Shown here: positions 1 to 64,000 of the stretch, in pieces
How positions within the stretch are numbered: position 1 is the stretch's first letter
How the letters are laid out: the number at the start of each line of letters is the position of its first letter
Source of the DNA: Oligoflexia bacterium
GTDB taxonomy: Bacteria; Bdellovibrionota; Bdellovibrionia; JABDDW01
Length of the DNA: 64,000 nucleotides
Direction: 5' to 3'
Assembly (NCBI GenBank): GCA_020847095.1
Contig: JADLCR010000088.1
Location: 46,871-110,870, forward strand
The notes under the pieces: model-generated
Seen by the model: the letters and a program-made list of their open reading frames with translations, nothing else
Told to the model about the DNA's origin: nothing
The model's database searches: none
Program-made: the position numbers and the translations under genes

Positions 1-2
1 AG

Positions 3-1253
3 TCAAGGCACGATGGTGAAATTTAGAATTTTAAACGCGATGCGTCTTACCCCTTCTCGTTCGACGATGACTTGACCAGGCGCCATCCCCTTTTTCTTTC
101 GGACAAATTTTCGCGGCGTGACGATGAAGTCGAGTTTTTCACCCGGTAAAAACGGGTGTTTTTTTCGCTGACTCAATTGAGCTACAACGAGACAAGCCTT
201 TTCGATTAAATGTTCTGGCGGTGATGCCTTCTTTGACCCTCGAATAACTCCGTGGGCACCAGGGTAATCACGAAGATGAATCCACAGATCGTGGGGTTGC
301 ACGGCCTTAATCAATTCGTCATTTTGTTGGGCATTGCGACCTACCCAGAGTTCCCACTCCGGATCAAGACTGACTTGAATACCCTTCCATCGTTTTTCAA
401 TCGGGGCCACCGTTTGTTTTTCTAAACTCGCTTCTGTATTTGATGGCAAATCTTGCAATTCTCTTTGAAGCGCCCCAAGCCGCTCCTCGCTCACTCGACG
501 TTTTGTTTTTAATGTATGGATCTCGCCATAAATTTTTTGAAGCTTGGTCCCGAGCCGCCCCCCACGCCCCTTAAGAGCTTCTGCTTCGTCCAACAGATTA
601 TTAATGGATTGCTCGTAGGTTGGATCATCTAAGCTCTTCTGCAAATTTTGAATGGCACGCTCAAGTTTAGCCGCTTTTTTGTTTTCTTTAACGGCCGCGG
701 GCCTTTCGGGCGCGTTTTCTAAGCTCATCACTTCCTGACTCTTACTAAACTCTGACCGAGGCTCAGGCTCAACAAAGGCGACATTGACGAGCTCGCCCCA
801 GAGATTCGTTTTTAAACGAGGTTGGACGACTTGTTTATCGTTGGCCTCGAGTCCGATTTGGCAGCCATGGGGAAACACTTTAAAATAAAGGCGTCGAATG
901 CCTTCGGACGAATCAAAATCTAATCTCAGCAATCGATTAGGCTTTTGTGCAACGGCTATTCCTAAGAATTCAAGTCCGACAAAATGAGCTCTTAAAAAAT
1001 TGATAACCGGGGTGAGAACGACTTTTCGAGGACGACTTGCTTTTGCCGAACCTTCGGCATCCACCCCAAACCAAGGGCGAGACGGCTTTAAACAAAGGAC
1101 GAGCGCGTAAGTTTGACCTGGAGTTCTGAACTCTAAGACAACGGTGTGGGCATCAATACCATAAATCTTTTGAAGTTGGCCGCCCTTAAGTGATTGTGTC
1201 TCTTCAGCCAACGTATAGACATCATCATAATTCAAGACTTTAGACTGGGTCAT
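3..1253 (-). CDS. rqcH: RqcH/FbpA family protein (NFACT-N domain plus DUF814/NFACT-R), partial; C-terminus runs off the window start
   Basis: The N-terminus resembles the NFACT-N start (LQKIYGID...VLEF). The C-terminal block PGAHGVIRG...FIVTPRKFVRKKKGMAPGQV is typical of DUF814. The ORF reaches coordinate 3 with no stop. The ORF track starts at 1310, but the internal Met at 1253 (MTQSK) fits the family N-terminus better. Confidence 0.72.
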   Translation of the reverse strand: MTQSKVLNYDDVYTLAEETQSLKGGQLQKIYGIDAHTVVLEFRTPGQTYALVLCLKPSRPWFGVDAEGSAKASRPRKVVLTPVINFLRAHFVGLEFLGIAVAQKPNRLLRLDFDSSEGIRRLYFKVFPHGCQIGLEANDKQVVQPRLKTNLWGELVNVAFVEPEPRSEFSKSQEVMSLENAPERPAAVKENKKAAKLERAIQNLQKSLDDPTYEQSINNLLDEAEALKGRGGRLGTKLQKIYGEIHTLKTKRRVSEERLGALQRELQDLPSNTEASLEKQTVAPIEKRWKGIQVSLDPEWELWVGRNAQQNDELIKAVQPHDLWIHLRDYPGAHGVIRGSKKASPPEHLIEKACLVVAQLSQRKKHPFLPGEKLDFIVTPRKFVRKKKGMAPGQVIVEREGVRRIAFKILNFTIVP

Positions 1254-1308
1254 GCCACATATTACTTCACGAAATAAAGAATCAATAAGAAATTCCGATC
1301 CAATAGGC

Positions 1309-1593
1309 ATGATGCACCGGAAGTCAGACCCATTAGTGAAGATTTTAGAAAGGTACCTTCTTCAGGTGACCATTGGGGAAAAACTCTCTAATACGATGAT
1401 TGAGGCCATTGTGGCCGAATACTTAGAACAGCTCAATGCGCAAGGGGTGCATATTCCTGGTCCGGTACGGAATGTTTTTATTCAAGACATAAAGGAAGAA
1501 ATCAAAGATCTCGCAACGCAAGCCACTTTGGGTGCCATCTCGACGGAAGATCAATCTGAATCTCAGCCCCGCCAACCGCGAAAAGCAGCATAA
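1309..1593 (+). CDS. hypothetical small protein (uncertain)
   Basis: A 94 to 113 aa ORF lies in the 580-bp gap. Its ATG overlaps the divergent rqcH start at a shared CATG. No recognizable motif. Confidence 0.25.
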   Translation: MMHRKSDPLVKILERYLLQVTIGEKLSNTMIEAIVAEYLEQLNAQGVHIPGPVRNVFIQDIKEEIKDLATQATLGAISTEDQSESQPRQPRKAA

Positions 1594-1801
1594 AAAAAAG
1601 AGGCCGCCTGCATCCACAACCCAAATCAACAAACGGGCAACTCAGCGCAAAAATTCGGATGCTGCGACCTCAACGAGCCCAACGCTCATGTATTCCTTAT
1701 TCAAGATTCGTGCACAATCCATTGCCAAGTGATTAGGAGATGATCGCATTCCGACCGGTCAAGTTCTAAACAGTGAGCCATTTTTGTCGTTCGATATATT
1801 G

Positions 1802-1836
1802 AAAAAAAATCGGGTTCCCTTTTAAAGGAACCCGAT
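1802..1836 (-). terminator. rho-independent terminator for the lipoprotein gene
   Basis: Hairpin atcgggttcc..ggaacccgat. On the minus strand it is followed by a T-run (plus-strand A8 at 1802-1809). Confidence 0.5.
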
Positions 1837-1893
1837 CACAGAGGAGAGAGAGGTCAATTCGCCGTCCTAGCGAAACTTAAAATTCGATTTTAA

Positions 1894-2904
1894 CTATTTC
1901 TTTTGTTCAAGCTTGATATCAATGATCACAGGAGGAAGTTCTTTTCCGCCAGCCGTTGCAGGAATTGTAACCTTGGCTGTTTTCTCTTGGTCATTGCGAT
2001 CAACGCGGAATGTTCCGTATGTGATAGCTTCGTTGGTTTTTGATAAATCAGGCAATCGATAGACTCGCACGCTCTGAACAAGAGAATCAGAAATTTTCTC
2101 TTCTTCACCAGCGAGGTTTTTAGCCTTCGCAGCGCCGCTCAATTTTGAAGCATCGATCTTTAATGTTCTTACAACAAGCCCTGCTTCTTTCTTCAAATCG
2201 TTGAGCGCGAGCATTTCCTCTTCTGCGCCTACGGCAACAGGCTCGCCGTCAAACTTGGCCGTTCCTGAATAGCCGCGAATGACTTCGCGCTTAATCACTC
2301 GATTAATTTCTCGACCAGCCTTATCTTTTTCAATCGTCACTTCAATAACACCGCTGTTGAGGTCAACCATGTTTTCAGGCATAGTTACTTTTCCGGTAAC
2401 AGGAGCGTCTTCTAAACCTTTTTCAACCTGAACGATTTGCGCCTCACCAGGCTTTGAAATTCTCACACGAAATTGCGATGTGGAATTGTCTGCATGTTTT
2501 AATGTCAAAAGGACGGCATTAACGCTTTTTGATTCTGCATCAACAGATTGCGTAGCCGATACTGACGTTACCGGTGAAACTTCTTTTTTTGTATCGCTTC
2601 CTTCAGTTGAAGCTGCAGGAGGCGCTGCTGGATCTGCGGGATCTGCACTAGCGTCCGTACCTGCGGGCGCCGATGTACCACCATTATTATTGGTTGCGCC
2701 GGGAGCCCCTGAAGTACCTGTCGGTGCCGGGACCTGATCTGTTATTGCGGGATTTTGTCCGCCTGTGCCTTGGGTATTTGCGTCACCTGGCGCCTTGGGA
2801 GGAACTTTACCGTCATTGCTTGCTCGTCGCTTTGGAGCGCAACCGGAAGCCATGACCGCTACTAACACAAAACTTAAAACAACGTACATTTTCGATTTCA
2901 TCAT
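1894..2904 (-). CDS. lipoprotein with Pro/Gly/Thr/Ala-rich disordered N-terminal region
   Basis: Lipobox signal MMKSKMYVVLSFVLVAVMASGC. Low-complexity PAPTGTSGAPGAT region, then a structured C-terminal domain. Confidence 0.7.
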   Translation of the reverse strand: MMKSKMYVVLSFVLVAVMASGCAPKRRASNDGKVPPKAPGDANTQGTGGQNPAITDQVPAPTGTSGAPGATNNNGGTSAPAGTDASADPADPAAPPAASTEGSDTKKEVSPVTSVSATQSVDAESKSVNAVLLTLKHADNSTSQFRVRISKPGEAQIVQVEKGLEDAPVTGKVTMPENMVDLNSGVIEVTIEKDKAGREINRVIKREVIRGYSGTAKFDGEPVAVGAEEEMLALNDLKKEAGLVVRTLKIDASKLSGAAKAKNLAGEEEKISDSLVQSVRVYRLPDLSKTNEAITYGTFRVDRNDQEKTAKVTIPATAGGKELPPVIIDIKLEQKK

Positions 2905-3147
2905 ACTCTCCTATGTGAATACGAACCGAATCATGGCCCTTTTGAGCAATCCAAAGGCCACGTCGATTTGCCGTCAAACCCCCGCCATTGCCTATTGAGG
3001 TGAATTTGGCATTTTTTGGCTGGCAAAATTAGGCGATCAGTGACATTGAACGGCACTGGAAGTCTGAAAACTTTGCCTCAAAGTGCATTCATTTGGTCAG
3101 GGGCAGGCTTCATATTTGAATAAATAAAGATTTGAGAAGGTGTAGAG

Positions 3148-4923
3148 ATGGGATCCATATCCAAGTTGATTCTTATTACTTTGCTATTGGTATTAGCCAA
3201 TCCGATGAAAAACCGTCTATTGGCTCAAGAACCCCCTTGCTCAGAAGACCTCAAAATCATGGGTCGTGCCTTTATCCTAAACAAAGATACCGACCTTGTA
3301 TGGCAAGACAACGACCTTGCTCTACTCGCTAATCCTGACGTCATCCAGTACGGAGCCTTGTTGAGGCCTTATACAAACGAGCAAGCGCGCATATATGATG
3401 TGACCGTTTCATCACCAGATAATTGCTTGGCGCTAAAAAGTCTTGAGAGCGCCGTGAGCACGGGCGAGTTTAGCGAACCATTTGAGCTCTCAATAGATTC
3501 TTCTGACCCTAATGATTTAAGCCAGTATTTCAATGGCCTTAACGTAAAGAGAATTGAAAGCCGGTTGCCTGTTGAATCCGTATCAAAGAAACTGATTAAT
3601 ACAAAATCGGGCCCAGTCTATTTGTTCAAATGGAAATTGAAAAAGGAATATCAGCCTCACCTCTCAGAAGAAGTCTCTTACACAATTGATGGTCAAACGG
3701 TCATTGTGGCCTTGAGATCTTCAAAAGATCATATTGAAAAAGCAGGCGATGAAGCTGAGCCGTCTGATGACACTGAAGATGCCATCATTGCCCCTCCTGC
3801 TAAATCAGAGCTCCCCAAATTTCGAATGCCTGTCGATGGATCCCCTTGGATCACTCGATTCTTTGGCCCGTACCTTTGGAGAAGCGGAGGCATCTATAAT
3901 AAGCTTCCGTCGTTGGCACCCGATGTGGTCGATGCGATGTATGCGGCCTCGCCAAGACCAATTCCCGGACACAAGACAACACTCACGACTCTTAAAAAGT
4001 ACTTTCAACGTCACACAGGTATCGACTTTAGCGTTCCAACGGGCACAAAAGTTTTTGCTCCATATAACGGAGTTGTCTATGCCGTGGGACATATGGGCTG
4101 CACAGGCAACACCGTCATTGTTGAGCATCTGCTGCCTGACTCATCGAGAATGTATTCAGTTTACTATCACCTTAAAGGCTACAATCAGATGGTTCAGGAG
4201 CCCAATGGCACTCCCAAATTGAAAACTCCTGGCGCCAAATACAAAAAGGGAACAAAGCTCGTCAACCTTAAGGTTGGACATAAAATCGAACAGGGAGAGG
4301 TTCTTGCCTTTTCTGGATTTACAGGAATCCCAGTGAGCTTTTCAAAGGGACGAAAATCCGGTTGCGTGCAAGGTCCGCATTTGCATTTCGAGCTCAAAAA
4401 ACCTTTAACTCAAGATGATATCGCCGAAATAGAAAAATTCTCCAATCCAAATCAAAGAAAGAGATTCTCTCACTTTGTAGGTCAAACAGCTTTTGTTAAT
4501 CCGTCCGAATTTATTCCTTATGTGGATGATGCCTGCTACCGCCGACGGCGCGCCGAACTTCGAAATGCAGTTCGACTTGAGAAGGCCATGGGTAAAAAGT
4601 ATTTGCCCGTGATGACCGCCGGCCCTTGCAGTCAAAGAACGGAAATCAAAATTCGCGAAGAAATAGCCAGTGAGCTTAAATCTGAAGGGATCAGGCTTTT
4701 GCCGACTGATGAATCAACATTGCCAGCTTTGTATCAAGTCAAATCAAGTGATCAGATTGAACTCATATTCAGTGAGTTTGTTAAACCTACACAAACTCGT
4801 TCGGCAAGTGCAGGTCGTCCCCAGAACTCCACAGGTGTAACGACTTCCCTTCGGCCAATCAAAAGATCGAAATCAATGTCTAAGGCACCGCAAAAGTCGC
4901 AAACTTCTGGAGGTGGATCATGA
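3148..4923 (+). CDS. secreted M23 family metallopeptidase (LytM-like)
   Basis: N-terminal signal peptide. M23 motifs HTGIDFSVPTGTKVFAPYNG, YYHLKGY and GPHLHFELKK. Confidence 0.8.
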   Translation: MGSISKLILITLLLVLANPMKNRLLAQEPPCSEDLKIMGRAFILNKDTDLVWQDNDLALLANPDVIQYGALLRPYTNEQARIYDVTVSSPDNCLALKSLESAVSTGEFSEPFELSIDSSDPNDLSQYFNGLNVKRIESRLPVESVSKKLINTKSGPVYLFKWKLKKEYQPHLSEEVSYTIDGQTVIVALRSSKDHIEKAGDEAEPSDDTEDAIIAPPAKSELPKFRMPVDGSPWITRFFGPYLWRSGGIYNKLPSLAPDVVDAMYAASPRPIPGHKTTLTTLKKYFQRHTGIDFSVPTGTKVFAPYNGVVYAVGHMGCTGNTVIVEHLLPDSSRMYSVYYHLKGYNQMVQEPNGTPKLKTPGAKYKKGTKLVNLKVGHKIEQGEVLAFSGFTGIPVSFSKGRKSGCVQGPHLHFELKKPLTQDDIAEIEKFSNPNQRKRFSHFVGQTAFVNPSEFIPYVDDACYRRRRAELRNAVRLEKAMGKKYLPVMTAGPCSQRTEIKIREEIASELKSEGIRLLPTDESTLPALYQVKSSDQIELIFSEFVKPTQTRSASAGRPQNSTGVTTSLRPIKRSKSMSKAPQKSQTSGGGS

Positions 4924-5465
4924 AGTCTGTCATCGCTGTGGGACTATTCTTTATTTTTTCGATTGCATCCATAGTTGAAGCTCAGCCGCAGCTTGCAGCG
5001 CCTCAAACAACAGCACAAATTGATAACCTAGGCCTCACGCGGCCGTCGGGACGATTCAAAATGACAATCGATCCCTTTGCACTTTTATTTGGCGGGGTGA
5101 GCGTTGGAGTGGATTCTGACTTCGGGCCGTTGTGGTCTGGATCGGCAAATTACACTCAAGTAGGCGCAGGCGGTGGAAATGCACTTATGGCGTACGCCCT
5201 CAACTCGTTTAGGGTTTCTCTTCGCAGACACTTTCGCGGAAAATCCACAGGTTCTAGTTTTATGATGGGCCCTGAACTGGGTTACGCCTCGGCTCAAGGC
5301 GATGTGCTCTGGGTTAAAGGAAATAAAACCGGCCTCATGGCGGGAGCATATGCAGGCTTTCAATTCGCACTGACAGACTTTTACATGCAGCTTGGCGCCA
5401 GCGGAGGTGTTCTTCAGTCCTCTTGGTACGCCATCCCTGATCTTCGAGTCGGATGGCTATTCTAA
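4920..5465 (+). CDS. hypothetical outer-membrane beta-barrel protein
   Basis: Signal peptide, Gly/Ala/Ser-rich alternating pattern and a C-terminal ...RVGWLF aromatic end. Its start overlaps the M23 stop (ATGA). Confidence 0.5.
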   Translation: MKSVIAVGLFFIFSIASIVEAQPQLAAPQTTAQIDNLGLTRPSGRFKMTIDPFALLFGGVSVGVDSDFGPLWSGSANYTQVGAGGGNALMAYALNSFRVSLRRHFRGKSTGSSFMMGPELGYASAQGDVLWVKGNKTGLMAGAYAGFQFALTDFYMQLGASGGVLQSSWYAIPDLRVGWLF

Positions 5466-5483
5466 TATTTGAGCTTTTTTAAT

Positions 5484-6041
5484 CTATTTAACCCAGCGAA
5501 CTTTACAGGTAGCCTCTTTGATCGTCGCCACTTCTTTCGACCATCGTTCGCCAATGGCCATAGCTAACGCAGCCGGTTTAATTTGGAGATCTTGCAAGCA
5601 TGAAGTCTTCACAGGCGTTCCTTCATTTGAGATGTTTATTGCAAAATGTATTAAACAGGAAACCGGCGAAGAAGTGGCAATGCTAATGCTGGCCTTGCCA
5701 TCAAGCCAAAAAAGATCATCACCATCCCGTTGAATTTTTAAATCAGACCTTAATCTTTCAATTTCTTCTTTTACGATACAAGCCAATAACCGTTGTCTTG
5801 TGACGGCGAATTCAAGGTTTCGGCCAAATTCTTCGACAATAAAATGGAGCATGTGACTGCCGCGAATTTCCGATTTGGCCAACAGATCTTCGCCATCCAC
5901 CATGTGATCAAAGCTCACCGAACATGGTCCCTCGAAAGCGATCATAGAATCGCCTAGAACGCCATGATTAAGGTAGGCATACAAAGAAACAAGCTGAGTT
6001 CCATCATAAGCGAGTTTGTTATCCAGAAACTTAAACTTCAT
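5484..6041 (-). CDS. conserved hypothetical protein translationally coupled to queC
   Basis: Likely start MKFKFLD overlaps the queC stop by 4 nt. No QueD (CxxxHGH) or QueE (CxxxCxxC) motifs. Confidence 0.55.
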   Translation of the reverse strand: MKFKFLDNKLAYDGTQLVSLYAYLNHGVLGDSMIAFEGPCSVSFDHMVDGEDLLAKSEIRGSHMLHFIVEEFGRNLEFAVTRQRLLACIVKEEIERLRSDLKIQRDGDDLFWLDGKASISIATSSPVSCLIHFAINISNEGTPVKTSCLQDLQIKPAALAMAIGERWSKEVATIKEATCKVRWVK

Positions 6042-6688
6042 GGCCGAAACTCCTTTAATCCTCGTGCTGATCGCTGGCAACTTTCACAGCGCCCGCACGG
6101 TTGAGAGCCGCTTTGATAGCAACTCCAAACATGAGCAAGATCCACACCCAATTCAAATGCTCTGCCCACCATTTGGGTTTTATTGAGCTGGGTCGTAAAT
6201 GAAATGGCTTTAACTTGGCTCATTGTACTTAACTTGAAGGCAAGAGTTGTTTGATCCAAAAATGCTTGAGTGTTGTCTGGAAACGTAGCCGCTTCTTCAA
6301 TATTAAATCCAGGAATCACCGCTTGGGCTCCCAGGCTTTCAGCAAAGCTCGCCGCAATATTGAGAAAGACGCCGTTTCGGTTTGGAACCCAGACAGCCTT
6401 CGCCGATTCATCGGCCTCTCGTTTATCATCTAGATTTTTGAGCTCAGGCATGGCCGATTCATTGTTAACTAGTGCGGTTTTGGTAATGGAGGCCAACCAA
6501 GGAATTTCGATGACTCGATGGGGGGCTTTAAGTTTTTCGCAAAAAAAACGGGCCGCTTGAATTTCATTCTTAGCCGCCCGTTGCCCGTAATCGAATGTTA
6601 AGGCGAGAGTGACCTCCCCTTTTTGTTTAGCCTCGTAGAGGTTTACAACAGAATCCAGTCCACCACTGAGCAAAACGACAAACTTCAT
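6038..6688 (-). CDS. queC: 7-cyano-7-deazaguanine synthase
   Basis: PP-loop VVLLSGGLDS and the C-terminal zinc site CGRCESCQRSARG. Length 216 aa. Confidence 0.9.
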   Translation of the reverse strand: MKFVVLLSGGLDSVVNLYEAKQKGEVTLALTFDYGQRAAKNEIQAARFFCEKLKAPHRVIEIPWLASITKTALVNNESAMPELKNLDDKREADESAKAVWVPNRNGVFLNIAASFAESLGAQAVIPGFNIEEAATFPDNTQAFLDQTTLAFKLSTMSQVKAISFTTQLNKTQMVGRAFELGVDLAHVWSCYQSGSQPCGRCESCQRSARGLKEFRP

Positions 6689-7038
6689 GTTCCGGTTTTT
6701 TTAGTGGCTCTTCTGGTTTTTCTCTTGGTGAGTGGTTTAACTCTAGTGCGCACTTCCTTCACAATTTGATTAGCTTTCTTACGTGCTTCTTTCTCAAGAT
6801 GTTGTAACTGGTCGGCTACGTGGTTGAGTCGATTAATAACGTGTTTAACTTGAGGATCCTTCATGAAGTCCTGAGATTTAACAAATTCCACGAGCCCCTC
6901 AACTCGCTTGACGATTTCACTGTGACTGAGATCCCTCTGAGCTCGTTTTGCAATGCCTTCGATTTGCTTCTGAGCAGTTGCGGCTCGGGAGCGGATCGTC
7001 TTCTTGATTTCTTCGACATCTAATGAAATTCGAGCCAT
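6685..7038 (-). CDS. hypothetical coiled-coil protein with basic C-terminal tail, first gene of the queC operon
   Basis: The stop overlaps the queC start (ATGA). AGGAGG Shine-Dalgarno 7 nt upstream. Alpha-helical, K/R-rich tail. Confidence 0.55.
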   Translation of the reverse strand: MARISLDVEEIKKTIRSRAATAQKQIEGIAKRAQRDLSHSEIVKRVEGLVEFVKSQDFMKDPQVKHVINRLNHVADQLQHLEKEARKKANQIVKEVRTRVKPLTKRKTRRATKKTGT

Positions 7039-7044
7039 GGTAGG

Positions 7045-7089
7045 CCTCCTTTAGTTTGAGACCCAGGAGATTAGCACAGAGCGTCTCAA
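7045..7089 (-). promoter_or_regulatory. candidate RBS-sequestering leader hairpin (riboswitch-like) upstream of the queC operon
   Basis: Minus-strand RNA: UUGAGAC, a 20-nt loop containing CUCCU, GUCUCAA, then ACUAAAGGAGG-N6-AUG. The loop anti-SD can pair with the SD as a pseudoknot. The ACUAA-GG tail is reminiscent of preQ1-I. Confidence 0.25.
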
Positions 7090-7115
7090 CCAACAAGATG
7101 GCAAATGTTAAGCTT

Positions 7116-8813
7116 TTATTGATGAAGGGGCCTAAGAGCGCGAATCATCAGCTGAATCCGACGAGAACCCTGCCAGTAATTCCATGAAGGCTCTACAATG
7201 GCCTCCATCTTTTCGCCTACTTGAACGTCAAATTTGCCCCTGGCAAAAAAGGCAATCCCTTCCATTCGAGCCGTTCGATCATTAAGGATGACTTTCAAAT
7301 GCTGGTCTTTGAGCCATTTCGCCGATGTCACATACACTTGAGGGAGTCTAAAAAGCGGTTGCGGGTTTTCCACGCCAAACGGTCCTAAATGCTTGAGCCA
7401 ATCCATAAAATTTTCGCTAAAGTCCTTAAGCTCAGCATCGACATCATAAGTTTCTCCACCCAAAATGGCGGTCGTCTCATTTTCCGAATAGTATTGAATG
7501 ACCGAGCTTCTAAAATCGCTGAATTTATCGGCTTTCATGCTAAAACCAGCGGCCTGAGCATGGCCCCCAAATCGCTCCAAATGGGCGGATGCAAATGATA
7601 GGGCTTGGGGCAAAATGTGATGCTCCAGGCCTCGGGCACTTCCCGTTCCCTTTTGGTCCTGCCAAGCAACCACAAACGTGGGAAGCCCCGTGATACCGGC
7701 CACTTTTGTAGCGACGAGTCCGACTACTCCCGGATGTCCCGCAGCTCCGAAAACAGCGGCGGCTTGAGGATTTTCCTTATCCAACTGAGCAAGAACTTTT
7801 TCCTCAAGAACACTTTGAAGGTGTTTGCGTTGGGCATTGAGATTAACCACTTGTTCAGCCAACACCTCCGCTTGTCGGTAATCTTCGCACAAAAAGATAT
7901 CTAGCGGTCTTAGACCCTGTTCGAGCCGACTAAGGGCATTGAGCTTCGGAGCCAAACTAAATCCGATATCATAACTATCTAGGCTGCGGTTTTCTAACGA
8001 CAGACGGCGCACCAAAGCCTGAAGGCCAGGACGCTTAGTCTCCGCAAGTCGTTTGAGTCCCAATTTAACTAACGATCGATTCTCGCCCTTAAGCGGGACC
8101 ATGTCACTGATCGTCCCAATAGTGAAAAAATCGAGCACCTCTCGCGGATCAAAATCCGTTACGCCCATGCGGTTCTTTATGGCCAGCAGGAGATAGAATC
8201 CAACTCCAACACCTGCAAGATGCTGAAGCTGAGATTCGCAGTCTCCCCTATTTGGGTTCACAACAGCCACACAATCGGGAAGAATAATTTCAGGCTGAGA
8301 TCGAGGCAAATGATGGTCCGTGATAACAAGATCGAGCCCGAGTTCTTTCGCAAACGCCGCCTCTTCGATGGCTGTTATCCCGCAATCAACGCTGACAACC
8401 ACCTGCGCACCGCGCTCGCGAATGGTCTTCAACGCGTCTTTATGGATTCCGTATCCTTCGGTAAATCTCGACGGTTGGTAGTACTGAACATTTTCAAAGC
8501 CCAACCCTTTTAATCCGTAATAAAGAAGTGCAACACCTGTACTTCCATCAAGATCATAGTCGCCATAGATGCAGATGGTTTCGCCGCTCATTCGGGCCAA
8601 AATCAATCGATCGACGGCTTCATCAATGTCCTTTAATGTAAAGGGACTAGCGAGTTTCGATAGCGATGGACTAAGAAATCCTCCCACCTCTTCTGAGCTT
8701 ACATACCCGCGAGATTTTAATAATTTCCAAATGAGCGATGGCATCGGCATTGGCGGAGATTCAGCCAAAGGCGATATTCTACCCTCAGAACGGGATTTCC
8801 AGATTGGTTCCAT
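7116..8813 (-). CDS. recJ: single-stranded-DNA-specific exonuclease RecJ
   Basis: DHH family motifs ICIYGDYDLDGSTG and DLVITDHH, followed by a DHHA1 region. Length 565 aa. Confidence 0.9.
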   Translation of the reverse strand: MEPIWKSRSEGRISPLAESPPMPMPSLIWKLLKSRGYVSSEEVGGFLSPSLSKLASPFTLKDIDEAVDRLILARMSGETICIYGDYDLDGSTGVALLYYGLKGLGFENVQYYQPSRFTEGYGIHKDALKTIRERGAQVVVSVDCGITAIEEAAFAKELGLDLVITDHHLPRSQPEIILPDCVAVVNPNRGDCESQLQHLAGVGVGFYLLLAIKNRMGVTDFDPREVLDFFTIGTISDMVPLKGENRSLVKLGLKRLAETKRPGLQALVRRLSLENRSLDSYDIGFSLAPKLNALSRLEQGLRPLDIFLCEDYRQAEVLAEQVVNLNAQRKHLQSVLEEKVLAQLDKENPQAAAVFGAAGHPGVVGLVATKVAGITGLPTFVVAWQDQKGTGSARGLEHHILPQALSFASAHLERFGGHAQAAGFSMKADKFSDFRSSVIQYYSENETTAILGGETYDVDAELKDFSENFMDWLKHLGPFGVENPQPLFRLPQVYVTSAKWLKDQHLKVILNDRTARMEGIAFFARGKFDVQVGEKMEAIVEPSWNYWQGSRRIQLMIRALRPLHQ

Positions 8814-8835
8814 CCCCTTACCCCTAATATCTGAC

Positions 8836-9774
8836 TTAGGTTGCTAGCCGCCTGCGTCCAATCGACTCGATCCGTGCCAGACGCCGCTTTTCCATAAATA
8901 CGACAAGCGAGTTTGCCACGAAGATCGTCGAGAACACGCTGATGACAAAACCAATCAACATGCAAAGGGCAAAGTCAGAAAGTACGGGCCCACCCAATAA
9001 CCAAATGCTAACAACAACAAAAAGTGTGCAGATAACTGTCAATACCGTACGACCCAAGTTTAGGTTGATGGATTTATTGACGATCTTTTCAATCGGCCAA
9101 TTTGAATTGGTTTTTGAATAATCGCGAATACGGTCATAAATAACGATCGTATCGTTACATGAATAGCCCGCAATGGTTAAAATTGAAGCAAGAGTGGTGA
9201 GATTAAACTCGCGACCCATTAAGACCCAAATTCCAAGGGTACTCACCATATCAAAGAGCAAAGCTCTCAAAATTCCAGGGGCGAATCGAAAATCAAATCT
9301 CAGAGCAATATAAATGACAATACCAAGACCGGCGTAAAACAAACTTAAAATAGCCGATTGTTTGAGCTTGCTACCTGCCTGTGGCCCAACCACATCGGCT
9401 CGTTTGATTTCGTATTGCCCAGCTTGAAGCTGAGCTGCGAGAGCCTTTTCAACTTGCTCAGAAACGCTCTTAATCTCGTTTGGCAGTGCTTGAATCTTAA
9501 CCAAGAACTCGCTTTGCGCTTCTTCACCAATTTGAACAACGGTGGGGTCGTTGATACCACCTTTGCTTAGCTCTTCACGAACGCGATCAATTTTCCAATC
9601 ATTCGGAACTCGAATATGAACTTCGGCGCCCCCAGTGAAGTCGATGCCATAATTGAGTCCCGGCTTAACCAACAATACGAGGCTAAGAAGCACAAACAGC
9701 GTCGACACGATCACAAACGGTCGGCTGATTTTAAGAAAATCAATTTCTAGGTTAGTTGGAATCAAGTGAAACAT
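8836..9774 (-). CDS. secF: protein translocase subunit SecF
   Basis: Six-TM SecD/SecF family sequence. Lies directly after secD. Confidence 0.9.
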   Translation of the reverse strand: MFHLIPTNLEIDFLKISRPFVIVSTLFVLLSLVLLVKPGLNYGIDFTGGAEVHIRVPNDWKIDRVREELSKGGINDPTVVQIGEEAQSEFLVKIQALPNEIKSVSEQVEKALAAQLQAGQYEIKRADVVGPQAGSKLKQSAILSLFYAGLGIVIYIALRFDFRFAPGILRALLFDMVSTLGIWVLMGREFNLTTLASILTIAGYSCNDTIVIYDRIRDYSKTNSNWPIEKIVNKSINLNLGRTVLTVICTLFVVVSIWLLGGPVLSDFALCMLIGFVISVFSTIFVANSLVVFMEKRRLARIESIGRRRLAT

Positions 9775-9784
9775 TCATTTCTCC

Positions 9785-11500
9785 TTAGATGCTCAAGCTC
9801 TTGAGTTCACCCTTTTTAAAAGCAATGTAACCATCAAAAATCAGCTTACAAACTGTGACAGCGGTAAAGAGCGTTGTCACAATGCCGATGAGCAGGGTGA
9901 CAGCAAATCCCTTAATCGGACCTGTTCCAAACTGAAGCAAAATGATCGCGACAATGCCGTGGGTGATATTCGCGTCAAAAATACTGCTAAACGCTTTGTC
10001 AAATCCCGCCTCAATCGCGCGAGCCGGGCTCTTACCTTCTTGCAGCTCATCTCGAATTCGCTCAAAGATGATGACGTTACTATCAACAGCCATTCCAATT
10101 GTAAGCGCTAGGCCCGCAATTCCTGGCAATGTCAGTGTCGCATCTAGGCTCACAAGCGCTGCGAACGCAAAAAGTCCGTTGAGCATCAATGATAGAACGG
10201 CCACCAAACCACTGGCTCGATAGTAAAAGGACATAAAAATAAATATTAAGGCACAGCCCACAATTCCCGCTGTTAGCCCTTGGCGAATACTATCTTGCCC
10301 CAATGAGGGTCCGATAACCCGCTGCTCGACTAAATCGAGCTGAGCCGGCAAAGCCCCTGCTCGAAGAACAATGCTCAAATCCTTTGCTTCTTTCATCAAC
10401 TCTTCATGATTGCCTTGACCCAATGTAATCTGCCCATTGGTAGAAATTTCGCTTTGAATGACAGGAGCCGAATAGACGACATTATCCAAAACAATAGCTA
10501 ATCGCTTTTGCTTGTTTTCTCCCGTAACCTTTTTCATTGCCGCTGCACCGGCCGGATTCATTTGAAACTCGACAATGGGGCGACCGTAATCTTGATCGAT
10601 ATTCATACGAGCGTCTTGCAGATCGTTTCCAGTCACGTCGACTTTCTTGAAAAGCAAATACGGAACCCAGGTGGCAGGAACATTTGGGCCGGAGCCGCGA
10701 GAGGTTTTTTCAAACACAATCTCTGAGTCCTCAGGAATTTTTCCTTTTGCGAACTCATTAATTTTCTCGACGTACTCTGAAAACTTTTGTCCCTCTTTGT
10801 ATTGGACGCCATGATCTTTTTCAATTGAAGCCACTAACGCGGCGATTTGTCCGCCTTGCATGGCCGAATCATTGACGATTTTAAATTCTAACTTAGCCGT
10901 TCGACCAATAAGTTGTTTAGCACGCTCAATTTCTCGCACTCCCGGGAGCTCAACGACAACCCGCTTGCTCCCTTGGCTCGAAATCCCCGGCTCAGTCACA
11001 CCGAAAGTATCAATACGATTTCTGATAACTTCGATAGATTGTCGAACCGCATTGTCACGAATATCATTTCGATTGGTGAGGGTCAGTGCCAATTCCAACT
11101 CTCCGGCCTTCTCACCTAAGATGATCATATTCGGATAATAGTCTTTCAGTAGCGTCTTAATTTCACCCGTTTGCGCTGCTTCAAAAGTGAGAAACCCGCG
11201 TGGGTCATCTTCCTCGGAATAGGTCCCTAATCTCCATTGGCTCGGGAGTGCTTTACTTGTGGAAAGCACCTTAAGGGACTCTAGTTGGCGCTCCATGTTT
11301 TCCTTAAAGAGCTTTTTGATGTCAATTTCGAACACCATGTAGAGCCCACCTTGAAGATCGAGCCCTAAATTGACCTTCTTCTTGACGGGAAATTTTGATG
11401 TATCTGGATTCAAATTACTCAAAGTAGGATAAACGTACAAAACGCTTATCGTCGTGATGATCATCAAGATCCAAAACTTAGCCCACCAGATTCGCTTCAT
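9785..11500 (-). CDS. secD: protein translocase subunit SecD
   Basis: Length 571 aa. N-terminal TM, large periplasmic domain and C-terminal TM bundle, in the conserved yajC-secD-secF order. Confidence 0.9.
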   Translation of the reverse strand: MKRIWWAKFWILMIITTISVLYVYPTLSNLNPDTSKFPVKKKVNLGLDLQGGLYMVFEIDIKKLFKENMERQLESLKVLSTSKALPSQWRLGTYSEEDDPRGFLTFEAAQTGEIKTLLKDYYPNMIILGEKAGELELALTLTNRNDIRDNAVRQSIEVIRNRIDTFGVTEPGISSQGSKRVVVELPGVREIERAKQLIGRTAKLEFKIVNDSAMQGGQIAALVASIEKDHGVQYKEGQKFSEYVEKINEFAKGKIPEDSEIVFEKTSRGSGPNVPATWVPYLLFKKVDVTGNDLQDARMNIDQDYGRPIVEFQMNPAGAAAMKKVTGENKQKRLAIVLDNVVYSAPVIQSEISTNGQITLGQGNHEELMKEAKDLSIVLRAGALPAQLDLVEQRVIGPSLGQDSIRQGLTAGIVGCALIFIFMSFYYRASGLVAVLSLMLNGLFAFAALVSLDATLTLPGIAGLALTIGMAVDSNVIIFERIRDELQEGKSPARAIEAGFDKAFSSIFDANITHGIVAIILLQFGTGPIKGFAVTLLIGIVTTLFTAVTVCKLIFDGYIAFKKGELKSLSI

Positions 11501-11847
11501 GGATTCCCCTCTTTAGCAAGTCCCGCAATTTGTGATTTTAAAATTCGAATTCTAACATTGTCAGCGATTTGCAGTGTAACAACACGATCGGTTGTTCCTG
11601 CAACTTCACCCAAAATCCCGCCTGAAGTGATTACTTGATCACCGCGCTTGATCCCCTCTAGGAGCTTTTGATGTTCTTTTTGCTTCTTGCCCTGAGGCCG
11701 AATAATCAAGAAGTAGAAAATCACAAACATCGCGGCGATCGGAAATACCATCTCCAAGACGGACGGTTGAGCCGGGGTCACGGCGCCTTGTTGTGCCCAT
11801 GCAATTGAAATCATTTTGAAACTCCTCCAAAGCTTCGAAAGTCCCAT
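11497..11847 (-). CDS. yajC: preprotein translocase subunit YajC
   Basis: Small single-TM protein. Its stop overlaps the secD start, and it follows tgt as in the canonical operon. Confidence 0.85.
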   Translation of the reverse strand: MGLSKLWRSFKMISIAWAQQGAVTPAQPSVLEMVFPIAAMFVIFYFLIIRPQGKKQKEHQKLLEGIKRGDQVITSGGILGEVAGTTDRVVTLQIADNVRIRILKSQIAGLAKEGNP

Positions 11848-11874
11848 TAAGCGGTTAAAGAATCAAGCTTGTTG

Positions 11875-14061
<2,187 letters not shown>

Positions 14062-14078
<17 letters not shown>

Positions 14079-15276
14079 CCGAGTTCACTAATACGGCCTG
14101 GGGGTAATAGTACTTTAAAATTTTGCGGAAATCCTTCCCACTCAGGGCTTGCTTGCGCGCTCCCCATTGGCAAAGTCCGCTCCCATGGCCGAATCCATGC
14201 CCTCTAAATACAATAAATTCGCCAGAATTTTGCACTGTAAAGAATGTACTACGAAGCTTTCCATACCCTAGTTTTGACCTCAGATCGTTCCCCGTAATCA
14301 TATTGGCCGTCGAGCGCGACGTAACCGCCAATAAAGCCACCCGCCCGCTTCCAGTTCGGGTCACCACGCGAAGTGCTAAGTCCGAAGGGCTTGTCCCATT
14401 GAGCTCGGGGTAAAGTGATTGAAATTCGAGTTTGCTGACTTTTAGCTCCCAATGGTCGGAGGGGTTGCCTTTGCAAAACGGGTCCGCAACACTTTGAAGG
14501 TCCACTGAATCTGACCCACCCCAAACATCGGACGAGCGCTCCGTGTGCCCGCCGCATGCGGAATGATAATAGGCTTTAAGCACTTTTCCGGATTTAGACA
14601 AAACCATCCCTTTGGTCGACTCCACTGCGGTTTTCAGCTTCTCCAAATTGGGATGAAGTTCTGGGTGGCGATACACTTGATCGACGGTGGTTGACTCGAC
14701 GTCATACCCACTCATGAGGCGCGATTGCATTTGAGCTAACACGTAAGAGCGCGCCGCGACTGCTTGCGCCTTAAGAGCTTCAATGGGCCAAGACGTTGGC
14801 ATTTCCCCTTCAAGTACTCCCATGACGTACTTTTCAAGACTTATAAGCACGATCGCTTCAAGGCGATCTTGAGTTCGCTTTAATAAAATCGGCGACGGCA
14901 ATTTTTGATTGTTGATTTGGATTTCGCCTGATTCCGATTCGAGCATCACCTCTGAGTCAGCGAGACGGTGGCTAGAACCCTTTAAGTCCTTTGCCACTAA
15001 AGAGGACATTTGCTTCATGAGCACCAGCTCTCGCACGCCATTGTAAGCCACGGGCCTTAACACACGCTTCGAAGGCGTAGCCAAAGTTAAACCTTCAGCC
15101 TGGACTTTTACCGGAAACTCCACTGACTTTATGCGCATTCGGATACGAGGCGGCTCATCGACGATCAGCAGTTCTTGGTCAACGGCACCAAAAGCCAGAG
15201 CGGACTGAAGCATCCCAATCAAGACGATAAACGCGGTCAACTTCACCCCCATCCTTGGTAGGAAACAGTTATTCAA
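14062..15276 (-). CDS. SpoIID/LytB domain protein (secreted)
   Basis: SpoIID motif AYYHSACGGHTE. Signal peptide after an internal Met. Confidence 0.8.
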
Positions 15277-15301
15277 TTAGATCTTGATTGGAGAAATCTG
15301 A

Positions 15302-16003
15302 CTAGGTGACCTTAGGTCTAGGCAGGCCCAGTTGCTCCATAACAATCTGAAGGTCTTGCCAAACGGTCTTTTTTTCTTTTGGATTTCTCAACAGATAGCT
15401 GGGATGAAATGTGGCCAGGACTTTGATCCCGTTTTTTTCAACGAGCTGGCCGCGGCATTCTGAAATCTTTTTTGTCGTTGCTAAGAGCGTTTGAGCCGCC
15501 ACAGCGCCCAACGCAACCACGATTTTTGGATTCACGAGTTTGATCTGCAAATTTAAAAATCTTCCGCACTCAACGACTTCTTCGGGTTTTGGAGTTCTAT
15601 TCTCTGGCGGACGACATTTAACTATATTTGCCAAATAAACTTGGTCACGGGTTAAACCCATGGCCTCAATCATCTTGGTCAACAGCTGACCCGACGGTCC
15701 CACAAATGGGATTCCGACCCGGTCTTCATCTTCCCCTGGAGCTTCTCCAATGAACATGATTGGAGAATTTTTTGGTCCAGTTCCGAAGACTGACTTGGTT
15801 CGAGTTGAACCTAACGGACATCGCTGACAGTTCTCCGCCTCACCTTGTAAGTCGCTCAGGGAAGGCGTTTCTGCCAATTCACCACTCTCTGCGACGGGAA
15901 CGTCCTGGGAAAATTCTGCCGGTCCCGGCAAGAAATTCCGGATTCCTAGAACTTCACGAAAAAAGTTAAGATGGTCTTTTAGCTCTTCACTCATATTACT
16001 CAA
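15302..16003 (-). CDS. uracil-DNA glycosylase, family 4 (Fe-S)
   Basis: Motifs [21 protein letters not shown] and HPSYLLRNP. Confidence 0.85.
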
Positions 16004-16054
16004 GTTTCACGTTACCTCTCCGATGAAGAGGGTGTCAGTCAGGAGGACAGACAC

Positions 16055-16261
16055 ATGGATATCACAAATTTAAATAAGAGCTATATGATTCCCGAAGTTC
16101 CACGAGAAGATTTCGTGGAATACCTCGAAACATGCTGCATCTGCGGCTCCAAGCTTCGGTTTACCCACCAAACCGACTACTTGCAACTGCAAGTACAAGA
16201 AGAAGCCCGATGTCCAGATTGCGGCATTCGTAACAAAACGACTAACTACACATTACAGTAA
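16055..16261 (+). CDS. small zinc-ribbon protein (hypothetical)
   Basis: 68 aa with a CCICGS...CPDCG CxxC pair. Sits between divergent udg and convergent uvrC. Confidence 0.4.
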   Translation: MDITNLNKSYMIPEVPREDFVEYLETCCICGSKLRFTHQTDYLQLQVQEEARCPDCGIRNKTTNYTLQ

Positions 16262-18166
16262 TCATTCGAGATTTTGGGCCTGCTCATCGGTTTCAGAAAG
16301 CTGAAGCAAAATGCGCTCAGCTAAAACCCGATTGAACCCGGGAACTTCTGCAATAGCTTCGGCAGTGGCCGTGCGTATTTGATCAATTGACTCGAACTTC
16401 TTAAGAAGGGCTTTCTTTCGCTTTTCACCAAGGCCAACGACATAATCCAATTCGCTCTCAAGACTTTTATTCTCTCGCAAATGACGATGATAGGTGATGG
16501 CAAAACGATGGGCTTCGTCTCTTATTCCAGTCAAGATATGAAGTGCCTCCGAATTTTTTGCGAAAACCACAGGGTTTTGCCGTTCGGGCAAAAATACTCG
16601 CTCCTCGGTGCCTTTGACATCTTTATCGCTAAAGCGACCCTGAGTTCTTGCTTTAGCGAGCCCACAAACGGGTATCGTTTTACCCATCTCCGCTAAAACT
16701 TCAATGGCCACAGACAGCTGCCCGCGCCCACCGTCAACCACCAGAAGGTGAGGATCATCAAGCTCTTCGTGCTTAAAACGCCTCGATAAAACCTCTTTCA
16801 TCATGGCGAAATCGTTTTGACCCTGAACTGATTTTATTTTGTAGCGTCGATAGTCGTCCTTAAGTGGGACGCCACCTTCGAAAACCACCTGACTTGCAAC
16901 GGCTTCATCACCTTGAAAATTAGAAATATCATAGCACTCAATGCGAATGGGAAGACTTGGCAAATTCAGTTTCGCTTTTATCTCTTCAAGCCCTTGATTC
17001 TTCTTTTCGCTTTTTGAAACATAGGTTTTAAAATGATTTGTCGCATTGGCATGGGCCATTTCAATCAGCTGAGCTCCATCCTTACTGGTTGGAAATCTCA
17101 CCAAGACTTCACGACCCGATCTCTCAAAAAGCACCTGACCCAAAAGTTTATTCAGGTCTTTTCCCAGATCCACCGGTACCAAAACCTCATCTGGAATGAC
17201 ATTTTCAGCGTAGTACTGATTGATAAAGCTCACCAGCCAATCTTGAACGCTTTCATCAGGCGATTGAGGATTAAGTAGGGGCACAAAATGGGGCTGACTT
17301 CCAAGGACCTTTCCCTGTCTGACGTGAAGCACTTCGATGGTGCATCCTCTATCGTCGCCGTCAAAACCAATGGCATCCTGGTCCTTTTCTCGCATCGAAT
17401 CGATCACCGATTGCTTTTGCAGAATGGACTTTAGCGAATTAATCGAATCACGCAGCTTTGCCGCATATTCAAACTGCTCCTGATCTGCAGCGACCTTCAT
17501 TCTCTTTTCAATTTGCTTGACGAGTTGCTTATCGCGACCTCTCAAAAATAGGATCGCGCCCTCAAGCTCCTCACGGTATTGCGACTCATCAACCAGCGCC
17601 ACACAAGGAGCCGTGCAGTGACCAATCTGGTGTGTGAGACACGGACGCGTCCGATTTTTCATGAAATGATCTGCGCAATCGCGAATGCGGAAGGTGCGAT
17701 TCAAAAATCTAATGGTCTCCCAAACCTGAAGCCCAGAAGTAAACGGACCGAAATACTGGGAACCGTCTCTTTTAACTTTCCTGGCCAAATAGAGCCTGGG
17801 AAATTTATCGGTCATACTCACTCGAATGTAGGGATAGGATTTATCGTCCTTGAGCAGGATATTGTATTTTGGACGATGCTTTTTTATCAGCGAGGCCTCT
17901 AAGAGTAATGCCTCTACTTCCGTTCTAGTGACTATGTACTCGATTCGATCGATATGACTGACAAGGTGATAAGTTTTGACACTTTGTTCAGTATTGTTGA
18001 AATAGCTGCGCACTCGATTCTTAAGCGATTTAGCTTTTCCGACATAAATGATCTTCTCAGCGACGTTTTTCATCAAATAAACGCCAGGATCTCCCGGAAA
18101 TCTTGAAACGAGCTCCTTAAGCTCAGTAACTTTTTGATTGAGTTTTGAGGCGTTAAGCTTCGCCAT
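16262..18166 (-). CDS. uvrC: excinuclease ABC subunit C
   Basis: N-terminal GIY-YIG (GVYLMKN...IIYVGKAKSLKNR) and C-terminal RNaseH-like/HhH region. Length 634 aa. Confidence 0.92.
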   Translation of the reverse strand: MAKLNASKLNQKVTELKELVSRFPGDPGVYLMKNVAEKIIYVGKAKSLKNRVRSYFNNTEQSVKTYHLVSHIDRIEYIVTRTEVEALLLEASLIKKHRPKYNILLKDDKSYPYIRVSMTDKFPRLYLARKVKRDGSQYFGPFTSGLQVWETIRFLNRTFRIRDCADHFMKNRTRPCLTHQIGHCTAPCVALVDESQYREELEGAILFLRGRDKQLVKQIEKRMKVAADQEQFEYAAKLRDSINSLKSILQKQSVIDSMREKDQDAIGFDGDDRGCTIEVLHVRQGKVLGSQPHFVPLLNPQSPDESVQDWLVSFINQYYAENVIPDEVLVPVDLGKDLNKLLGQVLFERSGREVLVRFPTSKDGAQLIEMAHANATNHFKTYVSKSEKKNQGLEEIKAKLNLPSLPIRIECYDISNFQGDEAVASQVVFEGGVPLKDDYRRYKIKSVQGQNDFAMMKEVLSRRFKHEELDDPHLLVVDGGRGQLSVAIEVLAEMGKTIPVCGLAKARTQGRFSDKDVKGTEERVFLPERQNPVVFAKNSEALHILTGIRDEAHRFAITYHRHLRENKSLESELDYVVGLGEKRKKALLKKFESIDQIRTATAEAIAEVPGFNRVLAERILLQLSETDEQAQNLE

Positions 18167-18169
18167 AGG

Positions 18170-20290
18170 TTACGTTTCCGATTCGCCTTCGCCCAGGGTC
18201 ACCGCCGCGCGCATTTGAAGCTCTTGTAACTCCAGTCGCTTGATTTCATCGCGGATATTCGCCGCTTCCTCAAACTCGAGTTTTTCCGATGCCTTTTTCA
18301 TGGCTTTGCGAAGTTTCACAATCTGTTTGGATATAGACTCTGGATCCACTGCATACAAAGTTTTTGGACTTGAGGCCTTCGAGGTTTTTGAGACTTTTTG
18401 GGTCGCGGTCGGTTCAAAGTACGGGGCGTCTGCCGAATAAATATCCTGGGTGCTTTGTGCGATGGCCTTTTTTATAGACTGAGGAGTAATGGAATGCTCT
18501 TCGTTATATTTCTTTTGAATTTCACGACGACGATTTGTTTCAGTAATGGCCTTATTCATTGAATCGGTCATTTTGTCAGCATAAAGAATGACTTTGCCAT
18601 TAAGGTTTCGTGCTGCCCGCCCAATTGTTTGTATTAAAGAACGCTCCGATCTCAAAAACCCCTCTTTATCCGCATCCAAGATGGTCACAAGACTCACTTC
18701 AGGAATATCAAGTCCCTCGCGAAGCAAGTTAATGCCAACCAAAACATCGAAAACTCCAAGTCTTAGATCCCTGATAATCTGCGATCGCTCCAAAGTTTCC
18801 ACGTCACTATGAAGATACTTTACTTTGACGCCTGCGCCTTGCAAATACTCAGTCAAGTCCTCGGCCATGCGTTTGGTCAAGGTCGTTACCAGAACTCTTT
18901 CACCCAACTGAACACGCGCTTTGGCTTCCTTTAAAAGGTCATCCACTTGAAATTTAGCTCCGCGAACTTCGACCTCTGGGTCAATCAACCCGGTGGGACG
19001 AATGATCTGCTCAACAATGAGACCTTGGCTGCGCTTGAGTTCATATGCCCCAGGTGTTGCCGAGACGTAAATCACCTTATCCATCAGCTTTTCAAATTCT
19101 TCGAAATTGAGAGGTCTATTATCCAACGCACTCGGTAGGCGAAACCCGTGCTCAACAAGAGTCATTTTTCTCGAACGATCGCCACGGTACATTCCACCCA
19201 CTTGAGGTACGGTTACGTGACTCTCATCAATAAACATGAGGTAATCTTTTGGAAAATACTCAATCAAGGTGGGGGGAGCTTCGCCCGGTTTACGCCCCGT
19301 AAAATGTCGCGAATAGTTTTCAATGCCGGGACAAAACCCAATCTCCTCGATCATTTCGATGTCATAATAAGTTCGTTGCTCAAGTCTTTGGGCCTCTACT
19401 AATTTCATTTGCCCTTTGAGTTCCTTAAGCCGTTCACGTAGCTCCTCTTGAATTGTCAAAATCGCTCTTTTACTTCTATTTTGATCCGTTACGTAGTGAC
19501 TCCCCGGATATATGGTCACTCTTTCCAGCTTTTGAAGCGTAACCCCACGGAGAGGGTCAACGACACTTAGGTTTTCTACATAGTCTCCAAAAAACTCTAC
19601 CCTCACGGCTCTTGCATCTTCATAGGGCGGGAATATCTCCACCACGTCTCCGCGAACGCGAAACGTTCCCCGATGAAAATCCACATCGTTTCGATTGTAT
19701 TGCATATCCACAAGCCGTCGCAATAACTCGTCACGCTTCAAGTCGCGCCCGACCTCAATAACTACAAGCATCCCTTCGTAGGCTTCAGGACTTCCAAGTC
19801 CGTAGATACATGAAACACTGGCCACGATAATAACATCGGTTCGGTCAAACAAAGAACGTGTTGCCGAATGGCGCATGCGATCGATCTGCTCATTGATTGA
19901 AGAGTCCTTTTCAATGAACGTATCAGTGCTCGGTATGTAGGCTTCAGGCTGATAGTAGTCGTAATAACTTACGAAATATTCAACAGCGTTGAGGGGAAAG
20001 AGCTGCTTGAACTCAGCATAAAGCTGACCAGCCAGAGTTTTATTGGGTGCTAAAATGATTGCAGGCCGCCCCATGCGTGCAATGGTGTGGGCCATTGTAA
20101 ATGTTTTTCCTGAGCCAGTTACACCCAAGAGCACTTGATGCTTTTGCCCGTGTTTTAAATTCTCAACGATCTGATCAATGGCCCTGGGTTGGTCGCCTTG
20201 TGGTTTATAGTCAGTAACGAGTTGAAATGGCCGACTCTCTCGAATCTTCTTTGAAATCTCAAATGGCGGGTTTATTTCTTCACTTCCCAT
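18170..20290 (-). CDS. uvrB: excinuclease ABC subunit B
   Basis: Walker A GVTGSGKT, helicase motifs and a C-terminal UVR domain. Length 706 aa. Confidence 0.95.
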
Positions 20291-21756
20291 TCGCAGCCTT
20301 CCTGGGAATCGCGAACTTCAATTCCAAGCCTACTCAGTTCATCCCTCAACGAATCGCTCGTCGCAAAGTCCTTTGCCAAACGAGCCTTCCATCGCAAGTC
20401 CACTTTGCTTTGAATCTCTGCTCGCTGTAGACCCTTTTCATTCAAAAGCAAATCATCCAGTGAGTTTAAAAAAATCTCAGGTTCCTTCTCAAAAAGACTG
20501 AGTAGTCCACCAACATCCCTTATTTTTTCGATAAATAAACGACATGAGTTAGCTAATTCAATTGATGGTTTGATCCCTGGCTTCAATATGGCATTAAAAC
20601 TTCTCACCAAATTAAAGATCTCAGCAAAGATTTCTGGCGTGTTAAAATCATCCTCACTGGCCTTTTGAGCCATTGGCCAAAGTTCACCGGCCTTCACGGC
20701 GAACACCTTATCGTCCAACGTTTTGCCCACAGACTCCCCGCGCAAACCCTGGGTTTCGCATCGCTTGAGCTGCCGATTGGCTTGCGCAAGCGCAGAATAA
20801 ACTCTTGCCAACCCATGAATAGAGTGGCTGATCACATTATCAGAGAAATCCGACGGCGAACGATAGTGAGATGACAAAATCAAAAATTTTAAAATTTCGC
20901 CGTTATACCTTGTTAAAAAATTGCGGGCCGTAAAGATATTGCCCAGACTTTTGGACATTTTCTCTTTACCCATATTTATGAAGTTATTGTGCATCCAATA
21001 GTTTACGAATGGCTTTCCGTTTCCTGATTCACTTTGAGCAATTTCATTTTCATGGTGCGGAAAGATCAAATCAATACCCCCACCATGAATGTCAAAGGTG
21101 TCGCCCAAGTACTTTTTCGCCATTGCTGAGCACTCAATATGCCAACCTGGCCGGCCCTTTCCCCACGGACTTTCCCAAAATGGCTCTCCAGGCTTCGCCG
21201 GTTTCCAGAGGCTGAAGTCGAGAGGATTTTTCTTTTTTTCGCCTATTTCGACACGGGCGCCGGCTTGAAGTTCATCAATGTTCTTATGTGAAAGTTTGCC
21301 ATAATCCTTGATCTTACTCACGCTGCAGAAAACTTCGCCATCAACCACATAACCTGCCCCACTTGATATGATATTTTCAATCAACTTAATGATTTCATCC
21401 ATGTGGGTGGTGACTCGGGGATTAAAAGTGGCAGATTTTAGACCAACTCCGGCAAAGTCTTTTTCGAACTCTTTTATATACCTCTGAGCGATTTCGTCAG
21501 AAGTAGTTTTTTCCTCGTTTGCTGCCTTGATAATTTTATCGTCAACATCGGTGTAATTGTAGACGTAGGTCACTTTTTGGCCGGTACGCTCAAAAAAATT
21601 CCTCACGTAGTTAAAAAATATCGGCCCACGAAAATTGCCGACATGAACAAGATTGTATACGGTTGGCCCGCACACGTACATTTTGACGTGACCCGGCTCT
21701 AACGGTCTAAATTCTTCCTTCTTCTGGGATAATGTATTGTAAATCTTAAGTCCCAA
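20272..21756 (-). CDS. cysS: cysteine--tRNA ligase
   Basis: HIGH-type motif (HVGNF), KMSKS and zinc Cys ligands (GWHIECS). Confidence 0.93.
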
Positions 21757-21764
21757 GACTCACC

Positions 21765-23243
21765 TCAACTCATTTTAGAAAGAACTTTTTGCGCCCGATT
21801 AATCAGACTTTCTCTGAAAAGCAAAGGAATCAAAAGTTTAAGCTCTGTACCATGAGGTTTACCCACGATCGCCACTCGAAGAGCTTGGAAAAATTCCTTT
21901 CCCTTGACCTGACATTCTAGTTGGATGTCCTTTTGAAGCTGAGTGAACTCCTCTTCAGTCAGAGCGGACTGAGGATTGCCCTTTTTCAGTTCTGAAATCC
22001 AAACTTCAATGACTCGTTTAGTAGTAGGCCAACCCAATACGGGCGCTGCTTCTTCTCCCACTGAAAATCCACTGTCTGAAAGTGGGTGAAATAAGGGAAC
22101 ACAATCAACCAACGTTTCCATTGATGTCTTAAAAGCCGCAACCGCCGACTTAATCCAAGCTTCTGAACTTGTCGAGAAATCCAACCCATGTTTTTTCAAA
22201 ATGGGTTCAATCATTTTCCAAAGTTCCAGTTCATCCATGGCGCGAAGATATTGCGAATTCATCCACTTAAGCTTTACCCCATCAAAAACAGCAGGCGCCG
22301 AGTTAATGCGGTCGGTTCCGAATAAAGCTACCATTTCATTGAGCGGCAAAATTTCACGATGATCTGGTGAACTCCACCCAAGAAGCGCAATGTAATTGTT
22401 AATCGCTTCTTTTAAATATCCATTTTCTTTATAGTCATTTACACTCGTAGCACCGTGTCGCTTTGATAACTTTTGTTTATCTGGGCCCAGAACCACCGAC
22501 ATGTGGCCAAAATCCGGCGGCGTCCATCCATAGGCTTCGTAAAGCATCAACTGCCTAACTGTATTTGAGAGATGCTCTTCTGCTCGCAGAACATGAGAAA
22601 TTTCCATTAAATGATCATCAATGACACAACAGAAATTATAAACCGGCATTCCCCCTGTACGAAGAATCACGAAGTCACCAACCATGCCTTCTTGAAATTC
22701 AATTTCGCCACGGATCAAATCCTTGAGTTTGTAAGCTTTTGGATTTTTTATCCAAAAACGGACAGCCCCTTTTTCTCCTTGGGCCAAACGCTTCTGGGCA
22801 TCTTGTGGCGAAATGGCTCGGCACTTACCGTCATAGTGAGGCGGTCGACCTGATGCCAATGCTAGCTTTTTCTTTTCCTCAAGTTCGGCGTCCGTACAAA
22901 AGCAGTAATAAGCATGACCCTTATTTAACAAAACTTGAGCGTGCTCGGCATAGATGCTCATGCGTTCACTTTGACGATAAGGGCCAAATGAACCAACCGA
23001 AGGCGTCTCCAAACCAAGTCCCGGACCTTCATCCCAAGGTAGTCCAAGCCATGCCATGTCTTGCTTTTGCATTTCTTCAAATTCTCGAGTGCTGCGGGCC
23101 GTATCGGTGTCTTCCACTCTCAAAATCATGGCGCCCCCATGATGACGAGCAAAGAGCCAATTAAACAAAAATGTTCTCGCTCCACCCACATGAAGGTAAC
23201 CGGTAGGAGATGGTGCGAATCGAACTCTAACGGGTCGACTCAT
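21765..23243 (-). CDS. gltX: glutamate--tRNA ligase
   Basis: FAPSPTGYLHVGGART and KLSKRHG. Start taken at the internal Met MSRPVRVRF. The ORF track extends to 23285. Confidence 0.85.
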   Translation of the reverse strand: MSRPVRVRFAPSPTGYLHVGGARTFLFNWLFARHHGGAMILRVEDTDTARSTREFEEMQKQDMAWLGLPWDEGPGLGLETPSVGSFGPYRQSERMSIYAEHAQVLLNKGHAYYCFCTDAELEEKKKLALASGRPPHYDGKCRAISPQDAQKRLAQGEKGAVRFWIKNPKAYKLKDLIRGEIEFQEGMVGDFVILRTGGMPVYNFCCVIDDHLMEISHVLRAEEHLSNTVRQLMLYEAYGWTPPDFGHMSVVLGPDKQKLSKRHGATSVNDYKENGYLKEAINNYIALLGWSSPDHREILPLNEMVALFGTDRINSAPAVFDGVKLKWMNSQYLRAMDELELWKMIEPILKKHGLDFSTSSEAWIKSAVAAFKTSMETLVDCVPLFHPLSDSGFSVGEEAAPVLGWPTTKRVIEVWISELKKGNPQSALTEEEFTQLQKDIQLECQVKGKEFFQALRVAIVGKPHGTELKLLIPLLFRESLINRAQKVLSKMS

Positions 23244-23245
23244 TT

Positions 23246-23725
23246 TCAAAGTCCTCTCTCTCGTAATAACACGACAGCTTGACAAAAAATTCCCTCAGCG
23301 CGACCGATAGCCCCGAGCCCTTCGCAAGTTGTTGCCTTAATTCCAATATTTTGAGCTGGGACGTTTAAAACGCGGCCAATATTCTGAACCATTTCAGACG
23401 TATATCTCATGATCTTGGGCTCTTCTGCCATGACGACCATATCTGCATTGACAATAGAAAAGCCCTTTTCCCAAACAAGCTGGGCGACCTCTGCTAATAT
23501 TTCAAGACTCGAGCGATTCTTGTTTTTCTTATCTCCAGGAAAGTACTTCCCAAGGTCCCCAAGCGCGCAAGCTCCTAACAACGCATCAGACAGCGCGTGA
23601 AGAAGCGCATCCGCATCTGAATGCCCATCAAGTCCCTTGTCGTGCGGAATAACAACTCCGCCTAACACAAGATCTCTTCCTTTTTTAAAGGGATGGATAT
23701 CGCTCCCTAAGCCAATTCGAAACAC
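23246..23725 (-). CDS. ispF: 2-C-methyl-D-erythritol 2,4-cyclodiphosphate synthase
   Basis: Motifs GLGSDIHPF and SDADALLHAL. Length 159 aa. Confidence 0.9.
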   Translation of the reverse strand: MFRIGLGSDIHPFKKGRDLVLGGVVIPHDKGLDGHSDADALLHALSDALLGACALGDLGKYFPGDKKNKNRSSLEILAEVAQLVWEKGFSIVNADMVVMAEEPKIMRYTSEMVQNIGRVLNVPAQNIGIKATTCEGLGAIGRAEGIFCQAVVLLRERGL

Positions 23726-24404
23726 GCTGTCGGTCCTCTGGATAAGTTACTTTGACATTATCATGGCTTCCTTCAACCACAACGACCTTGTACCCCATTT
23801 TTTCAATGAGGCAAGCGTCATCAGGCGCATTGAAACCCTTATGAAGCTCAAGCGCTCGAGAAAGAATATCCACTCTTATAAGCTGGGGCGTTTGAATCGT
23901 ATAAAGATCTTCCCTATTAAGCGTCTCGGAAACAATTGGCCCTGCGCCATTTTTCTTAACGCGCTTAATAGTTTCACGAACCGGCAATCCCGGAATGACG
24001 GCTCCAACTCCAAGGCTCTCGGCATTTGATTTCGATGCCCAGAGTCTATTCAGAAGCTCCTCGTTTACGGCCGGTCGAGCGGCGTCATGAACAAAGACCC
24101 AAGAAGCCTGAGAATTTAGGGCACGCAGTCCATTTTCGACTGACTCTTGCCGAACGGCTCCTCCAGGGCAAACCAGTATGCGATCTTGATTGATTAAAAT
24201 GGAAAGACTCTCTTTGAACGCAGCCACCCAGACCTCAGGAACCACGACGCAAATTCGACCCGCATGCTCCCAAGAGGCAAAGACTTCAAGTGACCAAAGC
24301 ACCAAGGGCTTGCCGTGGATGGGTTCAAACTGTTTTGGCAGCTCTCCGCCAAAGCGAGTTCCGCTTCCTCCAGCTACTATGATGATGTCACAATTTTCAC
24401 TCAT
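23685..24404 (-). CDS. ispD: 2-C-methyl-D-erythritol 4-phosphate cytidylyltransferase
   Basis: IIVAGGSGTRFG glycine-rich loop. Length 239 aa. Overlaps ispF. Confidence 0.88.
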   Translation of the reverse strand: MSENCDIIIVAGGSGTRFGGELPKQFEPIHGKPLVLWSLEVFASWEHAGRICVVVPEVWVAAFKESLSILINQDRILVCPGGAVRQESVENGLRALNSQASWVFVHDAARPAVNEELLNRLWASKSNAESLGVGAVIPGLPVRETIKRVKKNGAGPIVSETLNREDLYTIQTPQLIRVDILSRALELHKGFNAPDDACLIEKMGYKVVVVEGSHDNVKVTYPEDRQRVSNWLRERYPSL

Positions 24405-24420
24405 TACGTCTTCTTCAAAT

Positions 24421-24450
24421 AAAAAACGGAGCGTTTTACCGCTCCGTTTT
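24421..24450 (-). terminator. rho-independent terminator after carD
   Basis: aacggagcg-tttta-cgctccgtt, flanked by an A-run and a T-run. Confidence 0.5.
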
Positions 24451-24473
24451 GAGTCGAACCTCTCTCTTGATTC

Positions 24474-24992
24474 TTAAGCCTCTTCAGCGGCAGCCTGGGG
24501 TTGGTCGAGTCCGAAGATATCCTTCACTTCGTCTTCGACCTTCTTTTCATTGATTCGTTTAGCAAGAGCTAATTCTTTAATAAGTAAGCTTCGCGCCGTA
24601 TCTAACATTTTGCGCTCACCAAAACTTAATTCCTTATCAACCTTAAGCAAGAAAAGATCTCTCAAAACCTCTGCAATTTCGTAGATGCTTCCGGTTTTAA
24701 TCTTTTCCATATACTCGCGATAACGGCGATTCCAAGTTTGGTTATCAATCTTAATATTTTTCTTACGAAGAATCTTAAAAACTTCGTTCGCTTCTTTTTT
24801 CGAGATGATGGCTCGAAGACCTACGCTTTCCACGTTTTCCTTAGGAACCATGATCTTCATTCCGTTATCCAGACTCTTGATCGAATAAAATGTCTGCTTT
24901 TTTCCAAAGATTTCTTTGGTCTCAATGGCCGTAACAACGCCTACGCCATGTCCTGGGTAAACCGCATTATCACCCACTTTAAAAGATGCCAT
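24474..24992 (-). CDS. carD: CarD/CdnL family RNA polymerase-binding transcription factor
   Basis: N-terminal FKVGDNAVYPGHGVGVV, matching the CarD_CdnL_TRCF domain. Length 172 aa. Confidence 0.85.
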   Translation of the reverse strand: MASFKVGDNAVYPGHGVGVVTAIETKEIFGKKQTFYSIKSLDNGMKIMVPKENVESVGLRAIISKKEANEVFKILRKKNIKIDNQTWNRRYREYMEKIKTGSIYEIAEVLRDLFLLKVDKELSFGERKMLDTARSLLIKELALAKRINEKKVEDEVKDIFGLDQPQAAAEEA

Positions 24993-25106
24993 TAAGAGTT
25001 CCTCCTGAATGAAAAGCTTCTAAACGCATTGCGCCAAATTCTTTGGCGAGCGATCGGACTTTTATATCACGAGTGACGATAATCGTCAACGCACCGGGAA
25101 CAAAGT

Positions 25107-25134
25107 AAAAGGCGACCCCTTTAAAGAGGTCGCC
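25107..25134 (-). terminator. rho-independent terminator after the S8 protease gene
   Basis: ggcgacc...ggtcgcc hairpin. T-run on the minus strand. Confidence 0.5.
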
Positions 25135-25160
25135 TGAAGAAAAAACCGTGAAATAATTTC

Positions 25161-27338
25161 TTAGTTGAGAGTGAACACTAAGGCATAGGGTTGGGCATTT
25201 GTATCAGGTCGCCCAACGGGAACGTTTTGCGCCGAGATTCGAACAGTGTACTCGCCATCATGGGGAGCCACCATTTCAATCATTTCCGTATTGTTCACCT
25301 TGTCTGGTGCCTTCAAGCGATTCGGGAAGAAAGTGTCTCCCCCTTGATCAACAACACTTAAATCTAAATCGTTAACCAAAGCTTGAGCCGCTCCAGCAGA
25401 TCCGGGAGCATCGGTGTACACCAAAGTCACTTGGATCTTTTGGCCCTGCTTTGCATAAAACTGGTAGTTTCTCATTCCACCGGTTGCAAGACCTTCGCGC
25501 TCATCGATCAAGTTCTCTCTCTTGAGAGTGACCATTTTTTCCAAATCGACGCGACCGAAACCTTCATTGGTATTTGGACGCGGGGTTTGGAACTCTTGCC
25601 CTTTTCCAAAACCAAATTGGCCCGGGAAAAGATCAAATGCCGTATGCAGCATCGACGCCTTTAAAAGCGCCGCACTGGGGCGGGTCACACCAATGGATTG
25701 GAGGTACTCGCGCGATACAGCAGCGGCTCCAGAAGTCAACGGCGTTGCCATCGAAGTTCCACCGGCATAGGCATAGTGTTGATTGTAAGCACCCCAAAGT
25801 TTGCTGGAGCGCTTATGCTGCGACTGGAGAGAAACGATGTTCGTTCCTGGCGCCACGATTTCTGGCTTGATTCGTCCATCGCGCGTCGGACCTACGCTGC
25901 TAAATGCTGCCATCCCGCCAGGATTATCAGACAGACGACTTGAAGCCAGTGGTTCAACGCCCCACTTTCGTGCCCCGTCACGTAGTCCCTTCATTTGTTC
26001 TTGGATTCCACCAAAATTTGCCAAGTTTTTGCTCGCTCCTACAGTCAGAACATTCTTGGCGGTTCCGGGGCTGCTCACGCTACCCGGATCGATATGCCCG
26101 TCGCGATCAAGATCTTGTCCGCTATTTCCCGCAGCAAAAACGATTAGCAAATCTGGATTGTTCCAGGCCACATCGTCAACTTTTGATGACATCATGTCGT
26201 AGCTTCCAAGGTCTCGCGCCGCACCCCAGCTATTGGAGTGAACTGTTGCGCCTTTTTCGACATGGGCTTTGACGAAGAGCTTATTGAAATCCGGTGTAAT
26301 AAAAATATTGTTCAGTAGAGCATTCCATAAATGTTCGAACACGAGTTTAGCACCGTAAGCGCCACCCCGGATGCGCCCTCCTGAAAGTGCCCCGTTTCCG
26401 ACAACAGACCCCGAGACGTGGGTTCCGTGCCCTTGAGGATCCGACCAGCGTGGCAAATTCCATTTTTGGAAGGCCGTAATTCCAAAAAACCCTAATGCGT
26501 AAACAGAATCCAACTGCCCTTGAAAATCTTTAAGAAGCAATTGAGAATTCCCAACGTCAAGACCGGTGTCGGCCACGGCAACTTTTTGTCCTTGCCCACT
26601 GAGACCTCGCGCGTATGCCGCATCGAAGTTCATAAGCTTGGTTCCGGACTCATAACCCGTGAGATCCGAATAATCACCCTTAGGTTGCGCACCCTTAGAA
26701 GGCTTCTTGCCTTGAGTGTCGTCATTTTCGAACAAAAAGTTTGTCAGTCGCGGAGCGGGCTCAACAAACTCCACACCTTCTAGATTGGCAATAGCCTTAG
26801 CCGCCGATCCATTGGCGTCGACAAGAAACATTTCGGGAGCTACTTTTTCGATTCTTAGATCCAGAGCAAAAAGTTTGGCTGCCGAATATAACGAATCAAT
26901 GGGCGCATCTTTAAATGCCCGTACCAAAACCGCTTGGCGCTGGGAATTGTATTTAAAGTGCTCCGACAATCGGAGTCGCACCGAATATGGCACCACGGCG
27001 CGCACGTTAGCCTGCGCATTGAGAGCAGCCCATTGATAAGTCTCGGTGACCCGAACAATAAAAGCGTCATCGGGAACATAGGTATGAAACTTAATTCCTG
27101 CGCGCTCGAGTCTTTGCTTCTGAACGGGCCGAACCGGTTCAGTAAATTGAACTATATAATACTGTCGCCCTGCGGTTGGCGCGAAACGGGTCCCCCATGC
27201 TTCGGTTCCACTAAGTTTCTGATTGATGGATTGATCATTGAGACGAAGTGTTTCAGTTTTGAACTTGATGACCTCGCCTGCTGACAGCGTAGAGGCCGTT
27301 AAAAGCACCCCCAGAAAAGCAAAATCCCTTGCCCTCAT
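25161..27338 (-). CDS. secreted subtilisin-like serine protease (peptidase S8)
   Basis: Catalytic triad motifs VAVADTGLD, HGTHVSGS and GTSMATP. Signal peptide after the internal Met MRARDFAFLGVLL. The ORF track extends to 27416. Confidence 0.88.
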   Translation of the reverse strand: MRARDFAFLGVLLTASTLSAGEVIKFKTETLRLNDQSINQKLSGTEAWGTRFAPTAGRQYYIVQFTEPVRPVQKQRLERAGIKFHTYVPDDAFIVRVTETYQWAALNAQANVRAVVPYSVRLRLSEHFKYNSQRQAVLVRAFKDAPIDSLYSAAKLFALDLRIEKVAPEMFLVDANGSAAKAIANLEGVEFVEPAPRLTNFLFENDDTQGKKPSKGAQPKGDYSDLTGYESGTKLMNFDAAYARGLSGQGQKVAVADTGLDVGNSQLLLKDFQGQLDSVYALGFFGITAFQKWNLPRWSDPQGHGTHVSGSVVGNGALSGGRIRGGAYGAKLVFEHLWNALLNNIFITPDFNKLFVKAHVEKGATVHSNSWGAARDLGSYDMMSSKVDDVAWNNPDLLIVFAAGNSGQDLDRDGHIDPGSVSSPGTAKNVLTVGASKNLANFGGIQEQMKGLRDGARKWGVEPLASSRLSDNPGGMAAFSSVGPTRDGRIKPEIVAPGTNIVSLQSQHKRSSKLWGAYNQHYAYAGGTSMATPLTSGAAAVSREYLQSIGVTRPSAALLKASMLHTAFDLFPGQFGFGKGQEFQTPRPNTNEGFGRVDLEKMVTLKRENLIDEREGLATGGMRNYQFYAKQGQKIQVTLVYTDAPGSAGAAQALVNDLDLSVVDQGGDTFFPNRLKAPDKVNNTEMIEMVAPHDGEYTVRISAQNVPVGRPDTNAQPYALVFTLN

Positions 27339-27544
27339 TATTCCCCCTTCATTAGGAGCCTGAAATAGCGCTCGGTTGTGAGGATTAAGTAGATCGACCC
27401 TCCAGACCTTCGTCAAGACTAAGGTCTAGAATATTTTCACGTTTTTTACAGACAACTTAAGATATTGATTTTCTTATGATTTTTTCTTGCGTGAAGCATG
27501 AATTATCGATAAATCTCCAGAAAATTTTCCTTGGGGGAGGAATC

Positions 27545-27973
27545 ATGGGGACAAGAAATTCATTAATTTTACTCTCAGTGCTTCTCGCAACCAATTTGGC
27601 TCAAGCGAAACAAACCCAAAATGGAACTAGTTTGAGCTGCGCCAACAATCCTCAAGCACTGGTCGTAAAGTGCAAAGTCACTGAATCAACCGGACTCAGT
27701 CTTGGAGATGAAGTTGGCCTTTGCCAAAGCGAGGACGGCGAATTTTCAATTGCTCTTTCAAATAGCGAACAAGAAGATGTCTTTCCTGCCGAACTCATCC
27801 CCGTTCCAAGTGATGTGGACCTTCAGTTTCGGGCCGTTGTGGGAAAATCGTATATCCAACTCTCTGTGGTCAAAAGCCGGGGACCCTTTAACTCAAGTCT
27901 AGTCATTCATAACTACGACGGTAATACGACTGACTGGGGTTCCATGTCGCAGCTTCGTTGCAAGTCGAACTAA
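27545..27973 (+). CDS. hypothetical secreted protein
   Basis: Signal peptide MGTRNSLILLSVLLATNLAQA. Four Cys. No recognizable motif. Confidence 0.5.
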   Translation: MGTRNSLILLSVLLATNLAQAKQTQNGTSLSCANNPQALVVKCKVTESTGLSLGDEVGLCQSEDGEFSIALSNSEQEDVFPAELIPVPSDVDLQFRAVVGKSYIQLSVVKSRGPFNSSLVIHNYDGNTTDWGSMSQLRCKSN

Positions 27974-30063
27974 CCAATTTGAGCAAATAATAGTGCGGGT
28001 CGCCTTCCCTGCAGGATGGCGTTTTTAAGCTTTAAGTTTTCTGCTTTCTTAAGTTCTGGATCGGTCTCAATGACTTTGAATGCCGCTTTTCGAGCCAATG
28101 CCAGAAGCTCAACGTCACGAACTAGATTTGCCAACCTAAACCCTGGCAATCCCGATTGTCGGGTCCCCATAAACTCTCCCGGTCCGCGAATGAGAAGATC
28201 TTCTTCGGCAATTCGAAACCCGTCTTGAGTTTGTTCCATAACTGAAAGTCGCTTTTTCCCTTCATCGGAAAGTGCGTAACCCGATATCAAAATACAATAG
28301 CTCTTATGAGAACCTCGGCCAACACGCCCTCGTAGCTGATGAAGTTGAGCTAGGCCAAATCGCTCTGCGTGTTCAATGACCATGACCGTGGCATTGGGGA
28401 CGTCGACGCCGACTTCGACAACGGTAGTGGAGACCAAAACGTGAATCTCTCCTCGCTTGAATCGTCCCATTAACTCTTCTTTTTCTTGAGGCTTCAGTCG
28501 GCCGTGCACAAGACCCACTGTGTAGGGTTTTAGCTCTTCAGTGAGTTGAGCAGCGGCATCCGTTGCGTTTTGAAGATCCATTTTTTCGGTTTCTTCTACC
28601 AATGGATAAATCACATAGGCTTGACGGCCCTTGCCTATTTGATCGCGCACAAAATCGAAGACCTGTTTTTTCTTATTGTCGTGAACCACTCGCGTCGTGA
28701 TGGGAATTCGGCCCTGGGGTAATTCCTTAATCACACTGACGTCAAGATCACCATACACGCTCATAGCTAACGTTCGCGGAATGGGCGTTGCCGTCATGAT
28801 AAGCATATGGGGATGCCCACCCTTTTGCTTGAGTTGCGCCCGTTGTTTCACACCAAAACGATGCTGTTCATCGATAACGACAAGTCCTAAATTTTTAAAA
28901 CTCACATTTTCTTGAATCAAGGCGTGCGTTCCAATAACAAGTTGAATATTCCCCGATTCGACTTCATCTCTCATCTTTTGAGATTCTTTTTCTTTGAGTC
29001 CTCCCGACAAAAAGCCCAACTTGATTCCCAAATGGCTAAAAATTTCTTGGGCTTTTTTGAAATGCTGTTCAGCCAAAATTTCCGTTGGAGCCATAATGGC
29101 GACCTGAAAACCGTTATCAAGAACCAGTGCTGCTGACAAAAATGAAACGATGGTTTTTCCACATCCAACATCACCTTGCACAAGCCGGTGCATCGGATGA
29201 GGTTTCAATAGATCCCCCGTAATTTCAGCCAAGCAGCTTTCTTGACCATCGGTAAGTTTAAAAGGCAGGTCGGCACGAATCTTTTGGGCTAATCCAGCCA
29301 CTGGCTTCATCTGAAACCCTTTTTCTTTGATGGCACTTACTTTTGACCGAGCCAAAAGCAACTCCATCCAAAAAAATTCTTCAAAAATAAGGCGACGATG
29401 GTGGGGCGTTCGAAATTGTTGCCATGTTGTCACGTCTTCTTCACCTGGCTGATGAACTTTCATCAGCGATTCATTTAATGGAGGCAAATCAAAATCTTTC
29501 AAAATCCACTCAGGCAATGTTTCTTCAACCAACCCACCCGCATCGCCAATCACCGTTCCGACTATGCGACGAATGAGCTTTTGATTTAACCCTTCTGTTT
29601 CTGAATAAATGGGAAGCAATCCCGATTCGACTTCCTCGCTATCACCTTCGGTCAATCGCACCTCGGGGTGATGAATCTCAGTGACCCCACGGTAATTTTT
29701 AACTTCACCGGTTACTCGCACCTGAGAGCCTGGAGTAAAAGCTTTGAAATAGTCCTTAAAAGGAACACGAAACCACTTGCAGGCAATTCGTCCAGTAGCG
29801 TCTTTTACGACTAATTCATAAATCCTTCGTCTAGTTCGCCCCATTTGAATATCGCGACAAATGAGTATTTCCCCCACAAACGAAACCAACTGCCCCGGTC
29901 GAAGATCAGAAATCTGTTTGGCAGCCCGCCGGTCTTCATAGCTACGCGGAAACCATTGCAACACATCCCCGACCTTGTGGATGTCTTTTCGAGCAAGCAA
30001 AGCAGATATCTTGGGGCCTACCCCTTTGATAAATTGAACCGGTGTGTCGAGTTGAATTCCCAT
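27970..30063 (-). CDS. recG: ATP-dependent DNA helicase RecG
   Basis: Wedge/OB domain, Walker A GDVGCGKT, DEQHRFG and helicase C motifs. Length 697 aa. Confidence 0.92.
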   Translation of the reverse strand: MGIQLDTPVQFIKGVGPKISALLARKDIHKVGDVLQWFPRSYEDRRAAKQISDLRPGQLVSFVGEILICRDIQMGRTRRRIYELVVKDATGRIACKWFRVPFKDYFKAFTPGSQVRVTGEVKNYRGVTEIHHPEVRLTEGDSEEVESGLLPIYSETEGLNQKLIRRIVGTVIGDAGGLVEETLPEWILKDFDLPPLNESLMKVHQPGEEDVTTWQQFRTPHHRRLIFEEFFWMELLLARSKVSAIKEKGFQMKPVAGLAQKIRADLPFKLTDGQESCLAEITGDLLKPHPMHRLVQGDVGCGKTIVSFLSAALVLDNGFQVAIMAPTEILAEQHFKKAQEIFSHLGIKLGFLSGGLKEKESQKMRDEVESGNIQLVIGTHALIQENVSFKNLGLVVIDEQHRFGVKQRAQLKQKGGHPHMLIMTATPIPRTLAMSVYGDLDVSVIKELPQGRIPITTRVVHDNKKKQVFDFVRDQIGKGRQAYVIYPLVEETEKMDLQNATDAAAQLTEELKPYTVGLVHGRLKPQEKEELMGRFKRGEIHVLVSTTVVEVGVDVPNATVMVIEHAERFGLAQLHQLRGRVGRGSHKSYCILISGYALSDEGKKRLSVMEQTQDGFRIAEEDLLIRGPGEFMGTRQSGLPGFRLANLVRDVELLALARKAAFKVIETDPELKKAENLKLKNAILQGRRPALLFAQIG

Positions 30064-30130
30064 AAAGTTCTACTATTTAGCCGCGCCTTTCGTTGACAGT
30101 CAACGAGGCGGATCGTCATACTTAAAGAAT

Positions 30131-31078
30131 ATGGATCAAAACGGGGGCCAGAAGTACTTTAAAATTCGCCTTGCCAGCATGCACCCCAATCGCAAAGTAG
30201 CTTTTGATGTTTTTATTCTCATCAACGGGCGCTACGTGCTTTACATGAGATCTGGCGCCACCTTTGAAGGTGAAAAGCTCGAACATTTTAAATCCAAACG
30301 AGCTGATGTCTTTTTTGTTAAAGAGGAAGACCGTGCCGCCTACAAAACCTACATTCGCGATCGCATTGGTGATGATGAACATTCACCCGAAGAAAAAGCA
30401 CTCATTTTAAAGGAGTCGTCATTTTCACTTGTTGAGGAACTTTTTGAAAATCCCAAAATCGATCAAGCTCTCGAAGAATCTAAATCCGTCATTTCAAATT
30501 TCGTCGATTTCATTGATGCCGAGCCGACGGCCGTCGCCAATCTTATTGGTCTTAGTAGCCATGACTTCTATACCTACAATCATTCTCTAGATGTCGCGGT
30601 GTACTCGTTGGGTCTCGCATTGAAAGCGGGTTACAAAAATAAGAACGACTTAATGGAAATTGGTCGCGGCGCACTATTTCATGACGTCGGAAAACGAAAA
30701 GTATCCGTCGAGATCATCTGCAAAAAAGGTGGTCTTGATGATAACGAGTGGGCCCAAATGAAGCGCCACCCCTTGTATGGCCTTCAAATACTAAATGAAT
30801 TTCAGGGCATTCCAGACGGAGTCAAGGCTTGCGTTTTTGAACATCACGAAAATCATATTGGTAACGGCTACCCGCAAGGCTTAAAGGGAAGTGAAATTCA
30901 TCCAATGGCGCGGATTGTGGCCCTTACTGACACTTACGACGCGCTCACGACAAAACGATCGTACAACGACCCTATGAGTCCATCAGACGCACTCACGCTC
31001 ATGAAGGAAAAATTAGCCGGACGCTTTGACCCTGATCTGCTCAAGGCCATGTACAGTGTCCTTTTTAAATTGAAATAA
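30131..31078 (+). CDS. HD-GYP domain cyclic-di-GMP phosphodiesterase
   Basis: HDVGK, HHENHIGNGYP and DTYDALT motifs. Confidence 0.85.
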   Translation: MDQNGGQKYFKIRLASMHPNRKVAFDVFILINGRYVLYMRSGATFEGEKLEHFKSKRADVFFVKEEDRAAYKTYIRDRIGDDEHSPEEKALILKESSFSLVEELFENPKIDQALEESKSVISNFVDFIDAEPTAVANLIGLSSHDFYTYNHSLDVAVYSLGLALKAGYKNKNDLMEIGRGALFHDVGKRKVSVEIICKKGGLDDNEWAQMKRHPLYGLQILNEFQGIPDGVKACVFEHHENHIGNGYPQGLKGSEIHPMARIVALTDTYDALTTKRSYNDPMSPSDALTLMKEKLAGRFDPDLLKAMYSVLFKLK

Positions 31079-31579
31079 TCAGTTGGAACTTCTGAGATAA
31101 ATTGAGCCGCAAATTTCGGGTGCTGGGTTGAAAACGGTTTCAACGGTTTTAAACTGCGAAATATTATCATAAGCCTGCTTGACGCCGTCGGCATCACAAG
31201 AAAGATTTTGAGTAGAAGTTCGACAAGCTACTGCGGTAGAAAAACTCGGAACAATGCTTTCTGAAGCTTCCAAGGCAATGACTTCGCGAAAAGTGGGTTC
31301 GACTTCGTCACTAGCAACGACATATCCAAGCCGAGTGGAAACGGCATTTGAATTGAAGTAAGCCTCATAACATTCTGGCAGCCCCATTGCGGGATAACAT
31401 CGCTTCAACAAACCACATGCATCGGAAATCAAAGTTTCTCCGACCGTTTTTTCATTCAGAGGATTGCCCGTGCTCGTGCCGCGTCTTCGAAAAGCGTCAG
31501 GGTTTCCACAATTGCTATAGGCCACAAACAAAACAACGATAAAAATTAACGCTACAGCAATCTTTCCTACATTTTTCAT
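31079..31579 (-). CDS. hypothetical secreted Cys-rich protein
   Basis: Signal peptide. Eight Cys. Its start overlaps the upstream TIGR02147 gene stop (ATGA). Confidence 0.5.
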   Translation of the reverse strand: MKNVGKIAVALIFIVVLFVAYSNCGNPDAFRRRGTSTGNPLNEKTVGETLISDACGLLKRCYPAMGLPECYEAYFNSNAVSTRLGYVVASDEVEPTFREVIALEASESIVPSFSTAVACRTSTQNLSCDADGVKQAYDNISQFKTVETVFNPAPEICGSIYLRSSN

Positions 31580-32436
31580 TGTTTCAAATCTCCGTCTTCT
31601 GCATCGTCTGTCAGCGGGAATAGCTGAAAGTTAAGCTGATAAACGACTGTTGGTGACGGATCTTGTGCCATCACTTCCATAACCTCTTTTCGGAACCTTT
31701 GAACCATTTCCTTAACAGTCTTGGCTGTCCGAGCCGATATACCGACCGTTACAGAGCTAATTTCACGCTTATCTCTCGTAAAACGATCAATGGACTCCCC
31801 AGCTTTTTGAAGCATTTCTTTATGAAATTGAGCGATTGACGCCGAAGTCACTTCATCTTGGGTGGCGATATTTTGATGAGTTTGAAATAGCTTTCCCGTA
31901 GATGGGTCGCGGCCAATGAGGCCTAATTCGATGAGCTCATCAAGGGCCTTTTTGGCATCTGCTGGTGCGATATTTGGCTGAACCCTTTTAGCAATCCAAT
32001 TGGGATCTTCTTGAAATCCTTTAAGACCAACGAGCTCACGAATGGCCACAAAATACCAATGACGGAAATAGTTAAATTGCTGCTCTCTTAATGGGTGAAT
32101 ATTTCGATAAGATTTTGACCTCAATAACTGTTCGGCATGGAATTGCTTTTCGCCTGATGTTGTAGCCTGGCAAAAAAGCACAAGATGCCGAAAGAACTGG
32201 GTTTCTTCGCCAGTCATTGCGAGACTTTGAGCGCAGCGCTCAATACTGAGTTGAGACAGATTTCTTTGACCGTCCATCACGAGCTTAATAAAGTTTGGAG
32301 AAGTAAACCCAGCTGCTCTAGAAAAAGCTCTAAATGAAAAGCCTCCAGGTGCTGACTTCAGCTTCATATAAGCGTCCTTCAAAAAGGACCGGTAATCTTC
32401 ATAATCAAATACTCGAACTGGCGCTTTCGTAATCAT
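31576..32436 (-). CDS. TIGR02147/DUF4423-like putative HTH regulator
   Basis: N-terminal DYEDYRSFLKD...FSFRAFSRAAGFTSPNFIKLVMDGQRNLS resembles the TIGR02147 paralogous family, recalled from memory. Confidence 0.5.
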   Translation of the reverse strand: MITKAPVRVFDYEDYRSFLKDAYMKLKSAPGGFSFRAFSRAAGFTSPNFIKLVMDGQRNLSQLSIERCAQSLAMTGEETQFFRHLVLFCQATTSGEKQFHAEQLLRSKSYRNIHPLREQQFNYFRHWYFVAIRELVGLKGFQEDPNWIAKRVQPNIAPADAKKALDELIELGLIGRDPSTGKLFQTHQNIATQDEVTSASIAQFHKEMLQKAGESIDRFTRDKREISSVTVGISARTAKTVKEMVQRFRKEVMEVMAQDPSPTVVYQLNFQLFPLTDDAEDGDLKQ

Positions 32437-32563
32437 GGAATCATTATAACGCTTATAGTCACAAAGTCAACATATTTTGTATTCAATTAGAATATTTTTA
32501 ATAACATGATTTACAATAATAAGTTAATTATTTCAATGCGTTATATACATTTATTGTATACTG

Positions 32564-32591
32564 TTGACAAATATTGTCATTTTAGTAGAAT
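32564..32591 (+). promoter_or_regulatory. near-consensus sigma70 promoter (TTGACA-16-TAGAAT) overlapped by palindrome TGACAAATATTGTCA
   Basis: Lies in the 210-bp AT-rich divergent intergenic region. The -35 sits inside a perfect 6-3-6 inverted repeat. Confidence 0.45.
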
Positions 32592-32672
32592 ACTAATTAA
32601 GGCAGCACGTCTCTTTTGATTACAGTTAAAAGCTAATCCTTTTATTTGGACAGGAGTCCAAGAGGAGTACTT

Positions 32673-33602
32673 ATGAAGCGCTTACTATTAGCGTTGCTGA
32701 TTTCGAGCTCATTGGCAGGTTGCTCGGACTATAGCTTTGAGGATTCAAAGTCTCAGGCCCCAGCTCCAAACTCAGATCCTGGGGTTATCACCCAAGAGAC
32801 TCTGGGACTTCGTTATGACATTGAATTTGATCCCGTGAGATTGACGTCGCTCTCACCCCGAATCAGTACCGCAAACTCGAATGACGATATATATGGCGGC
32901 AAGCCATTTGTGCTTGGCTTTGCCACCGTAGACCCGATCGACACAAACCCGTTTAGCTTTCAAGGCCACGTGCTTGCGATTTATAGCCCAAAACTCATCA
33001 CTTCAAATGCGGATAGCACTCAAAGATGTGTGAGATTGGGTGAACAAGCAAGACTTGCGGGTCTAGGACTTAGAATTAGAGCCAACGTACAAATTAAGAT
33101 GAATCAAAAATTGAGACCTGAAGATCGGCTCAATGTTCATATGGTTACAATTCAGCGACTTGAATCTTGTGAGCTTAAACAAGTGCCCATTCCCCCACCT
33201 AAAGTGACAACGTTAGCCTTTGATCATATTAACGACATTCGTGGGCCCCTTGAACCCCCGTATCCCACTTTCGCAGCCGCTACCTATGGCGAAATTGAAG
33301 GGCATCTCTTTACTGGCCTACCCTACGTCGATAACGAGCTCGCAGGCCTTAAGGATTTATATGCGATCGCAAGATTTGATATGGTGGGCGAAAAAGGTCG
33401 GGATTGCTTTGCAAAAGCAAAAAGGGCAAAAAATTCTGGCGGCTTGTTTTCGATTTCCGGAATAGCCCAACAATTAAGATCGCAACCCATCTTATACTTT
33501 GCACCTTGTACGGACAGATACTGCCCTCAAGAATATCGAATTTATGTATTTGATTCTTCAGCTACTTGTAACGTGGAGTTCCCAATCGTCGTTCCCCAAT
33601 AA
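32673..33602 (+). CDS. hypothetical lipoprotein
   Basis: Start MKRLLLALLISSSLAGCSD (lipobox). The ORF track begins upstream at 32646. Confidence 0.6.
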   Translation: MKRLLLALLISSSLAGCSDYSFEDSKSQAPAPNSDPGVITQETLGLRYDIEFDPVRLTSLSPRISTANSNDDIYGGKPFVLGFATVDPIDTNPFSFQGHVLAIYSPKLITSNADSTQRCVRLGEQARLAGLGLRIRANVQIKMNQKLRPEDRLNVHMVTIQRLESCELKQVPIPPPKVTTLAFDHINDIRGPLEPPYPTFAAATYGEIEGHLFTGLPYVDNELAGLKDLYAIARFDMVGEKGRDCFAKAKRAKNSGGLFSISGIAQQLRSQPILYFAPCTDRYCPQEYRIYVFDSSATCNVEFPIVVPQ

Positions 33603-33624
33603 CCCAATCCCTTTACCCAAATGT

Positions 33625-33656
33625 AAAAGGCGGCTCTTAGGAGTCGCCTTTTTTTT
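33625..33656. terminator. bidirectional rho-independent terminator
   Basis: aaaaGGCGGCTC-ttag-GAGTCGCCtttttttt between convergent genes. Confidence 0.55.
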
Positions 33657-33990
33657 GAATTTCGATTTCAGCCGTAACTTTGAATTTGTGATTTTCGGCA
33701 AACTTGGATGCTTCCTTAACAATATCAATTTTGCTTAAGATTGTTCCTATTTCCTTACTCACTCTTCCAACTAATTCTTCTTTACCTTTATTAGCGCTTT
33801 GTATGACAAAACCCAGAACATCTTTAGGAAGCTTCACTTCGCCTAAATACTGTCGAATACTTTCTTCGGTCAGAAATGCGGCACTTAACCCTACCGAAAA
33901 CAATTTCTTAACTGTTTCCAGCACGGGGCCCGATTGCTTTTCTTCAAATTCTACGTTTGGATCGTTATTCTCTTTGTCATCCTTTGACAT
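33637..33990 (-). CDS. hypothetical protein
   Basis: Acidic, helical 117-aa ORF. Its stop lies in the terminator loop. Confidence 0.4.
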   Translation of the reverse strand: MSKDDKENNDPNVEFEEKQSGPVLETVKKLFSVGLSAAFLTEESIRQYLGEVKLPKDVLGFVIQSANKGKEELVGRVSKEIGTILSKIDIVKEASKFAENHKFKVTAEIEIQKKGDS

Positions 33991-34009
33991 TTGGTCCTCC
34001 TGATTTGAA

Positions 34010-34438
34010 CTAGGCTATCCCCTCAACTTGCTCTTTAAAGGCTCTCATCATGGTGGGTAAGTTAACCTCTACTAGTTTTTTTTCGATCATCCCGGGGACA
34101 AACAACGTGAGTTTAATATTGATGTTGTAATCAACCTGACACTTGCCGTCTGGCAAATCGCGAAATGTCCATTTACCCCAGTTTTCTTTGAAAAGATCAC
34201 CTGAATGTAACTTCCAGCTTATTTCACTGTACGGCTTTTCGTAAGTCATGAGTTGATACCGAAAGGTCTTAATGACCTGAAGCTCATATTCGACCAGTTT
34301 TTTATCTGGTCCTGAATCGATTATGGAAATTCGCTTCACTTCAGGAAGGATCTCCGGATAGCGACTGTAATCGGAAACAACTTTAAATACGGCTTTGGCT
34401 GGTGCATTAAACACGTCGGAAATGGTTGCGGATGTCAC
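34010..34438 (-). CDS. SRPBCC (polyketide cyclase/RatA-COQ10-like) family protein
   Basis: About 142 aa with a Bet v1-like pattern. Confidence 0.65.
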   Translation of the reverse strand: MTSATISDVFNAPAKAVFKVVSDYSRYPEILPEVKRISIIDSGPDKKLVEYELQVIKTFRYQLMTYEKPYSEISWKLHSGDLFKENWGKWTFRDLPDGKCQVDYNINIKLTLFVPGMIEKKLVEVNLPTMMRAFKEQVEGIA

Positions 34439-34731
34439 TGAGGTTTTCCTTTCTTAAAAAGAGCTTCTGCGGCGAACTTAGGATCGGCTTTCATGGCTGC
34501 TGAAACAGGCCCTTGCCTTGGTTGGAAGAAGTCGCAAAAATTGGCCTTCTCCTTATCAACAACCCGATCGGCCGCTGGCTCTTTACACTCATTATATGCA
34601 CGAGGATCATAGAATTGGCAATTTCGACAAACGCGCACGTCAATGCGACAAAATTGACATACGTCACCTCGCCCCACCTTTTCACCAATGCCCGCGTCTT
34701 TTCCGCAGCTATAACAGTTAAGAATGGCCAT
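34435..34731 (-). CDS. small Cys-rich (multi-CxxC) putative zinc-binding protein
   Basis: CYSCG, CQFC and CRNC motifs plus extra Cys. Overlaps both neighbours by 1 to 4 nt. Confidence 0.55.
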   Translation of the reverse strand: MAILNCYSCGKDAGIGEKVGRGDVCQFCRIDVRVCRNCQFYDPRAYNECKEPAADRVVDKEKANFCDFFQPRQGPVSAAMKADPKFAAEALFKKGKPQ

Positions 34732-35690
34732 TAGAGAGACTTAAAGTTGAGTTGATGCTCGGCATGAATGTCTCGCACAGTCCCTGTCTTAGAGCGCATG
34801 ACGATTGAATGAGTATAAGCGCGATTCCCCGACGACAATCTGACGCCCCTCAAAAGGCTGCCATCGGTAACTCCGGTCGCACAAAACATGACATTGCCTC
34901 GAGCTAATTCGTTAATTCCATAGACTTTATCTAATTGAGAAATACCCATTTTTTCAGCTCTTTTACGTTCTTCATCATTTCGAAACTTAAGGCGCCCTTG
35001 CATATCACCACCAACACAGCGCAAAGCGGCCGCGGCGATAACTCCTTCTGGGGCCCCTCCAATTCCGATGAGTAAATCAACACCGGTCACGTCACGGCAG
35101 GTTGCAATGGCCGCGGATACATCTCCATCAGTGATGAGTTTTATCCGCGCTCCAGTTTTTCTCACGTCTGAAATTAGCTTTTCATGGCGAGGGCGATCTA
35201 AAATAATAACCGTTACATCTTGGACATCTTTTCCAAGTGCCTTAGCGACCGCTCGAATATTGTCTTCCGCCGGAGCTTCGATATCAATTTTTCCAACCGC
35301 AGCCGGACCAACGGCGATCTTATCCATGTAAGTATCAGGCGCATGAAGAAAATTGCCGTTTTCAGCAACTGCTATGACGCTGATTGCATTTTCACCACCA
35401 CGCGCACAAATAGTTGTTCCTTCAAGAGGGTCTAAGGCGATGTCCACTTTCGGCGCATCGGCAGTCACACGCCCAACTTTTTCTCCGATGAAAAGCATGG
35501 GGGCTTCGTCGCGCTCACCCTCTCCAATGACTACAGTTCCGTCAATACGAACGGTATCAAAAGCTTTTCTCATGGCATCTACGGCGGCCTTATCGGCGAG
35601 CTTTTCGTTTCCACGACCCATGTGACGTGCACATGCCAGAGCGGCGGCTTCAGTAATCCGCACAAACTCCAAAGCTAAGTTTCTATCCAT
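34731..35690 (-). CDS. glpX: fructose-1,6-bisphosphatase class II
   Basis: Typical GlpX N-terminus (LEFVRITEAAALA...). Length 319 aa. Confidence 0.9.
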   Translation of the reverse strand: MDRNLALEFVRITEAAALACARHMGRGNEKLADKAAVDAMRKAFDTVRIDGTVVIGEGERDEAPMLFIGEKVGRVTADAPKVDIALDPLEGTTICARGGENAISVIAVAENGNFLHAPDTYMDKIAVGPAAVGKIDIEAPAEDNIRAVAKALGKDVQDVTVIILDRPRHEKLISDVRKTGARIKLITDGDVSAAIATCRDVTGVDLLIGIGGAPEGVIAAAALRCVGGDMQGRLKFRNDEERKRAEKMGISQLDKVYGINELARGNVMFCATGVTDGSLLRGVRLSSGNRAYTHSIVMRSKTGTVRDIHAEHQLNFKSL

Positions 35691-36081
35691 GATTTTCTCC
35701 TTTAGTCATCGCATCGAGAAGGTCTTGCGGCGGTTCAATCACTTTTAATTCATCATTGACGGGCACATGGTGGGTATAACCGGTTGCCACCAACTCTCCG
35801 GTATTTTTGTTTATCATTTCATAATCAAAAACAAAACGAACCCCCTGGCGACTCACTTTAACAGACACTTCGAGAAGGTCTTCAAAGCGCGCAGGTCGTC
35901 GGTAGCGGCAGTGCGACTCCACGAGAGGTAAATGAAACCCCTTATCTGTCCAGTCTTTATAGTTTACGCCGCGAGCTCTTAAATGGTGAATGCGCGCTAC
36001 TTCAAAGTAGCGAAAGTGATTGGCATGATGAACGACACCCATGGCATCTGTATCAAAAAAAGGAACGCGAATCTCGGCCAT
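35683..36081 (-). CDS. acyl-CoA thioesterase (4HBT/YbgC-like hotdog)
   Basis: VPFFDTDAMGVVHHANHFRYFE matches the 4HBT active-site region. Confidence 0.8.
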   Translation of the reverse strand: MAEIRVPFFDTDAMGVVHHANHFRYFEVARIHHLRARGVNYKDWTDKGFHLPLVESHCRYRRPARFEDLLEVSVKVSRQGVRFVFDYEMINKNTGELVATGYTHHVPVNDELKVIEPPQDLLDAMTKGENHG

Positions 36082-36112
36082 GCCATGAAATTACGGGGCG
36101 AGAGTCCGCATA

Positions 36113-36736
36113 TCAATTAGATTTTTGCTCTCGAGCCCAATCTTCTTCAATTGAACTTCTCATTCTTGATGCCATGCGGCGACCAGCAAATTCCAGTGCC
36201 AATGACGTAATGATTTTAGGAATTGGCAGGTCCTCAGCCTTGAACTCCCCTTCCATTGAAATTTCCGTAAATCGCGCACCATCGGCGTCTTCGGTCACAT
36301 GTCCCTTCATCCCTACAAAGCTACCGCTTATCACTTCAAACTGGGTCCTATAACCTTGAGTCGTTTTGAGTGAGCTCATGGCCATAGTCATTCGGGCGTG
36401 AAATCCCAAAAGTGAGCAGTGAATGAACAACTTTTTAGTGACCGGGTCGTATTTGCTTTCTTCAATATAGGGAAGCAGCTCTGAATAGCGATCATAAGAT
36501 GTTACCCTTTCGTGGACAAAATCTATGGGAGCGCGAATTTGTCCTGCCGATTGCATTAAAAGAGATTCCAATCCTTGGCTTTCCAGAGTCTTAACATTAA
36601 CCAAAACCTCCCGATCTTCTTTAATGGCCTTAACCAGGTGCGGCTTAGTCTTCCAATATGGCGGTGGCGTGGCAGCAAGATTCGATGCAACGACGGCGGC
36701 CTTCAAAAAGAAGATACTAAGAATTATTTTAGTCAT
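36113..36736 (-). CDS. hypothetical secreted protein, possibly SRPBCC-like
   Basis: Signal peptide. Overlaps the 5'-nucleotidase gene stop by 8 nt. Confidence 0.45.
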   Translation of the reverse strand: MTKIILSIFFLKAAVVASNLAATPPPYWKTKPHLVKAIKEDREVLVNVKTLESQGLESLLMQSAGQIRAPIDFVHERVTSYDRYSELLPYIEESKYDPVTKKLFIHCSLLGFHARMTMAMSSLKTTQGYRTQFEVISGSFVGMKGHVTEDADGARFTEISMEGEFKAEDLPIPKIITSLALEFAGRRMASRMRSSIEEDWAREQKSN

Positions 36737-38303
36737 TGAGTTCGCGCACTCGCCCTAGTCCGGGGGGACTTATTTTGGGCTGCAGCTTAAGATGGTTCAA
36801 AATCAATTCTCGAATATCGGGACCAACTCGCCAACGAGGAAAGGGACAATCGGAGATCTCAAAAAACTCCTCACAATGTGTGGCCACGTAGTGGGGCATG
36901 GCAATTTTGATGGGATCTCGATTTCCCGATAGAAAAACCGAAATTCTTGGATTTTGTTTTAGTCCAGTCATTCTGATTGAGCCCGGTGAAACTCCAAACC
37001 CAATCATTGTTGTTTTAGCCCACTCTCTCTGAAGAGCCCGATCAAACATGGCCTCAAATTGAGCGCGCTTCATTGTTACATCTACCAACTCGCCCGGATA
37101 TGGCAAAGCCATCAGCAAATTTTCCTTGTCCACAGTCCCTTTTTGAATTTCTTCACGTAACATTTGGCGATTAATAAATGAAAAATCCGTTTTCGCCGAC
37201 TTACGAATAATATCGGCAACCCAGTTGTGAAGTGTCCCCTCTTTTGGATTTTGGGAATTAATGAGCGACAACTGCCCCATGGCTTCGGCAATCGGTTTTC
37301 GAGCCTCTGGCGCCCATTTGTTGTAATGACTTTCGATGAGTTGCGCAATTTCTACATCTGCGAGTTGATTGAGCACCGGCCCAACCGCCCAATGCGAAAA
37401 CTCAGACTGCACCACGGTCTTTTTATTAACATCATAGTCCAAATGCACAACACCGATTTGCCTGCCGTATTCTCCAGCCTCGACAACCAAGCCTTTGCCC
37501 GTGAGTTTTTGTTCTGGAGATAAAATGTGAGAGTGCCCACCTAAAACCAAGTCTAACTCGGGAAATTTCGAAGCGAGGCGATCGTTCAATGAGTGATCCA
37601 AATGAGCCGCCAAAACAAGAATATCAACTTGCGGCCTTAATTCTTTTATGAGCTTTGGTAGCACTTCTTCGGCTTGAAGAATTCGAAAGGGAGCGCCAAC
37701 TCCTTTTGACTGATCTTTAGCCTCAATTTCGAAAGAGTGCGTGAGTCCGATAAAGCCAATTTTGACACCCAAGCGGCGGACAACAACATAAGGATCGAAC
37801 GGCCTCTTCCCGTCTTTATCGACCAAATTGGCCGAAATGAGCGGAGCAGGTTCATATTTTTTTGCCCAAGAAAAAAGATTATCGAGCCCGATTTTCACTT
37901 CATTATTGCCCACAACCCTGAAGTTAAAGGCAGGCAATTTGGAAACAATTTCTGCCATGGTTTCGTCATTGCTCAATTGAGCGGGCTGACTTCCTTTTTT
38001 ATACATATCTCCGACATCAATTAAAATGGCGTCCGGGTCCCCCTCTCGAATTACTTTTAGGGTGGTTGCCAAATAAGCAAGGCCCCCTCTTCCGTTTCGA
38101 CTGGGCATATAGTGCGAGTGGATATCGTTTGTATGAAATATTTTAATAACCCTAATCGGATCGGTTGATTTTTGTGATGATGAGCATCCAAGAACTAGTG
38201 AAAGAACTAGAAACCAAAGAAAAAACCGAATAGGGTGAATCATGACTTCGATATCATCACAGAGTTTGCCTTTTTGGAAGAGGCAGCTACCAAACATCAT
38301 CAC
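36729..38303 (-). CDS. 5'-nucleotidase/metallophosphoesterase family lipoprotein
   Basis: Calcineurin-like motifs HTNDIHSHY and GNNE plus a C-terminal 5'-nucleotidase domain. A probable lipoprotein start at the internal Met (38243). Confidence 0.8.
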   Translation of the reverse strand: MMMFGSCLFQKGKLCDDIEVMIHPIRFFLWFLVLSLVLGCSSSQKSTDPIRVIKIFHTNDIHSHYMPSRNGRGGLAYLATTLKVIREGDPDAILIDVGDMYKKGSQPAQLSNDETMAEIVSKLPAFNFRVVGNNEVKIGLDNLFSWAKKYEPAPLISANLVDKDGKRPFDPYVVVRRLGVKIGFIGLTHSFEIEAKDQSKGVGAPFRILQAEEVLPKLIKELRPQVDILVLAAHLDHSLNDRLASKFPELDLVLGGHSHILSPEQKLTGKGLVVEAGEYGRQIGVVHLDYDVNKKTVVQSEFSHWAVGPVLNQLADVEIAQLIESHYNKWAPEARKPIAEAMGQLSLINSQNPKEGTLHNWVADIIRKSAKTDFSFINRQMLREEIQKGTVDKENLLMALPYPGELVDVTMKRAQFEAMFDRALQREWAKTTMIGFGVSPGSIRMTGLKQNPRISVFLSGNRDPIKIAMPHYVATHCEEFFEISDCPFPRWRVGPDIRELILNHLKLQPKISPPGLGRVRELND

Positions 38304-38826
38304 AGGATTGCGCGCCTTTTTTGTGCTTCCCGTAGTAGCGCTGTTGATGACTGATTCATACTGGCCGAACTTTTGGGCGACCGGGCTTTTTATCGTGGCC
38401 TCGGTAAGCGACTATTTTGATGGTTATTTCGCGAGAATTTACAAAATCGAATCGATTTTCGGAAAATTTTTAGATCCCGTAGCTGATAAGCTTTTGGTTA
38501 ACGGTGCGTTGATCATGCTCATCCCGTTGGGCCGAGTGCACCCCATTTTGGTTTTTCTTATACTATCTAGGGACATCTTTATTAACGGGCTTAGGGCCGT
38601 AGCCGCTTCAGAAAATCTTGTCATTGGGGCGGGGTGGACCGGCAAGTGGAAAACGGGCACGCAAATGACGGCCATTCCTTGCATTATGCTAAAGGAACCA
38701 CTTTTTGGGGTTGTCCCCATATTAGAAATAGGACAGGTCCTTTTGTGGGTGAGCTTTGGATTGAGCGCCATTTCTGGGGTCCAATACGCTCTGTATTTCT
38801 TTAAGAAATCTCGCTACATGCGCTGA
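38242..38826 (+). CDS. pgsA: CDP-diacylglycerol--glycerol-3-phosphate 3-phosphatidyltransferase
   Basis: CDP-alcohol phosphatidyltransferase motif DYFDGYFAR...GKFLDPVADK. Confidence 0.8.
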   Translation: MTSISSQSLPFWKRQLPNIITGLRAFFVLPVVALLMTDSYWPNFWATGLFIVASVSDYFDGYFARIYKIESIFGKFLDPVADKLLVNGALIMLIPLGRVHPILVFLILSRDIFINGLRAVAASENLVIGAGWTGKWKTGTQMTAIPCIMLKEPLFGVVPILEIGQVLLWVSFGLSAISGVQYALYFFKKSRYMR

Positions 38827-38887
38827 AGTCTTTGCCATTGACATCAATGTCCTTCCCGATTTATTTGATTAGTTCATTTTCAAGAGC

Positions 38888-38964
38888 GCGGGTTTAGCTC
38901 AGTTGGCTAGAGCGGTACCTTGCCAAGGTACAGGTCGAGGGTTCGAGCCCCTTAACCCGCTCCA
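38888..38964 (+). tRNA. tRNA-Gly (anticodon GCC)
   Basis: Hand-folded cloverleaf: acceptor GCGGGTT/AACCCGC, D-stem GCTC/GAGC, anticodon stem GTACC/GGTAC with loop TTGCCAA, T-loop TTCGAGC, and an encoded CCA. Confidence 0.93.
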
Positions 38965-38976
38965 TTTCAGAAAATA

Positions 38977-39010
38977 AAAAGGCTACCCAAAGGGTGGCCT
39001 TTCTTGTTTT
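38977..39010 (+). terminator. rho-independent terminator after tRNA-Gly
   Basis: ggctaccc-aaa-gggtggcc followed by tttcttgtttt. Confidence 0.5.
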
Positions 39011-39161
39011 CTGAGTTGAGGTTAAGGGGCGAGAAGGGAAAATTCGGCCGCGATAAGCACGACATTAGGAGTGCCTATGGCGGCAAATCAAGCACGAAGC
39101 TAGATTTAGAATTTTCCGGGAGGCTACGCAGGAGTGAGCGTGACGCGAACGACGTAGTAGC

Positions 39162-39185
39162 CGAGCCCCTTAACCCGCTCCATTT
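39162..39185 (+). repeat. 24-bp direct repeat of the tRNA-Gly 3' end (att-like remnant)
   Basis: cgagccccttaacccgctccattt is identical to 38943..38966 (T-loop through acceptor plus 3 nt). Confidence 0.8.
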
Positions 39186-39240
39186 ATAAACTCCAAAAAC
39201 TGCTCCAAATAGTTCACTGACCAACCGATAAGCCACTGGC

Positions 39241-39942
39241 ATGCTGGACAAATTCGCACTAACTAGACTTTCAGCCATTCTCTTGTCTCTGCTTCTGGCT
39301 CAAGCGAGCTTTGCCGATAAAATCTGCCAACCATCTGAAGTACAGCTCATTCTAAGGCAACTGATAGATTCAATTGGCCCACATACAAAAGCGACCGTTC
39401 CGATAAAGACTTGCCCCCATTGCTCAGACTCCCTTTATTTGGGTAAAAACGGAAGAGCCCATTCCGAACCCCATTTCATGAACGCTTATTCAGGTCACGC
39501 GTCACTTGAGAGTCAACTTGGAGAAAAGGCTCGCGACGGATTGTCGACTACGGTTTTCTCACCTGAAATCAGCGTTGACGATGTTATAGATTCTCTCAAA
39601 AAACCTTCGTCTTTTAAACTCAGTCGACGCGACCATGACCTTTTAAATTCGCTACCAAAAAACTTAGATGACGCTGACAAGGTGATTTCTGCAGGAGGAG
39701 GCAAAATTGCGTTTGAGGCTGAAGTACTGATCAAAGGCGAAACTTACCAAGTGCGAGTGGTTTCGTGTCAGGCGGACCAATGTGTTGATGGACTTCAGAG
39801 GAGCTACTCAAAAGGAGAGATTATTTCGCTTATTCCCATTTGCGGGCCCTCGGGATTTAAAGTAATTTCAAGAAGATCCGGAGCTAAGGTTGTGCCGCTC
39901 AAAAGTTGCAACTCTGATGCTGGGATCTCAATTTCCCATTGA
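39241..39942 (+). CDS. hypothetical secreted Cys-rich protein
   Basis: Signal peptide. Multiple Cys. No known motif. Confidence 0.5.
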   Translation: MLDKFALTRLSAILLSLLLAQASFADKICQPSEVQLILRQLIDSIGPHTKATVPIKTCPHCSDSLYLGKNGRAHSEPHFMNAYSGHASLESQLGEKARDGLSTTVFSPEISVDDVIDSLKKPSSFKLSRRDHDLLNSLPKNLDDADKVISAGGGKIAFEAEVLIKGETYQVRVVSCQADQCVDGLQRSYSKGEIISLIPICGPSGFKVISRRSGAKVVPLKSCNSDAGISISH

Positions 39943-40048
39943 GAAAGCCGCCACCATATTCAACATTCGAACTTCCTAGGTTTTAATATTGACGAAATCC
40001 TGATTTTGGATACCTTGCTTCAATAAAAAGTAACAAGGGGTATAGGGA

Positions 40049-40981
40049 ATGAAACTAATATCAGTTTTGGCTTTGGGGCTTATTGCTTTTGAATTGTCGA
40101 ACGCTGAGGCCCAAGGCATCCGAGGTCAACAGCAAGTTCAACCTCAGCAGTCGCGTCGTCCAGCAGCGATGGAGCCCGATATGGATGAATCTGATGAAGG
40201 GACACCATCACCTGGTGCCAACAGGTCAACTAGCCCTGGAGCTGTTCCGTCACCCTATCGATACTCACTTGGCTATGAATCCTCAACTACGGGAATCATG
40301 GCGCAGAACTATATCGTTGGGGGCAAATGGCTGAGTTCCAACTTTGGAATTGATATTTATTTTGGCTTCACTAAATCTGCCGACACGACGGCCACGTCAG
40401 TAGCAACATCTACAAATGCTTTGACCAATGCTCGCACCATCACGACAACCTATTCGGGTTCGGCAAATCCAAACGTATTTACCTTGGCCGCTTTTCCAAA
40501 GTGGAAGCTATTTCGAAACAACTGGCTTTTCGTATTTGGTGGTCCTTTTGCCGGGGTCAATTATTTAACCAAAGTTGAATATCCAAATGGCGGAAACACC
40601 GTCGAAACAATCCCTAATGCCAATGACCCTACTAACAAGTCCGTAGTCGACACCAGTATCGGGACGACGACAATCGAATCCCGAATGCATATTGTTGCCG
40701 GACCCCGTATTGGAGCGGAAATTTTTCTCAAATGGTTCCCCCAAATTTCAGTGGGTATGGCCACCGGAATCGCCACAACCATTGGGGCAGATACAAAACA
40801 AAAAACATCGACTCGTTCACGGACGTATAATGTGGTTAACGGCGTAGATCAGGCTCCTACCGCAGATTCCAACGCGGTCACTGAAACAACGACTAAGCCG
40901 GGGATTTCATCTTCTACGTTTGGGTTGGGCGGAACTCAATTCAATCTCTTTGGAAATTTCACGATCAGATATTACTGGTAA
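40049..40981 (+). CDS. hypothetical secreted protein, possible outer-membrane beta-barrel
   Basis: Signal peptide, Thr/Ser-rich, C-terminal ...RYYW. Confidence 0.5.
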   Translation: MKLISVLALGLIAFELSNAEAQGIRGQQQVQPQQSRRPAAMEPDMDESDEGTPSPGANRSTSPGAVPSPYRYSLGYESSTTGIMAQNYIVGGKWLSSNFGIDIYFGFTKSADTTATSVATSTNALTNARTITTTYSGSANPNVFTLAAFPKWKLFRNNWLFVFGGPFAGVNYLTKVEYPNGGNTVETIPNANDPTNKSVVDTSIGTTTIESRMHIVAGPRIGAEIFLKWFPQISVGMATGIATTIGADTKQKTSTRSRTYNVVNGVDQAPTADSNAVTETTTKPGISSSTFGLGGTQFNLFGNFTIRYYW

Positions 40982-40992
40982 TCAAACGAAAC

Positions 40993-41020
40993 ACAACGGC
41001 CCCCGAGCAGGGGCCGTTGT
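40993..41020. terminator. bidirectional terminator hairpin between convergent genes
   Basis: acaacggcccc-gagca-ggggccgttgt. Confidence 0.45.
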
Positions 41021-41042
41021 GAAATACAATTCAACTTTTTAA

Positions 41043-42338
41043 TTAATGAGTACGGTCAGCTAAAAATTTGGCCTTCTTAACCGCTTCGCCAACATTCAAG
41101 AAACCGCCGCTTGATACTTTGTCGGTAAGAAAAGTCTTCTTTGTGCTCGTTTCTAGTAAAATAGCTTTAACTTCGTTCCATTTTAGATTGGGGTTAGCTG
41201 CTAACATGAGCGCAGCCGCACCGGCGACGTGCGGTGACGCCATCGAGGTTCCACTTAAATACTGAAACCACCCCTTACTCACAGTGTTTCTTAATGGGGT
41301 ATCTAAAGAATAAATGGTATCGCCAGGGGCCACAATATCGACGCTCACTTTGCCGTAGTTAGAAAAGCCCGCGAGCTCCCCTTTATCATTGTAGCTTGCT
41401 GCAACTGAAACAATGTTATCAAGATCATAAGCCGCCGGGTACATAGGAGTCTTGTCGGCGTTGCTACTATCATTGCCAGCAGCCGCTACAAATAGCATTC
41501 CTTTGTCCATGGCGTACTTGATCGCATCATAAAGGGCTGGGTTTGCTTCGTCACTTCCCCAACTGCAATTAATGACTCTTGCACCATTATCCGCAGCGTA
41601 CACGATTGTTTTAATTGCGGCTTCGTCAGTTCCAGAACCATCGGCACCTAGAAATTTAACTGTCATAATGCTTGTGTACCAATTGACACCAGATATTCCG
41701 GACTTGTTCCCACCAACCGCTCCAATGGTGCCCGCTACGTGGGTGCCATGATAATGATTTTCATTGGGCGACGGTGAATTGGTCTCAAAGTTATAACCAT
41801 TCACGTCATCAATGTACCCATTGCCATCGTCATCAATTTTGTTTTTAGATTTATCTTTTCCGTTGGCGTCTTTTCCGAATTCTCCCGGGTTGACCCAAAT
41901 ATTATCGCCAATATCAAAATGCTTCATGAAGGTTCCGGTGTCGGATACGGCCACAACGATCTTTCGATCGCCTTGAGTGATTTTCCACGCCTCAAAAGTG
42001 TTTGAGGCCTTTATCCCCCAAGTGCCTCCGGCCTCTGATTCCATTTGGGAGAGCGTAGGAACGGAGTCGTTCGAAACCAAACGAACTCGTCCATTTCTTG
42101 CGATATACAGAATTTCTCCGGCAGATTTTTCGCCGATTCGGCTCACCGGAAGGCCTTGCCCCTTAATCACCGCCATATTTAGCTGAGGAATAAATGTTTT
42201 GACCGACTGAAATCCATCGAGCTCTTTTAGAGCTTTAATTCCTTTGGCCGTATCTCCACGAAACCGGACAATATATTCCGCGGCACTTCCAACATTGCTG
42301 ATGAGAATTAAAATTAACCCCACAAGACCTGCTCGCAT
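41043..42338 (-). CDS. secreted subtilisin-like serine protease (peptidase S8)
   Basis: VAVSDTGT, HGTHVAGT and GTSMASPHVAG. Signal peptide from the internal Met MRAGLVGLILIL. The ORF track extends to 42407. Confidence 0.88.
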   Translation of the reverse strand: MRAGLVGLILILISNVGSAAEYIVRFRGDTAKGIKALKELDGFQSVKTFIPQLNMAVIKGQGLPVSRIGEKSAGEILYIARNGRVRLVSNDSVPTLSQMESEAGGTWGIKASNTFEAWKITQGDRKIVVAVSDTGTFMKHFDIGDNIWVNPGEFGKDANGKDKSKNKIDDDGNGYIDDVNGYNFETNSPSPNENHYHGTHVAGTIGAVGGNKSGISGVNWYTSIMTVKFLGADGSGTDEAAIKTIVYAADNGARVINCSWGSDEANPALYDAIKYAMDKGMLFVAAAGNDSSNADKTPMYPAAYDLDNIVSVAASYNDKGELAGFSNYGKVSVDIVAPGDTIYSLDTPLRNTVSKGWFQYLSGTSMASPHVAGAAALMLAANPNLKWNEVKAILLETSTKKTFLTDKVSSGGFLNVGEAVKKAKFLADRTH

Positions 42339-42446
42339 GCCCCCTCCTTGGCTCGTTGTTAGAAACTCGACTACGGATAAAAGCCTAGCATGAAAGGGGC
42401 AAAACAATAATGAAGCGGAAAGAAAACTGGACGAACGGCGGGTTGG

Positions 42447-43166
42447 TTAAGGTCGGTCAGTAACGATCGCGGCTTCACCATCTTCATTCAGAAGCCTCTG
42501 GAGATAACGATAGGGAAGCCATGACTGCGGATAGTTAGTTCCCCAACTATTGATGATCTTAACGGCTTGTCTCTCGTCGCTTGCGCCGATGATACAAACG
42601 CAATGTCCTCGATTTCGCTCGTGCCGACCGAGTCCATTTTTTGCGATCCAATAATCTCCTGATATGAGCTCGGGCGAATCCATGTTGTTATACCATTTAA
42701 CGCCAATTGTGACGGGCGTTCCTTTTGAAATGGCGGTGCGAATCTGATCAACATTCTCAGCCCACCTGTTTTCAAGGATCCCTTCCTTTTTATTGGGTCG
42801 GTAGCGCCGTTGGCCCACCACTCGCACATGTCCAAGGCCTCTGAGAATGTCCATGGCCGCCATAACGGTTGTGCCATTTTGATCACCAGGGTTTGTGTCA
42901 GGCCAAATATCCACCTCTTTTGCCATATTCCAAAGCCAACGGGCATCATAATAACGCCGATTCAGAATAGACATCATCCAAGATGAGCCAAAGCCAACGC
43001 AGGCGCCTTCAGAACCTTGATCATATTTCGAAATATAATTTTTGTTAACTTTCAGAACTTTTTCAACGCGGGTCGCGGTCCTTGGAACCAAAGCTGAATA
43101 AGCCCAAAGTCGCTGGTGATCCGTATTATAAGGCGGCTTCCAACCCAGAAGTTTCTTCTTTCCCAT
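42447..43166 (-). CDS. papain-like cysteine peptidase (C1-like), no signal peptide or prodomain
   Basis: Gln six residues before the Cys in QGSEGACVGFGSSW. HCVCIIG and NSWG with papain-like spacing: Cys to His about 135 residues, His to Asn 17. N-terminus MGKKKLLGWKPPY. Confidence 0.6.
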   Translation of the reverse strand: MGKKKLLGWKPPYNTDHQRLWAYSALVPRTATRVEKVLKVNKNYISKYDQGSEGACVGFGSSWMMSILNRRYYDARWLWNMAKEVDIWPDTNPGDQNGTTVMAAMDILRGLGHVRVVGQRRYRPNKKEGILENRWAENVDQIRTAISKGTPVTIGVKWYNNMDSPELISGDYWIAKNGLGRHERNRGHCVCIIGASDERQAVKIINSWGTNYPQSWLPYRYLQRLLNEDGEAAIVTDRP

Positions 43167-43171
43167 CTGCG

Positions 43172-43978
43172 CTAGCCCACTTTCCTAATAGAAATCCGAT
43201 TCTTTAACATGGGGTTGAGAAATCTCTCTTTATCTTGAAGTACTTTGATAGCCTCAGGCTCCACTATCATTCCTGTGGCTTCACTCAGTTTGTCGCTGAG
43301 CGCTTTTGGATCTTTATCTACAAATTCCTCAACATCTTTAATTCCAGCTTTATCAAATAGTTTGCTGATCTCGCGTGGAAGCACTTTCGAAGCCACAAGT
43401 CCGGACTTGCCAATTTTAGTTTTCCAATCCACCTGGCCGTTAACCTTTTTTAACGCCTCTAAACCACCGGCTTTATTTGTAACCCGTTGAAAATCATCGA
43501 CTGAGAAAATTCGATTCTTTTTAAGGGTCTCTATTGTTTCCGCAGGTAAATCCAGTGACTCGATAGGTTCGTGCTTTTCAAGCATCAAAGGCACTTGTGC
43601 ACCAACAACAGGTCTCACTTTCAATCTGAATTGGCCAACACCAGGGCCCGCCTTTTCGCTATCAGCAACGCTAGCAACAATTTGCCCCAAATTGTCTACA
43701 CGTGCCTTGATTGGCAGAACAATGTCGATTTCATCCACCAAAAAAGCGGCGGTTCCGTTTTGATATTTTGTCAGTTCATTTTGCACGCTTGAGAGAGATA
43801 GGGCAATGCTTTCTCCTAGTTCGTGCAACACAACTTCTCCAGTCGTGATGTTTGGACCGCCGGAGTTACCAGAATTTGGGGGAGTGGTAGGGTCCCCGAA
43901 TCGTATCAATGACTGGTTCTTTGCTCGACGTTTGATTGCTTTCTTAGCTATTTTCTTCCGTGATTTCATCTGTCCCAC
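43172..43978 (-). CDS. hypothetical protein with poly-basic N-terminus and RFGDP motif
   Basis: MGQMKSRKKIAKKAIKRRAKNQSLIRFGDP. No signal peptide. Shares its N-terminal architecture with the 45521..46693 product. Confidence 0.5.
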   Translation of the reverse strand: MGQMKSRKKIAKKAIKRRAKNQSLIRFGDPTTPPNSGNSGGPNITTGEVVLHELGESIALSLSSVQNELTKYQNGTAAFLVDEIDIVLPIKARVDNLGQIVASVADSEKAGPGVGQFRLKVRPVVGAQVPLMLEKHEPIESLDLPAETIETLKKNRIFSVDDFQRVTNKAGGLEALKKVNGQVDWKTKIGKSGLVASKVLPREISKLFDKAGIKDVEEFVDKDPKALSDKLSEATGMIVEPEAIKVLQDKERFLNPMLKNRISIRKVG

Positions 43979-44279
43979 TCTCTGTCATCGTCTCTACGGG
44001 CCTTTCCAACCGCCTAACCCCGATTCCAATTCCGGCCGTCATGCGCTCGGATGGTATAAGATCAAGCGTCGATGATACTCCCGCTGAATTTTTTGCAACA
44101 GTAATTGCTGAGATATTGAATCCTAGTTGAATTCGATTCCATACGAAATGACGAGTGGGTGTTCCCACTTGATCTGAAATGAGTTTTGATCTCTCGGCAG
44201 ATTGATCTAACTGGTACTGTGAATCAACGATATGAGCTGCGATTGCGCCCAAAACATTTTGTGCCTTTCGCGACATCAC
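43944..44279 (-). CDS. hypothetical small protein (uncertain)
   Basis: 111-aa ORF. Its start overlaps the upstream gene stop (ATGA) and its end overlaps the next gene start by 35 nt. Confidence 0.35.
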   Translation of the reverse strand: MMSRKAQNVLGAIAAHIVDSQYQLDQSAERSKLISDQVGTPTRHFVWNRIQLGFNISAITVAKNSAGVSSTLDLIPSERMTAGIGIGVRRLERPVETMTESGTDEITEENS

Positions 44280-45502
44280 GCAACCTCGCGATCGGTTATG
44301 GGCTGAGGAATCTCAAGGTGATAGGCCGGATCCTCTTTTGGCTTCAAAAACTTACTGATTCGCTTTTCTTCGGCTACTACTCGCTCAAATGCCACACGAT
44401 CTTTTAGAGATTTCGGATCAATATCAATAACATTGAATTTTTTTGGATCTGCAAGATGTAAAGAAACAGTGCTAGGTCCGATTTCATTTATCTTTCGTTC
44501 CATTTGCTGAATGACTTCTGCCCGCTGTAGATCTCGCGCAATTCCCTTTTCGTAAACTTCTATGATTTTTCTCCCGGGTCCCTTATAGAGTCCTTTCATG
44601 TGTGCCACGCCATGCTTTGCGCAATTGTCATACATGATACGTGCCTGGTCTGCAGGCTTTCTTGCCGTGCTCGTGATGAATGCTCCATGCTCATTACAAG
44701 CTACTAGAATATCTTCCAGAACTCCGAGCGAATAGGTTGAAACCAACTCTTTCTTTGCATTTGGGCCAAACTGAATTTCAATTTTCGCACGTGATTTATT
44801 CAAAGCATTTCTGGTTGACGGCGGAATAGCATTGCCTTCGCGAATCTCTGGGCCGCTAGATTCGATGGGAGCATTGAGTAAATCCATGATGGTTACAGAG
44901 GGGGCAACTGAATGATGTTTGAGCACGTAAACGGCGTCATTAAAAAACTTAATAAACCGATCGCAATGCTCACCAGTGCCTATCGGGTACTGTTTCATTT
45001 TCCATCTGTTTCGAGCCCCGTTGTTGCGCTTAACGCCTCCTGCGTTGTAGGCAGCTGCAACGCGTGGAGGATCAAATTCAGTAACCCTTGACTGAAACGC
45101 GATATAAGCCGTCCCAGCTTTAATCGAATTTCTCGGCTCAAAAAGCCATTCACGACTCACGCTTTGTCTCAGGGTATCGCTCGCCGTTGAAATCAGAGTC
45201 TGCATCAGTCCTGCGCTGATCCGGCTCGGCGTTGCCGAGTCCGACCGAAAACCTGGCTCTTCCCGAACAGCCCTGGGGTTTCCGCTTGATTCCGTACAAA
45301 TGGTGGCGATGATAAGTTCACAGGGAACACGATACTGAGAAGCTATATCGTTGATTATTTCACAATAGGAGTCCCAAACACGTCCAACGGTTCGTGGAGC
45401 ACCTCGAGTGCGCTCCACGCCCGACCCTTCCACCTCGATACCGTCTCTCGTTAAACGCCATCGTGTGCCATTATTAAAATTGTGAAATCGTCCAAGCGAC
45501 AT
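44276..45502 (-). CDS. lytic transglycosylase (SLT domain) fused to an uncharacterized C-terminal domain
   Basis: Family-1 LT motifs TESSGNP, AGLMQ and AYNAG in the N-terminal half. About 200 aa of C-terminal sequence of unknown type. No signal peptide. Confidence 0.72.
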   Translation of the reverse strand: MSLGRFHNFNNGTRWRLTRDGIEVEGSGVERTRGAPRTVGRVWDSYCEIINDIASQYRVPCELIIATICTESSGNPRAVREEPGFRSDSATPSRISAGLMQTLISTASDTLRQSVSREWLFEPRNSIKAGTAYIAFQSRVTEFDPPRVAAAYNAGGVKRNNGARNRWKMKQYPIGTGEHCDRFIKFFNDAVYVLKHHSVAPSVTIMDLLNAPIESSGPEIREGNAIPPSTRNALNKSRAKIEIQFGPNAKKELVSTYSLGVLEDILVACNEHGAFITSTARKPADQARIMYDNCAKHGVAHMKGLYKGPGRKIIEVYEKGIARDLQRAEVIQQMERKINEIGPSTVSLHLADPKKFNVIDIDPKSLKDRVAFERVVAEEKRISKFLKPKEDPAYHLEIPQPITDREVA

Positions 45503-45520
45503 GTGCTTTTGAGATCCGTG

Positions 45521-46693
45521 TTAAATGAGTACCGCAATTTTCTTCGCCAAAACGCCCCATGTCACGGTCACGTTTACCAATGTTGGCTTGTCCTTTTTTT
45601 CTTCGTATGAATATCCAGATCGGGTAATTCTAAAAATGATAGAACCATCATCATTGGCTGGCTGAGAATCGGCAACATAGGATTCTGTTGTGCCTTGCAA
45701 CTTCTTATAAGTAATTCTCATAAACGGATCATCCACATTGACTGTGATTTTTTGCCCTTTATTTCCAACATAGCCAACTTCGTTTCCACCGGTGCCGCCT
45801 TCGGTTCGAGGTGCCTTTTTCAAAACAGCCTCAAATTGATGGTAGCGCCCAATGATCACTGGTTCAGCTGGAACCGTAGGATCATTTGAGACTCCAGGTT
45901 TGGTGACGTCGCCTGATCCTGTCAAATCCACGGCCATCGTTGCGCCCGATTGGATAAGAAAGGGCTTTGGAGCTTCAATTTCTTTTCGCGGCTCAAGAGT
46001 AGCTTCCATATGCATATTGCCAACGGAAGATGTGACAGTGGTGCTCGAATCAGTTGAGCTGCTGTAATTGCTATTATTGTACCCAAGGCTTCCGCTGATG
46101 CTACCGCCGGTCATTCCATAACTGCCATTCACACCAACTTTGAAAGACTCAGATCGGCCTTGGATTTTAAATCCAGTATCAGCATCAAAAGATGCCACTT
46201 TCATATCGGCCTGAAGATGAACTCGGCTCCATTGATAAGAAACTGGTGGTAAAAAGCTAATGACGGGAATCTGACTCTTGATCACTGTTGGAGTGTCGTA
46301 AGTCCCGTCGTCTTTAACTTTTTGCTCTATAATTGTTGGAACTTCTATGTTTGTTTTCGAGAGCTCTTTTGCAGTTTCTACCATGTTTTTATCAAGTGCT
46401 TCTTGAGCATCGGCCACGGCATGACCAATTTTTCCGACGAATTCTCCAAATGCAGGAGTCACATTTGATAACCCAGCAGCCGTGCGCTTAGCCGCATCGG
46501 CGGCCCTAGGGTCACCAAATCTAAGTGCTCCTTTGTTTTTGGCACGAGCTTTTGCTTGTCGCTTCAAGTCTTCTACGATCGCCAAAGCTTCTTTTGTGTC
46601 CTTTGGGAGAGCTTTTAAAAGCTTCGCCGTTTCCTTTTTCACAAATGATGCACCGACAAAATTTTTCTTAAGCTTTCTTGCTGGTTTTCCCAT
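45521..46693 (-). CDS. hypothetical protein with poly-basic N-terminus, RFGDP motif and Gly/Ser-rich beta-rich body
   Basis: MGKPARKLKKNF...KGALRFGDP. Ser/Thr/Gly-rich central segment. No signal peptide. First gene of the five-gene module. Confidence 0.55.
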   Translation of the reverse strand: MGKPARKLKKNFVGASFVKKETAKLLKALPKDTKEALAIVEDLKRQAKARAKNKGALRFGDPRAADAAKRTAAGLSNVTPAFGEFVGKIGHAVADAQEALDKNMVETAKELSKTNIEVPTIIEQKVKDDGTYDTPTVIKSQIPVISFLPPVSYQWSRVHLQADMKVASFDADTGFKIQGRSESFKVGVNGSYGMTGGSISGSLGYNNSNYSSSTDSSTTVTSSVGNMHMEATLEPRKEIEAPKPFLIQSGATMAVDLTGSGDVTKPGVSNDPTVPAEPVIIGRYHQFEAVLKKAPRTEGGTGGNEVGYVGNKGQKITVNVDDPFMRITYKKLQGTTESYVADSQPANDDGSIIFRITRSGYSYEEKKDKPTLVNVTVTWGVLAKKIAVLI

Positions 46694-46910
46694 TTTTTTG
46701 GACTCCTTTTTGAAAAACGATTATTTATTGACGATCTTGAACACTCTGAACTATCGGCGCATCCAAAAAAATATGAACCCTCAACTCGGCTTTTTTATTA
46801 AATCAATCGCTAACCCCGACTTTGGCTCAACACATCATGAACATCGACTCGCTACCAGGTAGTGCCAAGTTTTTTTGCTTTTATGCTGAAAAAATCATAA
46901 GTTCCCGAAG

Positions 46911-47735
46911 ATGACTTGCTGCTCCATATGCGAATCAGAAAAATTCACTCGCGTCTTTGAGAACGCGCAAAGAAAAGTTGTGCAGTGCGACCAGTGTAAA
47001 CATGTGCAATGCATTAAACCCTCAAAGCAAGTCCTGATTTATGACAAAGAATACTTGAACCATCACCACAACTGGTTCAAGTATCCACCAAAGAAAATTT
47101 ATCGAAAAATTATTACCAGAATAACTCGAATAATAAATCCACAAACGCTTCTGGATTTAGGAAGTGGGCTAGGTTCGTTTCTGATTGAGGCGCGCAAAAG
47201 CATTCCTAAAATTCTTCTTACCGGCGTTGACCAAGGTTACGATTCTCCATCACCAGATCTTCAATGGTACAAATCCGATTTTATGTCAGAAAATGAACTT
47301 CAAATTTATGACGTCATTTCACTGATCTCAGTGGTCGAAAACTATCACCAGAACCTAGATGCTTTGCTTATCAAAATCTATCGGCACCTCTCTGATTCTG
47401 GACTGATCGTCATTGTGACTCCAAATGCTTCAAGCTTAATAAGCCAAATTTCGATTCAAATGTCGCGGCTGGGATGGTCGATTCCAGCTCAACTTGTTTT
47501 TTCAGAAGAAAATCCACAAACCTTCAGCCAAAAATCGCTTAACCTTTGGCTTCTTAAAAATGGATTTAAAGTGATACAGGAATGGGGTGAAACGTTACCT
47601 TGGAAAACTCGAGATACCCATTTGGACTCTAAAATTCTTCATTTTTTAGTTAATGCTGGAATTGGCTTTTTATCAGAAGCGGGGCGGCTTATAGGCCGCC
47701 CTTATCTAATTTGTATCATAGCACAAAAGGCCTAA
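46911..47735 (+). CDS. class I SAM-dependent methyltransferase with N-terminal zinc ribbon
   Basis: CSICES...CDQC pair, then methyltransferase motif I LLDLGSGLGSF. Confidence 0.75.
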   Translation: MTCCSICESEKFTRVFENAQRKVVQCDQCKHVQCIKPSKQVLIYDKEYLNHHHNWFKYPPKKIYRKIITRITRIINPQTLLDLGSGLGSFLIEARKSIPKILLTGVDQGYDSPSPDLQWYKSDFMSENELQIYDVISLISVVENYHQNLDALLIKIYRHLSDSGLIVIVTPNASSLISQISIQMSRLGWSIPAQLVFSEENPQTFSQKSLNLWLLKNGFKVIQEWGETLPWKTRDTHLDSKILHFLVNAGIGFLSEAGRLIGRPYLICIIAQKA

Positions 47736-48107
47736 TTACTTTTTTGCTTTTGGCTGCCAAGAACCACATGAGCCTGCGGCCGCAACTAGCCCCGCGGTAA
47801 GCATTTGGCACTTACCCCATCCTGCATTTGATGCGGTGTAGAGTGCGCAATTATCGCAAATCATGTTTTTCTTTTTGAGGTCCTTAAATTGGGGATATTT
47901 TTTTAAGTCCATGGCCTTGGCGTCTTTTTTATAACCAAGGGCAGACGCAACCGCATCCGACTCAGACACTTCCTTTTCACCAGCTGGCAATGCCACTTCA
48001 CCTTTGGCCAATGCCCAAGTGCTTCCAATTGCCTGCACCACTGGGATCGCCGCAGTCACGATCAGGGCAGCTTTCAAGACTTCTCTCCTAGATGTTTCAT
48101 CTTTCAT
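47736..48107 (-). CDS. high-potential iron-sulfur protein (HiPIP) with Tat signal
   Basis: SRREVLKAAL twin-arginine signal. HiPIP Cys pattern CDNCALY...C...C. Confidence 0.8.
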   Translation of the reverse strand: MKDETSRREVLKAALIVTAAIPVVQAIGSTWALAKGEVALPAGEKEVSESDAVASALGYKKDAKAMDLKKYPQFKDLKKKNMICDNCALYTASNAGWGKCQMLTAGLVAAAGSCGSWQPKAKK

Positions 48108-48128
48108 AAAGTTCTCCTATCAATTTTG

Positions 48129-48365
48129 TTATGTTGATTTGACAATCTCGAATCCAAAAAACTTTGCGATTTTCTTAGATCTTTTCTTCAGCTTTTTAGC
48201 CTGCTTTTTTAATTTCTTGCGCCGCTTTTTTACGGAAACTCTTGGTTCGACCAAAAATTCACCAGCAATTCCTGAGTCCCCTCTAAAAAATTGAACTAGC
48301 GGAATCGCCGCAAAGAAAAGCAAAATGGATTTGAGCAATTCCCGTCTTGAGCTTTCACTTTTCAA
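48129..48365 (-). pseudogene. truncated HiPIP-like paralog: Tat-type signal plus poly-Lys tail, HiPIP domain missing
   Basis: MKSESSRRELLKSILLFFAAIPLVQ parallels the HiPIP N-terminus, with DNA-level similarity (GCGGCGATYCC...). It continues into KKRRKKLKKQAKKLKKRSKK. Lacks the HiPIP Cys pattern (no Cys). Confidence 0.35.
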
Positions 48366-48652
48366 GCGCTCAACCCTCTCATTTTATAGTCTATTAATTT
48401 ATTGTGATCAATCGCTACGCAAAGGTCAATAAATTTGAGCGCCCCGAAAACGCAGGTCCCTTTAAGAAAATGTAAGAGGTAGGAATAATTTCACCCTAGT
48501 TCCAATTGAGTCCTGGTTTTTGGCGCGAAATTCAAGCCGCGGCCCCTAGCGTCGACATAAGGATTGGCACAAAGGTTGGAAGACACAGCCATCAAACAAC
48601 AAACTTTCCATTCAAAGTGCGTATACGGGAAAACATTTAGAGAGGGTAAATT

Positions 48653-50530
48653 ATGAATAAACTAGTTAGAACAGGTGCGTTGGTGGCCCTGCTTGTCAGC
48701 AGCCTGGCAACAGCAGAAATCACGCCGGTTGAAAATGGCTACCAGTTAGAAAAGTGCGGTTTTGGATCTGGTACACCGTTCACAGCCACAGTGCGCGAAA
48801 CCAACGACAGCATCTCGGGCCAAGTCTCGCCATCAGGGTGTGTGAAAACCACATTTAGAAATGGCCGAGCAAAACCGGGCAACAACATCATTGTTGAAGT
48901 TGGATCACAGAAGTTTTCTGAAACTATTCCTGGAGGCGCCCCTGCACCGGGCCCTACGAACCCAGGACTTCCATCGGTTGATATTCGCGACGTCGAAAAA
49001 TCAGCGTCTGATAATGCTCGCATGATTGCCAACCGCGTGGTTGAAATATACGGCGAAGCAGAAAACTTTCGCTACAACCTCTATCTTGGACTTCGAGAAG
49101 GAGTTGCTCTTTACAACTGGACAGCAGCTTATTCCTACGAAGGAACTGGCGACTATCGCTCAGGCTATGCACTCGGACAAAACGAGGGCCGCGATCAGGG
49201 TTACCGCGCTGGAGAGTCGGCGGGACGCTCTGAGGGGTCCACTAACGGTGGGATCGAAGCTTCGTCTCGATATCATGCTGCTGTTGATCGAGGCACAAGC
49301 CCTGATTTGACATTAAGAGTTCCTCAAGCCAATTATGCCGGAGCCCAACCTTCTCTCGGTGAAATCAAAAGCATTGATGCCCGAATTCAGGATCGCGCTG
49401 AAGAAATTCGTCGCTCTCTGAGCCGGTATCAGTACTTTGACAATACAGATTTCATGACCATCTATCGTTGGAACAACTACCAACATGATTTGGTTAAGGG
49501 TTGGTACCGTGAAGACTGGGCTTGGGAAGCGTGGCGAAAGCAAAGTCTCGGCGGAAATTATCAAAATGCTTTGGATTATTACGCTAAAATTTCTGACTCC
49601 TCACGAACGGCAAATGCCGGTGAAGCGTCTTCAGCATTTAGACGCAAATTCAAATCGACTTACGATCTTGTTATTGACGAAAAGTGGGATCGCTCCGTAA
49701 GAGCGACGAATCCTACAGCCCGAACTCTGGGCCTCGCTGTGGGCCAATCAGTAGCCCGCGAAATGGCCCGTGATTTGGGGTATCGCGCCGGTTACAGCCA
49801 ATCCTATCAAGCGTCTTCAATTCCAGCATATCGATCAGTGTACGAGTCTGCATTTCGTGAAGCATTCGATAGACGTGTGGTTCACCACAATAACAATGTC
49901 GTCGTCGAAAATGTTCAAGGTCGAGTCGTTGATACCCAAGGTGGCATTAATTATTTCGTACCGGGCCACCCGATGACAGTTATTTTAGATCGCGTCAGCA
50001 ATGCTGGACTTCTAAAAGGTCGTATTGATGTTTCCGTGCGTGGAGCAGGCGCGTCAGTAGGACCTGCGCAAAGCTTCGAGCTCGAAGGGCTCTCATCCAA
50101 CAAAGGGGTTCCTGTAAAGCTGAGTCCTGTCGGCACTGTTGCGGACATTGCCCCCTATCAAGATGTTCAAGTTGAAATCGTTATTGGAGCCCATCGATTG
50201 GCGCAAAATATTCGAGTCAACTTCACCAGTCTTGTTTGGGCTTTGGGTTCTGAGGGAAAACGACAATACGTTGACTACCTTAAGAAGTACCTCAAACTTG
50301 AATGGGATAAAGCATCTGGAGATGCTTATAAACCTGGTAAGAATTCTTTGCTGGAGCAATTGGCCCGAACTCATCTTCAAATGAGTCCAAGTCAACGCCT
50401 TCAAGTCGCTCAGGTTCGAGAAGAGCTGCGAACGGTGTATGGCGCTAAACCCGGCATGCTCTCGAGCATTTTTACCAATAAAGACGTCCGTTACAAAGAC
50501 GCTCAAGCCTACATTGATCAGTTGAAATAA
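48653..50530 (+). CDS. hypothetical secreted protein with internal GYRAG-type repeats
   Basis: Signal peptide MNKLVRTGALVALLVSSLATA. Repeated QGYRAGESAG and LGYRAGYSQS segments. Confidence 0.55.
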   Translation: MNKLVRTGALVALLVSSLATAEITPVENGYQLEKCGFGSGTPFTATVRETNDSISGQVSPSGCVKTTFRNGRAKPGNNIIVEVGSQKFSETIPGGAPAPGPTNPGLPSVDIRDVEKSASDNARMIANRVVEIYGEAENFRYNLYLGLREGVALYNWTAAYSYEGTGDYRSGYALGQNEGRDQGYRAGESAGRSEGSTNGGIEASSRYHAAVDRGTSPDLTLRVPQANYAGAQPSLGEIKSIDARIQDRAEEIRRSLSRYQYFDNTDFMTIYRWNNYQHDLVKGWYREDWAWEAWRKQSLGGNYQNALDYYAKISDSSRTANAGEASSAFRRKFKSTYDLVIDEKWDRSVRATNPTARTLGLAVGQSVAREMARDLGYRAGYSQSYQASSIPAYRSVYESAFREAFDRRVVHHNNNVVVENVQGRVVDTQGGINYFVPGHPMTVILDRVSNAGLLKGRIDVSVRGAGASVGPAQSFELEGLSSNKGVPVKLSPVGTVADIAPYQDVQVEIVIGAHRLAQNIRVNFTSLVWALGSEGKRQYVDYLKKYLKLEWDKASGDAYKPGKNSLLEQLARTHLQMSPSQRLQVAQVREELRTVYGAKPGMLSSIFTNKDVRYKDAQAYIDQLK

Positions 50531-50552
50531 TTGATCACAAACTGAAGAAACG

Positions 50553-50584
50553 AAGGCCCCAGATCAACTGGGGCCTTTTTATTT
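50553..50584. terminator. bidirectional rho-independent terminator
   Basis: aaggcccc-agatcaact-ggggcc followed by tttttatttt. Confidence 0.6.
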
Positions 50585-50608
50585 TGTGCAGATTTATTCT
50601 AAACTTTT

Positions 50609-51100
50609 TTAACCTTGGTCCTGACAAACAACGCGAGTGGAAACGGTTTTCCCTCGGTTCGGGAATTTAAGTTCACCCAAAAATTTTCCAGAACTGGGGT
50701 CTTTTTGATGTCTCGCCACCCTTAGACTTAAAGGGCCTTGCTGAAAATCATCAAACACCTCGCCTTTTTGCCCAACCAAACGGCGCACCTTAACGTCGTA
50801 AGTTCCTTTGAATAAAAGTGGCGTTGGACTTCCTACGACGCGCGAATACAAATTGATTGCGGTATGGGCTGATAATCCTCCCATTTCAACCGATGCGGCG
50901 AGCGCCCCATTTTGACCGATATTAGGGTCATGACAAAACATTCGTGGCTGCATTCGATTGGCATAAATCAGTGACATCCCTGCCGCGGTCATTACTAATC
51001 CGAAAACGATTACTCCAATTTTCTTAGTCATAAGTCCCCCGCAAATAATGCGTTGCTTCATTATTTTATTGTACTGCGTCATGATGAGGGCGACAATCAA
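50609..51100 (-). CDS. hypothetical signal-anchored/secreted protein
   Basis: Hydrophobic N-terminus after the internal Met MTKKIGVIVFGLVMTAAG. Confidence 0.45.
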   Translation of the reverse strand: MIVALIMTQYNKIMKQRIICGGLMTKKIGVIVFGLVMTAAGMSLIYANRMQPRMFCHDPNIGQNGALAASVEMGGLSAHTAINLYSRVVGSPTPLLFKGTYDVKVRRLVGQKGEVFDDFQQGPLSLRVARHQKDPSSGKFLGELKFPNRGKTVSTRVVCQDQG

Positions 51101-51164
51101 ATCTTTAAGAAAATTAGAGGTTTAAGAATGTTGTCAAATCATTGATCAATATCTAAAAACTCGA

Positions 51165-51491
51165 TCAGGGGATTTCGACAACAATGTCTTTTTCGCCGCT
51201 AGGAACGCATTGGCAAGACAGGCGGGACTTCTCGGTTTTTCCCGAAGCCACATCCAATTGATCTTGTTCTTCAGAGGACACGGCCGAACATGTCTCAAAT
51301 CCTTCGATAACGCGCACGTGGCAAGTCGAACAAGCAATATTGCCTCCGCACACGTGTTCAAGATCGACACCGTTGGCAAGCGCAATATCGAGAATGCTTC
51401 CTGGAAGCCCGGTTTCACCATAGGGGATCTTCGAGGGATCCACTTGGATTGTCACGTTGTTAGGTTTAAATGTCAGTTTAAAGGGCTTCAT
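51165..51491 (-). CDS. 2Fe-2S ferredoxin (adrenodoxin/Fdx-like)
   Basis: CGGNIACSTCHV...C cluster-binding pattern. Length 108 aa. Confidence 0.8.
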   Translation of the reverse strand: MKPFKLTFKPNNVTIQVDPSKIPYGETGLPGSILDIALANGVDLEHVCGGNIACSTCHVRVIEGFETCSAVSSEEQDQLDVASGKTEKSRLSCQCVPSGEKDIVVEIP

Positions 51492-51698
51492 CGTTTTTCT
51501 CCTTAGAGCAAATATTCTTACCTTTTAATGCATAGTCGTTCACGGACTCAAGGAAAAGTCATTTATGGTTCAAAATTCTGTCTAAGTTTCTTTCGAAATT
51601 TCAAAACTTCAAGGCTCCATCCCGATCAAGTTCTAGTGCGACCCTGACGATAGTTTGGTTAGGGGCCACTTCTCTAAGGCCCGTGTGGGGACATTCAA

Positions 51699-53129
51699 AT
51701 GCTAACAAATTACCGCGCTTTGGTCGCTTCACTTTTTCTTTTGACGGCATGCGCTCAAGATCGTTTTCCATATCAAAAGATTGAAAATCTGACTCGTGAA
51801 TCCATCGGCATTGCTCCCCAACCATCACCGACTCCTCATCCAACAGGCACGCCACCTCCGGCTCCCCTTCAACAAGGTTTAATCATTCACCCTCAAAATC
51901 CTCATTATTTTTTGGATCTCGAATCTGGCCGCCCCTTACTCATTGCCGAGTACTCAACCCTTGCACCAAGCTCGCCCTCCTATGTGGCGGCAAACGAGAT
52001 CGAAGTGATTCGCCAAAATGGTGGCCGCTATACTCGCATTTGGCATTTGCTCCCCTGGGAGCGAGGGACCTTTTGGCCCTGGGCAAGAAGCTCTACGCCT
52101 GGTGCGCCCATGGGCGGAAATAAGTATGATTTCAATCTGTGGGATCCAGTTTATTGGGGTCGGCTTAATGAGACTTTGAAAATCGCCACCGAATCAAGAA
52201 TCACGTCTGAGATTCACCTCTTTGATCGATGTGGACTTTCACCAGCTTCAGTGGATCGCTATGAGGGTAACCCCTGGGCCAGCGATAACAATATTAATGG
52301 TTTAGAGCTGCCAAGAGCTAATTCAGATGGAACTCCGGAATTCTATCAGTATCGACTGCGACCCAATTTGCGAGCCCAACAAGAAAAGTACGTTCGGAAG
52401 ATGATTGATGAGACCGTCTCTTTTAACATCATCTACGAAATTGAAAATGAGCACTGGGAGTTGAATGATCCAGACTTCGCTGATTACTATGCTCAATTCG
52501 TAAAAAACCATATCGCCACTCATTATCCCAATCACCGTCGCCTGATTTCGTACAGTAGCCTTGAAGATGATCTGGAAGCATTTTACACCCGAAACTCTGT
52601 CGATATCGTGAACAAGCATTTTGGAAACGATGTCGAAGATAATCCAGATTTGCTGAATCAATATCTTGAGCCTCGGTGGAGACACAACAAGCCCATCAAC
52701 ATTGATGAATTTGCCAATGGAGTCACAAGCCCTGATGTATTGAGAAAGATGGTTTGGATAATCGTGACAAGTGGCGGTCATTTTCATATTGAAGACGCAA
52801 GAGACGAATCCAACCCTTGGGGTGTGGTCAATAATCTGCGAACTTTCATAGCTGATTCAAACTGGAATTTTATTAGCGCTTCACCTAACCGATCGATGAG
52901 TTCGGGCTATTGTATGCAAAATCCAGGTACGGAATATTTTTGCTATTTTCTGCCGTCCAAAGCATCAAAGACTCTAAACGGAATTCCCTCAGGAAACTAT
53001 CGCGTACGATGGTGGAATCCTCGGGCCGGTGGTTGGGAAAAAGAAGAGGCCGTCAATTCGCAAGGATCCCTCACGATTACGGCCCCTGATAAGCAAGACT
53101 GGGCGTTATTTATTCAACGTCGCAACTAA
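51699..53129 (+). CDS. hypothetical lipoprotein, possibly TIM-barrel glycoside-hydrolase-like
   Basis: Lipobox LFLLTAC. IYEIENEHW resembles a GH5-type NEP region only weakly. Confidence 0.45.
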   Translation: MLTNYRALVASLFLLTACAQDRFPYQKIENLTRESIGIAPQPSPTPHPTGTPPPAPLQQGLIIHPQNPHYFLDLESGRPLLIAEYSTLAPSSPSYVAANEIEVIRQNGGRYTRIWHLLPWERGTFWPWARSSTPGAPMGGNKYDFNLWDPVYWGRLNETLKIATESRITSEIHLFDRCGLSPASVDRYEGNPWASDNNINGLELPRANSDGTPEFYQYRLRPNLRAQQEKYVRKMIDETVSFNIIYEIENEHWELNDPDFADYYAQFVKNHIATHYPNHRRLISYSSLEDDLEAFYTRNSVDIVNKHFGNDVEDNPDLLNQYLEPRWRHNKPINIDEFANGVTSPDVLRKMVWIIVTSGGHFHIEDARDESNPWGVVNNLRTFIADSNWNFISASPNRSMSSGYCMQNPGTEYFCYFLPSKASKTLNGIPSGNYRVRWWNPRAGGWEKEEAVNSQGSLTITAPDKQDWALFIQRRN

Positions 53130-53130
53130 G

Positions 53131-54375
53131 TCAGTTCCACGTCAGTGGCCGAACCTGACCAATTGGATCACCCAGCTCTACGATGAAGGCTGCTCCTAAA
53201 GCGACGAATTTCATCGCGTGTGGAACGCTAATATTCGCCATGACATCTCGGTCGGTATGGAGCGTTCGGTTCATGTTGTTGAACGACGCTTCAAACGGAA
53301 AAGCCGCAGGATAACCGGCACGGTGCCATGAAGCGTGATCGCTGCAGGCGTAACCACAGCTAGTCTGTCCAATCCGATCAGGAGTAATTCCCAAGTATTT
53401 CTGAGCGAGAACAGATAAGAATCGAGTTAAATCGGGATTCACATTGTCCGTAATCAGAAATAATTCTTGGGGATCCCGAGGAGAGTCAAAGCCCGTCATG
53501 TCATATTGCAGAACACCCTTGAGGGTAATACGCCGAGCTTCAAACTCTTTCACGACCCTTTGAGATCCTACAAGACCCCGCTCTTCTGCGGCGTAGAATG
53601 CAAAATAAATGTCTCTTTTAAACTTCAGTCCGCTGCTGACCGTAGCCGTTAAAAGTTCGAGAACCGTTGTGGTCCCGCTTCCGTCGTCGTCAGCTCCTGG
53701 CTTTTTCTCAAACGTATCCATGTGTCCGCCCAAGAGAACACCCGGTTCTTTTGGATCAGCTCCTGGCAATCGGATAACAACCGAATCCTGCTTGTATCCA
53801 CCGCCTGTTGGAATATTGATGACCTGAATGTCATTGCGACCAACCTGAGCGCCAAGCTGCTGGGCAAATTGACCAAGCCAAAGAGAAAATTTCTTGCCTG
53901 ATTCTGTATAAGCAGAACGATCCTCAAAATTTGCGATAATACCGTTCAGCGTTTGAGCCCAGCGATCGGCACTCAATCCAGAAAGCATCCGCTTTACTTC
54001 GTTAGGATACTGAGGTGCGCGCGGTTCAAAGCGAGAAATAATACTGGGACCATGCGCTTGCCATTCAAGAGCTTGGGCTAAAGTCATTCCCCTTTGCTCG
54101 GCTTGAACTTGGATATCGGAAAACCCCCCGCAAATACCCACCCGGTGGTGAATCTCTTCACTCAACGACTGAACCTCTTCTGGAGTCAGTCGCAAAAGTG
54201 AAAATCCTGGAGTGACAGCCAGTGGAGCTAGGGCCAAAGACCGCCCTTGAATCATGGCCAAATATTGATTGGGAACCATGTAAAAGCGTCCCTGCGGTGC
54301 ATTGGTGAATCCCAACTGCAAGCAACTTATTAAAATGACTGATGAAAACAGAACTCGTGTCAGTGTTTTCTTCAT
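53131..54375 (-). CDS. secreted M28 family zinc aminopeptidase
   Basis: GGHMDTF...DDDGSGTTTVLELL and AAEE motifs. Signal peptide. Confidence 0.85.
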   Translation of the reverse strand: MKKTLTRVLFSSVILISCLQLGFTNAPQGRFYMVPNQYLAMIQGRSLALAPLAVTPGFSLLRLTPEEVQSLSEEIHHRVGICGGFSDIQVQAEQRGMTLAQALEWQAHGPSIISRFEPRAPQYPNEVKRMLSGLSADRWAQTLNGIIANFEDRSAYTESGKKFSLWLGQFAQQLGAQVGRNDIQVINIPTGGGYKQDSVVIRLPGADPKEPGVLLGGHMDTFEKKPGADDDGSGTTTVLELLTATVSSGLKFKRDIYFAFYAAEERGLVGSQRVVKEFEARRITLKGVLQYDMTGFDSPRDPQELFLITDNVNPDLTRFLSVLAQKYLGITPDRIGQTSCGYACSDHASWHRAGYPAAFPFEASFNNMNRTLHTDRDVMANISVPHAMKFVALGAAFIVELGDPIGQVRPLTWN

Positions 54376-54495
54376 TAGATATTCCCCCTATTTATAGAGC
54401 AAATCAGCACGACTAAAGTCGGTCAATGAAATCTTTAAAAGAAATTGCATTTGCCTTGTGAGTGCCTTAAATAGAACTGAATTAGTACTATATTC

Positions 54496-54513
54496 GGACT
54501 CAACGGAAAGTCC
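54496..54513 (+). promoter_or_regulatory. candidate Rrf2 operator GGACT-N8-AGTCC upstream of the rrf2-suf operon
   Basis: Perfect 5-bp inverted repeat 12 nt upstream of the rrf2 ATG. A TAGTACTA palindrome and a TATATT -10-like hexamer lie just upstream. Confidence 0.35.
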
Positions 54514-54524
54514 TTGGAGCCCCT

Positions 54525-54977
54525 TTGTTAAGATTAAGTAAACTCACCGATTATGGAATTGTCCTGCTCACGCATTTTGCCAAAGACAGCGAATCGGTTT
54601 TGACATCAACGGACCTCGCAGAACGCACTCGAGTTCCCCTGCCTACGGTAGGAAAGCTTCTAAAGCTTCTGACCAAAGGCGAAATATTGGTTAGTCACCG
54701 GGGCAGCCTTGGGGGATATAAACTTTCGCGCGAACCTAGAGCAATTAGCGTTCATCAAGTAATTCATGCGCTTGAAGGGGCTCCACAGCTCACCGATTGT
54801 AGCGTTGGAGAATCTGGAAATTGCGATCTTGAAGGTGGATGCCCGGTTCAAGGACATTGGACAAAGCTCAATCTCGCTATTCGCAAGTCACTGGAAAACC
54901 TCACTCTTGAGGACCTCACCCAACCCCATGCACCGCGATTGGAAGTAATCAATGAGCAAAACACCATCGGCCATTAA
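54525..54977 (+). CDS. Rrf2 family transcriptional regulator (IscR/SufR-like)
   Basis: N-terminal [15 protein letters not shown] wHTH and the Cys cluster [15 protein letters not shown]. Directly precedes sufB. Confidence 0.85.
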
Positions 54978-56400
54978 AGATTTAACAGAAAAAGAATATC
55001 AGTATGGATTTGTCACGGCTCTAGATCAAGAAGTGATCAAGAAAGGGCTTAGTGAAGACGTTGTTCGTCTGATCTCTTCAAAAAAAAATGAACCAGAGTT
55101 TTTGTTGAATTGGAGACTCAAAGCCTATCGCCATTGGCTGACCATGACTGAACCAAATTGGTCGCAGGTGAAATATCCTAAAATTGATTATCAAGACATT
55201 ATTTATTATGCGGCTCCGAAAACAAAAAAAGACGGCCCAAAATCTCTCGACGAAATCGACCCCGAAGTACGAAAAATGTTCGATAAGTTGGGTATTTCGC
55301 TTGAAGAGCAAAAAAGACTTTCGGGAGTCGCAGTTGATGCTGTGGTTGACAGCGTGTCGGTGGCCACAACTTTTAAATCAAAATTAGCTGAGTTGGGTAT
55401 TGTGTTTTGTTCATTTTCTGAGGCGGTTCATAGCCACCCAGATTTGATTAAGAAATATTTGGGAACCGTCGTCCCATACACTGACAATTATTTTGTAGCC
55501 CTAAATTCTGCCGTTTTTAGTGATGGATCGTTTTGTTTTATTCCGAAGGGCGTTCGATGCCCGATGGAGCTTTCCACTTACTTCAGAATTAATGCCGCTG
55601 ATACTGGTCAATTTGAACGAACCCTCATCGTGGCCGAAGAGGGAAGCTACGTCAGCTACCTTGAGGGTTGCACAGCTCCCCGCCGAGACAAAAATCAACT
55701 TCATGCCGCGGTGGTTGAACTCGTCGCCCTCGATAATGCCGAAATCAAATACTCCACTGTTCAAAATTGGTACCCCGGAGATAAAGAAGGCAAGGGCGGA
55801 ATCTACAACTTTGTTACAAAACGCGGAATTTGCCGAGGCCACAAATCGAAGATTTCATGGACGCAGGTTGAAACCGGTTCAGCTATTACTTGGAAATACC
55901 CAAGCGTCATTTTGAAAGGCGATAATTCTGTCGGAGAATTTTATTCGGTTGCGCTGACAAACAATTACCAGCAGGCGGATACCGGAACAAAAATGATCCA
56001 CTTAGGCAAAAACACGTCATCAACTATAATCTCCAAAGGAATTTCAGCAGGTCGCGGTCAAAATACTTATCGAGGCCTGGTGCAAATTCAAAAAACCGCG
56101 ACCAACTCAAGAAACTACACTCAGTGTGATTCGCTCTTAATAGGTGATCGTTGCGGAGCTCACACGTTTCCTTACATCGAAGTCAAAAATTCGGGCTCCC
56201 AAGTAGAGCACGAGGCTTCAACTTCAAAAATTGGAGAAGATCAGATTTTTTATTGCAAGAGCCGCGGACTCTCTGAAGAAGACGCCGTGTCTCTCATTGT
56301 CAACGGATTTTGCAAAGACGTATTTAAGAAATTACCTATGGAATTTGCCGTAGAGGCTCAAAAGTTACTAGGCGTCAGCCTGGAGGGAAGCATTGGATAA
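54952..56400 (+). CDS. sufB: Fe-S cluster assembly protein SufB
   Basis: 482-aa SufB/SufD-family beta-helix sequence. First suf gene. Confidence 0.93.
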
Positions 56401-57157
56401 TCTAATTCTAAAAATCGAAAACCTAAATGTGAATGTCGCAGACCGCGCCATTTTGAATGGATTAAATCTCGAAGTCCGATCAGGTGAAGTTCACGCTATA
56501 ATGGGCCCCAACGGTTCAGGGAAAAGCACTTTGGCGTCGGTTCTTGCCGGAAGAGACTCGTACACGATCACTGGTGGATCCATTACTTATATGGGACAGG
56601 ATTTGACCACCATGGCCGCAGAAGACCGGGCAAGAAATGGAATTTTCTTGGGCTTTCAGTATCCGGTTGAAATTCCGGGGGTGGGTAACACCTATTTTCT
56701 CAAAGCCGCGCTCAATGCGATTCGCAAACACCGTGGCGAAAAAGAACTCGATGCTATGGAGTTCCTTAAAGTCGCAAAAGAGAAAATGAAAATTGTTCAA
56801 ATGGATCAAAAGCTCATGGAGCGCGCCGTTAACCAAGGCTTTTCGGGTGGCGAGAAGAAAAGAAATGAAATTTTCCAAATGAGCGTGCTTGAACCACGCC
56901 TTGCCATTCTCGATGAAACTGACTCAGGACTGGACATTGACGCTCTTCGCATTGTGGCCAACGGGGTCAACTCATTGCGCTCAAAAGATCGAGCAATCGT
57001 TCTCATCACCCATTATCAACGACTCTTGGATTACATCGTACCCGACCATGTTCATGTGTTAGCCGGAGGGCGAATCATTAAGTCAGGTAGCAGAGATCTC
57101 GCGTCCGAACTCGAAAAAACAGGCTACGAAGCCGTTGTGGCGGGAGCTGGACGATGA
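56393..57157 (+). CDS. sufC: Fe-S cluster assembly ATPase SufC
   Basis: Walker [10 protein letters not shown] and ABC signature FSGGEKKR. Confidence 0.93.
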
Positions 57158-58437
57158 GTTGGGCAGCTCAAATTGAGCAACACTCCCGGTCATCAAAAGC
57201 CAACTGGTTAAAAAATTTGCGCCAGCATGCTCTAAATGAATTTAATTCTAAAGGGTTACCCACGCGGCATATGGAACCATGGAAGCATACTAAACTGTCC
57301 CTGATTCCGTCGAATCCCTTGCAATGGCCGCAACAAAAAACAGAACTACTCGGTTTTGGACTAAAACTAGAGCCAAAGAAAATTCTGGATCATGTTTTAA
57401 AAGGCCTCGACTGCTATTTGGTGACATTCGTTGACGGACATATCAATGAGTCCCTGTCAAACTTCCCCAAGGATCAAGGAGTACAGTTTTCTTCAATCGG
57501 ACACCTAAGCGACGAAGATGTGGTCAGCTTTAAGACCAAGTCTTCTCAACACGGAGTTCATTCTATCAATGCAGCGCTTTTTCAAACTGGAATTTTTCTT
57601 AAGCTTGATAAAAACGCGGTTCTTACGAAGCCCTTTGTTCTTTTTCATTTAAGCTCGGAGAACAAGTCCCCAACGATGAAACATTTGCGGCATTTCATTG
57701 TGGCCGGCGAGAAATCTCAAGCAACCATTATTGAATTTCACATGGGGTTTAATTCAAATGACGAGTTTGAAACAAGTTACCTCAACTTAGTTGCTCAACC
57801 GGATTCTAATATTCTGCACTTCAAGATCCAAGAGGCGAGCATGTCGTCGACTCATATGGGCACATTGGACGCTAAACTCGAAGCTGGCGCAGTGCTCAGA
57901 AGCTATCTCCTCAACTGGGGCGGCCGCCTGGCGCGACAAGAATACTATGTGGCCCTAGATGGAAAAGGGGCAGATTGCTCACTTAAAGGACTTTTTTTCG
58001 GAAAGAACGAGCAAAACTCAGAGGTCATTATTGATCTTCAACATAACTCTTCAAATACCAAGAGCGAACAGAACTTCAAAGGCGTCCTTGAAGACAAGGC
58101 CCACGGAGTTTTTTATGGCAAAATTCTTGTGCAAAAGGACGCTCAGAAAATCAATGCTGACCAAAGCAACAAGAATATTCTATTGAGCGACGACGCCATC
58201 GTTAACACAAGACCCCAGTTAGAAATTTACGCTGACGACGTGAAGTGCAGTCACGGTGCAACGATTGGCCGCCTCGACGAAGGCGCGCTTTTTTACTTGA
58301 GAAGCCGCGGAATTGGGAAGAAAGAAGCAGAACATATGTTGCTCCTTGGCTTTGCTGAAGAAATATTAATTGATATCGATCAAAAATTAATCCCAATCAA
58401 AGACCGCCTTCATCACTTACTTGAGGCGACATTATGA
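57154..58437 (+). CDS. sufD: Fe-S cluster assembly protein SufD
   Basis: Length 427 aa. C-terminal SufBD signature region. Overlaps sufC and sufS. Confidence 0.85.
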   Translation: MSWAAQIEQHSRSSKANWLKNLRQHALNEFNSKGLPTRHMEPWKHTKLSLIPSNPLQWPQQKTELLGFGLKLEPKKILDHVLKGLDCYLVTFVDGHINESLSNFPKDQGVQFSSIGHLSDEDVVSFKTKSSQHGVHSINAALFQTGIFLKLDKNAVLTKPFVLFHLSSENKSPTMKHLRHFIVAGEKSQATIIEFHMGFNSNDEFETSYLNLVAQPDSNILHFKIQEASMSSTHMGTLDAKLEAGAVLRSYLLNWGGRLARQEYYVALDGKGADCSLKGLFFGKNEQNSEVIIDLQHNSSNTKSEQNFKGVLEDKAHGVFYGKILVQKDAQKINADQSNKNILLSDDAIVNTRPQLEIYADDVKCSHGATIGRLDEGALFYLRSRGIGKKEAEHMLLLGFAEEILIDIDQKLIPIKDRLHHLLEATL

Positions 58438-59657
58438 GTTTTGACGTCAACAAATTGAGGTCTCAATTTCCGATACTTGCGACTTCAGCAAGAGGGCGCC
58501 CGCTAGTTTATTTGGACAATGCGGCTACCACTCAAAAGCCATTGAGAGTTATCGAAGCTTGTCAAAACTATTATTTGAAAACTAATGCCAACGTTCATCG
58601 GGGAGTTCATTACCTCTCAGAGAAGGCCACTCAAGAATACGAAGACGTACGAAAAAAACTTACCAAGTTTATCAATGCTTCAAGTCACGAGGAAATCATC
58701 TTCGTAAGAGGCACCACTGAGGCTATTAATCTGATCGCAAGCAGTTTCGGGTCAGCCTTTTTAAAAACTGGTGACGAAATACTGATTACGGCTATGGAAC
58801 ACCACTCCAATATTGTTCCATGGCAGTTGGCTTGCCAAAAAGCAGGAGCAAAATTAGTCGTTGCTCCAATCACCAAACGAGGAGAGGTCGACGTCGCAAA
58901 GTTCAAAGAACTTTTAAGTCAGAAAACTCGGCTCGTGTCGTTTGTTCACCTTTCAAACGCATTAGGAACCCTAAACGACGCTCAAACACTCACTCGCTGG
59001 GCCAAAGAAATTGGTGCCCTCGTCCATATTGATTGCGCCCAATCCGTGAGTCACTTACCTGTCGATGTTCAAAATCTCGGCTGTGACTTCATTTCCTTTT
59101 CGTCTCATAAGATGTACGGACCAACAGGCGTTGGAGTTTTGTGGGGACGAAAGGATATTTTGAATAAATTGCCTCCGTATCAAGGTGGAGGCGATATGAT
59201 TCGAACTGTCACCTTCGAAAAAACTGAGTACGCCGATCTTCCACATAAATTTGAAGCTGGCACGCCGAACATTGAGGGAGTGATCGGGCTTGGCGCGGCC
59301 ATTGATTTCTTAAATGAAGTCGATCTCAAAAATATTCACGAGTATGAATCGGAACTTCTCAAAACGGCCATTATGAAGCTCTCAAAGGTTCCTGGGCTTC
59401 GATTTATTGGAGAGGCCGAATCTCGAGCCAGCGTCATCTCTTTTGTGCTCGAAGGAGTTCATCCCCACGACATCGGGACTATTGTGGACCAGCAGGGCGT
59501 CGCGATTAGAACAGGTCATCATTGTGCTCAACCGGTGATGGACTTCTTTGAAGTTCCGGCAACTTGCCGCGCATCCTTAGGCCTTTACAATACCGCAAGT
59601 GATATCGATTCACTGGTTGAAGCTCTTTTAACAGTCAGAAAGGTTTTCCGACGATGA
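58434..59657 (+). CDS. sufS: cysteine desulfurase SufS
   Basis: PLP-lysine motif SFSSHKMYGPTG and catalytic Cys region RTGHHCAQP. Confidence 0.92.
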   Translation: MSFDVNKLRSQFPILATSARGRPLVYLDNAATTQKPLRVIEACQNYYLKTNANVHRGVHYLSEKATQEYEDVRKKLTKFINASSHEEIIFVRGTTEAINLIASSFGSAFLKTGDEILITAMEHHSNIVPWQLACQKAGAKLVVAPITKRGEVDVAKFKELLSQKTRLVSFVHLSNALGTLNDAQTLTRWAKEIGALVHIDCAQSVSHLPVDVQNLGCDFISFSSHKMYGPTGVGVLWGRKDILNKLPPYQGGGDMIRTVTFEKTEYADLPHKFEAGTPNIEGVIGLGAAIDFLNEVDLKNIHEYESELLKTAIMKLSKVPGLRFIGEAESRASVISFVLEGVHPHDIGTIVDQQGVAIRTGHHCAQPVMDFFEVPATCRASLGLYNTASDIDSLVEALLTVRKVFRR

Positions 59658-60112
59658 GTCTAAGAGAGCTTTACCAAGAGGTTATTGTAGATCACTCCCA
59701 AAATCCTAGAAATTTTGGAGTGCTCGAGCGAGCCCAATACCAAGGGAACGGCCACAATCCGCTTTGTGGCGATCGCCTGACTGTCTTTTTAAATTTCAAA
59801 GACGACAAAGTTTCGGAAATAAAGTTTCAAGGGTCCGGCTGTGCTATCTCGACGGCTTCAGCTTCGATGATGAGCGAATCTCTTTTGGGACTTACAAAGA
59901 CACAAATCGAAAGTCTATTTGATAAATTTCACAAACTTGTGACCAGTAGCCTTGACGGTGGCAACGATTCAAACGATTCCGGAGATCTTGGAAAACTGGA
60001 GGTCTTTGCTGGAGTCGGTGAATTTCCGGCAAGAGTAAAGTGCGCCACTTTAGCTTGGCATACAGTGATGTCGGCAATTAAAGGGGCTCGGGAAGTAGCA
60101 AAAACGGAGTAA
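59654..60112 (+). CDS. sufU: SUF sulfur-transfer/scaffold protein SufU (IscU-like)
   Basis: CGD, GSGCAIS and a third Cys in KCATLAWH. Confidence 0.85.
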   Translation: MSLRELYQEVIVDHSQNPRNFGVLERAQYQGNGHNPLCGDRLTVFLNFKDDKVSEIKFQGSGCAISTASASMMSESLLGLTKTQIESLFDKFHKLVTSSLDGGNDSNDSGDLGKLEVFAGVGEFPARVKCATLAWHTVMSAIKGAREVAKTE

Positions 60113-60115
60113 AAA

Positions 60116-60664
60116 ATGACTAGAGAAACTGTGAAACTAACTCGAGATTGCGAGGCCACCCAAATTCCTAGTGGAGTTAAAGTTCGTCTTCAAGAATCCA
60201 CCGAAGTGACGATCACTCAAAGCCTCGGAGGCTCGTATACAGTCCTCGTAGAAGATGGATTTTTGGCGCGCATCGGAGCCGAAGACGCCGATGCTCTAGG
60301 CAAAGAAGTAGCTTCAATTGGAGTTACTGGAGACTCAAATGAGGTCACCAAAGAAAGTGTAGAGACCCAAGTTTGGGATCGCCTTAAAACCTGTTATGAT
60401 CCAGAAATTCCCGTCAACATCGTGGAATTGGGGCTCATTTATAACTGTTCCATCAAGCCCCTGGAAGATGGCTTCGAGGCGTTTATCGAAATGACCTTGA
60501 CGGCTCCAGGATGCGGAATGGGCCCGACTCTACAACTAGAAATTGAAGATAAGATTAGAAAAATTCCTGGAATTAAGAAGGCTCAAGTCATGCTTGTTTG
60601 GGATCCGCCGTGGGACCAAAGCATGATGTCCGAAGCCGCCCGTTTGCAATTGGGCTTCTTCTAG
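60116..60664 (+). CDS. sufT: DUF59/MIP18-family Fe-S assembly protein (SufT-like)
   Basis: C-terminal DUF59 core (DPEIPVNIVELGLIY...TAPGCGMG). Confidence 0.75.
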   Translation: MTRETVKLTRDCEATQIPSGVKVRLQESTEVTITQSLGGSYTVLVEDGFLARIGAEDADALGKEVASIGVTGDSNEVTKESVETQVWDRLKTCYDPEIPVNIVELGLIYNCSIKPLEDGFEAFIEMTLTAPGCGMGPTLQLEIEDKIRKIPGIKKAQVMLVWDPPWDQSMMSEAARLQLGFF

Positions 60665-60827
60665 ATTTTATCCGCTGACATTGGTCACATTGGCAAATGC
60701 GTAGACAGTGGACGTGCCCCTCAAAACGGCGTAAGTCCATGTATCTTGTAAGAATACGACGGGCACGGTATTTGTAATGTCCCCTTTGTTATAATAAGAA
60801 ATCGCTTTTACTTTTCATGAGGTAACT

Positions 60828-61202
60828 ATGAAATCTGGCCTTATTGTTCTACTTATGATTCTTATTTCTGGCGCTGACGCGGTGGCCAGCGTTAAAGCTG
60901 CCATTGTTCTAATCAATTACTCTTCAGACCATGGCGGTGGTGCCACAGTCATTAAAGAAAACACCAAACTGCCGTACAATATGATTCTCGGCGGAAAGAC
61001 TTGCTATTTTCTGGATGCCAAAGAAAAGGTTCAGGGCACCTTGGAAAGAATGATTCGAAATCATCAGTTTGCAAATGACGCAAAAACAACTGTTGCCGTC
61101 ACTTTTAGCGAATTCGCCGCCAATCGGCAAGTAGCGACTGTCGTCATTCAAAATAACTCAGAAAGCATCACACTTGAATTTGAGCCCTGTGAACTCAATT
61201 AA
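60828..61202 (+). CDS. hypothetical secreted protein
   Basis: Signal peptide MKSGLIVLLMILISGADA. Confidence 0.45.
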   Translation: MKSGLIVLLMILISGADAVASVKAAIVLINYSSDHGGGATVIKENTKLPYNMILGGKTCYFLDAKEKVQGTLERMIRNHQFANDAKTTVAVTFSEFAANRQVATVVIQNNSESITLEFEPCELN

Positions 61203-61205
61203 TGA

Positions 61206-61847
61206 TTAAAGGCTAAATTCAAAATAGTCTGATGCATCGGTGCCTTCGCAAGTATAGACGCGAAATCCATGTTCATCACGCAGATCCGAATGCGGTTTTG
61301 CTGTAACTCTATGAGTGCCGCCGGTGAGCGGGCCTACTTTTATTAAGAATGGATTGCGGTTCATATTCCATGCCTGTGATGTCCCACTATAAGCAATTGA
61401 CGGTCCTCTCGGATCTTCGCAATGTCTGCCGCCACAAGAATCGTGTTCGGCATTGCAGGGGCCACCGCGCGTGTCACCATCAAAACGCTGAAACCGAGGA
61501 GTTGTGTCGATAACTACGTACCCACCGACCACAGGTTTCTCAACTGGCTGGTTATTCCCATCCATCACATTGAGAAACCCTTGGCTAACTCCCCATTTGA
61601 TCAAGCATGGGCAGGCGATCGGCGTAGAGCTCGGTGTCGGTGTCGCTGATGCGCTGACCGTTGGTGAGGGCAATGGTGTCAAAGTTGGCTGCGGAGATGG
61701 TGAAATTTGTTGAGTGCCATTTGACTGATTCTTGATTTCCGCCGGCAATTTAAAAGTAGAATCCTGGGCGCACCCCGAGCTCACAACAATTGCTACCAAA
61801 CCAATAGCAAATAAGATGACTGAATTGATATCCCATTTTCTTTCCAT
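61206..61847 (-). CDS. hypothetical secreted protein with Pro/Thr/Ser linker and Cys-rich C-terminal domain
   Basis: Signal peptide followed by SGCAQ. PT-rich linker. Ten Cys. Confidence 0.5.
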   Translation of the reverse strand: MERKWDINSVILFAIGLVAIVVSSGCAQDSTFKLPAEIKNQSNGTQQISPSPQPTLTPLPSPTVSASATPTPSSTPIACPCLIKWGVSQGFLNVMDGNNQPVEKPVVGGYVVIDTTPRFQRFDGDTRGGPCNAEHDSCGGRHCEDPRGPSIAYSGTSQAWNMNRNPFLIKVGPLTGGTHRVTAKPHSDLRDEHGFRVYTCEGTDASDYFEFSL

Positions 61848-62063
61848 ATAAACTACCCCTCAACGTGAGGAGCTACAAGAACCGAACCAAATTATGGCCC
61901 CAAGGGACCAGCAGGTGCGACCAGAGACACTTAATTTTTTAACGTGCTGTTAATTTTTAAGACATTATTGGGCAATACAGATCGTGAGCCGCAAGTTCTT
62001 GTGAATCTACGAGAGGATGTGCAATGATCGATTTTTCGTCTAAATTCGCGACGCAACAGAATC

Positions 62064-63206
62064 TTAGACGTAAACGCCTTTTTTGATTTTTTCTACAATG
62101 ATCTTCTCGGGCATGATTGGATCTCGTGGATTTACAGTGAATAGGGCTTGCTGTTCGCAACGTCTCTTATTTTTCAGCAACCACTTAAGAATTTCCGAGA
62201 CCTCTTTATTTTTCTTATCTTTAAAGAAAGGGTCATTTTTAAGTGCGTCGTCGGCTTTCTTAAGCGCTCGCACCTCTTGAATGTCGTTTTCTTTGACTGG
62301 GTAATCACTGAGATCATACTTCTTGATGTCTTCAGGTAACACGCCCAAAAAGCGAACTTCTGGAGCCGAAAAATCTGAATTTCTAATCAAGCTCGAGGCA
62401 GATCCGGCTTTCAACGTTCGATAAATATTCTGCATGGTGTACGCGTCAAGATCTCCGAAAAAATAAATTGGAATCCGCAGCTCTTCTTGAATCAATCTCG
62501 ACCAACCGCGAACAGCATTACTAGGCACCCCTTGGGCACCCATTAAGATGGCATTGTTGCGCTTACAAAAGCCATTAGCCACCAATGTATTTGCGGTACC
62601 CTCAGATTCAACGATTAGACAAAAATCGATTTTCTTCTTGGCCTTGAGTTTCAAACTCTGTGGGCGATTCTTCGGCTGAAATGGCGTCGTCCCTAAGGTA
62701 CTTAAGTCGACGACCGCTTTGTCGCCATCTGGAAGCGTCTCTGTAACAACCAACTGTTGCGAATAGGTTTGACCGCCTCGATCATTGGCATAGCAATTGA
62801 GATCTTCGCGGTAACACTCCATCATCTCGCAAATAAAATCGATAATAGAATCACTCTCATCTTGGTCGGCGAAATCCAATGGTTTCAATTCGGGGTTATG
62901 TTTAATTTCACCTTTAGAAATGTAGTACAACTCTCTTTTGGTGTTCACAGCTCCGGTCTCAATGTTTCGAAGCAGGATCTCTAGCATAAAAATCGCCCGA
63001 GACATTTTTTGGACCGACGAAACATTCAGTTCCGTTCGGACCTTCTTCGGGCCGGGTGTTAGGTAGCCGCGTTTAAAATCATAGCGGCTGTTGTCGAGAG
63101 AGCACTTAGTTGCTTCAAGAACAGGCCTTCGAGCGTTTTCTAAATCGCGCAAAAGCATTGTGCAAAGTTCTTTAGATACCTTAACGACGTGTTCACCACG
63201 AGCCAT
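62064..63206 (-). CDS. top6A: type IIB DNA topoisomerase VI subunit A (Spo11/Top6A family)
   Basis: Catalytic-Tyr motif TKRELYYIS in the 5Y-CAP region. Toprim Glu LIVESEG and DxD YFFGDLD. Length 380 aa. Confidence 0.85.
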   Translation of the reverse strand: MARGEHVVKVSKELCTMLLRDLENARRPVLEATKCSLDNSRYDFKRGYLTPGPKKVRTELNVSSVQKMSRAIFMLEILLRNIETGAVNTKRELYYISKGEIKHNPELKPLDFADQDESDSIIDFICEMMECYREDLNCYANDRGGQTYSQQLVVTETLPDGDKAVVDLSTLGTTPFQPKNRPQSLKLKAKKKIDFCLIVESEGTANTLVANGFCKRNNAILMGAQGVPSNAVRGWSRLIQEELRIPIYFFGDLDAYTMQNIYRTLKAGSASSLIRNSDFSAPEVRFLGVLPEDIKKYDLSDYPVKENDIQEVRALKKADDALKNDPFFKDKKNKEVSEILKWLLKNKRRCEQQALFTVNPRDPIMPEKIIVEKIKKGVYV

Positions 63207-63218
63207 GATTCACTCCTC

Positions 63219-63956
63219 TTACGCGCTTTTCTCAGCTTGTTTTGATTTTTTCTTTGATGTGGAAACTTTTTTACCAACAGCCTTTTTGGCGACCTTTTTG
63301 GCGGCTTTTTTGCCGGTGGGCTTAGTTTCTACGACTTCGGCATTTTCATCCGCCTCAGTCGGAAGCTCTTGGGCCTCATCGCCTGATTCACCTAAGATCT
63401 TCTTTTGCTTAGCCGCAAGCTCTTCTTTCCCGATCATTGCAACTTTCAGCTCTTTTTCGGCCTCTCGACTTTCTCTACCCAAAAGCTTCATCAAACCTTC
63501 GGTAGCTTTCTTTTTACGAGCTTCGGGAGCCCCTAAGATGCGACAAACCCCGCCCACTAGAATTGGGCCAAATTGCTCGATATGCCGAATCTTGTTTTCC
63601 AAGTCGATAGCCCGGGCTTCTGCTCTTATATGTCTCGATAATTTTTGACCTGCCTGTATTAACGCCAGTCTTAGCTCATCAACAAGTTCATCTGAAGCAT
63701 CCACGGTCTCTTTAGATGCATTTTTAAACTTAATAAAGGGCGACACCAAACTCACGGCAATGACATATGGGCCTAAAGGCAACGAATCTTTCGGCTGTCC
63801 CAGCCCATAGGTTTTCCAATTAACACTTTCAATGGCCTTCACTATGGCACATCCGGATTTATCGAACTGAAGAGGAACCCGATTCGCAAAGCGAAGAACC
63901 TGCACAGAAGAATCAGAATGTTCTTGGCTCCGTTCTTGTAGCCTCGCCACGGCCAC
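63219..63956 (-). CDS. top6B: DNA topoisomerase VI subunit B, C-terminal transducer domain plus Lys/Ala-rich tail; N-terminal part not in this ORF
   Basis: VQVLRFANRVPLQFDKSGCAIVKAI...NWKTYGL matches the Top6B transducer region. The ORF begins at GTG. An in-frame stop lies at 63972-63974. The N-terminal GHKL/H2TH part must be upstream and in another frame. Confidence 0.72.
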   Translation of the reverse strand: MAVARLQERSQEHSDSSVQVLRFANRVPLQFDKSGCAIVKAIESVNWKTYGLGQPKDSLPLGPYVIAVSLVSPFIKFKNASKETVDASDELVDELRLALIQAGQKLSRHIRAEARAIDLENKIRHIEQFGPILVGGVCRILGAPEARKKKATEGLMKLLGRESREAEKELKVAMIGKEELAAKQKKILGESGDEAQELPTEADENAEVVETKPTGKKAAKKVAKKAVGKKVSTSKKKSKQAEKSA

Positions 63957-64000
63957 TTCAACAACGACAGGTTTAAAGTCACAAATCGTGGGCCTGCGAG

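What the first reader, a model, noticed from the sequence alone, without database searches (positions are those of the whole stretch)
43172..46693. Shared Met-Gly, poly-basic N-termini with an RFGDP motif in two otherwise dissimilar proteins of the module
Two proteins open the same way:
- 43172..43978 begins MGQMKSRKKIAKKAIKRRAKNQSLIRFGDP.
- 45521..46693 begins MGKPARKLKKNF...KNKGALRFGDP.

The C1 peptidase also starts MGKKK. This looks like a common targeting, packaging or nucleic-acid-binding leader.

MGQMKS happens to fit the eukaryotic N-myristoylation consensus (M-G-x-x-x-S) followed by a poly-basic patch. That is speculative and unlikely to matter for a bacterial predator, but it is testable.
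Basis: seen in the sequence. Interest (0 to 1): 0.55.

Follow-up and report, generated by a model that had tools for sequence, protein, structure and literature searches.

The report
Shared basic N-terminal arm, lineage-private
Two neighbouring proteins in an uncharacterised five-gene operon (a cell-wall hydrolase, a peptidase and three proteins of unknown function) really do share a 19-residue basic N-terminal segment ending in RFGDP, but it occurs nowhere else in the public data searched, so it is a private feature of this lineage rather than a general targeting signal.

Summary
The sequence observation is real. Protein A (45521-46693, minus strand) and protein D (43172-43978, minus strand) share KRQAKARAKNKGALRFGDP / KKAIKRRAKNQSLIRFGDP. 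None of 400,000 composition-preserving shuffles reaches this score, and it is the best of 1,770 N-terminal pairs in the window. Six of the 11 identical residues use different codons and there is no DNA repeat, so the similarity is at protein level.

The shared "Met-Gly" start is not robust. D's MGQ depends on a GTG start; NCBI annotates the ATG three codons downstream (MKSRKK). Peptidase E's MGKKK aligns with a region conserved across the E family, not with the leader. The myristoylation idea is not supported.

A and D are genes 1 and 4 of a tight operon:
- A: basic arm, long helix, beta-rich region, Big_1 domain
- B: SLT muramidase
- C: small paralogue of A's core
- D: helix-beta core plus tandem HhH domains
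- E: papain-like peptidase

The operon recurs in at least nine bacterial phyla and one Methanosarcina (archaeal) MAG. The peptidase type varies (E-type papain-like, PF00112 C1, trypsin-like, or none), and the neighbours are often conflict-system genes.

The leader itself is private. A profile search of 1.84 billion proteins, a metagenome DNA scan and 13 other loci found no second case.

Best guess (0.35): D acquired A's arm, which serves as a common docking or processing element on a polyanion-binding helix.

The parts
45521..46693 (-). Gene A (390 aa). It has a polybasic N-terminal leader of about 79 aa, a long conserved helix (AFGEFVGKIGHAVADAQEALDK), a Gly/Ser-rich beta region with the invariant HMEATLEPR, and a C-terminal Big_1 Ig-like domain.
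   Evidence: ORF and translation. Identical to NCBI MAG Oligoflexia protein IT289_11170. Family alignments A1/A3. Big_1 in 13 of 18 members. AGGAG 9 nt upstream of the ATG.
46508..46564 (-). Shared leader element in A, residues 44-62: KRQAKARAKNKGALRFGDP.
   Evidence: In the low-confidence A model, the basic part (residues 44-52) is the end of helix 31-52. NKGALRFGDP (53-62) falls in the non-helical stretch 53-63. The element ends 19 residues before the conserved core motif AFGEF.
44276..45502 (-). Gene B (408 aa). It has an N-terminal SLT lytic-transglycosylase domain and a conserved C-terminal domain of unknown family. From reading the sequence, there is no signal peptide.
   Evidence: Pfam SLT, 1.1e-16. 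41-52% identical orthologues in 14 loci. The C-terminal half has no Pfam match.
43944..44279 (-). Gene C (111 aa). A small helix-plus-strands protein, probably a truncated paralogue of A's core. Its start overlaps B's stop, and its 3' end overlaps D's 5' end.
   Evidence: Family alignment A9. hhalign of C against A gives E 2.5e-4, probability 43%.
43172..43978 (-). Gene D (268 aa from GTG 43978; 265 aa from ATG 43969, the more likely start). It has a basic leader, a helix-plus-three-strand core starting at EVVLHELGES, and two helix-hairpin-helix domains.
43889..43945 (-). Shared leader element in D, residues 12-30 (GTG numbering): KKAIKRRAKNQSLIRFGDP. It begins where the overlap with gene C ends.
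   Evidence: Model: helix 4-20, then residues 21-48 non-helical, with pLDDT below 50 over residues 20-44. It ends 17 residues before EVVLHELGES.
42447..43166 (-). Gene E (239 aa). A papain-like cysteine peptidase with no signal peptide. Its MGKKK start belongs to a family-conserved N-terminal region, not to the shared leader.
   Evidence: phrog_16701 peptidase, 3e-21. Invariant Q50, C56, H188, N206 and W208. The profile hits PDB 3ois cysteine protease at 2e-7.

Best explanation
The shared element is a short linear motif on a duplicated N-terminal arm. It consists of a polybasic helix ending in RAKN, four variable residues, and an exposed RFGDP turn. In each protein it sits in a flexible linker just upstream of the first conserved helix.

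In this Oligoflexia lineage, protein D has an evolutionarily plastic N-terminus. It most likely acquired a copy of the arm that protein A carries in most lineages. Selection then kept RAKN and RFGDP while the codons drifted.

Proposed function: the basic helix holds both proteins on the same anionic surface (membrane inner leaflet or nucleic acid). The RFGDP turn is a common docking or cleavage site for a partner in the operon, most plausibly the papain-like peptidase E. A and D would then be co-localised and co-processed.

Shown:
- the motif, its statistics and its protein-level conservation;
- its placement in low-confidence, non-helical linkers of the models;
- the conserved operon with a swappable peptidase.

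Inferred:
- the duplication origin;
- surface binding;
- recognition or cleavage by E.
For: - The motif is non-random and conserved at protein level.
- The geometry is the same in both proteins: basic helix, then motif, then 17-19 residues, then the first conserved helix. The motif lies in non-helical, low-confidence segments of the models.
- A-B-C-D-peptidase is a conserved, translationally coupled operon found in Bacteroidota, Acidobacteriota, Chloroflexota, Actinomycetota, Dormibacterota, Spirochaetia, Gemmatimonadales and a Methanosarcina MAG.
- The fifth gene is a peptidase whose family is swapped between loci: E-type papain-like, PF00112 Peptidase_C1 (L085) or trypsin/Nal1-like (L077, L078). 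This is the pattern of protease-effector modules, in which proteolysis of the neighbouring proteins is the point (Evans et al. 2025, doi 10.1101/2025.11.14.688446; Kaur et al. 2020, PMC7159879).
- A-family leaders carry a semi-conserved hydrophobic-Gly-Asp/Glu element at the equivalent place: LGVGETAAD, LTVGETAAD, compared with RFGDPRAAD.
- [IL]-R-F-G fits the hydrophobic-P2 preference of papain-family enzymes. This rests on established knowledge and was not tested here.
- Basic extreme N-termini recur in A: net positive over the first 25 residues in 13 of 18 loci.
- Basic tails recur at either end of D.
Against: - A-D leader similarity within a locus is absent in all 13 other loci tested. Shared recognition of A and D is therefore not a general property of the operon.
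- The leader occurs nowhere else in 1.84 billion representative proteins. Conservation over time cannot be measured.
- Loci without any peptidase still have long A leaders (L005, L017, L079).
- E may be a cell-wall peptidase rather than a processing enzyme. A 25%-identical homologue sits between lysin A and holin in the lysis cassette of Gordonia phage Aleemily.
- No cleavage, binding or localisation data exist.
- A good Shine-Dalgarno sequence plus GTG at Val50 could produce a leaderless D isoform.
Confidence: 0.35

Rival explanations
1. Purely electrostatic arm. The polybasic helix binds nucleic acid (supporting D's HhH domains) or acidic phospholipid. RFGDP is only a helix cap and turn, with no partner recognition or cleavage.
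For: - Basic tails in the D family occur at the N-terminus (window, L077, L079) or at the C-terminus (L005, P0024, Chloroflexi P0016-P0021). Position independence suits charge-based binding.
- D's C-terminal half resembles (HhH)2 modules of RAD51, NusA and RNA polymerase alpha C-terminal domain.
- A's extreme N-terminus is basic in most phyla.
Against: - Charge alone does not explain exact conservation of RAKN and RFGDP with divergent codons.
- The score exceeds every one of 400,000 shuffles that keep the basic composition.
- The hydrophobic face of the helix is small (Ile and Ala only), which is weak for membrane insertion (from the sequence).
Confidence: 0.28
2. Evolutionary relic. A segment of A's leader was copied onto D's 5' end (or the reverse) within the operon. 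What remains is decaying similarity with no specific function.
For: - D's N-terminus is the most plastic part of the operon: absent, short, or up to five transthyretin-like repeats.
- The similarity is unique to this lineage.
Against: In the two identical blocks (9 codons), six codons differ synonymously and none differs non-synonymously. Neutral decay should not spare the amino acids. This test is weakened because the blocks were chosen for being identical.
Confidence: 0.17
3. Non-classical export or translocation signal that sends A and D, and with them the signal-less hydrolases, out of the cell or into prey.
For: - From reading the sequences, none of the five proteins has a Sec, Tat or lipoprotein signal, yet B is a muramidase.
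- The genome is an Oligoflexia MAG.
Against: - The motif is absent from every other protein in the searched libraries, including other proteins of this MAG that are their own cluster representatives.
- B and E lack it.
- Homologous operons in non-predatory phyla have unrelated leaders.
- No secretion-system genes lie next to the operon.
Confidence: 0.08
4. Chance resemblance of two low-complexity basic N-termini, or a eukaryote-type N-myristoylation plus polybasic membrane signal.
For: - Both regions are rich in Lys, Arg and Ala.
- MGQMKS fits M-G-x-x-x-S if the GTG start is used.
Against: - Chance: 0 of 400,000 shuffles reach the score. Extrapolating the tail gives about 4e-6 per pair, or about 0.01 after correcting for 1,770 pairs.
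- Myristoylation: D's likely start is ATG/MKS. A and E lack Ser/Thr at position 6. Gly2 is not conserved in homologues. Bacteria lack N-myristoyltransferase (established knowledge).
Confidence: 0.03

Closest known systems
Protease-associated effector modules of prokaryotic conflict systems (Pepco = Trypco1/2, EACC1; Kaur et al. 2020 eLife, PMC7159879; Evans et al. 2025 bioRxiv, 10.1101/2025.11.14.688446)
   Same: - Small proteins with an N-terminal helix followed by beta strands (C, and the cores of D and A) are encoded next to a peptidase.
- The peptidase family is exchangeable (cysteine or trypsin-like).
- No secretion signals.
- Patchy distribution across phyla.
- Neighbours include CHAT, caspase-WD40, TIR_2 and SLATT_4 genes.
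   Different: - No Pfam or PADLOC match to Trypco, Pepco or any defence family.
- The operon has five genes, including an SLT muramidase and an HhH protein.
- No sensor NTPase.
- Pepco is cleaved in a C-terminal tail, whereas the motif here is N-terminal.
- Cleavage is untested.
Phage holin-endolysin lysis cassettes
   Same: - A signal-less lytic transglycosylase plus a peptidase.
- A muralytic enzyme is retained even when the SLT gene is missing (L007 has an M15 + PG_binding + GH19 protein).
- The Methanosarcina MAG locus lacks both the SLT and peptidase genes. Methanosarcina has no murein (my own knowledge).
- An E homologue sits in a Gordonia phage lysis cassette.
   Different: - No transmembrane holin in the operon.
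- A is absent from 50,697 phage records, 72,556 plasmids and the IMG/VR viral contigs.
- The flanking genes in the window are chromosomal housekeeping genes.
Effector-associated domains (EADs, Death-like adaptors) shared by proteins of one conflict operon
   Same: The same N-terminal module appears on two otherwise unrelated proteins of one operon. This implies recruitment to a common partner.
   Different: EADs are folded helical domains of roughly 80-100 residues found across many genomes (my recollection of PMC7159879). Here the shared part is 19 residues, partly disordered, and unique to one locus. Homology was not tested.
Eukaryotic N-myristoylation plus polybasic membrane-targeting signals (Src/MARCKS type)
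   Same: A Met-Gly start (A, E) followed by a Lys/Arg cluster.
   Different: - The position-6 rule is not met in A and E.
- D's Gly2 depends on a doubtful GTG start.
- Gly2 is not conserved in homologues.
- Bacteria have no N-myristoyltransferase.

Membership tests
Eukaryote-type N-myristoylation signal | Initiator Met followed by Gly2 | tested here: inconclusive
   A (MGKPARK) and E (MGKKK) have Gly2. D has it only from GTG 43978. The NCBI start is ATG 43969, giving MKSRKK.
Eukaryote-type N-myristoylation signal | Small or hydroxyl residue (Ser/Thr) at position 6 | tested here: not met
   A has Arg6 and E has Leu6. Only D read from the GTG has Ser6.
Eukaryote-type N-myristoylation signal | Gly2 conserved in orthologues | tested here: not met
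   A, D and E orthologues start MA, MS, MP, MH or MN.
Sec/Tat/lipoprotein signal peptide | Hydrophobic core of 10 or more residues after a short basic n-region; twin-Arg or lipobox motif | tested here: not met
   Reading the sequences shows no hydrophobic stretch in the first 80 residues of A or D. By contrast, genuine Tat and lipoprotein N-termini are present elsewhere in the window. No dedicated predictor was run.
Pepco/Trypco protease-activated effector | Sequence membership in the Trypco1/Trypco2 families | tested here: not met
   No Trypco family appeared among Pfam hits at E up to 1 for A, C or D and their homologues. A-D and C-D profile comparisons are not significant.
Pepco/Trypco protease-activated effector | Conserved adjacency to a peptidase gene of variable family | tested here: met
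   The peptidase is E-type papain-like in 8 distinct loci besides the window (L001, L004, L007, L011, L012, L014, L016, L018), PF00112 in L085 and trypsin/Nal1-like in L077 and L078. It is absent in the Chloroflexi loci, L015 and L079.
Pepco/Trypco protease-activated effector | Site-specific cleavage by the neighbouring peptidase that activates a toxic activity | not testable with these tools
   This needs co-expression and biochemistry.
Papain-like (clan CA, C1-like) cysteine peptidase (protein E) | Gln, Cys, His and Asn(-x-Trp) catalytic residues in papain order and spacing | tested here: met
   Q50, C56 (six residues apart, as in papain Gln19/Cys25), H188 and N206-x-W208 are invariant in 8 orthologues. 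The profile hits PDB 3ois cysteine protease at E 2e-7.
Papain-like (clan CA, C1-like) cysteine peptidase (protein E) | Pfam PF00112 match above the gathering score | tested here: not met
   E and its 7 orthologues give only one weak Peptidase_C39_2 hit. The positional analogue in L085 does match PF00112 (58.7 bits).
Phage-type lysis cassette | Muralytic enzyme without a signal peptide | tested here: met
   B has an SLT domain at 1.1e-16. No signal peptide is visible in the sequence.
Phage-type lysis cassette | Small transmembrane holin, and location in a phage genome | tested here: not met
   No transmembrane-like ORF in the operon. A is absent from phage, plasmid and viral-contig collections.
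   Only two copies in the window. Only the two window proteins plus one spurious hit among 1.84 billion representatives. 57 chance-level DNA hits in metagenomes. The rest of this MAG was covered only indirectly, through the protein library.

The most novel reading that the evidence does not exclude
The five-gene operon is a previously undescribed, horizontally mobile, protease-gated autolysis or defence module. On this reading, the peptidase (papain-like, C1 or trypsin-like) removes N-terminal arms from a beta-rich pore-former (A) and its HhH partner (D). That releases signal-less muramidases onto the cell wall. In this Oligoflexia lineage, RAKN....RFGDP is the common recognition or cleavage site that licenses both substrates at once.
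Probability: 0.12. Interest if true: 0.7.

Novelty: new variant of a known kind. Interest (0 to 1): 0.4.

Why it matters
The motif itself matters little. It is a one-lineage peculiarity with no sign of being a general signal.

Its value is as a pointer to a compact, widely scattered and apparently undescribed operon. That operon combines:
- a signal-less lytic transglycosylase;
- a peptidase whose family varies between loci;
- an HhH protein;
- two paralogous proteins built from a helix followed by beta strands.

It often sits beside known conflict-system genes.

If the operon is a protease-licensed lysis or defence module, the duplicated arm gives a concrete, mutable handle. Two substrates carry one candidate recognition site, which can be used to test how the peptidase selects its targets.

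Tried and rejected
1. Chance. Rejected by 400,000 shuffles and an all-pairs control in the window.
2. DNA repeat or recent gene conversion. Rejected: 58% nucleotide identity, synonymous codon differences and no repeat found.
3. General leader. Rejected by the profile search of 1.84 billion proteins, the metagenome DNA pattern scan (the hits were HtrA-type proteases, retroelement Gag-like ORFs and non-coding frames), and a literature search for RFGDP.
4. Co-varying A/D leader motif across loci. Tested on 14 loci; only the window stands out.
   - The P0029-P0033 D proteins have an LGGE/LGDE element at a similar position.
   - It could not be paired with the corresponding A leaders, because the contigs are too short or have no DNA held.
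5. A and D as paralogues. The hhalign comparison is not significant. Only C against A reaches E 2.5e-4.
6. DUF2589 membership of A. Only 1 of 18 members gives a weak hit.
7. Known defence systems. PADLOC and NCBIfam give nothing.
8. Structure of A. The AlphaFold model is too poor to search (pLDDT 53.6).
9. Structure of D.
   - The model is usable, but Foldseek against the PDB gives no significant hit.
   - AFDB50 was unavailable.
11. My reading that the 122-aa protein upstream of the caspase-WD40 gene in L081 is EACC1-like was not supported by Pfam.


Full report
**Observation**

The region holds five tightly packed minus-strand ORFs:
- A: 45521-46693, 390 aa
- B: 44276-45502, 408 aa
- C: 43944-44279, 111 aa
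- D: 43172-43978, 268 aa from a GTG
- E: 42447-43166, 239 aa

The spacing indicates translational coupling. A and B are 18 nt apart. B's stop overlaps C's start. C and D overlap by 26-35 nt. D and E are 5 nt apart.

The quoted N-termini are correct. RFGDP occurs only twice in the six-frame translation of the whole window, both at these sites.

The similarity is longer than reported. A residues 44-62 (KRQAKARAKNKGALRFGDP) match D residues 12-30 (KKAIKRRAKNQSLIRFGDP). That is 11 of 19 identical residues and an ungapped BLOSUM62 score of 61.

**Statistics**

- None of 400,000 shuffles that keep each N-terminus's composition reaches 61. The mean is 23.7, the SD 4.2 and the maximum 60.
- Extrapolating the tail gives roughly 4e-6 per pair. 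That is about 0.01 after correcting for all 1,770 pairs of first-80-residue segments among 60 window ORFs.
- This pair ranks first among those 1,770 pairs.
- The runner-up (53) is two lipoproteins sharing a lipobox and a Pro/Thr linker. That is a genuine functional N-terminal signal.
- At DNA level the 57-nt segments are 58% identical. Six of the 11 identical residues use different codons. In the two perfect blocks (RAKN, RFGDP), six of nine codons differ, all synonymously.
- No DNA repeat joins the two sites.

The match is therefore at protein level. This also argues that D's leader is translated.

**Start codons and the Met-Gly idea**

- A's ATG has AGGAG 9 nt upstream and matches the NCBI protein.
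- D's GTG at 43978 has no usable Shine-Dalgarno spacing. The ATG at 43969 has a purine-rich stretch upstream and is the NCBI start (P0013, 265 aa, MKSRKK...).
- A further GTG at Val50 is preceded by GGAG at 5-nt spacing. It could give a leaderless isoform resembling Chloroflexi D proteins, which begin directly at the core.
- E's MGKKKLLGWKPP aligns with the conserved M..PLGRRVPxDW region of its family.

The common "MG" start is therefore incidental. The M-G-x-x-x-S fit exists only for the unlikely GTG reading of D.

**What the proteins are**

*Protein A*
- It has homologues of about 35% identity, with a variable N-terminal region of about 80 residues.
- The core is strongly conserved: AFGxFVKSVGLAVAxAQxELDK, PTAYQWSRV and HMEATLEPR.
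- The C-terminus is a Big_1 domain in 13 of 18 members.
- Its AlphaFold model is poor (pLDDT 53.6).

*Protein B*
- It has an SLT lytic-transglycosylase domain (1.1e-16).
- A conserved C-terminal domain has no Pfam match.

*Protein C*
- It is a small helix-plus-strand protein.
- Its profile aligns with A's core helix and its PPSAxxW element (hhalign E 2.5e-4, probability 43%).

*Protein D*
- It models well (pLDDT 77.6).
- Residues 4-20 form a low-confidence helix and 21-48 are non-helical, with pLDDT below 50 over residues 20-44. RFGDP lies inside this stretch.
- The core is helix 51-71 plus three strands.
- Foldseek against the PDB gives no significant hit.
- Family members hit DUF4332, Cdd1 and HHH_5.

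*Protein E*
- It is papain-like. Q50, C56, H188, N206 and W208 are invariant.
- Its profile hits PDB 3ois cysteine protease at 2e-7 and phrog_16701 at 3e-21.

From reading the sequences, none of the five proteins has a signal peptide.

**The operon elsewhere**

The A-B-C-D-peptidase arrangement recurs in MAGs or genomes of the following:
- Bacteroidota
- Pyrinomonadaceae
- Anaerolineae and other Chloroflexota
- Actinomycetota (Planotetraspora, Herbidospora, Acidimicrobiales)
- Dormibacterota
- Spirochaetia
- Gemmatimonadales
- a Methanosarcina MAG

A is absent from IMG/VR viral contigs, 50,697 phage records and 72,556 plasmids.

The fifth gene varies between loci:
- E-type papain-like in most loci.
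- A bona fide PF00112 Peptidase_C1 in L085.
- Trypsin/Nal1-like in L077 and L078.
- None in the Chloroflexi loci, L015 and L079.

The muralytic component also varies:
- L007 lacks the SLT gene but has an M15_4 + PG_binding_1 + GH19 protein after E.
- The Methanosarcina locus lacks both B and E.

Neighbours in several loci are conflict-system genes:
- two trypsins, CHAT and TIR_2;
- SLATT_4 and CHAT;
- C14 caspase-WD40;
- PIN and NOV_C.

PADLOC and NCBIfam recognise nothing in the operon. In the window, the flanking genes are ordinary: an S8 subtilase, a methyltransferase, HiPIP, a 5'-nucleotidase and glpX.

**The leader in comparative view**

- A's extreme N-terminus is net positive over its first 25 residues in 13 of 18 loci. 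The window's leader is the most basic (+14 over 79 residues).
- About 20 residues before the core, A leaders carry a loosely conserved hydrophobic-Gly-Asp/Glu element. LGVGETAAD, LTVGETAAD and PLGAAQASPAE align with the window's RFGDPRAAD.
- D's N-terminus is the most plastic part of the operon. It can be absent, short and neutral, short and basic (window, L077, L079), or one to five transthyretin/CarboxypepD_reg-like repeats.
- Basic tails also occur at D's C-terminus (L005, P0024, Chloroflexi).

The A-D leader similarity is unique to the window. In a 14 x 14 matrix of A leaders against D pre-core segments, the window's own pair scores 61 and every other cell, within-locus or cross-locus, scores 12-35.

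Outside these loci, nothing was found:
- A two-sequence leader profile searched against 1.84 billion representative proteins returned only the two window proteins and a spurious repeat protein.
- A degenerate DNA pattern for AKN-x4-RFGDP in metagenome contigs gave 57 hits. I had estimated about 60 by chance.
- None of those hits was N-terminal, basic or followed by an A or D core.
- The literature has no such motif.

**Interpretation**

The most economical history is that D, whose N-terminus is freely exchanged in evolution, picked up a copy of A's arm. RAKN and RFGDP were then retained by selection while the codons diverged.

On function, two things are suggestive:
- The element has the same geometry in both proteins. 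A basic helix is followed by the motif in a flexible linker, 17-19 residues before the first conserved helix.
- A peptidase of interchangeable family is a recurrent member of the operon. This is the signature of protease-effector modules such as Pepco/Trypco and EACC1, where the neighbouring small proteins are the substrates.

I therefore favour, at modest confidence (0.35), a shared docking or processing motif riding on a polyanion-binding helix. [IL]-R-F-G is compatible with the hydrophobic-P2 preference of papain-type enzymes. That rests on established knowledge and was not tested.

The main rival (0.28) is a purely electrostatic arm for nucleic acid or membrane. It is favoured by the position-independent basic tails in the D family and by D's HhH domains. 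It does not explain the exact motif.

A decaying duplication relic (0.17) and a non-classical export signal (0.08) remain possible. Chance and myristoylation are effectively excluded.

There is a caveat for the processing model. E may itself be a cell-wall peptidase. A 25%-identical homologue lies between lysin A and holin in Gordonia phage Aleemily. In that case the operon would look more like a holin-less lysis cassette.

**Novelty and verdict**

The motif is not a known signal and is not general. The operon appears uncharacterised, although it is built from familiar parts.

I rate it as a new variant of a known kind (protease-associated or muralytic conflict-type modules). Interest is moderate, and lies mainly in the operon rather than in the leader.

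Noticed in passing
window 47736-48107 (-) and 48129-48365 (-): A HiPIP gene with a twin-arginine signal (MKDETSRREVLKAALIVTAAIPVVQA) is preceded by a 78-aa ORF with a near-duplicate Tat-like N-terminus (LKSESSRRELLKSILLFFAAIPLVQF). That ORF continues into an extreme polybasic tail (KKRRKKLKKQAKKLKKRSKKIAKFF) whose KRSKKIAKF resembles D's KSRKKIAKK. It may be a decayed HiPIP duplicate.
   Followed up: partly
window 41043-42407 (-); L012:11845-13251: An S8 subtilase gene lies directly downstream of peptidase E in the window, and also in the Actinomycetota locus L012 (Pfam S8, 5.6e-47). This is two of roughly twenty loci, so it may be coincidence or an accessory component.
   Followed up: partly
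window 43829-43831 (GTG, Val50 of D): An internal GTG is preceded by GGAG at 5-nt spacing. It could initiate a leaderless D (M-LHELGES...), like the Chloroflexi D proteins that begin at the core.
   Followed up: no
L007:12103-13362: This Actinomycetota locus lacks the SLT gene B. It encodes an M15_4/VanY + PG_binding_1 + GH19-like protein right after E. A muralytic enzyme is therefore kept in a different form.
   Followed up: partly
L015 (Methanosarcina sp. UBA289 MAG): This archaeal locus has A, C and D only, with no muramidase and no peptidase. Its A and D leaders are very short and not basic.
   Followed up: partly
L019:14230-15402 and 15422-16528: The Gemmatimonadales locus carries two further A-like paralogues downstream of A-B. 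No D or E was detected by BLAST.
   Followed up: no
L081:247-2471; L079:619-1182 and 6797-9181; contig of P0003: Conflict-system genes flank the operon in several loci. These are a C14 caspase-WD40 protein with a 122-aa partner, SLATT_4 and CHAT, and two trypsins + CHAT + TIR_2. This suggests a defence-island location.
   Followed up: partly
L083 (Gordonia phage Aleemily) 4947-5624: A 25%-identical homologue of peptidase E, annotated as a cysteine protease, sits inside the phage lysis cassette between lysin A and holin. In Streptomyces phage Wakanda, the homologue sits next to terminase instead.
   Followed up: partly
window 51699-53129 (+) and 61206-61847 (-): Two lipoproteins share a lipobox (LTACAQD / SSGCAQD) and a Pro/Thr-rich linker. 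They are the second-best N-terminal pair in the window (score 53).
   Followed up: no
L021, L025, L027, L041, L047, L053, L062, L063, L076; L067, L068: The metagenome pattern hits fall into unrelated recurring contexts. One is AKNLLA[RQE]RFGDP in retroelement Gag-like ORFs. Another is DAKNLP[FV]VRFGDP in HtrA/DegP-type serine proteases.
   Followed up: no

What the first reader, a model, noticed from the sequence alone, without database searches (positions are those of the whole stretch)
44276..45502. SLT lytic-transglycosylase domain fused to an unrecognized C-terminal domain
The N-terminal roughly 190 aa carries a canonical SLT catalytic Glu-Ser and the GLMQ/AYNAG motifs.

The C-terminal roughly 200 aa (FITSTARKPADQARIMYDNCAKHGVAHMKG...) matches no motif I recognise.

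There is no signal peptide, so this may be a second enzymatic or targeting domain of a delivered muramidase.
Basis: partly seen in the sequence, partly recalled or inferred. Interest (0 to 1): 0.5.

Follow-up and report, generated by a model that had tools for sequence, protein, structure and literature searches.

The report
Two-enzyme cell-wall cutter in unknown cassette
This gene encodes a signal-less cell-wall-degrading enzyme that joins a phage-endolysin-type lytic transglycosylase to a previously uncatalogued zinc-peptidase-like domain, and it sits in a small gene cassette of unknown function that recurs in at least eight bacterial phyla.

Summary
The ORF is real: window 44276-45502, minus strand, 408 aa.

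- **N-terminal module.** Residues 1-205 are an SLT lytic transglycosylase (Pfam E=1e-16; E71-S72, GLMQ and AYNAG present). There is no signal peptide.
- **C-terminal domain.** Residues 241-401 match nothing in Pfam, NCBIfam, PHROGs or PDB by sequence.
  - The M15 motifs are invariant: R281..Q286, S347xH349, D360, D391xxxH395xE397.
- **Family size and partners.** The domain defines an uncurated family of about 1,700 50%-identity clusters.
  - It is fused elsewhere to amidases, NlpC/P60, lysozymes, LysM, PG_binding, SH3, WXG100 and eCIS_core.
  - Standalone copies lie beside a VgrG and beside a phage holin.
- **Fusion and cassette.** The exact SLT+M15-like fusion recurs at 50-55% identity in eight phyla, always in one cassette: unknown 390-aa protein, fusion, about 110-aa protein, about 270-aa protein, and often a protease.
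- **No delivery context.** No secretion system, phage genes or immunity gene lie nearby.

Verdict: a bifunctional peptidoglycan hydrolase, a new variant of a known kind. The cassette is the real open question.

The parts
44276..45502 (-). Whole ORF, 408 aa: SLT lytic transglycosylase plus M15-like peptidase fusion
   Evidence: ORF list and translation. Eleven full-length orthologues show 50-55% identity.
45359..45502 (-). Residues 1-48: conserved N-terminal extension of this SLT subfamily (FH..VRWRL..GVEIEGSGVERT.G.P.TV.RVW). Role unknown; possibly a partner-docking element.
   Evidence: H7, W15, R16, L17, G21, E23, G28, E30, R31, G34, P36 and W43 are invariant in 11 orthologues. The stretch is also present in 876 SLT-family relatives.
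44999..45358 (-). Residues 49-168: SLT catalytic domain. Catalytic E71 is at 45290-45292; GLMQ is at 98-101; AYNAG is at 151-155.
   Evidence: Pfam PF01464, E=1.1e-16. Motif positions; invariance.
44888..44998 (-). Residues 169-205: conserved C-terminal extension of the SLT module (NRWK.KQYPIGTGEHCDRF..FFNDAV.VL..H)
   Evidence: Invariant columns N165-H197. Present in standalone 213-225-aa relatives.
44783..44887 (-). Residues 206-240: variable interdomain linker
   Evidence: Length and composition vary widely among orthologues, with Pro/Ser/Gly-rich insertions of up to about 80 aa.
44300..44782 (-). Residues 241-401: uncurated LAS/M15-like zinc-peptidase domain. Putative metal ligands are H349 (44456-44458), D360 (44423-44425) and H395 (44318-44320). 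Putative catalytic or substrate residues are R281, Q286, S347, D391 and E397.
45521..46693 (-). g390: first cassette gene, 390 aa, unknown function. It has a disordered basic N-terminus, a long helix with the AQxxLD motif, a Ser/Gly-rich beta region, an invariant MEATLEPR motif and a C-terminal Ig-like domain.
   Evidence: A homologue lies immediately upstream of the SLT gene in 12 genome loci and about 21 metagenome loci. Pfam hits are weak only: DUF2589 for the window protein and Big_1 for four homologues. The AF2 model is poor, pLDDT 51.
43944..44279 (-). g111: small cassette protein of about 110 aa. Its start overlaps the fusion's stop codon (TGATG). It shares the N-terminal helix-plus-strand domain of g390.
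   Evidence: Junction sequence. Syntenic homologues. hhalign of g390 family against g111 family: probability 82%, E=1e-5.
43172..43978 (-). g268: cassette protein with an N-terminal ELGES..VQ.EL.RY helix-strand element and C-terminal helix-hairpin-helix/DUF4332-like repeats
   Evidence: Syntenic homologues in at least 10 genome loci and many metagenome loci. Weak DUF4332/HhH hits.
42447..43166 (-). g239: leaderless papain-like cysteine peptidase, an accessory cassette gene
   Evidence: phrog_16701 'peptidase', E=3e-21. Syntenic orthologues at 53-57% identity in L012, L062, L070 and L073.
41043..42407 (-). S8 subtilase with a signal peptide. It is the last gene before the terminator at 40992-41021 and is probably co-transcribed. 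It is not a conserved cassette member.
   Evidence: Pfam Peptidase_S8, E=2e-61. Terminator-like hairpin. S8 genes lie near family members in L005, L050, L086, L092 and L110 only.

Best explanation
The gene encodes a leaderless peptidoglycan hydrolase with two catalytic domains.

**N-terminal module (residues 1-205).** It is an endolysin-type family-1 lytic transglycosylase. It would cleave the MurNAc-GlcNAc bond using E71 and produce 1,6-anhydroMurNAc ends.

**C-terminal module (residues 241-401).** A flexible linker connects it to a very divergent Zn-dependent LAS/M15-type peptidase. The inferred site is:
- metal ligands H349, D360 and H395;
- general base D391 or E397;
- substrate-carboxylate and oxyanion residues R281 and Q286.

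This domain would cut the stem peptide or cross-link. The exact bond is unknown; candidates are L-Ala-D-Glu, a terminal D-Ala, or a D-Ala-mDAP cross-link. Cutting both glycan and peptide would open the sacculus locally.

**Access to the wall.** With no export signal, the enzyme must depend on something else to reach the wall, as a phage endolysin depends on a holin. The most likely helpers are the three co-inherited unknown proteins (g390, g111, g268), possibly under control of the associated protease.

**Status of each step.**
- Shown: domain identities, conservation, the recurrence of the fusion, and the cassette.
- Inferred: the metal site, the bond cleaved, and the partners' role.
For: **SLT module.**
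- Pfam hit, motifs and invariant E71.

**Peptidase fold.**
- The AF2 model has pLDDT 93.8.
- Foldseek's best plausible PDB hit is VanXYc, probability 0.8.
- The BFVD search returns phage 'Peptidase M15B' proteins at probability 0.97.

**Motif order matches T5 L-Ala-D-Glu peptidase.**
- T5 has FGKNS, R42..Q46, S64xH66, D73 and D130xxH133xE135. The T5 sequence was verified against 2mxz/8p3a.
- The corresponding residues S/H/D/D/H/E are invariant in 53 diverse multidomain relatives and in the other alignments.

**Association with cell-wall-active domains and contexts.**
- Fusions to Amidase_2, Amidase_3, NlpC/P60, GH46, Phage_lysozyme, VanY/M15_4, LysM, PG_binding_1, PG_binding_3 and SH3.
- A PF11860 muramidase is the next gene in L005.
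- A VgrG lies upstream, and homologous signal-peptide ORFs lie downstream, in L008 and L001.
- A standalone copy sits beside a Phage_holin_4_1 gene in phage MT835567.1.

**Endolysin character of the SLT module.**
- P0079, 63% identical, lies between GemA and the gp27/terminase/portal genes of a Mu-like prophage.

**The fusion and cassette are conserved.**
- Genome loci from eight phyla.
- Eleven metagenome loci.
Against: - **No sequence-level link to M15.** Pfam VanY and M15_3/M15_4 do not hit. hhalign of the family profile against the T5 endolysin and against a genuine M15_4 domain is not significant.
- **No biochemical data** exist for any family member.
- **Partner role is inference from synteny.** None of the partners has a membrane segment, and the g390 model was unusable.
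- **The cassette can lack the enzyme.** Cassettes without any SLT gene exist in L114, L125 and L128, so the enzyme is an accessory part rather than the core.
Confidence: 0.75

Rival explanations
1. It is a secreted antibacterial effector, the first reader's 'delivered' enzyme. A contractile or type VII-like system would inject it into competitors, or into prey in this Oligoflexia (Bdellovibrionota) organism.
For: - The C-terminal domain family is used this way elsewhere: WXG100 fusions, eCIS_core fusions, and a gene directly after a VgrG followed by a signal-peptide immunity-like ORF.
- Bifunctional LT+peptidase and LT+amidase T6SS effectors are known: Tse4 (bioRxiv 10.1101/2021.03.04.433973) and Tae17 (PMC11796386).
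- The host belongs to a predatory lineage.
Against: - The protein has no trafficking domain.
- The ORFs scanned within about 10 kb on either side encode no T6SS, T7SS, eCIS or T4SS genes; the identifiable ones are housekeeping.
- There is no signal-peptide immunity gene in the operon.
- The same cassette occurs in both monoderm (Planotetraspora, Streptomyces) and diderm phyla, which share no such injection system.
Confidence: 0.12
2. The C-terminal domain is not a wall-cleaving peptidase. Instead it is a VanX/VanXY-like D,D-dipeptidase or pentapeptidase acting on soluble or lipid-linked precursors, such as D-Ala-D-Ala or UDP-MurNAc-pentapeptide, in the cytoplasm.
For: - All forms examined lack signal peptides.
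- Standalone copies in Thermoanaerobaculia are vertically syntenic beside LpxK/KdtA, with no immunity gene.
- One relative is fused to an nSTAND1 NTPase, a cytoplasmic conflict-system scaffold.
Against: - The domain is fused to wall-binding modules (LysM, PG_binding_1, SH3) and to glycan-cleaving enzymes that act only on assembled wall.
- The cognate downstream ORFs in T6SS-type loci carry signal peptides, which places the target in the periplasm.
- A copy sits next to a phage holin.
Confidence: 0.08
3. The C-terminal domain is a catalytically dead LAS-fold module that only binds peptidoglycan and targets the transglycosylase.
For: - In relatives of the SLT module the extra domain is usually a pure binding module, LysM or PG_binding_1.
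Against: - The full set of M15 catalytic and metal residues is invariant across about 50 diverse clusters and across eight phyla.
- The domain often occurs alone, or as the only candidate toxic module of WXG100 and eCIS_core proteins.
Confidence: 0.05

Closest known systems
Peptidase family M15 / LAS fold (T5 endolysin L-Ala-D-Glu peptidase, Listeria phage Ply500, Serratia ChiX, VanY/VanXY, LdcB, MepA)
   Same: - Same order of motifs: FGxN at the N-terminus, R..Q helix, SxH, D, and D..HxE on the last strand. This comparison was made by eye against the verified T5 sequence.
- Same biological setting: phage lysis and wall hydrolysis.
   Different: - No detectable sequence or profile similarity.
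- About 60 helical residues are inserted between the R..Q helix and the SxH motif.
- The H-to-D spacing is 11 residues rather than 7, and the D-to-H spacing is 4 rather than 3.
- Not covered by any Pfam, NCBIfam or PHROG model.
Acinetobacter baumannii T6SS effectors Tse4 (LysM + lytic transglycosylase + M23 endopeptidase) and Tae17 (amidase + lytic transglycosylase)
   Same: One polypeptide combines a glycan-cleaving lytic transglycosylase with a peptide-cleaving domain.
   Different: - Those proteins are VgrG-delivered and have immunity partners, and their peptidase is M23 or an amidase.
- This protein has no T6SS context, no immunity gene, an SLT of Mu-like endolysin type, and an M15-like domain.
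SLT-type endolysins of Mu-like phages
   Same: The N-terminal 205 aa are 55-63% identical to a large leaderless family. One member sits between GemA and the gp27/terminase/portal genes of a Mu-like prophage. From my own knowledge, that is where Mu-like phages carry lysis genes.
   Different: - The window has no phage genes.
- The cassette partner g390 is absent from IMG/VR and INPHARED.
- A second catalytic domain is appended.
Protease-plus-executioner cell-death operons, such as bacterial gasdermin with caspase-like or subtilase proteases (bioRxiv 10.1101/2021.06.07.447441)
   Same: A small operon of leaderless proteins accompanied by interchangeable proteases: papain-like, caspase C14, CHAT and S8. 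It is spread horizontally across phyla.
   Different: - No gasdermin or any known pore-former is detectable.
- No PADLOC hit.
- The resemblance is in architecture only and is untested.

Membership tests
SLT / family-1 lytic transglycosylase (Pfam PF01464, GH23) | Significant match to the family profile | tested here: met
   E=1.1e-16, 60.9 bits against a cutoff of 21.3, residues 49-168.
SLT / family-1 lytic transglycosylase (Pfam PF01464, GH23) | Catalytic Glu-Ser plus the GLMQ and AYNAG motifs | tested here: met
   E71-S72, G98-Q101 and A151-G155. They are invariant or nearly so in 11 orthologues.
SLT / family-1 lytic transglycosylase (Pfam PF01464, GH23) | Produces 1,6-anhydroMurNAc products | not testable with these tools
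   Needs a muropeptide assay.
Peptidase M15 / LAS metallopeptidases (clan MD) | Sequence or profile match to a curated M15 model or a solved M15 protein | tested here: not met
   - No Pfam or NCBIfam M15 hit for the window protein or 37 relatives.
- No PDB sequence or profile hit.
- hhalign against T5 endolysin and against the L071 M15_4 domain is not significant.
Peptidase M15 / LAS metallopeptidases (clan MD) | LAS core fold | tested here: met
   [not shown]
Peptidase M15 / LAS metallopeptidases (clan MD) | His...Asp...His zinc triad plus an acidic general base before the last His | tested here: inconclusive
   H349, D360, H395, D391 and E397 are invariant and in the right order. The spacings differ from M15, and the 3-D proximity could not be checked because no coordinates were available.
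Peptidase M15 / LAS metallopeptidases (clan MD) | Zinc-dependent cleavage of a peptidoglycan peptide bond | not testable with these tools
   Needs an enzyme assay.
Polymorphic-toxin / secretion-system effector (T6SS, T7SS, eCIS) | N-terminal trafficking domain, or adjacency to VgrG/PAAR/WXG100/eCIS genes | tested here: not met
   None in this protein or among the flanking ORFs scanned. These features are present only in other family members.
Polymorphic-toxin / secretion-system effector (T6SS, T7SS, eCIS) | Cognate immunity gene immediately downstream | tested here: not met
   The downstream g111 has no signal peptide, and BLAST with g111 hit neither L001 nor L008, the loci that carry the immunity-like ORFs. 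Those two ORFs are themselves homologous to each other.
Phage endolysin | Encoded in a phage or prophage next to a holin | tested here: not met
   The window has no phage genes. Relatives of each half do meet this criterion: L097 is in a Mu-like prophage, and L091 is next to a holin.
Phage endolysin | Leaderless muralytic enzyme that needs a separate membrane-lesion factor | tested here: inconclusive
   The enzyme is confirmed leaderless. No holin-like membrane protein is in the operon. The role of the partner proteins is unknown.

The most novel reading that the evidence does not exclude
The five or six-gene cassette is a new protease-controlled cell-envelope-breaching or suicide module.

- **Core.** g390, g111 and g268 form the core. 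They share a helix-plus-strand domain. In the window, g390 and g268 share a basic RAKNxxxxRFGDP pro-region.
- **Proposed mechanism.** An associated protease (papain-like, caspase C14, CHAT or S8, depending on lineage) activates the core proteins to breach the cytoplasmic membrane. This releases the leaderless SLT+M15-like enzyme, which then dissolves the wall.
- **Analogy.** The arrangement would parallel holin-endolysin lysis or gasdermin-protease defence. Possible uses are abortive infection, regulated lysis or release of cell contents.
- **Supporting variants.** Versions without the wall enzyme exist, including one on a contig that may be archaeal. That pattern would fit the enzyme being needed only where there is murein.
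Probability: 0.2. Interest if true: 0.8.

Novelty: new variant of a known kind. Interest (0 to 1): 0.5.

Why it matters
**A missing family.** The work defines a large family (about 1,700 clusters at 50% identity) of cell-wall-associated zinc-peptidase-like domains that no curated database recognises. Effectors and lysins carrying it are therefore currently annotated as 'hypothetical'. The family is reused by T6SS-, T7SS- and eCIS-type effectors, by phage lysis modules and by multidomain autolysins. A single biochemical characterisation would annotate thousands of proteins and add a new wall-targeting toxin/immunity pair.

**An unexplained cassette.** The work also exposes a compact, horizontally mobile cassette of three unknown proteins, usually accompanied by a wall hydrolase and often by a protease. 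It is present in at least eight phyla, and its function is entirely open.

Tried and rejected
- **Sequence and profile searches of the C-terminal domain.** Pfam, NCBIfam, PHROGs, PADLOC and PDB gave nothing usable. The only trace was DUF5715 at E=0.016 in 3 of 37 members.
- **hhalign of the family profile.** Comparisons with the T5 endolysin and with a genuine M15_4 domain gave no signal.
- **afdb50 fold library.** It was unavailable.
- **Exact-sequence look-ups.** Neither the window fusion protein nor g390 is on record.
- **AF2 of g390.** The model had pLDDT 51 and was not used for a fold search.
- **Search for the cassette in phages.** g390 is absent from INPHARED and IMG/VR. I therefore rejected the idea that the cassette is a prophage lysis module.
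- **Horizontal-transfer signal in base composition.** The operon's GC content (0.44-0.49) matches its surroundings.
- **Homology of g268 to g390 and g111.** hhalign was not significant.
- **Neighbour clustering with naive ORFs.** In high-GC loci it was polluted by antisense ORFs, so I used it only for the clear syntenic families.
- **Literature.** Searches for DUF2589 and for M15-type T6SS effectors found no description of this domain or cassette.
- **One large alignment call** failed internally.
Full report
**1. Observation**

The ORF list shows a 408-aa ORF at 44276-45502 on the minus strand. Pfam places an SLT domain at residues 49-168 (E=1.1e-16).

- No 19-residue window exceeds a Kyte-Doolittle mean of 1.0, and the N-terminus is polar, so there is no signal peptide or membrane anchor.
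- Residues 200-408 hit nothing in Pfam, NCBIfam, PHROGs, PADLOC or PDB sequences.

**2. The C-terminal domain**

*Relatives and conserved residues.* A search of 5.8 billion proteins with residues 198-408 returned 36 relatives. Most are standalone proteins of 164-170 aa. Two are WXG100 fusions and one is a LysM fusion. Alignment delimits a domain of about 160 aa (residues 241-401). Its invariant residues are S347, H349, D360, D391, H395 and E397, with a near-invariant TSTxR..DQAR motif (R281, Q286).

*Fold.* AlphaFold2 on this alignment gave a confident model (pLDDT 93.8).
- Foldseek against PDB was weak; VanXYc was the only plausible hit.
- The BFVD search found one true viral family member (TM 0.78) and several phage proteins named 'Peptidase M15B'.

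*Motif comparison.* I compared the domain by eye with the T5 endolysin, whose sequence I verified as identical to 2mxz/8p3a.
- Every M15 motif is present in the same order: FGxN near the N-terminus, an R..Q helix, SxH, D, and D..HxE on the last strand.
- The H-to-D spacing is longer than in T5.
- About 60 helical residues are inserted after the R..Q helix (secondary structure).

*Limits of the evidence.* Profile methods still fail to connect the family to M15. Membership therefore rests on fold plus motifs, not on sequence statistics. I could not inspect the metal-site geometry.

**3. What the family does elsewhere**

An exhaustive HMMER scan of 1.84 billion cluster representatives found 1,731 clusters at E≤1e-3 and 649 at E≤1e-30. 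In most of the best hits, proteins of 156-2472 aa, the domain lies at the extreme C-terminus.

*Fusion partners*:
- Cell-wall-active or wall-binding: PG_binding_1 (8 of 53), PG_binding_3, SH3_3, SLT, Phage_lysozyme, GH46, Amidase_2, Amidase_3, NlpC/P60 and genuine VanY/M15_4.
- Trafficking domains of polymorphic toxins: WXG100, eCIS_core.
- One nSTAND1 NTPase.

*Genomic contexts:*
- L005: the next gene is a PF11860 muramidase.
- L008: a standalone copy follows a VgrG and precedes a 163-aa ORF with a signal peptide. That ORF is homologous to the ORF following the copy in L001. This is the signature of a periplasm-acting effector with its immunity protein.
- Phage MT835567.1: a standalone copy lies beside a Phage_holin_4_1 gene.

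All of this points to a peptidoglycan substrate.

**4. The N-terminal module**

Residues 1-209 belong to a large and highly conserved leaderless SLT subfamily, with 876 hits and 55-63% identity among the best hits listed.
- The subfamily includes the first 48 residues and a C-terminal NRWK..QYPIGTGEHCDRF extension.
- Members are mostly standalone proteins of about 215 aa, or carry N-terminal LysM or PG_binding_1 domains. None of the seven sequences read (four of them complete standalone proteins) has a signal peptide.
- One member, 63% identical, lies in a Mu-like prophage between Gam/GemA and the gp27, terminase and portal genes. From my own knowledge, that is where such phages carry lysis genes.

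The glycan-cleaving half is therefore of endolysin type.

**5. The fusion and its cassette**

A scan of one genome per GTDB species found 176 relatives of the C-terminal domain, and 80 loci were retrieved. Twelve of these encode the full SLT+M15-like fusion (two look frameshifted); the ten intact ones are 46-53% identical over the whole length by BLAST (50-55% in the alignment). They come from Chloroflexota, Bacteroidota, Acidobacteriota, Spirochaetota, Actinomycetota, Myxococcota/'Deltaproteobacteria' and Gemmatimonadota. The window itself is from an Oligoflexia MAG.

*Gene order.* The order is nearly always the same:
- a g390 homologue;
- the fusion;
- a protein of about 110 aa, g111, whose start overlaps the fusion's stop in the window;
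- a g268 homologue;
- in five lineages, a papain-like peptidase, g239.

g390 and g111 share an N-terminal helix-plus-strand domain (hhalign probability 82%).

*Variation among cassettes.* A metagenome scan seeded with g390 found 24 more loci.
- The SLT module follows g390 in about 21 of them.
- In 11 it carries the M15-like domain.
- In some the SLT is alone (L120; also L092 and the Streptomyces locus L096, found through SLT relatives).
- In three there is no wall enzyme at all (L114, L125, L128).

*Associated proteases vary:*
- papain-like in the window and four other loci;
- a caspase C14 domain in L036 (E=1e-21);
- CHAT and S8 beside L092;
- S8 in the window, probably co-transcribed, with a strong terminator at 40992-41021.

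*What is absent.*
- g390 is absent from two phage collections.
- PADLOC recognises none of the five conserved cassette proteins; only the S8 matches generic subtilase models.
- The identifiable flanking genes in the window are housekeeping; three of the ten ORFs scanned have no Pfam match.
- GC content is not anomalous.

**6. Interpretation**

The best-supported reading is a bifunctional, leaderless peptidoglycan hydrolase. One half cuts glycan strands (SLT, E71). The other most likely cuts stem peptides or cross-links through a zinc site formed by H349, D360 and H395.

It is the optional enzymatic component of a conserved cassette whose three core proteins are of unknown function. Because the enzyme cannot cross the membrane by itself, and no holin-like membrane protein is present, I infer that the partners provide access to the wall, possibly under protease control. 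That step is inference only.

'Delivered' is not shown for this locus, although the domain is clearly used in delivered effectors elsewhere.

**7. Comparison with what is known, and novelty**

- Enzymes combining a lytic transglycosylase with a peptide-cleaving domain are known. Examples are Tse4 (LT+M23), Tae17 (amidase+LT) and multidomain phage lysins.
- The M15/LAS fold is well known.
- Three things are new:
  - the family itself, which is large, uncurated and detectable only by structure;
  - this specific fusion;
  - above all, the unexplained cassette.

I rate the finding as a new variant of a known kind, with moderate interest (0.5). The most novel reading not excluded is a protease-gated lysis or defence module, with probability about 0.2.

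Noticed in passing
window 46508-46522 and 43889-43903 (minus strand): The pentapeptide RFGDP occurs only twice in all six reading frames of the 64-kb window. Both copies lie in the basic N-terminal regions of two cassette proteins: g390 (KARAKNKGALRFGDP) and g268 (KRRAKNQSLIRFGDP). This could be a shared pro-peptide or a protease recognition element. Homologues elsewhere show only a loose R.GD.P.
   Followed up: partly
window 42447-46693 and loci L011, L012, L015, L031, L034, L036, L052, L062, L064, L070, L073, L092, L096, L106-L129: A conserved, horizontally spread cassette: g390, then optionally SLT with or without the M15-like domain, then g111, then g268, then a variable protease. The three core proteins match no known family. 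Weak hits only: DUF2589 and Big_1 for the g390 family, DUF4332 for the g268 family.
   Followed up: partly
L125 6947-9286; also L114 and L128: These are cassette versions with no wall hydrolase. L125 is from an 842-kb, low-GC fermentation-metagenome contig with a PAN-like AAA ATPase next door, and may be archaeal; this is unverified. If so, the enzyme would be present only where there is murein.
   Followed up: partly
L036 5412-6275; L092 497-3094: A caspase (Peptidase_C14, E=1e-21) lies inside one cassette. A CHAT protease, a sigma-70 factor and an S8 peptidase lie beside another. Different protease clans appear to substitute for the window's papain-like g239.
   Followed up: partly
window 41043-42407 and 40992-41021: An S8 subtilase with a signal peptide ends the operon, just before a strong terminator hairpin. 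Its partial NCBIfam match is to T7SS mycosin (E=5e-43, below the cutoff). S8 genes also neighbour unrelated family members (L005, L050, L086, L110).
   Followed up: partly
L006, L014, L017-L024, L041, L065, L068: In Thermoanaerobaculia the standalone 165-aa M15-like gene is vertically syntenic beside lipid-A and core genes (LpxK, KdtA, lipid-A acyltransferase). It has no obvious immunity gene, which hints at a housekeeping role in that class.
   Followed up: no
L091 3950-4492 and 4729-5223 (phage MT835567.1): In an unannotated gut phage, a standalone M15-like gene converges on a Phage_holin_4_1 gene. It is probably that phage's endolysin.
   Followed up: partly
L001 6534-7034 and L008 2641-3132: ORFs of about 165 aa with signal peptides overlap the stop codon of standalone M15-like genes. 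They are homologous to each other (31% over 64 aa, pairwise E=2e-6). They are candidates for a new periplasmic immunity family.
   Followed up: partly
window 47736-48107 and 48129-48365 (minus strand): Two adjacent ORFs begin with near-identical Tat-like leaders (SRREVLKAALIV... and SRRELLKSILLF...). The first is a HiPIP. The second diverges into a lysine-rich tail and may be a decayed duplicate.
   Followed up: no
alignment A9 (protein representatives): Among 53 multidomain relatives of the M15-like domain, four carry the eCIS_core domain and one carries an nSTAND1 NTPase. The domain is therefore also used as cargo of contractile injection systems and in NTPase-based conflict systems.
   Followed up: no

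What the first reader, a model, noticed from the sequence alone, without database searches (positions are those of the whole stretch)
62064..63956. Archaeal-type topoisomerase VI (top6B-top6A) in a bacterial chromosome, with a Lys/Ala-rich histone-like tail on Top6B
Top6A is unambiguous: RELYY catalytic-Tyr motif, Toprim E, and DxD. The Top6B transducer domain lies directly upstream.

Topo VI is rare in bacteria.

The Top6B C-terminus ends in about 60 residues of K/A/E-rich sequence (KKAAKKVAKKAVGKKVSTSKKKSKQAEKSA), like H1/HU-type DNA-binding tails. That is not typical of archaeal Top6B.
Basis: partly seen in the sequence, partly recalled or inferred. Interest (0 to 1): 0.6.

Follow-up and report, generated by a model that had tools for sequence, protein, structure and literature searches.

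The report
Bacterial topoisomerase VI with lysine tail
This is an ordinary, intact copy of the topoisomerase VI gene pair already known from Bdellovibrio and its relatives, and the lysine-rich end of its B subunit is a real, floppy tail that many bacterial versions of the enzyme share but that no paper I could search describes.

Summary
Window 62064-63206 (-) encodes a complete 380-aa Top6A, with the RELYY catalytic tyrosine (Y95) and Toprim residues E200, D252 and D254. Twelve bases upstream, the 3' part of top6B runs off the window end at 64000. It carries the transducer domain, the WKTY motif and the stalk. A continuous frame then ends in 58 residues predicted to be disordered: an acidic block followed by a block with 14 Lys in 36 residues.

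This gene pair belongs to a very large, highly conserved Bdellovibrionota clade. Top6A is 79-91% identical across it, and 417 species genomes were hit. Topo VI is already published for B. bacteriovorus and 16 other bacterial families.

The tail is not a frame error and not unique. About 60% of clade orthologues carry a tail with no sequence conservation but the same acidic-then-basic layout; one subclade lacks it. I infer non-specific DNA tethering next to the DNA gate.

Side finding: in Myxococcota Top6B, the equivalent basic tail ends in a conserved QLxL[IVL] motif resembling a beta-clamp-binding motif (75 of 120 proteins). The window protein lacks it.

Verdict: new member of a known kind; modest interest.

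The parts
62064..63206 (-). top6A, complete CDS of 380 aa including the stop codon. It encodes topoisomerase VI subunit A (winged-helix/5Y-CAP plus Toprim).
   Evidence: ORF list. Pfam TP6A_N 2.2e-14 and TOP6A-Spo11_Toprim 2.3e-40. NCBIfam NF003335 3.3e-124. PDB 1d3y_A 4.3e-37. Same length as orthologues, which are 379-383 aa.
62922..62936 (-). R91-E-L-Y-Y95 motif. Y95 is the predicted catalytic tyrosine.
   Evidence: Positions; codons read. Aligns to REAYY of M. jannaschii Top6A. That the second Tyr is the catalytic one is my own knowledge of 1D3Y (Y103).
62445..62609 (-). Toprim metal-binding acidic residues: E200 (62607-62609), D252 (62451-62453) and D254 (62445-62447).
   Evidence: Aligned with AIETSG and FTDGDPY of 1d3y.
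63207..63218 (-). 12-nt spacer between top6B and top6A, containing the Shine-Dalgarno sequence GAGGAG for top6A.
   Evidence: Sequence read directly. In most relatives the two genes overlap as ATGA, with the Shine-Dalgarno sequence inside the last top6B codons.
63219..64000 (-). top6B, 3' part only: 259 codons plus the stop. The gene runs off the window end, so the GHKL ATPase and H2TH parts are not in the window.
   Evidence: Full-length orthologues of 590-612 aa carry HATPase_c plus Topo-VIb_trans.
63600..63998 (-). Transducer domain (fragment residues 1-133).
   Evidence: Pfam PF09239 2.9e-35. AF2 pLDDT is mostly 80-95. Best Foldseek hit is M. mazei Top6B 9o0g_B at 8.6e-11.
63807..63818 (-). 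WKxY motif (W61-K-T-Y64), the DNA-arm contact element of Top6B.
   Evidence: Read from the translation. W61 and Y64 are invariant in alignment A1. The motif's role is described in PMC5922973 and PMC13040014.
63396..63692 (-). Stalk helix (residues 103-155) and return helix (159-201). Together they form the helical hairpin that, in archaeal structures, docks on the Top6A winged-helix domain.
   Evidence: AF2 secondary structure H103-155 and H159-201 with pLDDT 83-95. The docking role is inferred from M. mazei structures (PMC13040014).
63330..63395 (-). Acidic block of the tail (residues 202-223, LGESGDEAQELPTEADENAEVV; 8 D/E, 0 K/R).
   Evidence: pLDDT falls from 60 to 45 across this block and no secondary structure is predicted.
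63222..63329 (-). Basic Lys/Ala block of the tail (residues 224-259, ETKPTGKKAAKKVAKKAVGKKVSTSKKKSKQAEKSA; 14 K, 6 A, 2 E), predicted disordered.
   Evidence: pLDDT is 37-41. No Pfam family matches the tail. Orthologue tails share the same composition: K 31%, A 17%.
63281..63312 (-). 12-nt tandem repeat, 2.7 copies, encoding the (A/V)AKK repeats inside the basic block.
   Evidence: Tandem Repeats Finder, score 50, 90% matches.

Best explanation
The locus is a translationally linked top6B-top6A operon. It encodes a functional A2B2 type IIB topoisomerase (topo VI) of the Bdellovibrionota clade.

Shown: both subunits have the family's domains and catalytic residues, and they are intact. They sit among core chromosomal genes and belong to a very strongly conserved, phylum-wide orthologue group.

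Inferred from the literature: the enzyme works as in archaea. An ATP-driven B-subunit gate captures a T-segment. A Tyr95/Toprim-Mg2+ DNA gate in Top6A cuts the G-segment with a 2-nt stagger. In these bacteria it most likely serves as the dedicated decatenase and relaxase alongside gyrase.

The C-terminal 58 residues of Top6B form an intrinsically disordered, charge-segregated appendage: an acidic spacer followed by a block of net charge +12. It leaves the helical hairpin that docks on the Top6A winged-helix domain, so it sits beside the bent G-segment.

Inferred: the basic block acts as a non-specific electrostatic DNA tether. It would raise local DNA affinity and dwell time, as the lysine repeats of actinobacterial TopA do. 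The acidic block would act as a spacer or an intramolecular damper.
For: Family assignment.

Catalytic residues.

Full-length GHKL-bearing Top6B in the nearest relatives and in clade members.

Conservation and breadth: Top6A is 79-91% identical in the 120 best of at least 5441 database proteins, and in 80 of 80 retained GTDB species loci, all from Bdellovibrionota.

Native composition: GC 0.449 against 0.41-0.49 for the window. Housekeeping neighbours. No match to any defence-system model.

Tail disorder: pLDDT below 50 and no secondary structure for residues 213-259, while residues 1-201 are confidently folded.

Tail conservation by composition, not sequence: 51 of 79 scored tails (78 orthologues plus the window) are 47 aa or longer. 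Of those, 47 have a net charge of at least +4 in the last 30 residues, and 38 also have a non-positive middle section. Median identity to the window is 38% in the tail against 74% in the adjacent core.

On an NJ tree the tail maps as the root state, with at least 6 changes, mostly losses in one subclade.

Published context: topo VI in B. bacteriovorus, and loss of topo IV in most topo VI-bearing bacteria (PMC11302465; PMC11318664). Top6B stalk and WKxY contacts with the DNA arms (PMC13040014; PMC5922973). Lysine repeats confer processivity on Streptomyces TopA (PMC5714199).
Against: No activity or DNA-binding data exist for any bacterial topo VI tail.

28 of the 79 scored tails end in a short acidic tail with no basic block, so the basic tail is dispensable for the core enzyme.

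The basic block contains a 12-nt slippage-type repeat, which is compatible with neutral low-complexity expansion.

The GHKL half of this particular gene is outside the window, so its integrity is not verified.

The type II topoisomerase complement of the source genome (gyrase, topo IV) could not be examined.

The NJ tree is midpoint-rooted and built from slowly evolving proteins, so 'ancestral tail' is only suggestive.
Confidence: 0.7

Rival explanations
1. The tail is functionally neutral low-complexity sequence. It would be generated by replication slippage of AAG/GCC-rich repeats and tolerated because it hangs off the end of a folded protein.
For: There is a 12-nt tandem repeat inside the basic block. 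Tail length ranges from 23 to 307 aa with almost no sequence conservation. About a third of orthologues lack the basic block. Even relatives with 90-91% Top6A identity have quite different tails.
Against: The polarity is kept despite sequence turnover: acidic first, basic last, with 47 of 51 long tails at net +4 or more in the last 30 residues. Presence follows phylogeny rather than being random. An independent bacterial Top6B clade, the Myxococcota, also keeps basic tails, there with a conserved terminal motif.
Confidence: 0.2
2. The tail is mainly a flexible tether to a protein partner rather than to DNA. The partner could be the beta sliding clamp, as in other bacterial Top6B lineages, or a nucleoid protein. 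The window version would be a degenerate or re-purposed form of that tether.
For: 75 of 120 Myxococcota Top6B proteins end in a basic tail followed by Q-L-x-L-[IVL] within the last 20 residues, against 0.08 expected from shuffles. One of them lies on a Polyangiaceae chromosomal contig. The same motif type is sporadic inside the Bdellovibrionota clade: L054 QMELF*, L065 QADLF, P0396 QLELLE*, P0202 QLALL*. That is 15 of 350 sequences against 0.99 expected.
Against: The window protein ends ...KKKSKQAEKSA and has no hydrophobic clamp-type motif. Its closest relatives lack one too. The conserved [KR]EK[ST]A ending of relatives is explained by the Shine-Dalgarno sequence of top6A lying inside those codons. 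The clamp reading itself rests only on resemblance to the consensus QL[SD]LF / QLxLxL, which I recall from memory. No binding data exist and no paper was found.
Confidence: 0.1
3. The pair is not a housekeeping topoisomerase. It could be a Spo11-like or defence-type Toprim nuclease (Wadjet/MksG-, Gabija- or Topo VIII/Mini-A-like), or a recent horizontal import.
For: Toprim/5Y-CAP modules are reused in such systems (PMC13040014). There is no conserved synteny around the pair.
Against: No PADLOC model matches either protein. Subunits A and B are separate, adjacent and translationally coupled, as in canonical topo VI. The best database matches are topo VI equivalog models and archaeal topo VI structures. 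Base composition is native. The flanks are core genes, with no integrase, plasmid or phage genes among those I annotated. The 79-91% identity across a whole phylum argues for long-term purifying selection.
Confidence: 0.03

Closest known systems
Topoisomerase VI of Bdellovibrio bacteriovorus (Bd2864, with the adjacent Bd2865) and other Bdellovibrionota
   Same: Same orthologue group. The 80 best genome hits are all Bdellovibrionota with 79-88% Top6A identity. The order is the same, top6B then top6A. Its presence is already noted in reviews and surveys (PMC11318664; PMC11302465).
   Different: The source organism is different: no exact match is on record and the flanks share no synteny. Whether the B. 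bacteriovorus Top6B carries the basic tail was not checked. That Bd2865 is its Top6B is my reading of the review's 'Top II (Bd2865)'. The cited papers, as far as I read them, do not discuss such tails.
Archaeal topo VI (M. mazei 2q2e/9o0g, S. shibatae 2zbk, M. jannaschii Top6A 1d3y)
   Same: Domains, catalytic Tyr, Toprim acidic residues, WKxY motif, and the transducer-stalk-hairpin architecture.
   Different: Archaeal Top6B ends in one or two helices or in an Ig-like globular CTD (PMC9348778). Here the hairpin is followed by a disordered acidic-then-basic tail and no Ig-like domain. Identity in the Foldseek structural alignment to archaeal Top6B chains is only 24-30%.
Myxococcota (Polyangiaceae-type) Top6B
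   Same: Bacterial, chromosomal top6B-top6A pair. It also has a long, disordered-looking basic C-terminal tail.
   Different: Only 36-41% identical in the transducer. The tail usually ends in the conserved QLxL[IVL] motif (75 of 120), which the window protein lacks.
Lysine-repeat C-terminal domain of actinobacterial topoisomerase I (Streptomyces/Mycobacterium TopA)
   Same: A Lys/Ala-rich, low-complexity C-terminal extension on a topoisomerase. In TopA it stabilises the enzyme-DNA complex and raises processivity (PMC5714199).
   Different: Unrelated enzyme class (type IA) and no homology. TopA's repeats are much longer. The analogy is functional only and is not tested here.
Histone H1 C-terminal domain and bacterial H1-like or HU tails
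   Same: K/A(/P/S)-rich composition with AKK-type repeats.
   Different: No H1 or HU globular domain, and no Pfam hit for the tail. It is preceded by an acidic block and attached to an enzyme.
Topo VIII / Mini-A and Spo11-TopoVIBL
   Same: Type IIB fold family.
   Different: Topo VIII is a fused B-A protein on plasmids and integrated elements (PMC7671362, listed; PMC11302465). Here there are two separate genes in a core chromosomal context, and the best matches are topo VI proper.

Membership tests
Topoisomerase VI subunit A (Top6A/Spo11 family) | N-terminal winged-helix (5Y-CAP) domain with the catalytic tyrosine in an R-E-x-Y-Y context | tested here: met
   Pfam TP6A_N 2.2e-14. R91-E-L-Y-Y95 aligns to REAYY of 1d3y.
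Topoisomerase VI subunit A (Top6A/Spo11 family) | Toprim domain with the conserved Glu and DxD metal ligands | tested here: met
   Pfam PF21180 2.3e-40. E200, D252 and D254 are present and aligned.
Topoisomerase VI subunit A (Top6A/Spo11 family) | Score above the curated equivalog threshold | tested here: inconclusive
   NF003335 scores 414.6 bits against a 424-bit cut-off, E 3.3e-124. This is marginally below the cut-off; all other models score far lower.
Topoisomerase VI holoenzyme (distinct from Spo11-only or defence nucleases) | A Top6B partner gene adjacent to, and co-oriented with, top6A | tested here: met
   The top6B stop lies 12 nt upstream of the top6A ATG, with a Shine-Dalgarno sequence between them. 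The arrangement is the same in all 80 loci.
Topoisomerase VI subunit B | Transducer domain with the WKxY motif and a long C-terminal stalk helix | tested here: met
   PF09239 2.9e-35. WKTY at residues 61-64. Stalk helix 103-155 in the AF2 model. Foldseek hit to M. mazei Top6B at 8.6e-11.
Topoisomerase VI subunit B | GHKL (Bergerat-fold) ATPase domain and H2TH domain | not testable with these tools
   This part of the gene lies beyond position 64000, and no exact match to the source contig is on record. Orthologues, including the nearest ones, have HATPase_c.
Topoisomerase VI subunit B, archaeal group II type | Globular Ig-like C-terminal domain after the transducer | tested here: not met
   The AF2 model shows no folded domain after residue 201; residues 213-259 have pLDDT below 50. 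This agrees with PMC11302465 for bacterial Top6B.
Histone H1 / HU-type DNA-binding tail | Homology to a linker-histone or HU domain, or to a recognised H1-like repeat family | tested here: not met
   Pfam scan of the 83-residue tail region found no families. Only the composition is similar.
Beta-sliding-clamp-binding proteins (C-terminal QL[SD]LF / QLxLxL motif) | A clamp-type penta- or hexapeptide near the C-terminus | tested here: not met
   The window tail ends KSKQAEKSA, and the regex search found no motif. The motif is present in Myxococcota Top6B and in a few clade members. The consensus is recalled from memory.
Anti-phage or plasmid defence Toprim nucleases (Wadjet JetD/MksG, Gabija, etc.) | Match to defence-system protein models | tested here: not met
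   PADLOC found no families for either protein.
Topo VIII / Mini-A | Fused B-A polypeptide, or a lone short A subunit, on a plasmid or integrated element | tested here: not met
   There are two separate genes, and the flanks are housekeeping genes.

The most novel reading that the evidence does not exclude
The disordered C-terminal tail may be a general, previously undescribed adaptation of archaeal-derived topo VI to bacterial cells. On this reading it is a flexible tether coupling the enzyme to the replisome or nucleoid.

In Myxococcota the tail would end in a beta-clamp-binding motif, placing the decatenase at replication forks. In most Bdellovibrionota, including this window, the clamp motif would be replaced by a purely electrostatic lysine-rich DNA anchor.

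This would parallel the Ig-like C-terminal domain that gyrase-bearing archaea added to Top6B.
Probability: 0.2. Interest if true: 0.55.

Novelty: new member of a known kind. Interest (0 to 1): 0.3.

Why it matters
The gene pair itself adds nothing new. Topo VI in Bdellovibrio-like bacteria is published and is annotated in thousands of database entries.

The modest value lies in the tail. The searchable papers do not describe bacterial Top6B tails. Here the tail proves to be a recurrent, compositionally conserved, charge-segregated disordered extension. It sits where the B subunit meets the DNA gate.

If it tethers the enzyme to DNA, or via the clamp-like motif seen in Myxococcota to the replisome, it would help answer an open question raised by Allen and Maxwell (2024): what topo VI does in bacteria, and how an archaeal enzyme was fitted into bacterial chromosome biology. 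Both ideas are directly testable with tail-deletion enzymes and peptide-DnaN binding.

Tried and rejected
1. Exact-sequence look-up of the window Top6A, to recover the contig beyond 64000: nothing on record. The missing top6B 5' part was therefore only inferred from relatives.

2. Searching with the 259-aa Top6B fragment returned almost only partial proteins. That was useful for an alignment but not for full-length statistics, so I used ORFs from the 80 genome loci instead.

3. Synteny: none of 11 window proteins flanking the pair (sufRBCDSUT and the small or unannotated ORFs next to the pair) has a counterpart within 8 kb of top6BA in any of the 80 loci. No flanking family occurs in more than 22 of the 80 loci. 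So there is no conserved accessory gene.

4. Pfam on the tail alone: no family. PADLOC on both proteins: nothing.

5. I considered the conserved [KR]EK[ST]A C-terminal ending of relatives as a peptide motif. I rejected it because those codons (AAGGAGAAG and similar) are the Shine-Dalgarno sequence of the overlapping top6A.

6. Frame-error reading of the tail: rejected. The frame is continuous from the transducer domain to the stop, and the same layout is seen in dozens of orthologues.

8. Cluster look-up gave no taxon names for the outgroup tails. One contig look-up did: Polyangiaceae.

9. Gyrase and topo IV: none among the ten largest ORFs of the window.

10. Literature searches for lysine-rich Top6B tails, and for a topo VI-sliding clamp link, found nothing relevant.
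Full report
**1. What is in the sequence**

On the minus strand, 62064..63206 is a complete 380-aa ORF. It matches the two Pfam domains that make up Top6A/Spo11: TP6A_N at 2.2e-14 and TOP6A-Spo11_Toprim at 2.3e-40. It also matches the NCBIfam topo VI subunit A model NF003335 at 3.3e-124. The score is 414.6 bits, just under the curated 424-bit cut-off.

- R91-E-L-Y-Y95.
- E200 in IVESEG.
- D252 and D254 in FGDLDAY.

These align with REAYY, AIETSG and FTDGDPY of the M. jannaschii Top6A crystal structure 1d3y (E 4.3e-37). I checked the codons against the raw sequence.

Twelve bases upstream, across a GAGGAG Shine-Dalgarno sequence, lies the stop codon (63219-63221) of a second minus-strand frame. 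That frame stays open to the window end. Its 259 readable residues start with the Topo-VIb transducer domain (PF09239, 2.9e-35, residues 1-133). They contain the WKxY motif as WKTY at residues 61-64.

The finding's upper coordinate, 63956, is just the first GTG of an ORF truncated by the window. The gene continues beyond 64000.

**2. The tail**

The frame runs without interruption from the transducer domain to the stop, so the tail is not a mis-called frame.

An AlphaFold2 model was built with 39 orthologue fragments. It gives:
- a confident transducer sheet;
- a long stalk helix (residues 103-155) and a return helix (159-201);
- residues 213-259 with pLDDT below 50 and no secondary structure.

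The folded part finds M. mazei Top6B as its best PDB match (9o0g_B, 8.6e-11). There is no Ig-like C-terminal domain.

The disordered part has two blocks:
- Residues 202-223 are acidic (8 D/E, no K/R).
- Residues 224-259 are basic (14 K, 6 A, 2 E).

The basic block contains a 12-nt tandem repeat that encodes (A/V)AKK units. Pfam sees no family in the tail. The resemblance to H1/HU tails is therefore compositional only.

**3. Where it belongs**

The window is ordinary bacterial chromosome. It holds recG, uvrB, uvrC, recJ, secD and gltX. A complete sufR-sufBCDSUT operon ends about 1.4 kb from top6A. GC content is flat across the window, and the topo VI region (0.449) is not an outlier.

Top6A has at least 5441 relatives in the large protein collection, and the best 120 are all 81-91% identical. 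A scan of one genome per GTDB species found 417 species with a confirmed relative. The 80 best are all Bdellovibrionota (Oligoflexia, Bdellovibrionia, Bacteriovoracia, including the cultured Oligoflexus tunisiensis), at 79-88% identity.

In the library clustered at 50% identity, the Top6B transducer shows a sharp gap between this clade (59-80% identity) and everything else (54% or less, full-length proteins 44% or less).

Full-length clade Top6B proteins carry the GHKL ATPase domain as well as the transducer. So do those of the closest relatives, with 90-91% Top6A identity and Top6B of 590 and 612 aa. By homology, about 340 codons of the window gene lie outside the window.

No neighbouring gene is conserved, so the pair is a self-contained two-gene unit. 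In most relatives the genes overlap as ATGA, with the top6A Shine-Dalgarno sequence (AAGGAGAAG and similar) inside the last top6B codons. This explains the recurrent '[KR]EK[ST]A' C-terminal ending without invoking a peptide function.

**4. What is already known**

Topo VI in B. bacteriovorus (Bd2864) is mentioned in a 2023 review (PMC11318664). Allen and Maxwell (2024) list Pseudobdellovibrionaceae among 17 bacterial families with topo VI. They report the following (PMC11302465):
- All these families have gyrase and most lack topo IV.
- One bacterial Top6A cluster lies near the Methanococcales, which fits the best PDB hit here.
- Bacterial Top6B models lack the Ig-like CTD.
- The role of bacterial topo VI is still open.

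Villain et al. (2022) showed that the C-terminus is the most variable part of archaeal Top6B. It is one or two helices in gyrase-less archaea and an Ig-like domain in gyrase-bearing ones (PMC9348778).

I found no paper describing lysine-rich or disordered tails on bacterial Top6B.

**5. How general the tail is**

I extracted the frame upstream of top6A in all 80 loci. I measured the sequence following the conserved GLxKLLGR[DE] motif in 79 sequences, the window's included (two loci lacked the motif).

| Measure | Result |
|---|---|
| Tail length | 23-307 aa, median 74 |
| Short tails (43 aa or less), net acidic or neutral | 28 of 79 |
| Long tails (47 aa or more) | 51 of 79 |
| Long tails with net charge at least +4 in the last 30 residues | 47 of 51 |
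| Long tails that also have a non-positive middle section | 38 of 51 |
| Composition of the last 36 residues | K 31%, A 17%, E 10%, S 9%, P 6% |
| Median identity to the window, tail vs adjacent 175-residue core | 38% vs 74% |

On an NJ tree of Top6A plus the Top6B core, the basic tail maps as the root state. It shows at least 6 changes, chiefly losses within one large subclade. The window groups with L001, an Oligoflexia MAG whose tail is 307 aa long.

The feature is therefore recurrent and conserved in composition, but dispensable.

**6. Mechanism (inferred)**

In M. mazei structures, the helical hairpin after the stalk docks on the Top6A winged-helix domain. The stalk and WKxY loop contact the arms of a 74-bp bent G-segment (PMC13040014; PMC5922973).

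A tail leaving that hairpin starts next to the DNA gate. A 36-residue block of net charge +12 on a 22-residue acidic spacer could reach the G-segment arms or an incoming T-segment.

The nearest functional precedent is the lysine-repeat C-terminal domain of actinobacterial TopA, which stabilises the enzyme-DNA complex and confers processivity (PMC5714199).

I therefore favour a non-specific electrostatic DNA tether. The acidic block would act as a spacer or an intramolecular damper. None of this is tested.

The main rival is neutral low-complexity drift. The slippage repeat, the rapid turnover and the tail-less subclade support it. The conserved polarity and the phylogenetic structure argue against it.

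**7. A side finding that bears on the tail**

Several Top6B tails outside and inside the clade end in Q-[LMA]-x-[LM]-[FLIV] (15 of 350 sequences against 0.99 expected). Examples are ...KGKGQMELF* (L054) and ...AEQLSLL* (P0268).

I followed this up with the core of one such protein. It sits on a Polyangiaceae contig next to top6A and among housekeeping genes.

Of the 120 best Myxococcota-type Top6B proteins, 75 end in a basic tail followed by QLxL[IVL] within the last 20 residues. Typical endings are ...KKGEQLKLID*...DGQLDLVK* and ...EQLSLI*. Shuffles give 0.08 expected and at most 2. About ten more have hexapeptide-like variants.

This matches the bacterial beta-sliding-clamp-binding consensus QL[SD]LF / QLxLxL, which I recall from memory. 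It suggests that in Myxococcota the tail tethers topo VI to the replisome. I found no publication on this.

The window protein ends ...KKKSKQAEKSA, and neither it nor its nearest relatives have the motif. For this locus, then, the clamp reading is at best historical.

**8. Verdict**

It is a real topo VI in a bacterial chromosome, but in a lineage where that is the published norm.
- The tail is real, disordered and undescribed, yet widespread among bacterial Top6B and only compositionally histone-like.
- Novelty: a new member of a known kind.
- Interest: about 0.3. This rests mostly on the tail as a testable handle on what topo VI does in bacteria.
- The clamp-motif side finding in Myxococcota is more interesting, but it lies outside this window.

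Noticed in passing
L081:10001-12001 (Polyangiaceae MAG) and proteins P0397-P0515: In Myxococcota-type Top6B, 75 of 120 proteins end in a basic tail followed by QLxL[IVL] at the extreme C-terminus (for example KKGEQLKLID*, DGQLDLVK*). Shuffles give 0.08 expected. This looks like a beta-sliding-clamp-binding motif on a type IIB topoisomerase. No paper was found.
   Followed up: partly
L054, L065, L077, L009, L055, L060; P0396, P0202, P0189, P0198: Inside the Bdellovibrionota clade, clamp-like endings are sporadic (QMELF*, QADLFEK*, QAELF, QLELLE*, QLALL*). A QE[AVT]FDFAK variant occurs in one small subclade. The window protein has none.
   Followed up: partly
window 62064-63206 versus L001-L080: Top6A is unusually conserved, at 79-91% identity across classes of a phylum. 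The adjacent Top6B core is at about 74% (median), and there is no shared synteny. This suggests very strong purifying selection, though I did not exclude gene exchange within the phylum.
   Followed up: partly
L002-L025 and others, last ~20 nt of top6B; window 63207-63236: In most relatives top6B and top6A overlap as ATGA, and the top6A Shine-Dalgarno sequence (AAGGAGAAG) is read as Lys-Glu-Lys in Top6B. This creates a pseudo-conserved '[KR]EK[ST]A' C-terminus. The window has a 12-nt spacer with its own GAGGAG and still encodes ...AEKSA.
   Followed up: yes
window 54525-60664 (+): A complete SUF iron-sulfur cluster operon (sufR, sufB, sufC, sufD, sufS, sufU, sufT) ends about 1.4 kb from top6A. 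It is not syntenic with top6BA in any of the 80 related loci.
   Followed up: yes
window 60828-61202 (+) and 61206-61847 (-): Two ORFs lie between the SUF operon and top6A and match no NCBIfam family. ORF 61206-61847 (213 aa) has a signal-peptide or lipoprotein-like N-terminus and a Pro/Ser/Thr-rich linker. It lies 216 nt downstream of top6A on the same strand, with terminator-like hairpins between 61855 and 61910.
   Followed up: no
window 16262-20290 (-), 27970-30063 (-), 7116-8813 (-): DNA-repair genes are concentrated in this window: uvrC and uvrB adjacent to each other, plus recG and recJ.
   Followed up: no
window 47736-48107 (-) and 48129-48365 (-): Two tandem small ORFs share a similar N-terminus resembling a Tat signal (SRRE(V/L)LKA...). 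The second is shorter and ends in an extremely basic stretch (17 K/R in 30 residues). It may be a decayed paralogue. No NCBIfam family matched the first.
   Followed up: no
window 6685-7038 (-): A 117-aa ORF upstream of a queC-like gene has a strongly basic C-terminal tail (14 K/R in 30 residues). Apart from Top6B, it is the only ORF over 100 aa in the window with such a tail.
   Followed up: no
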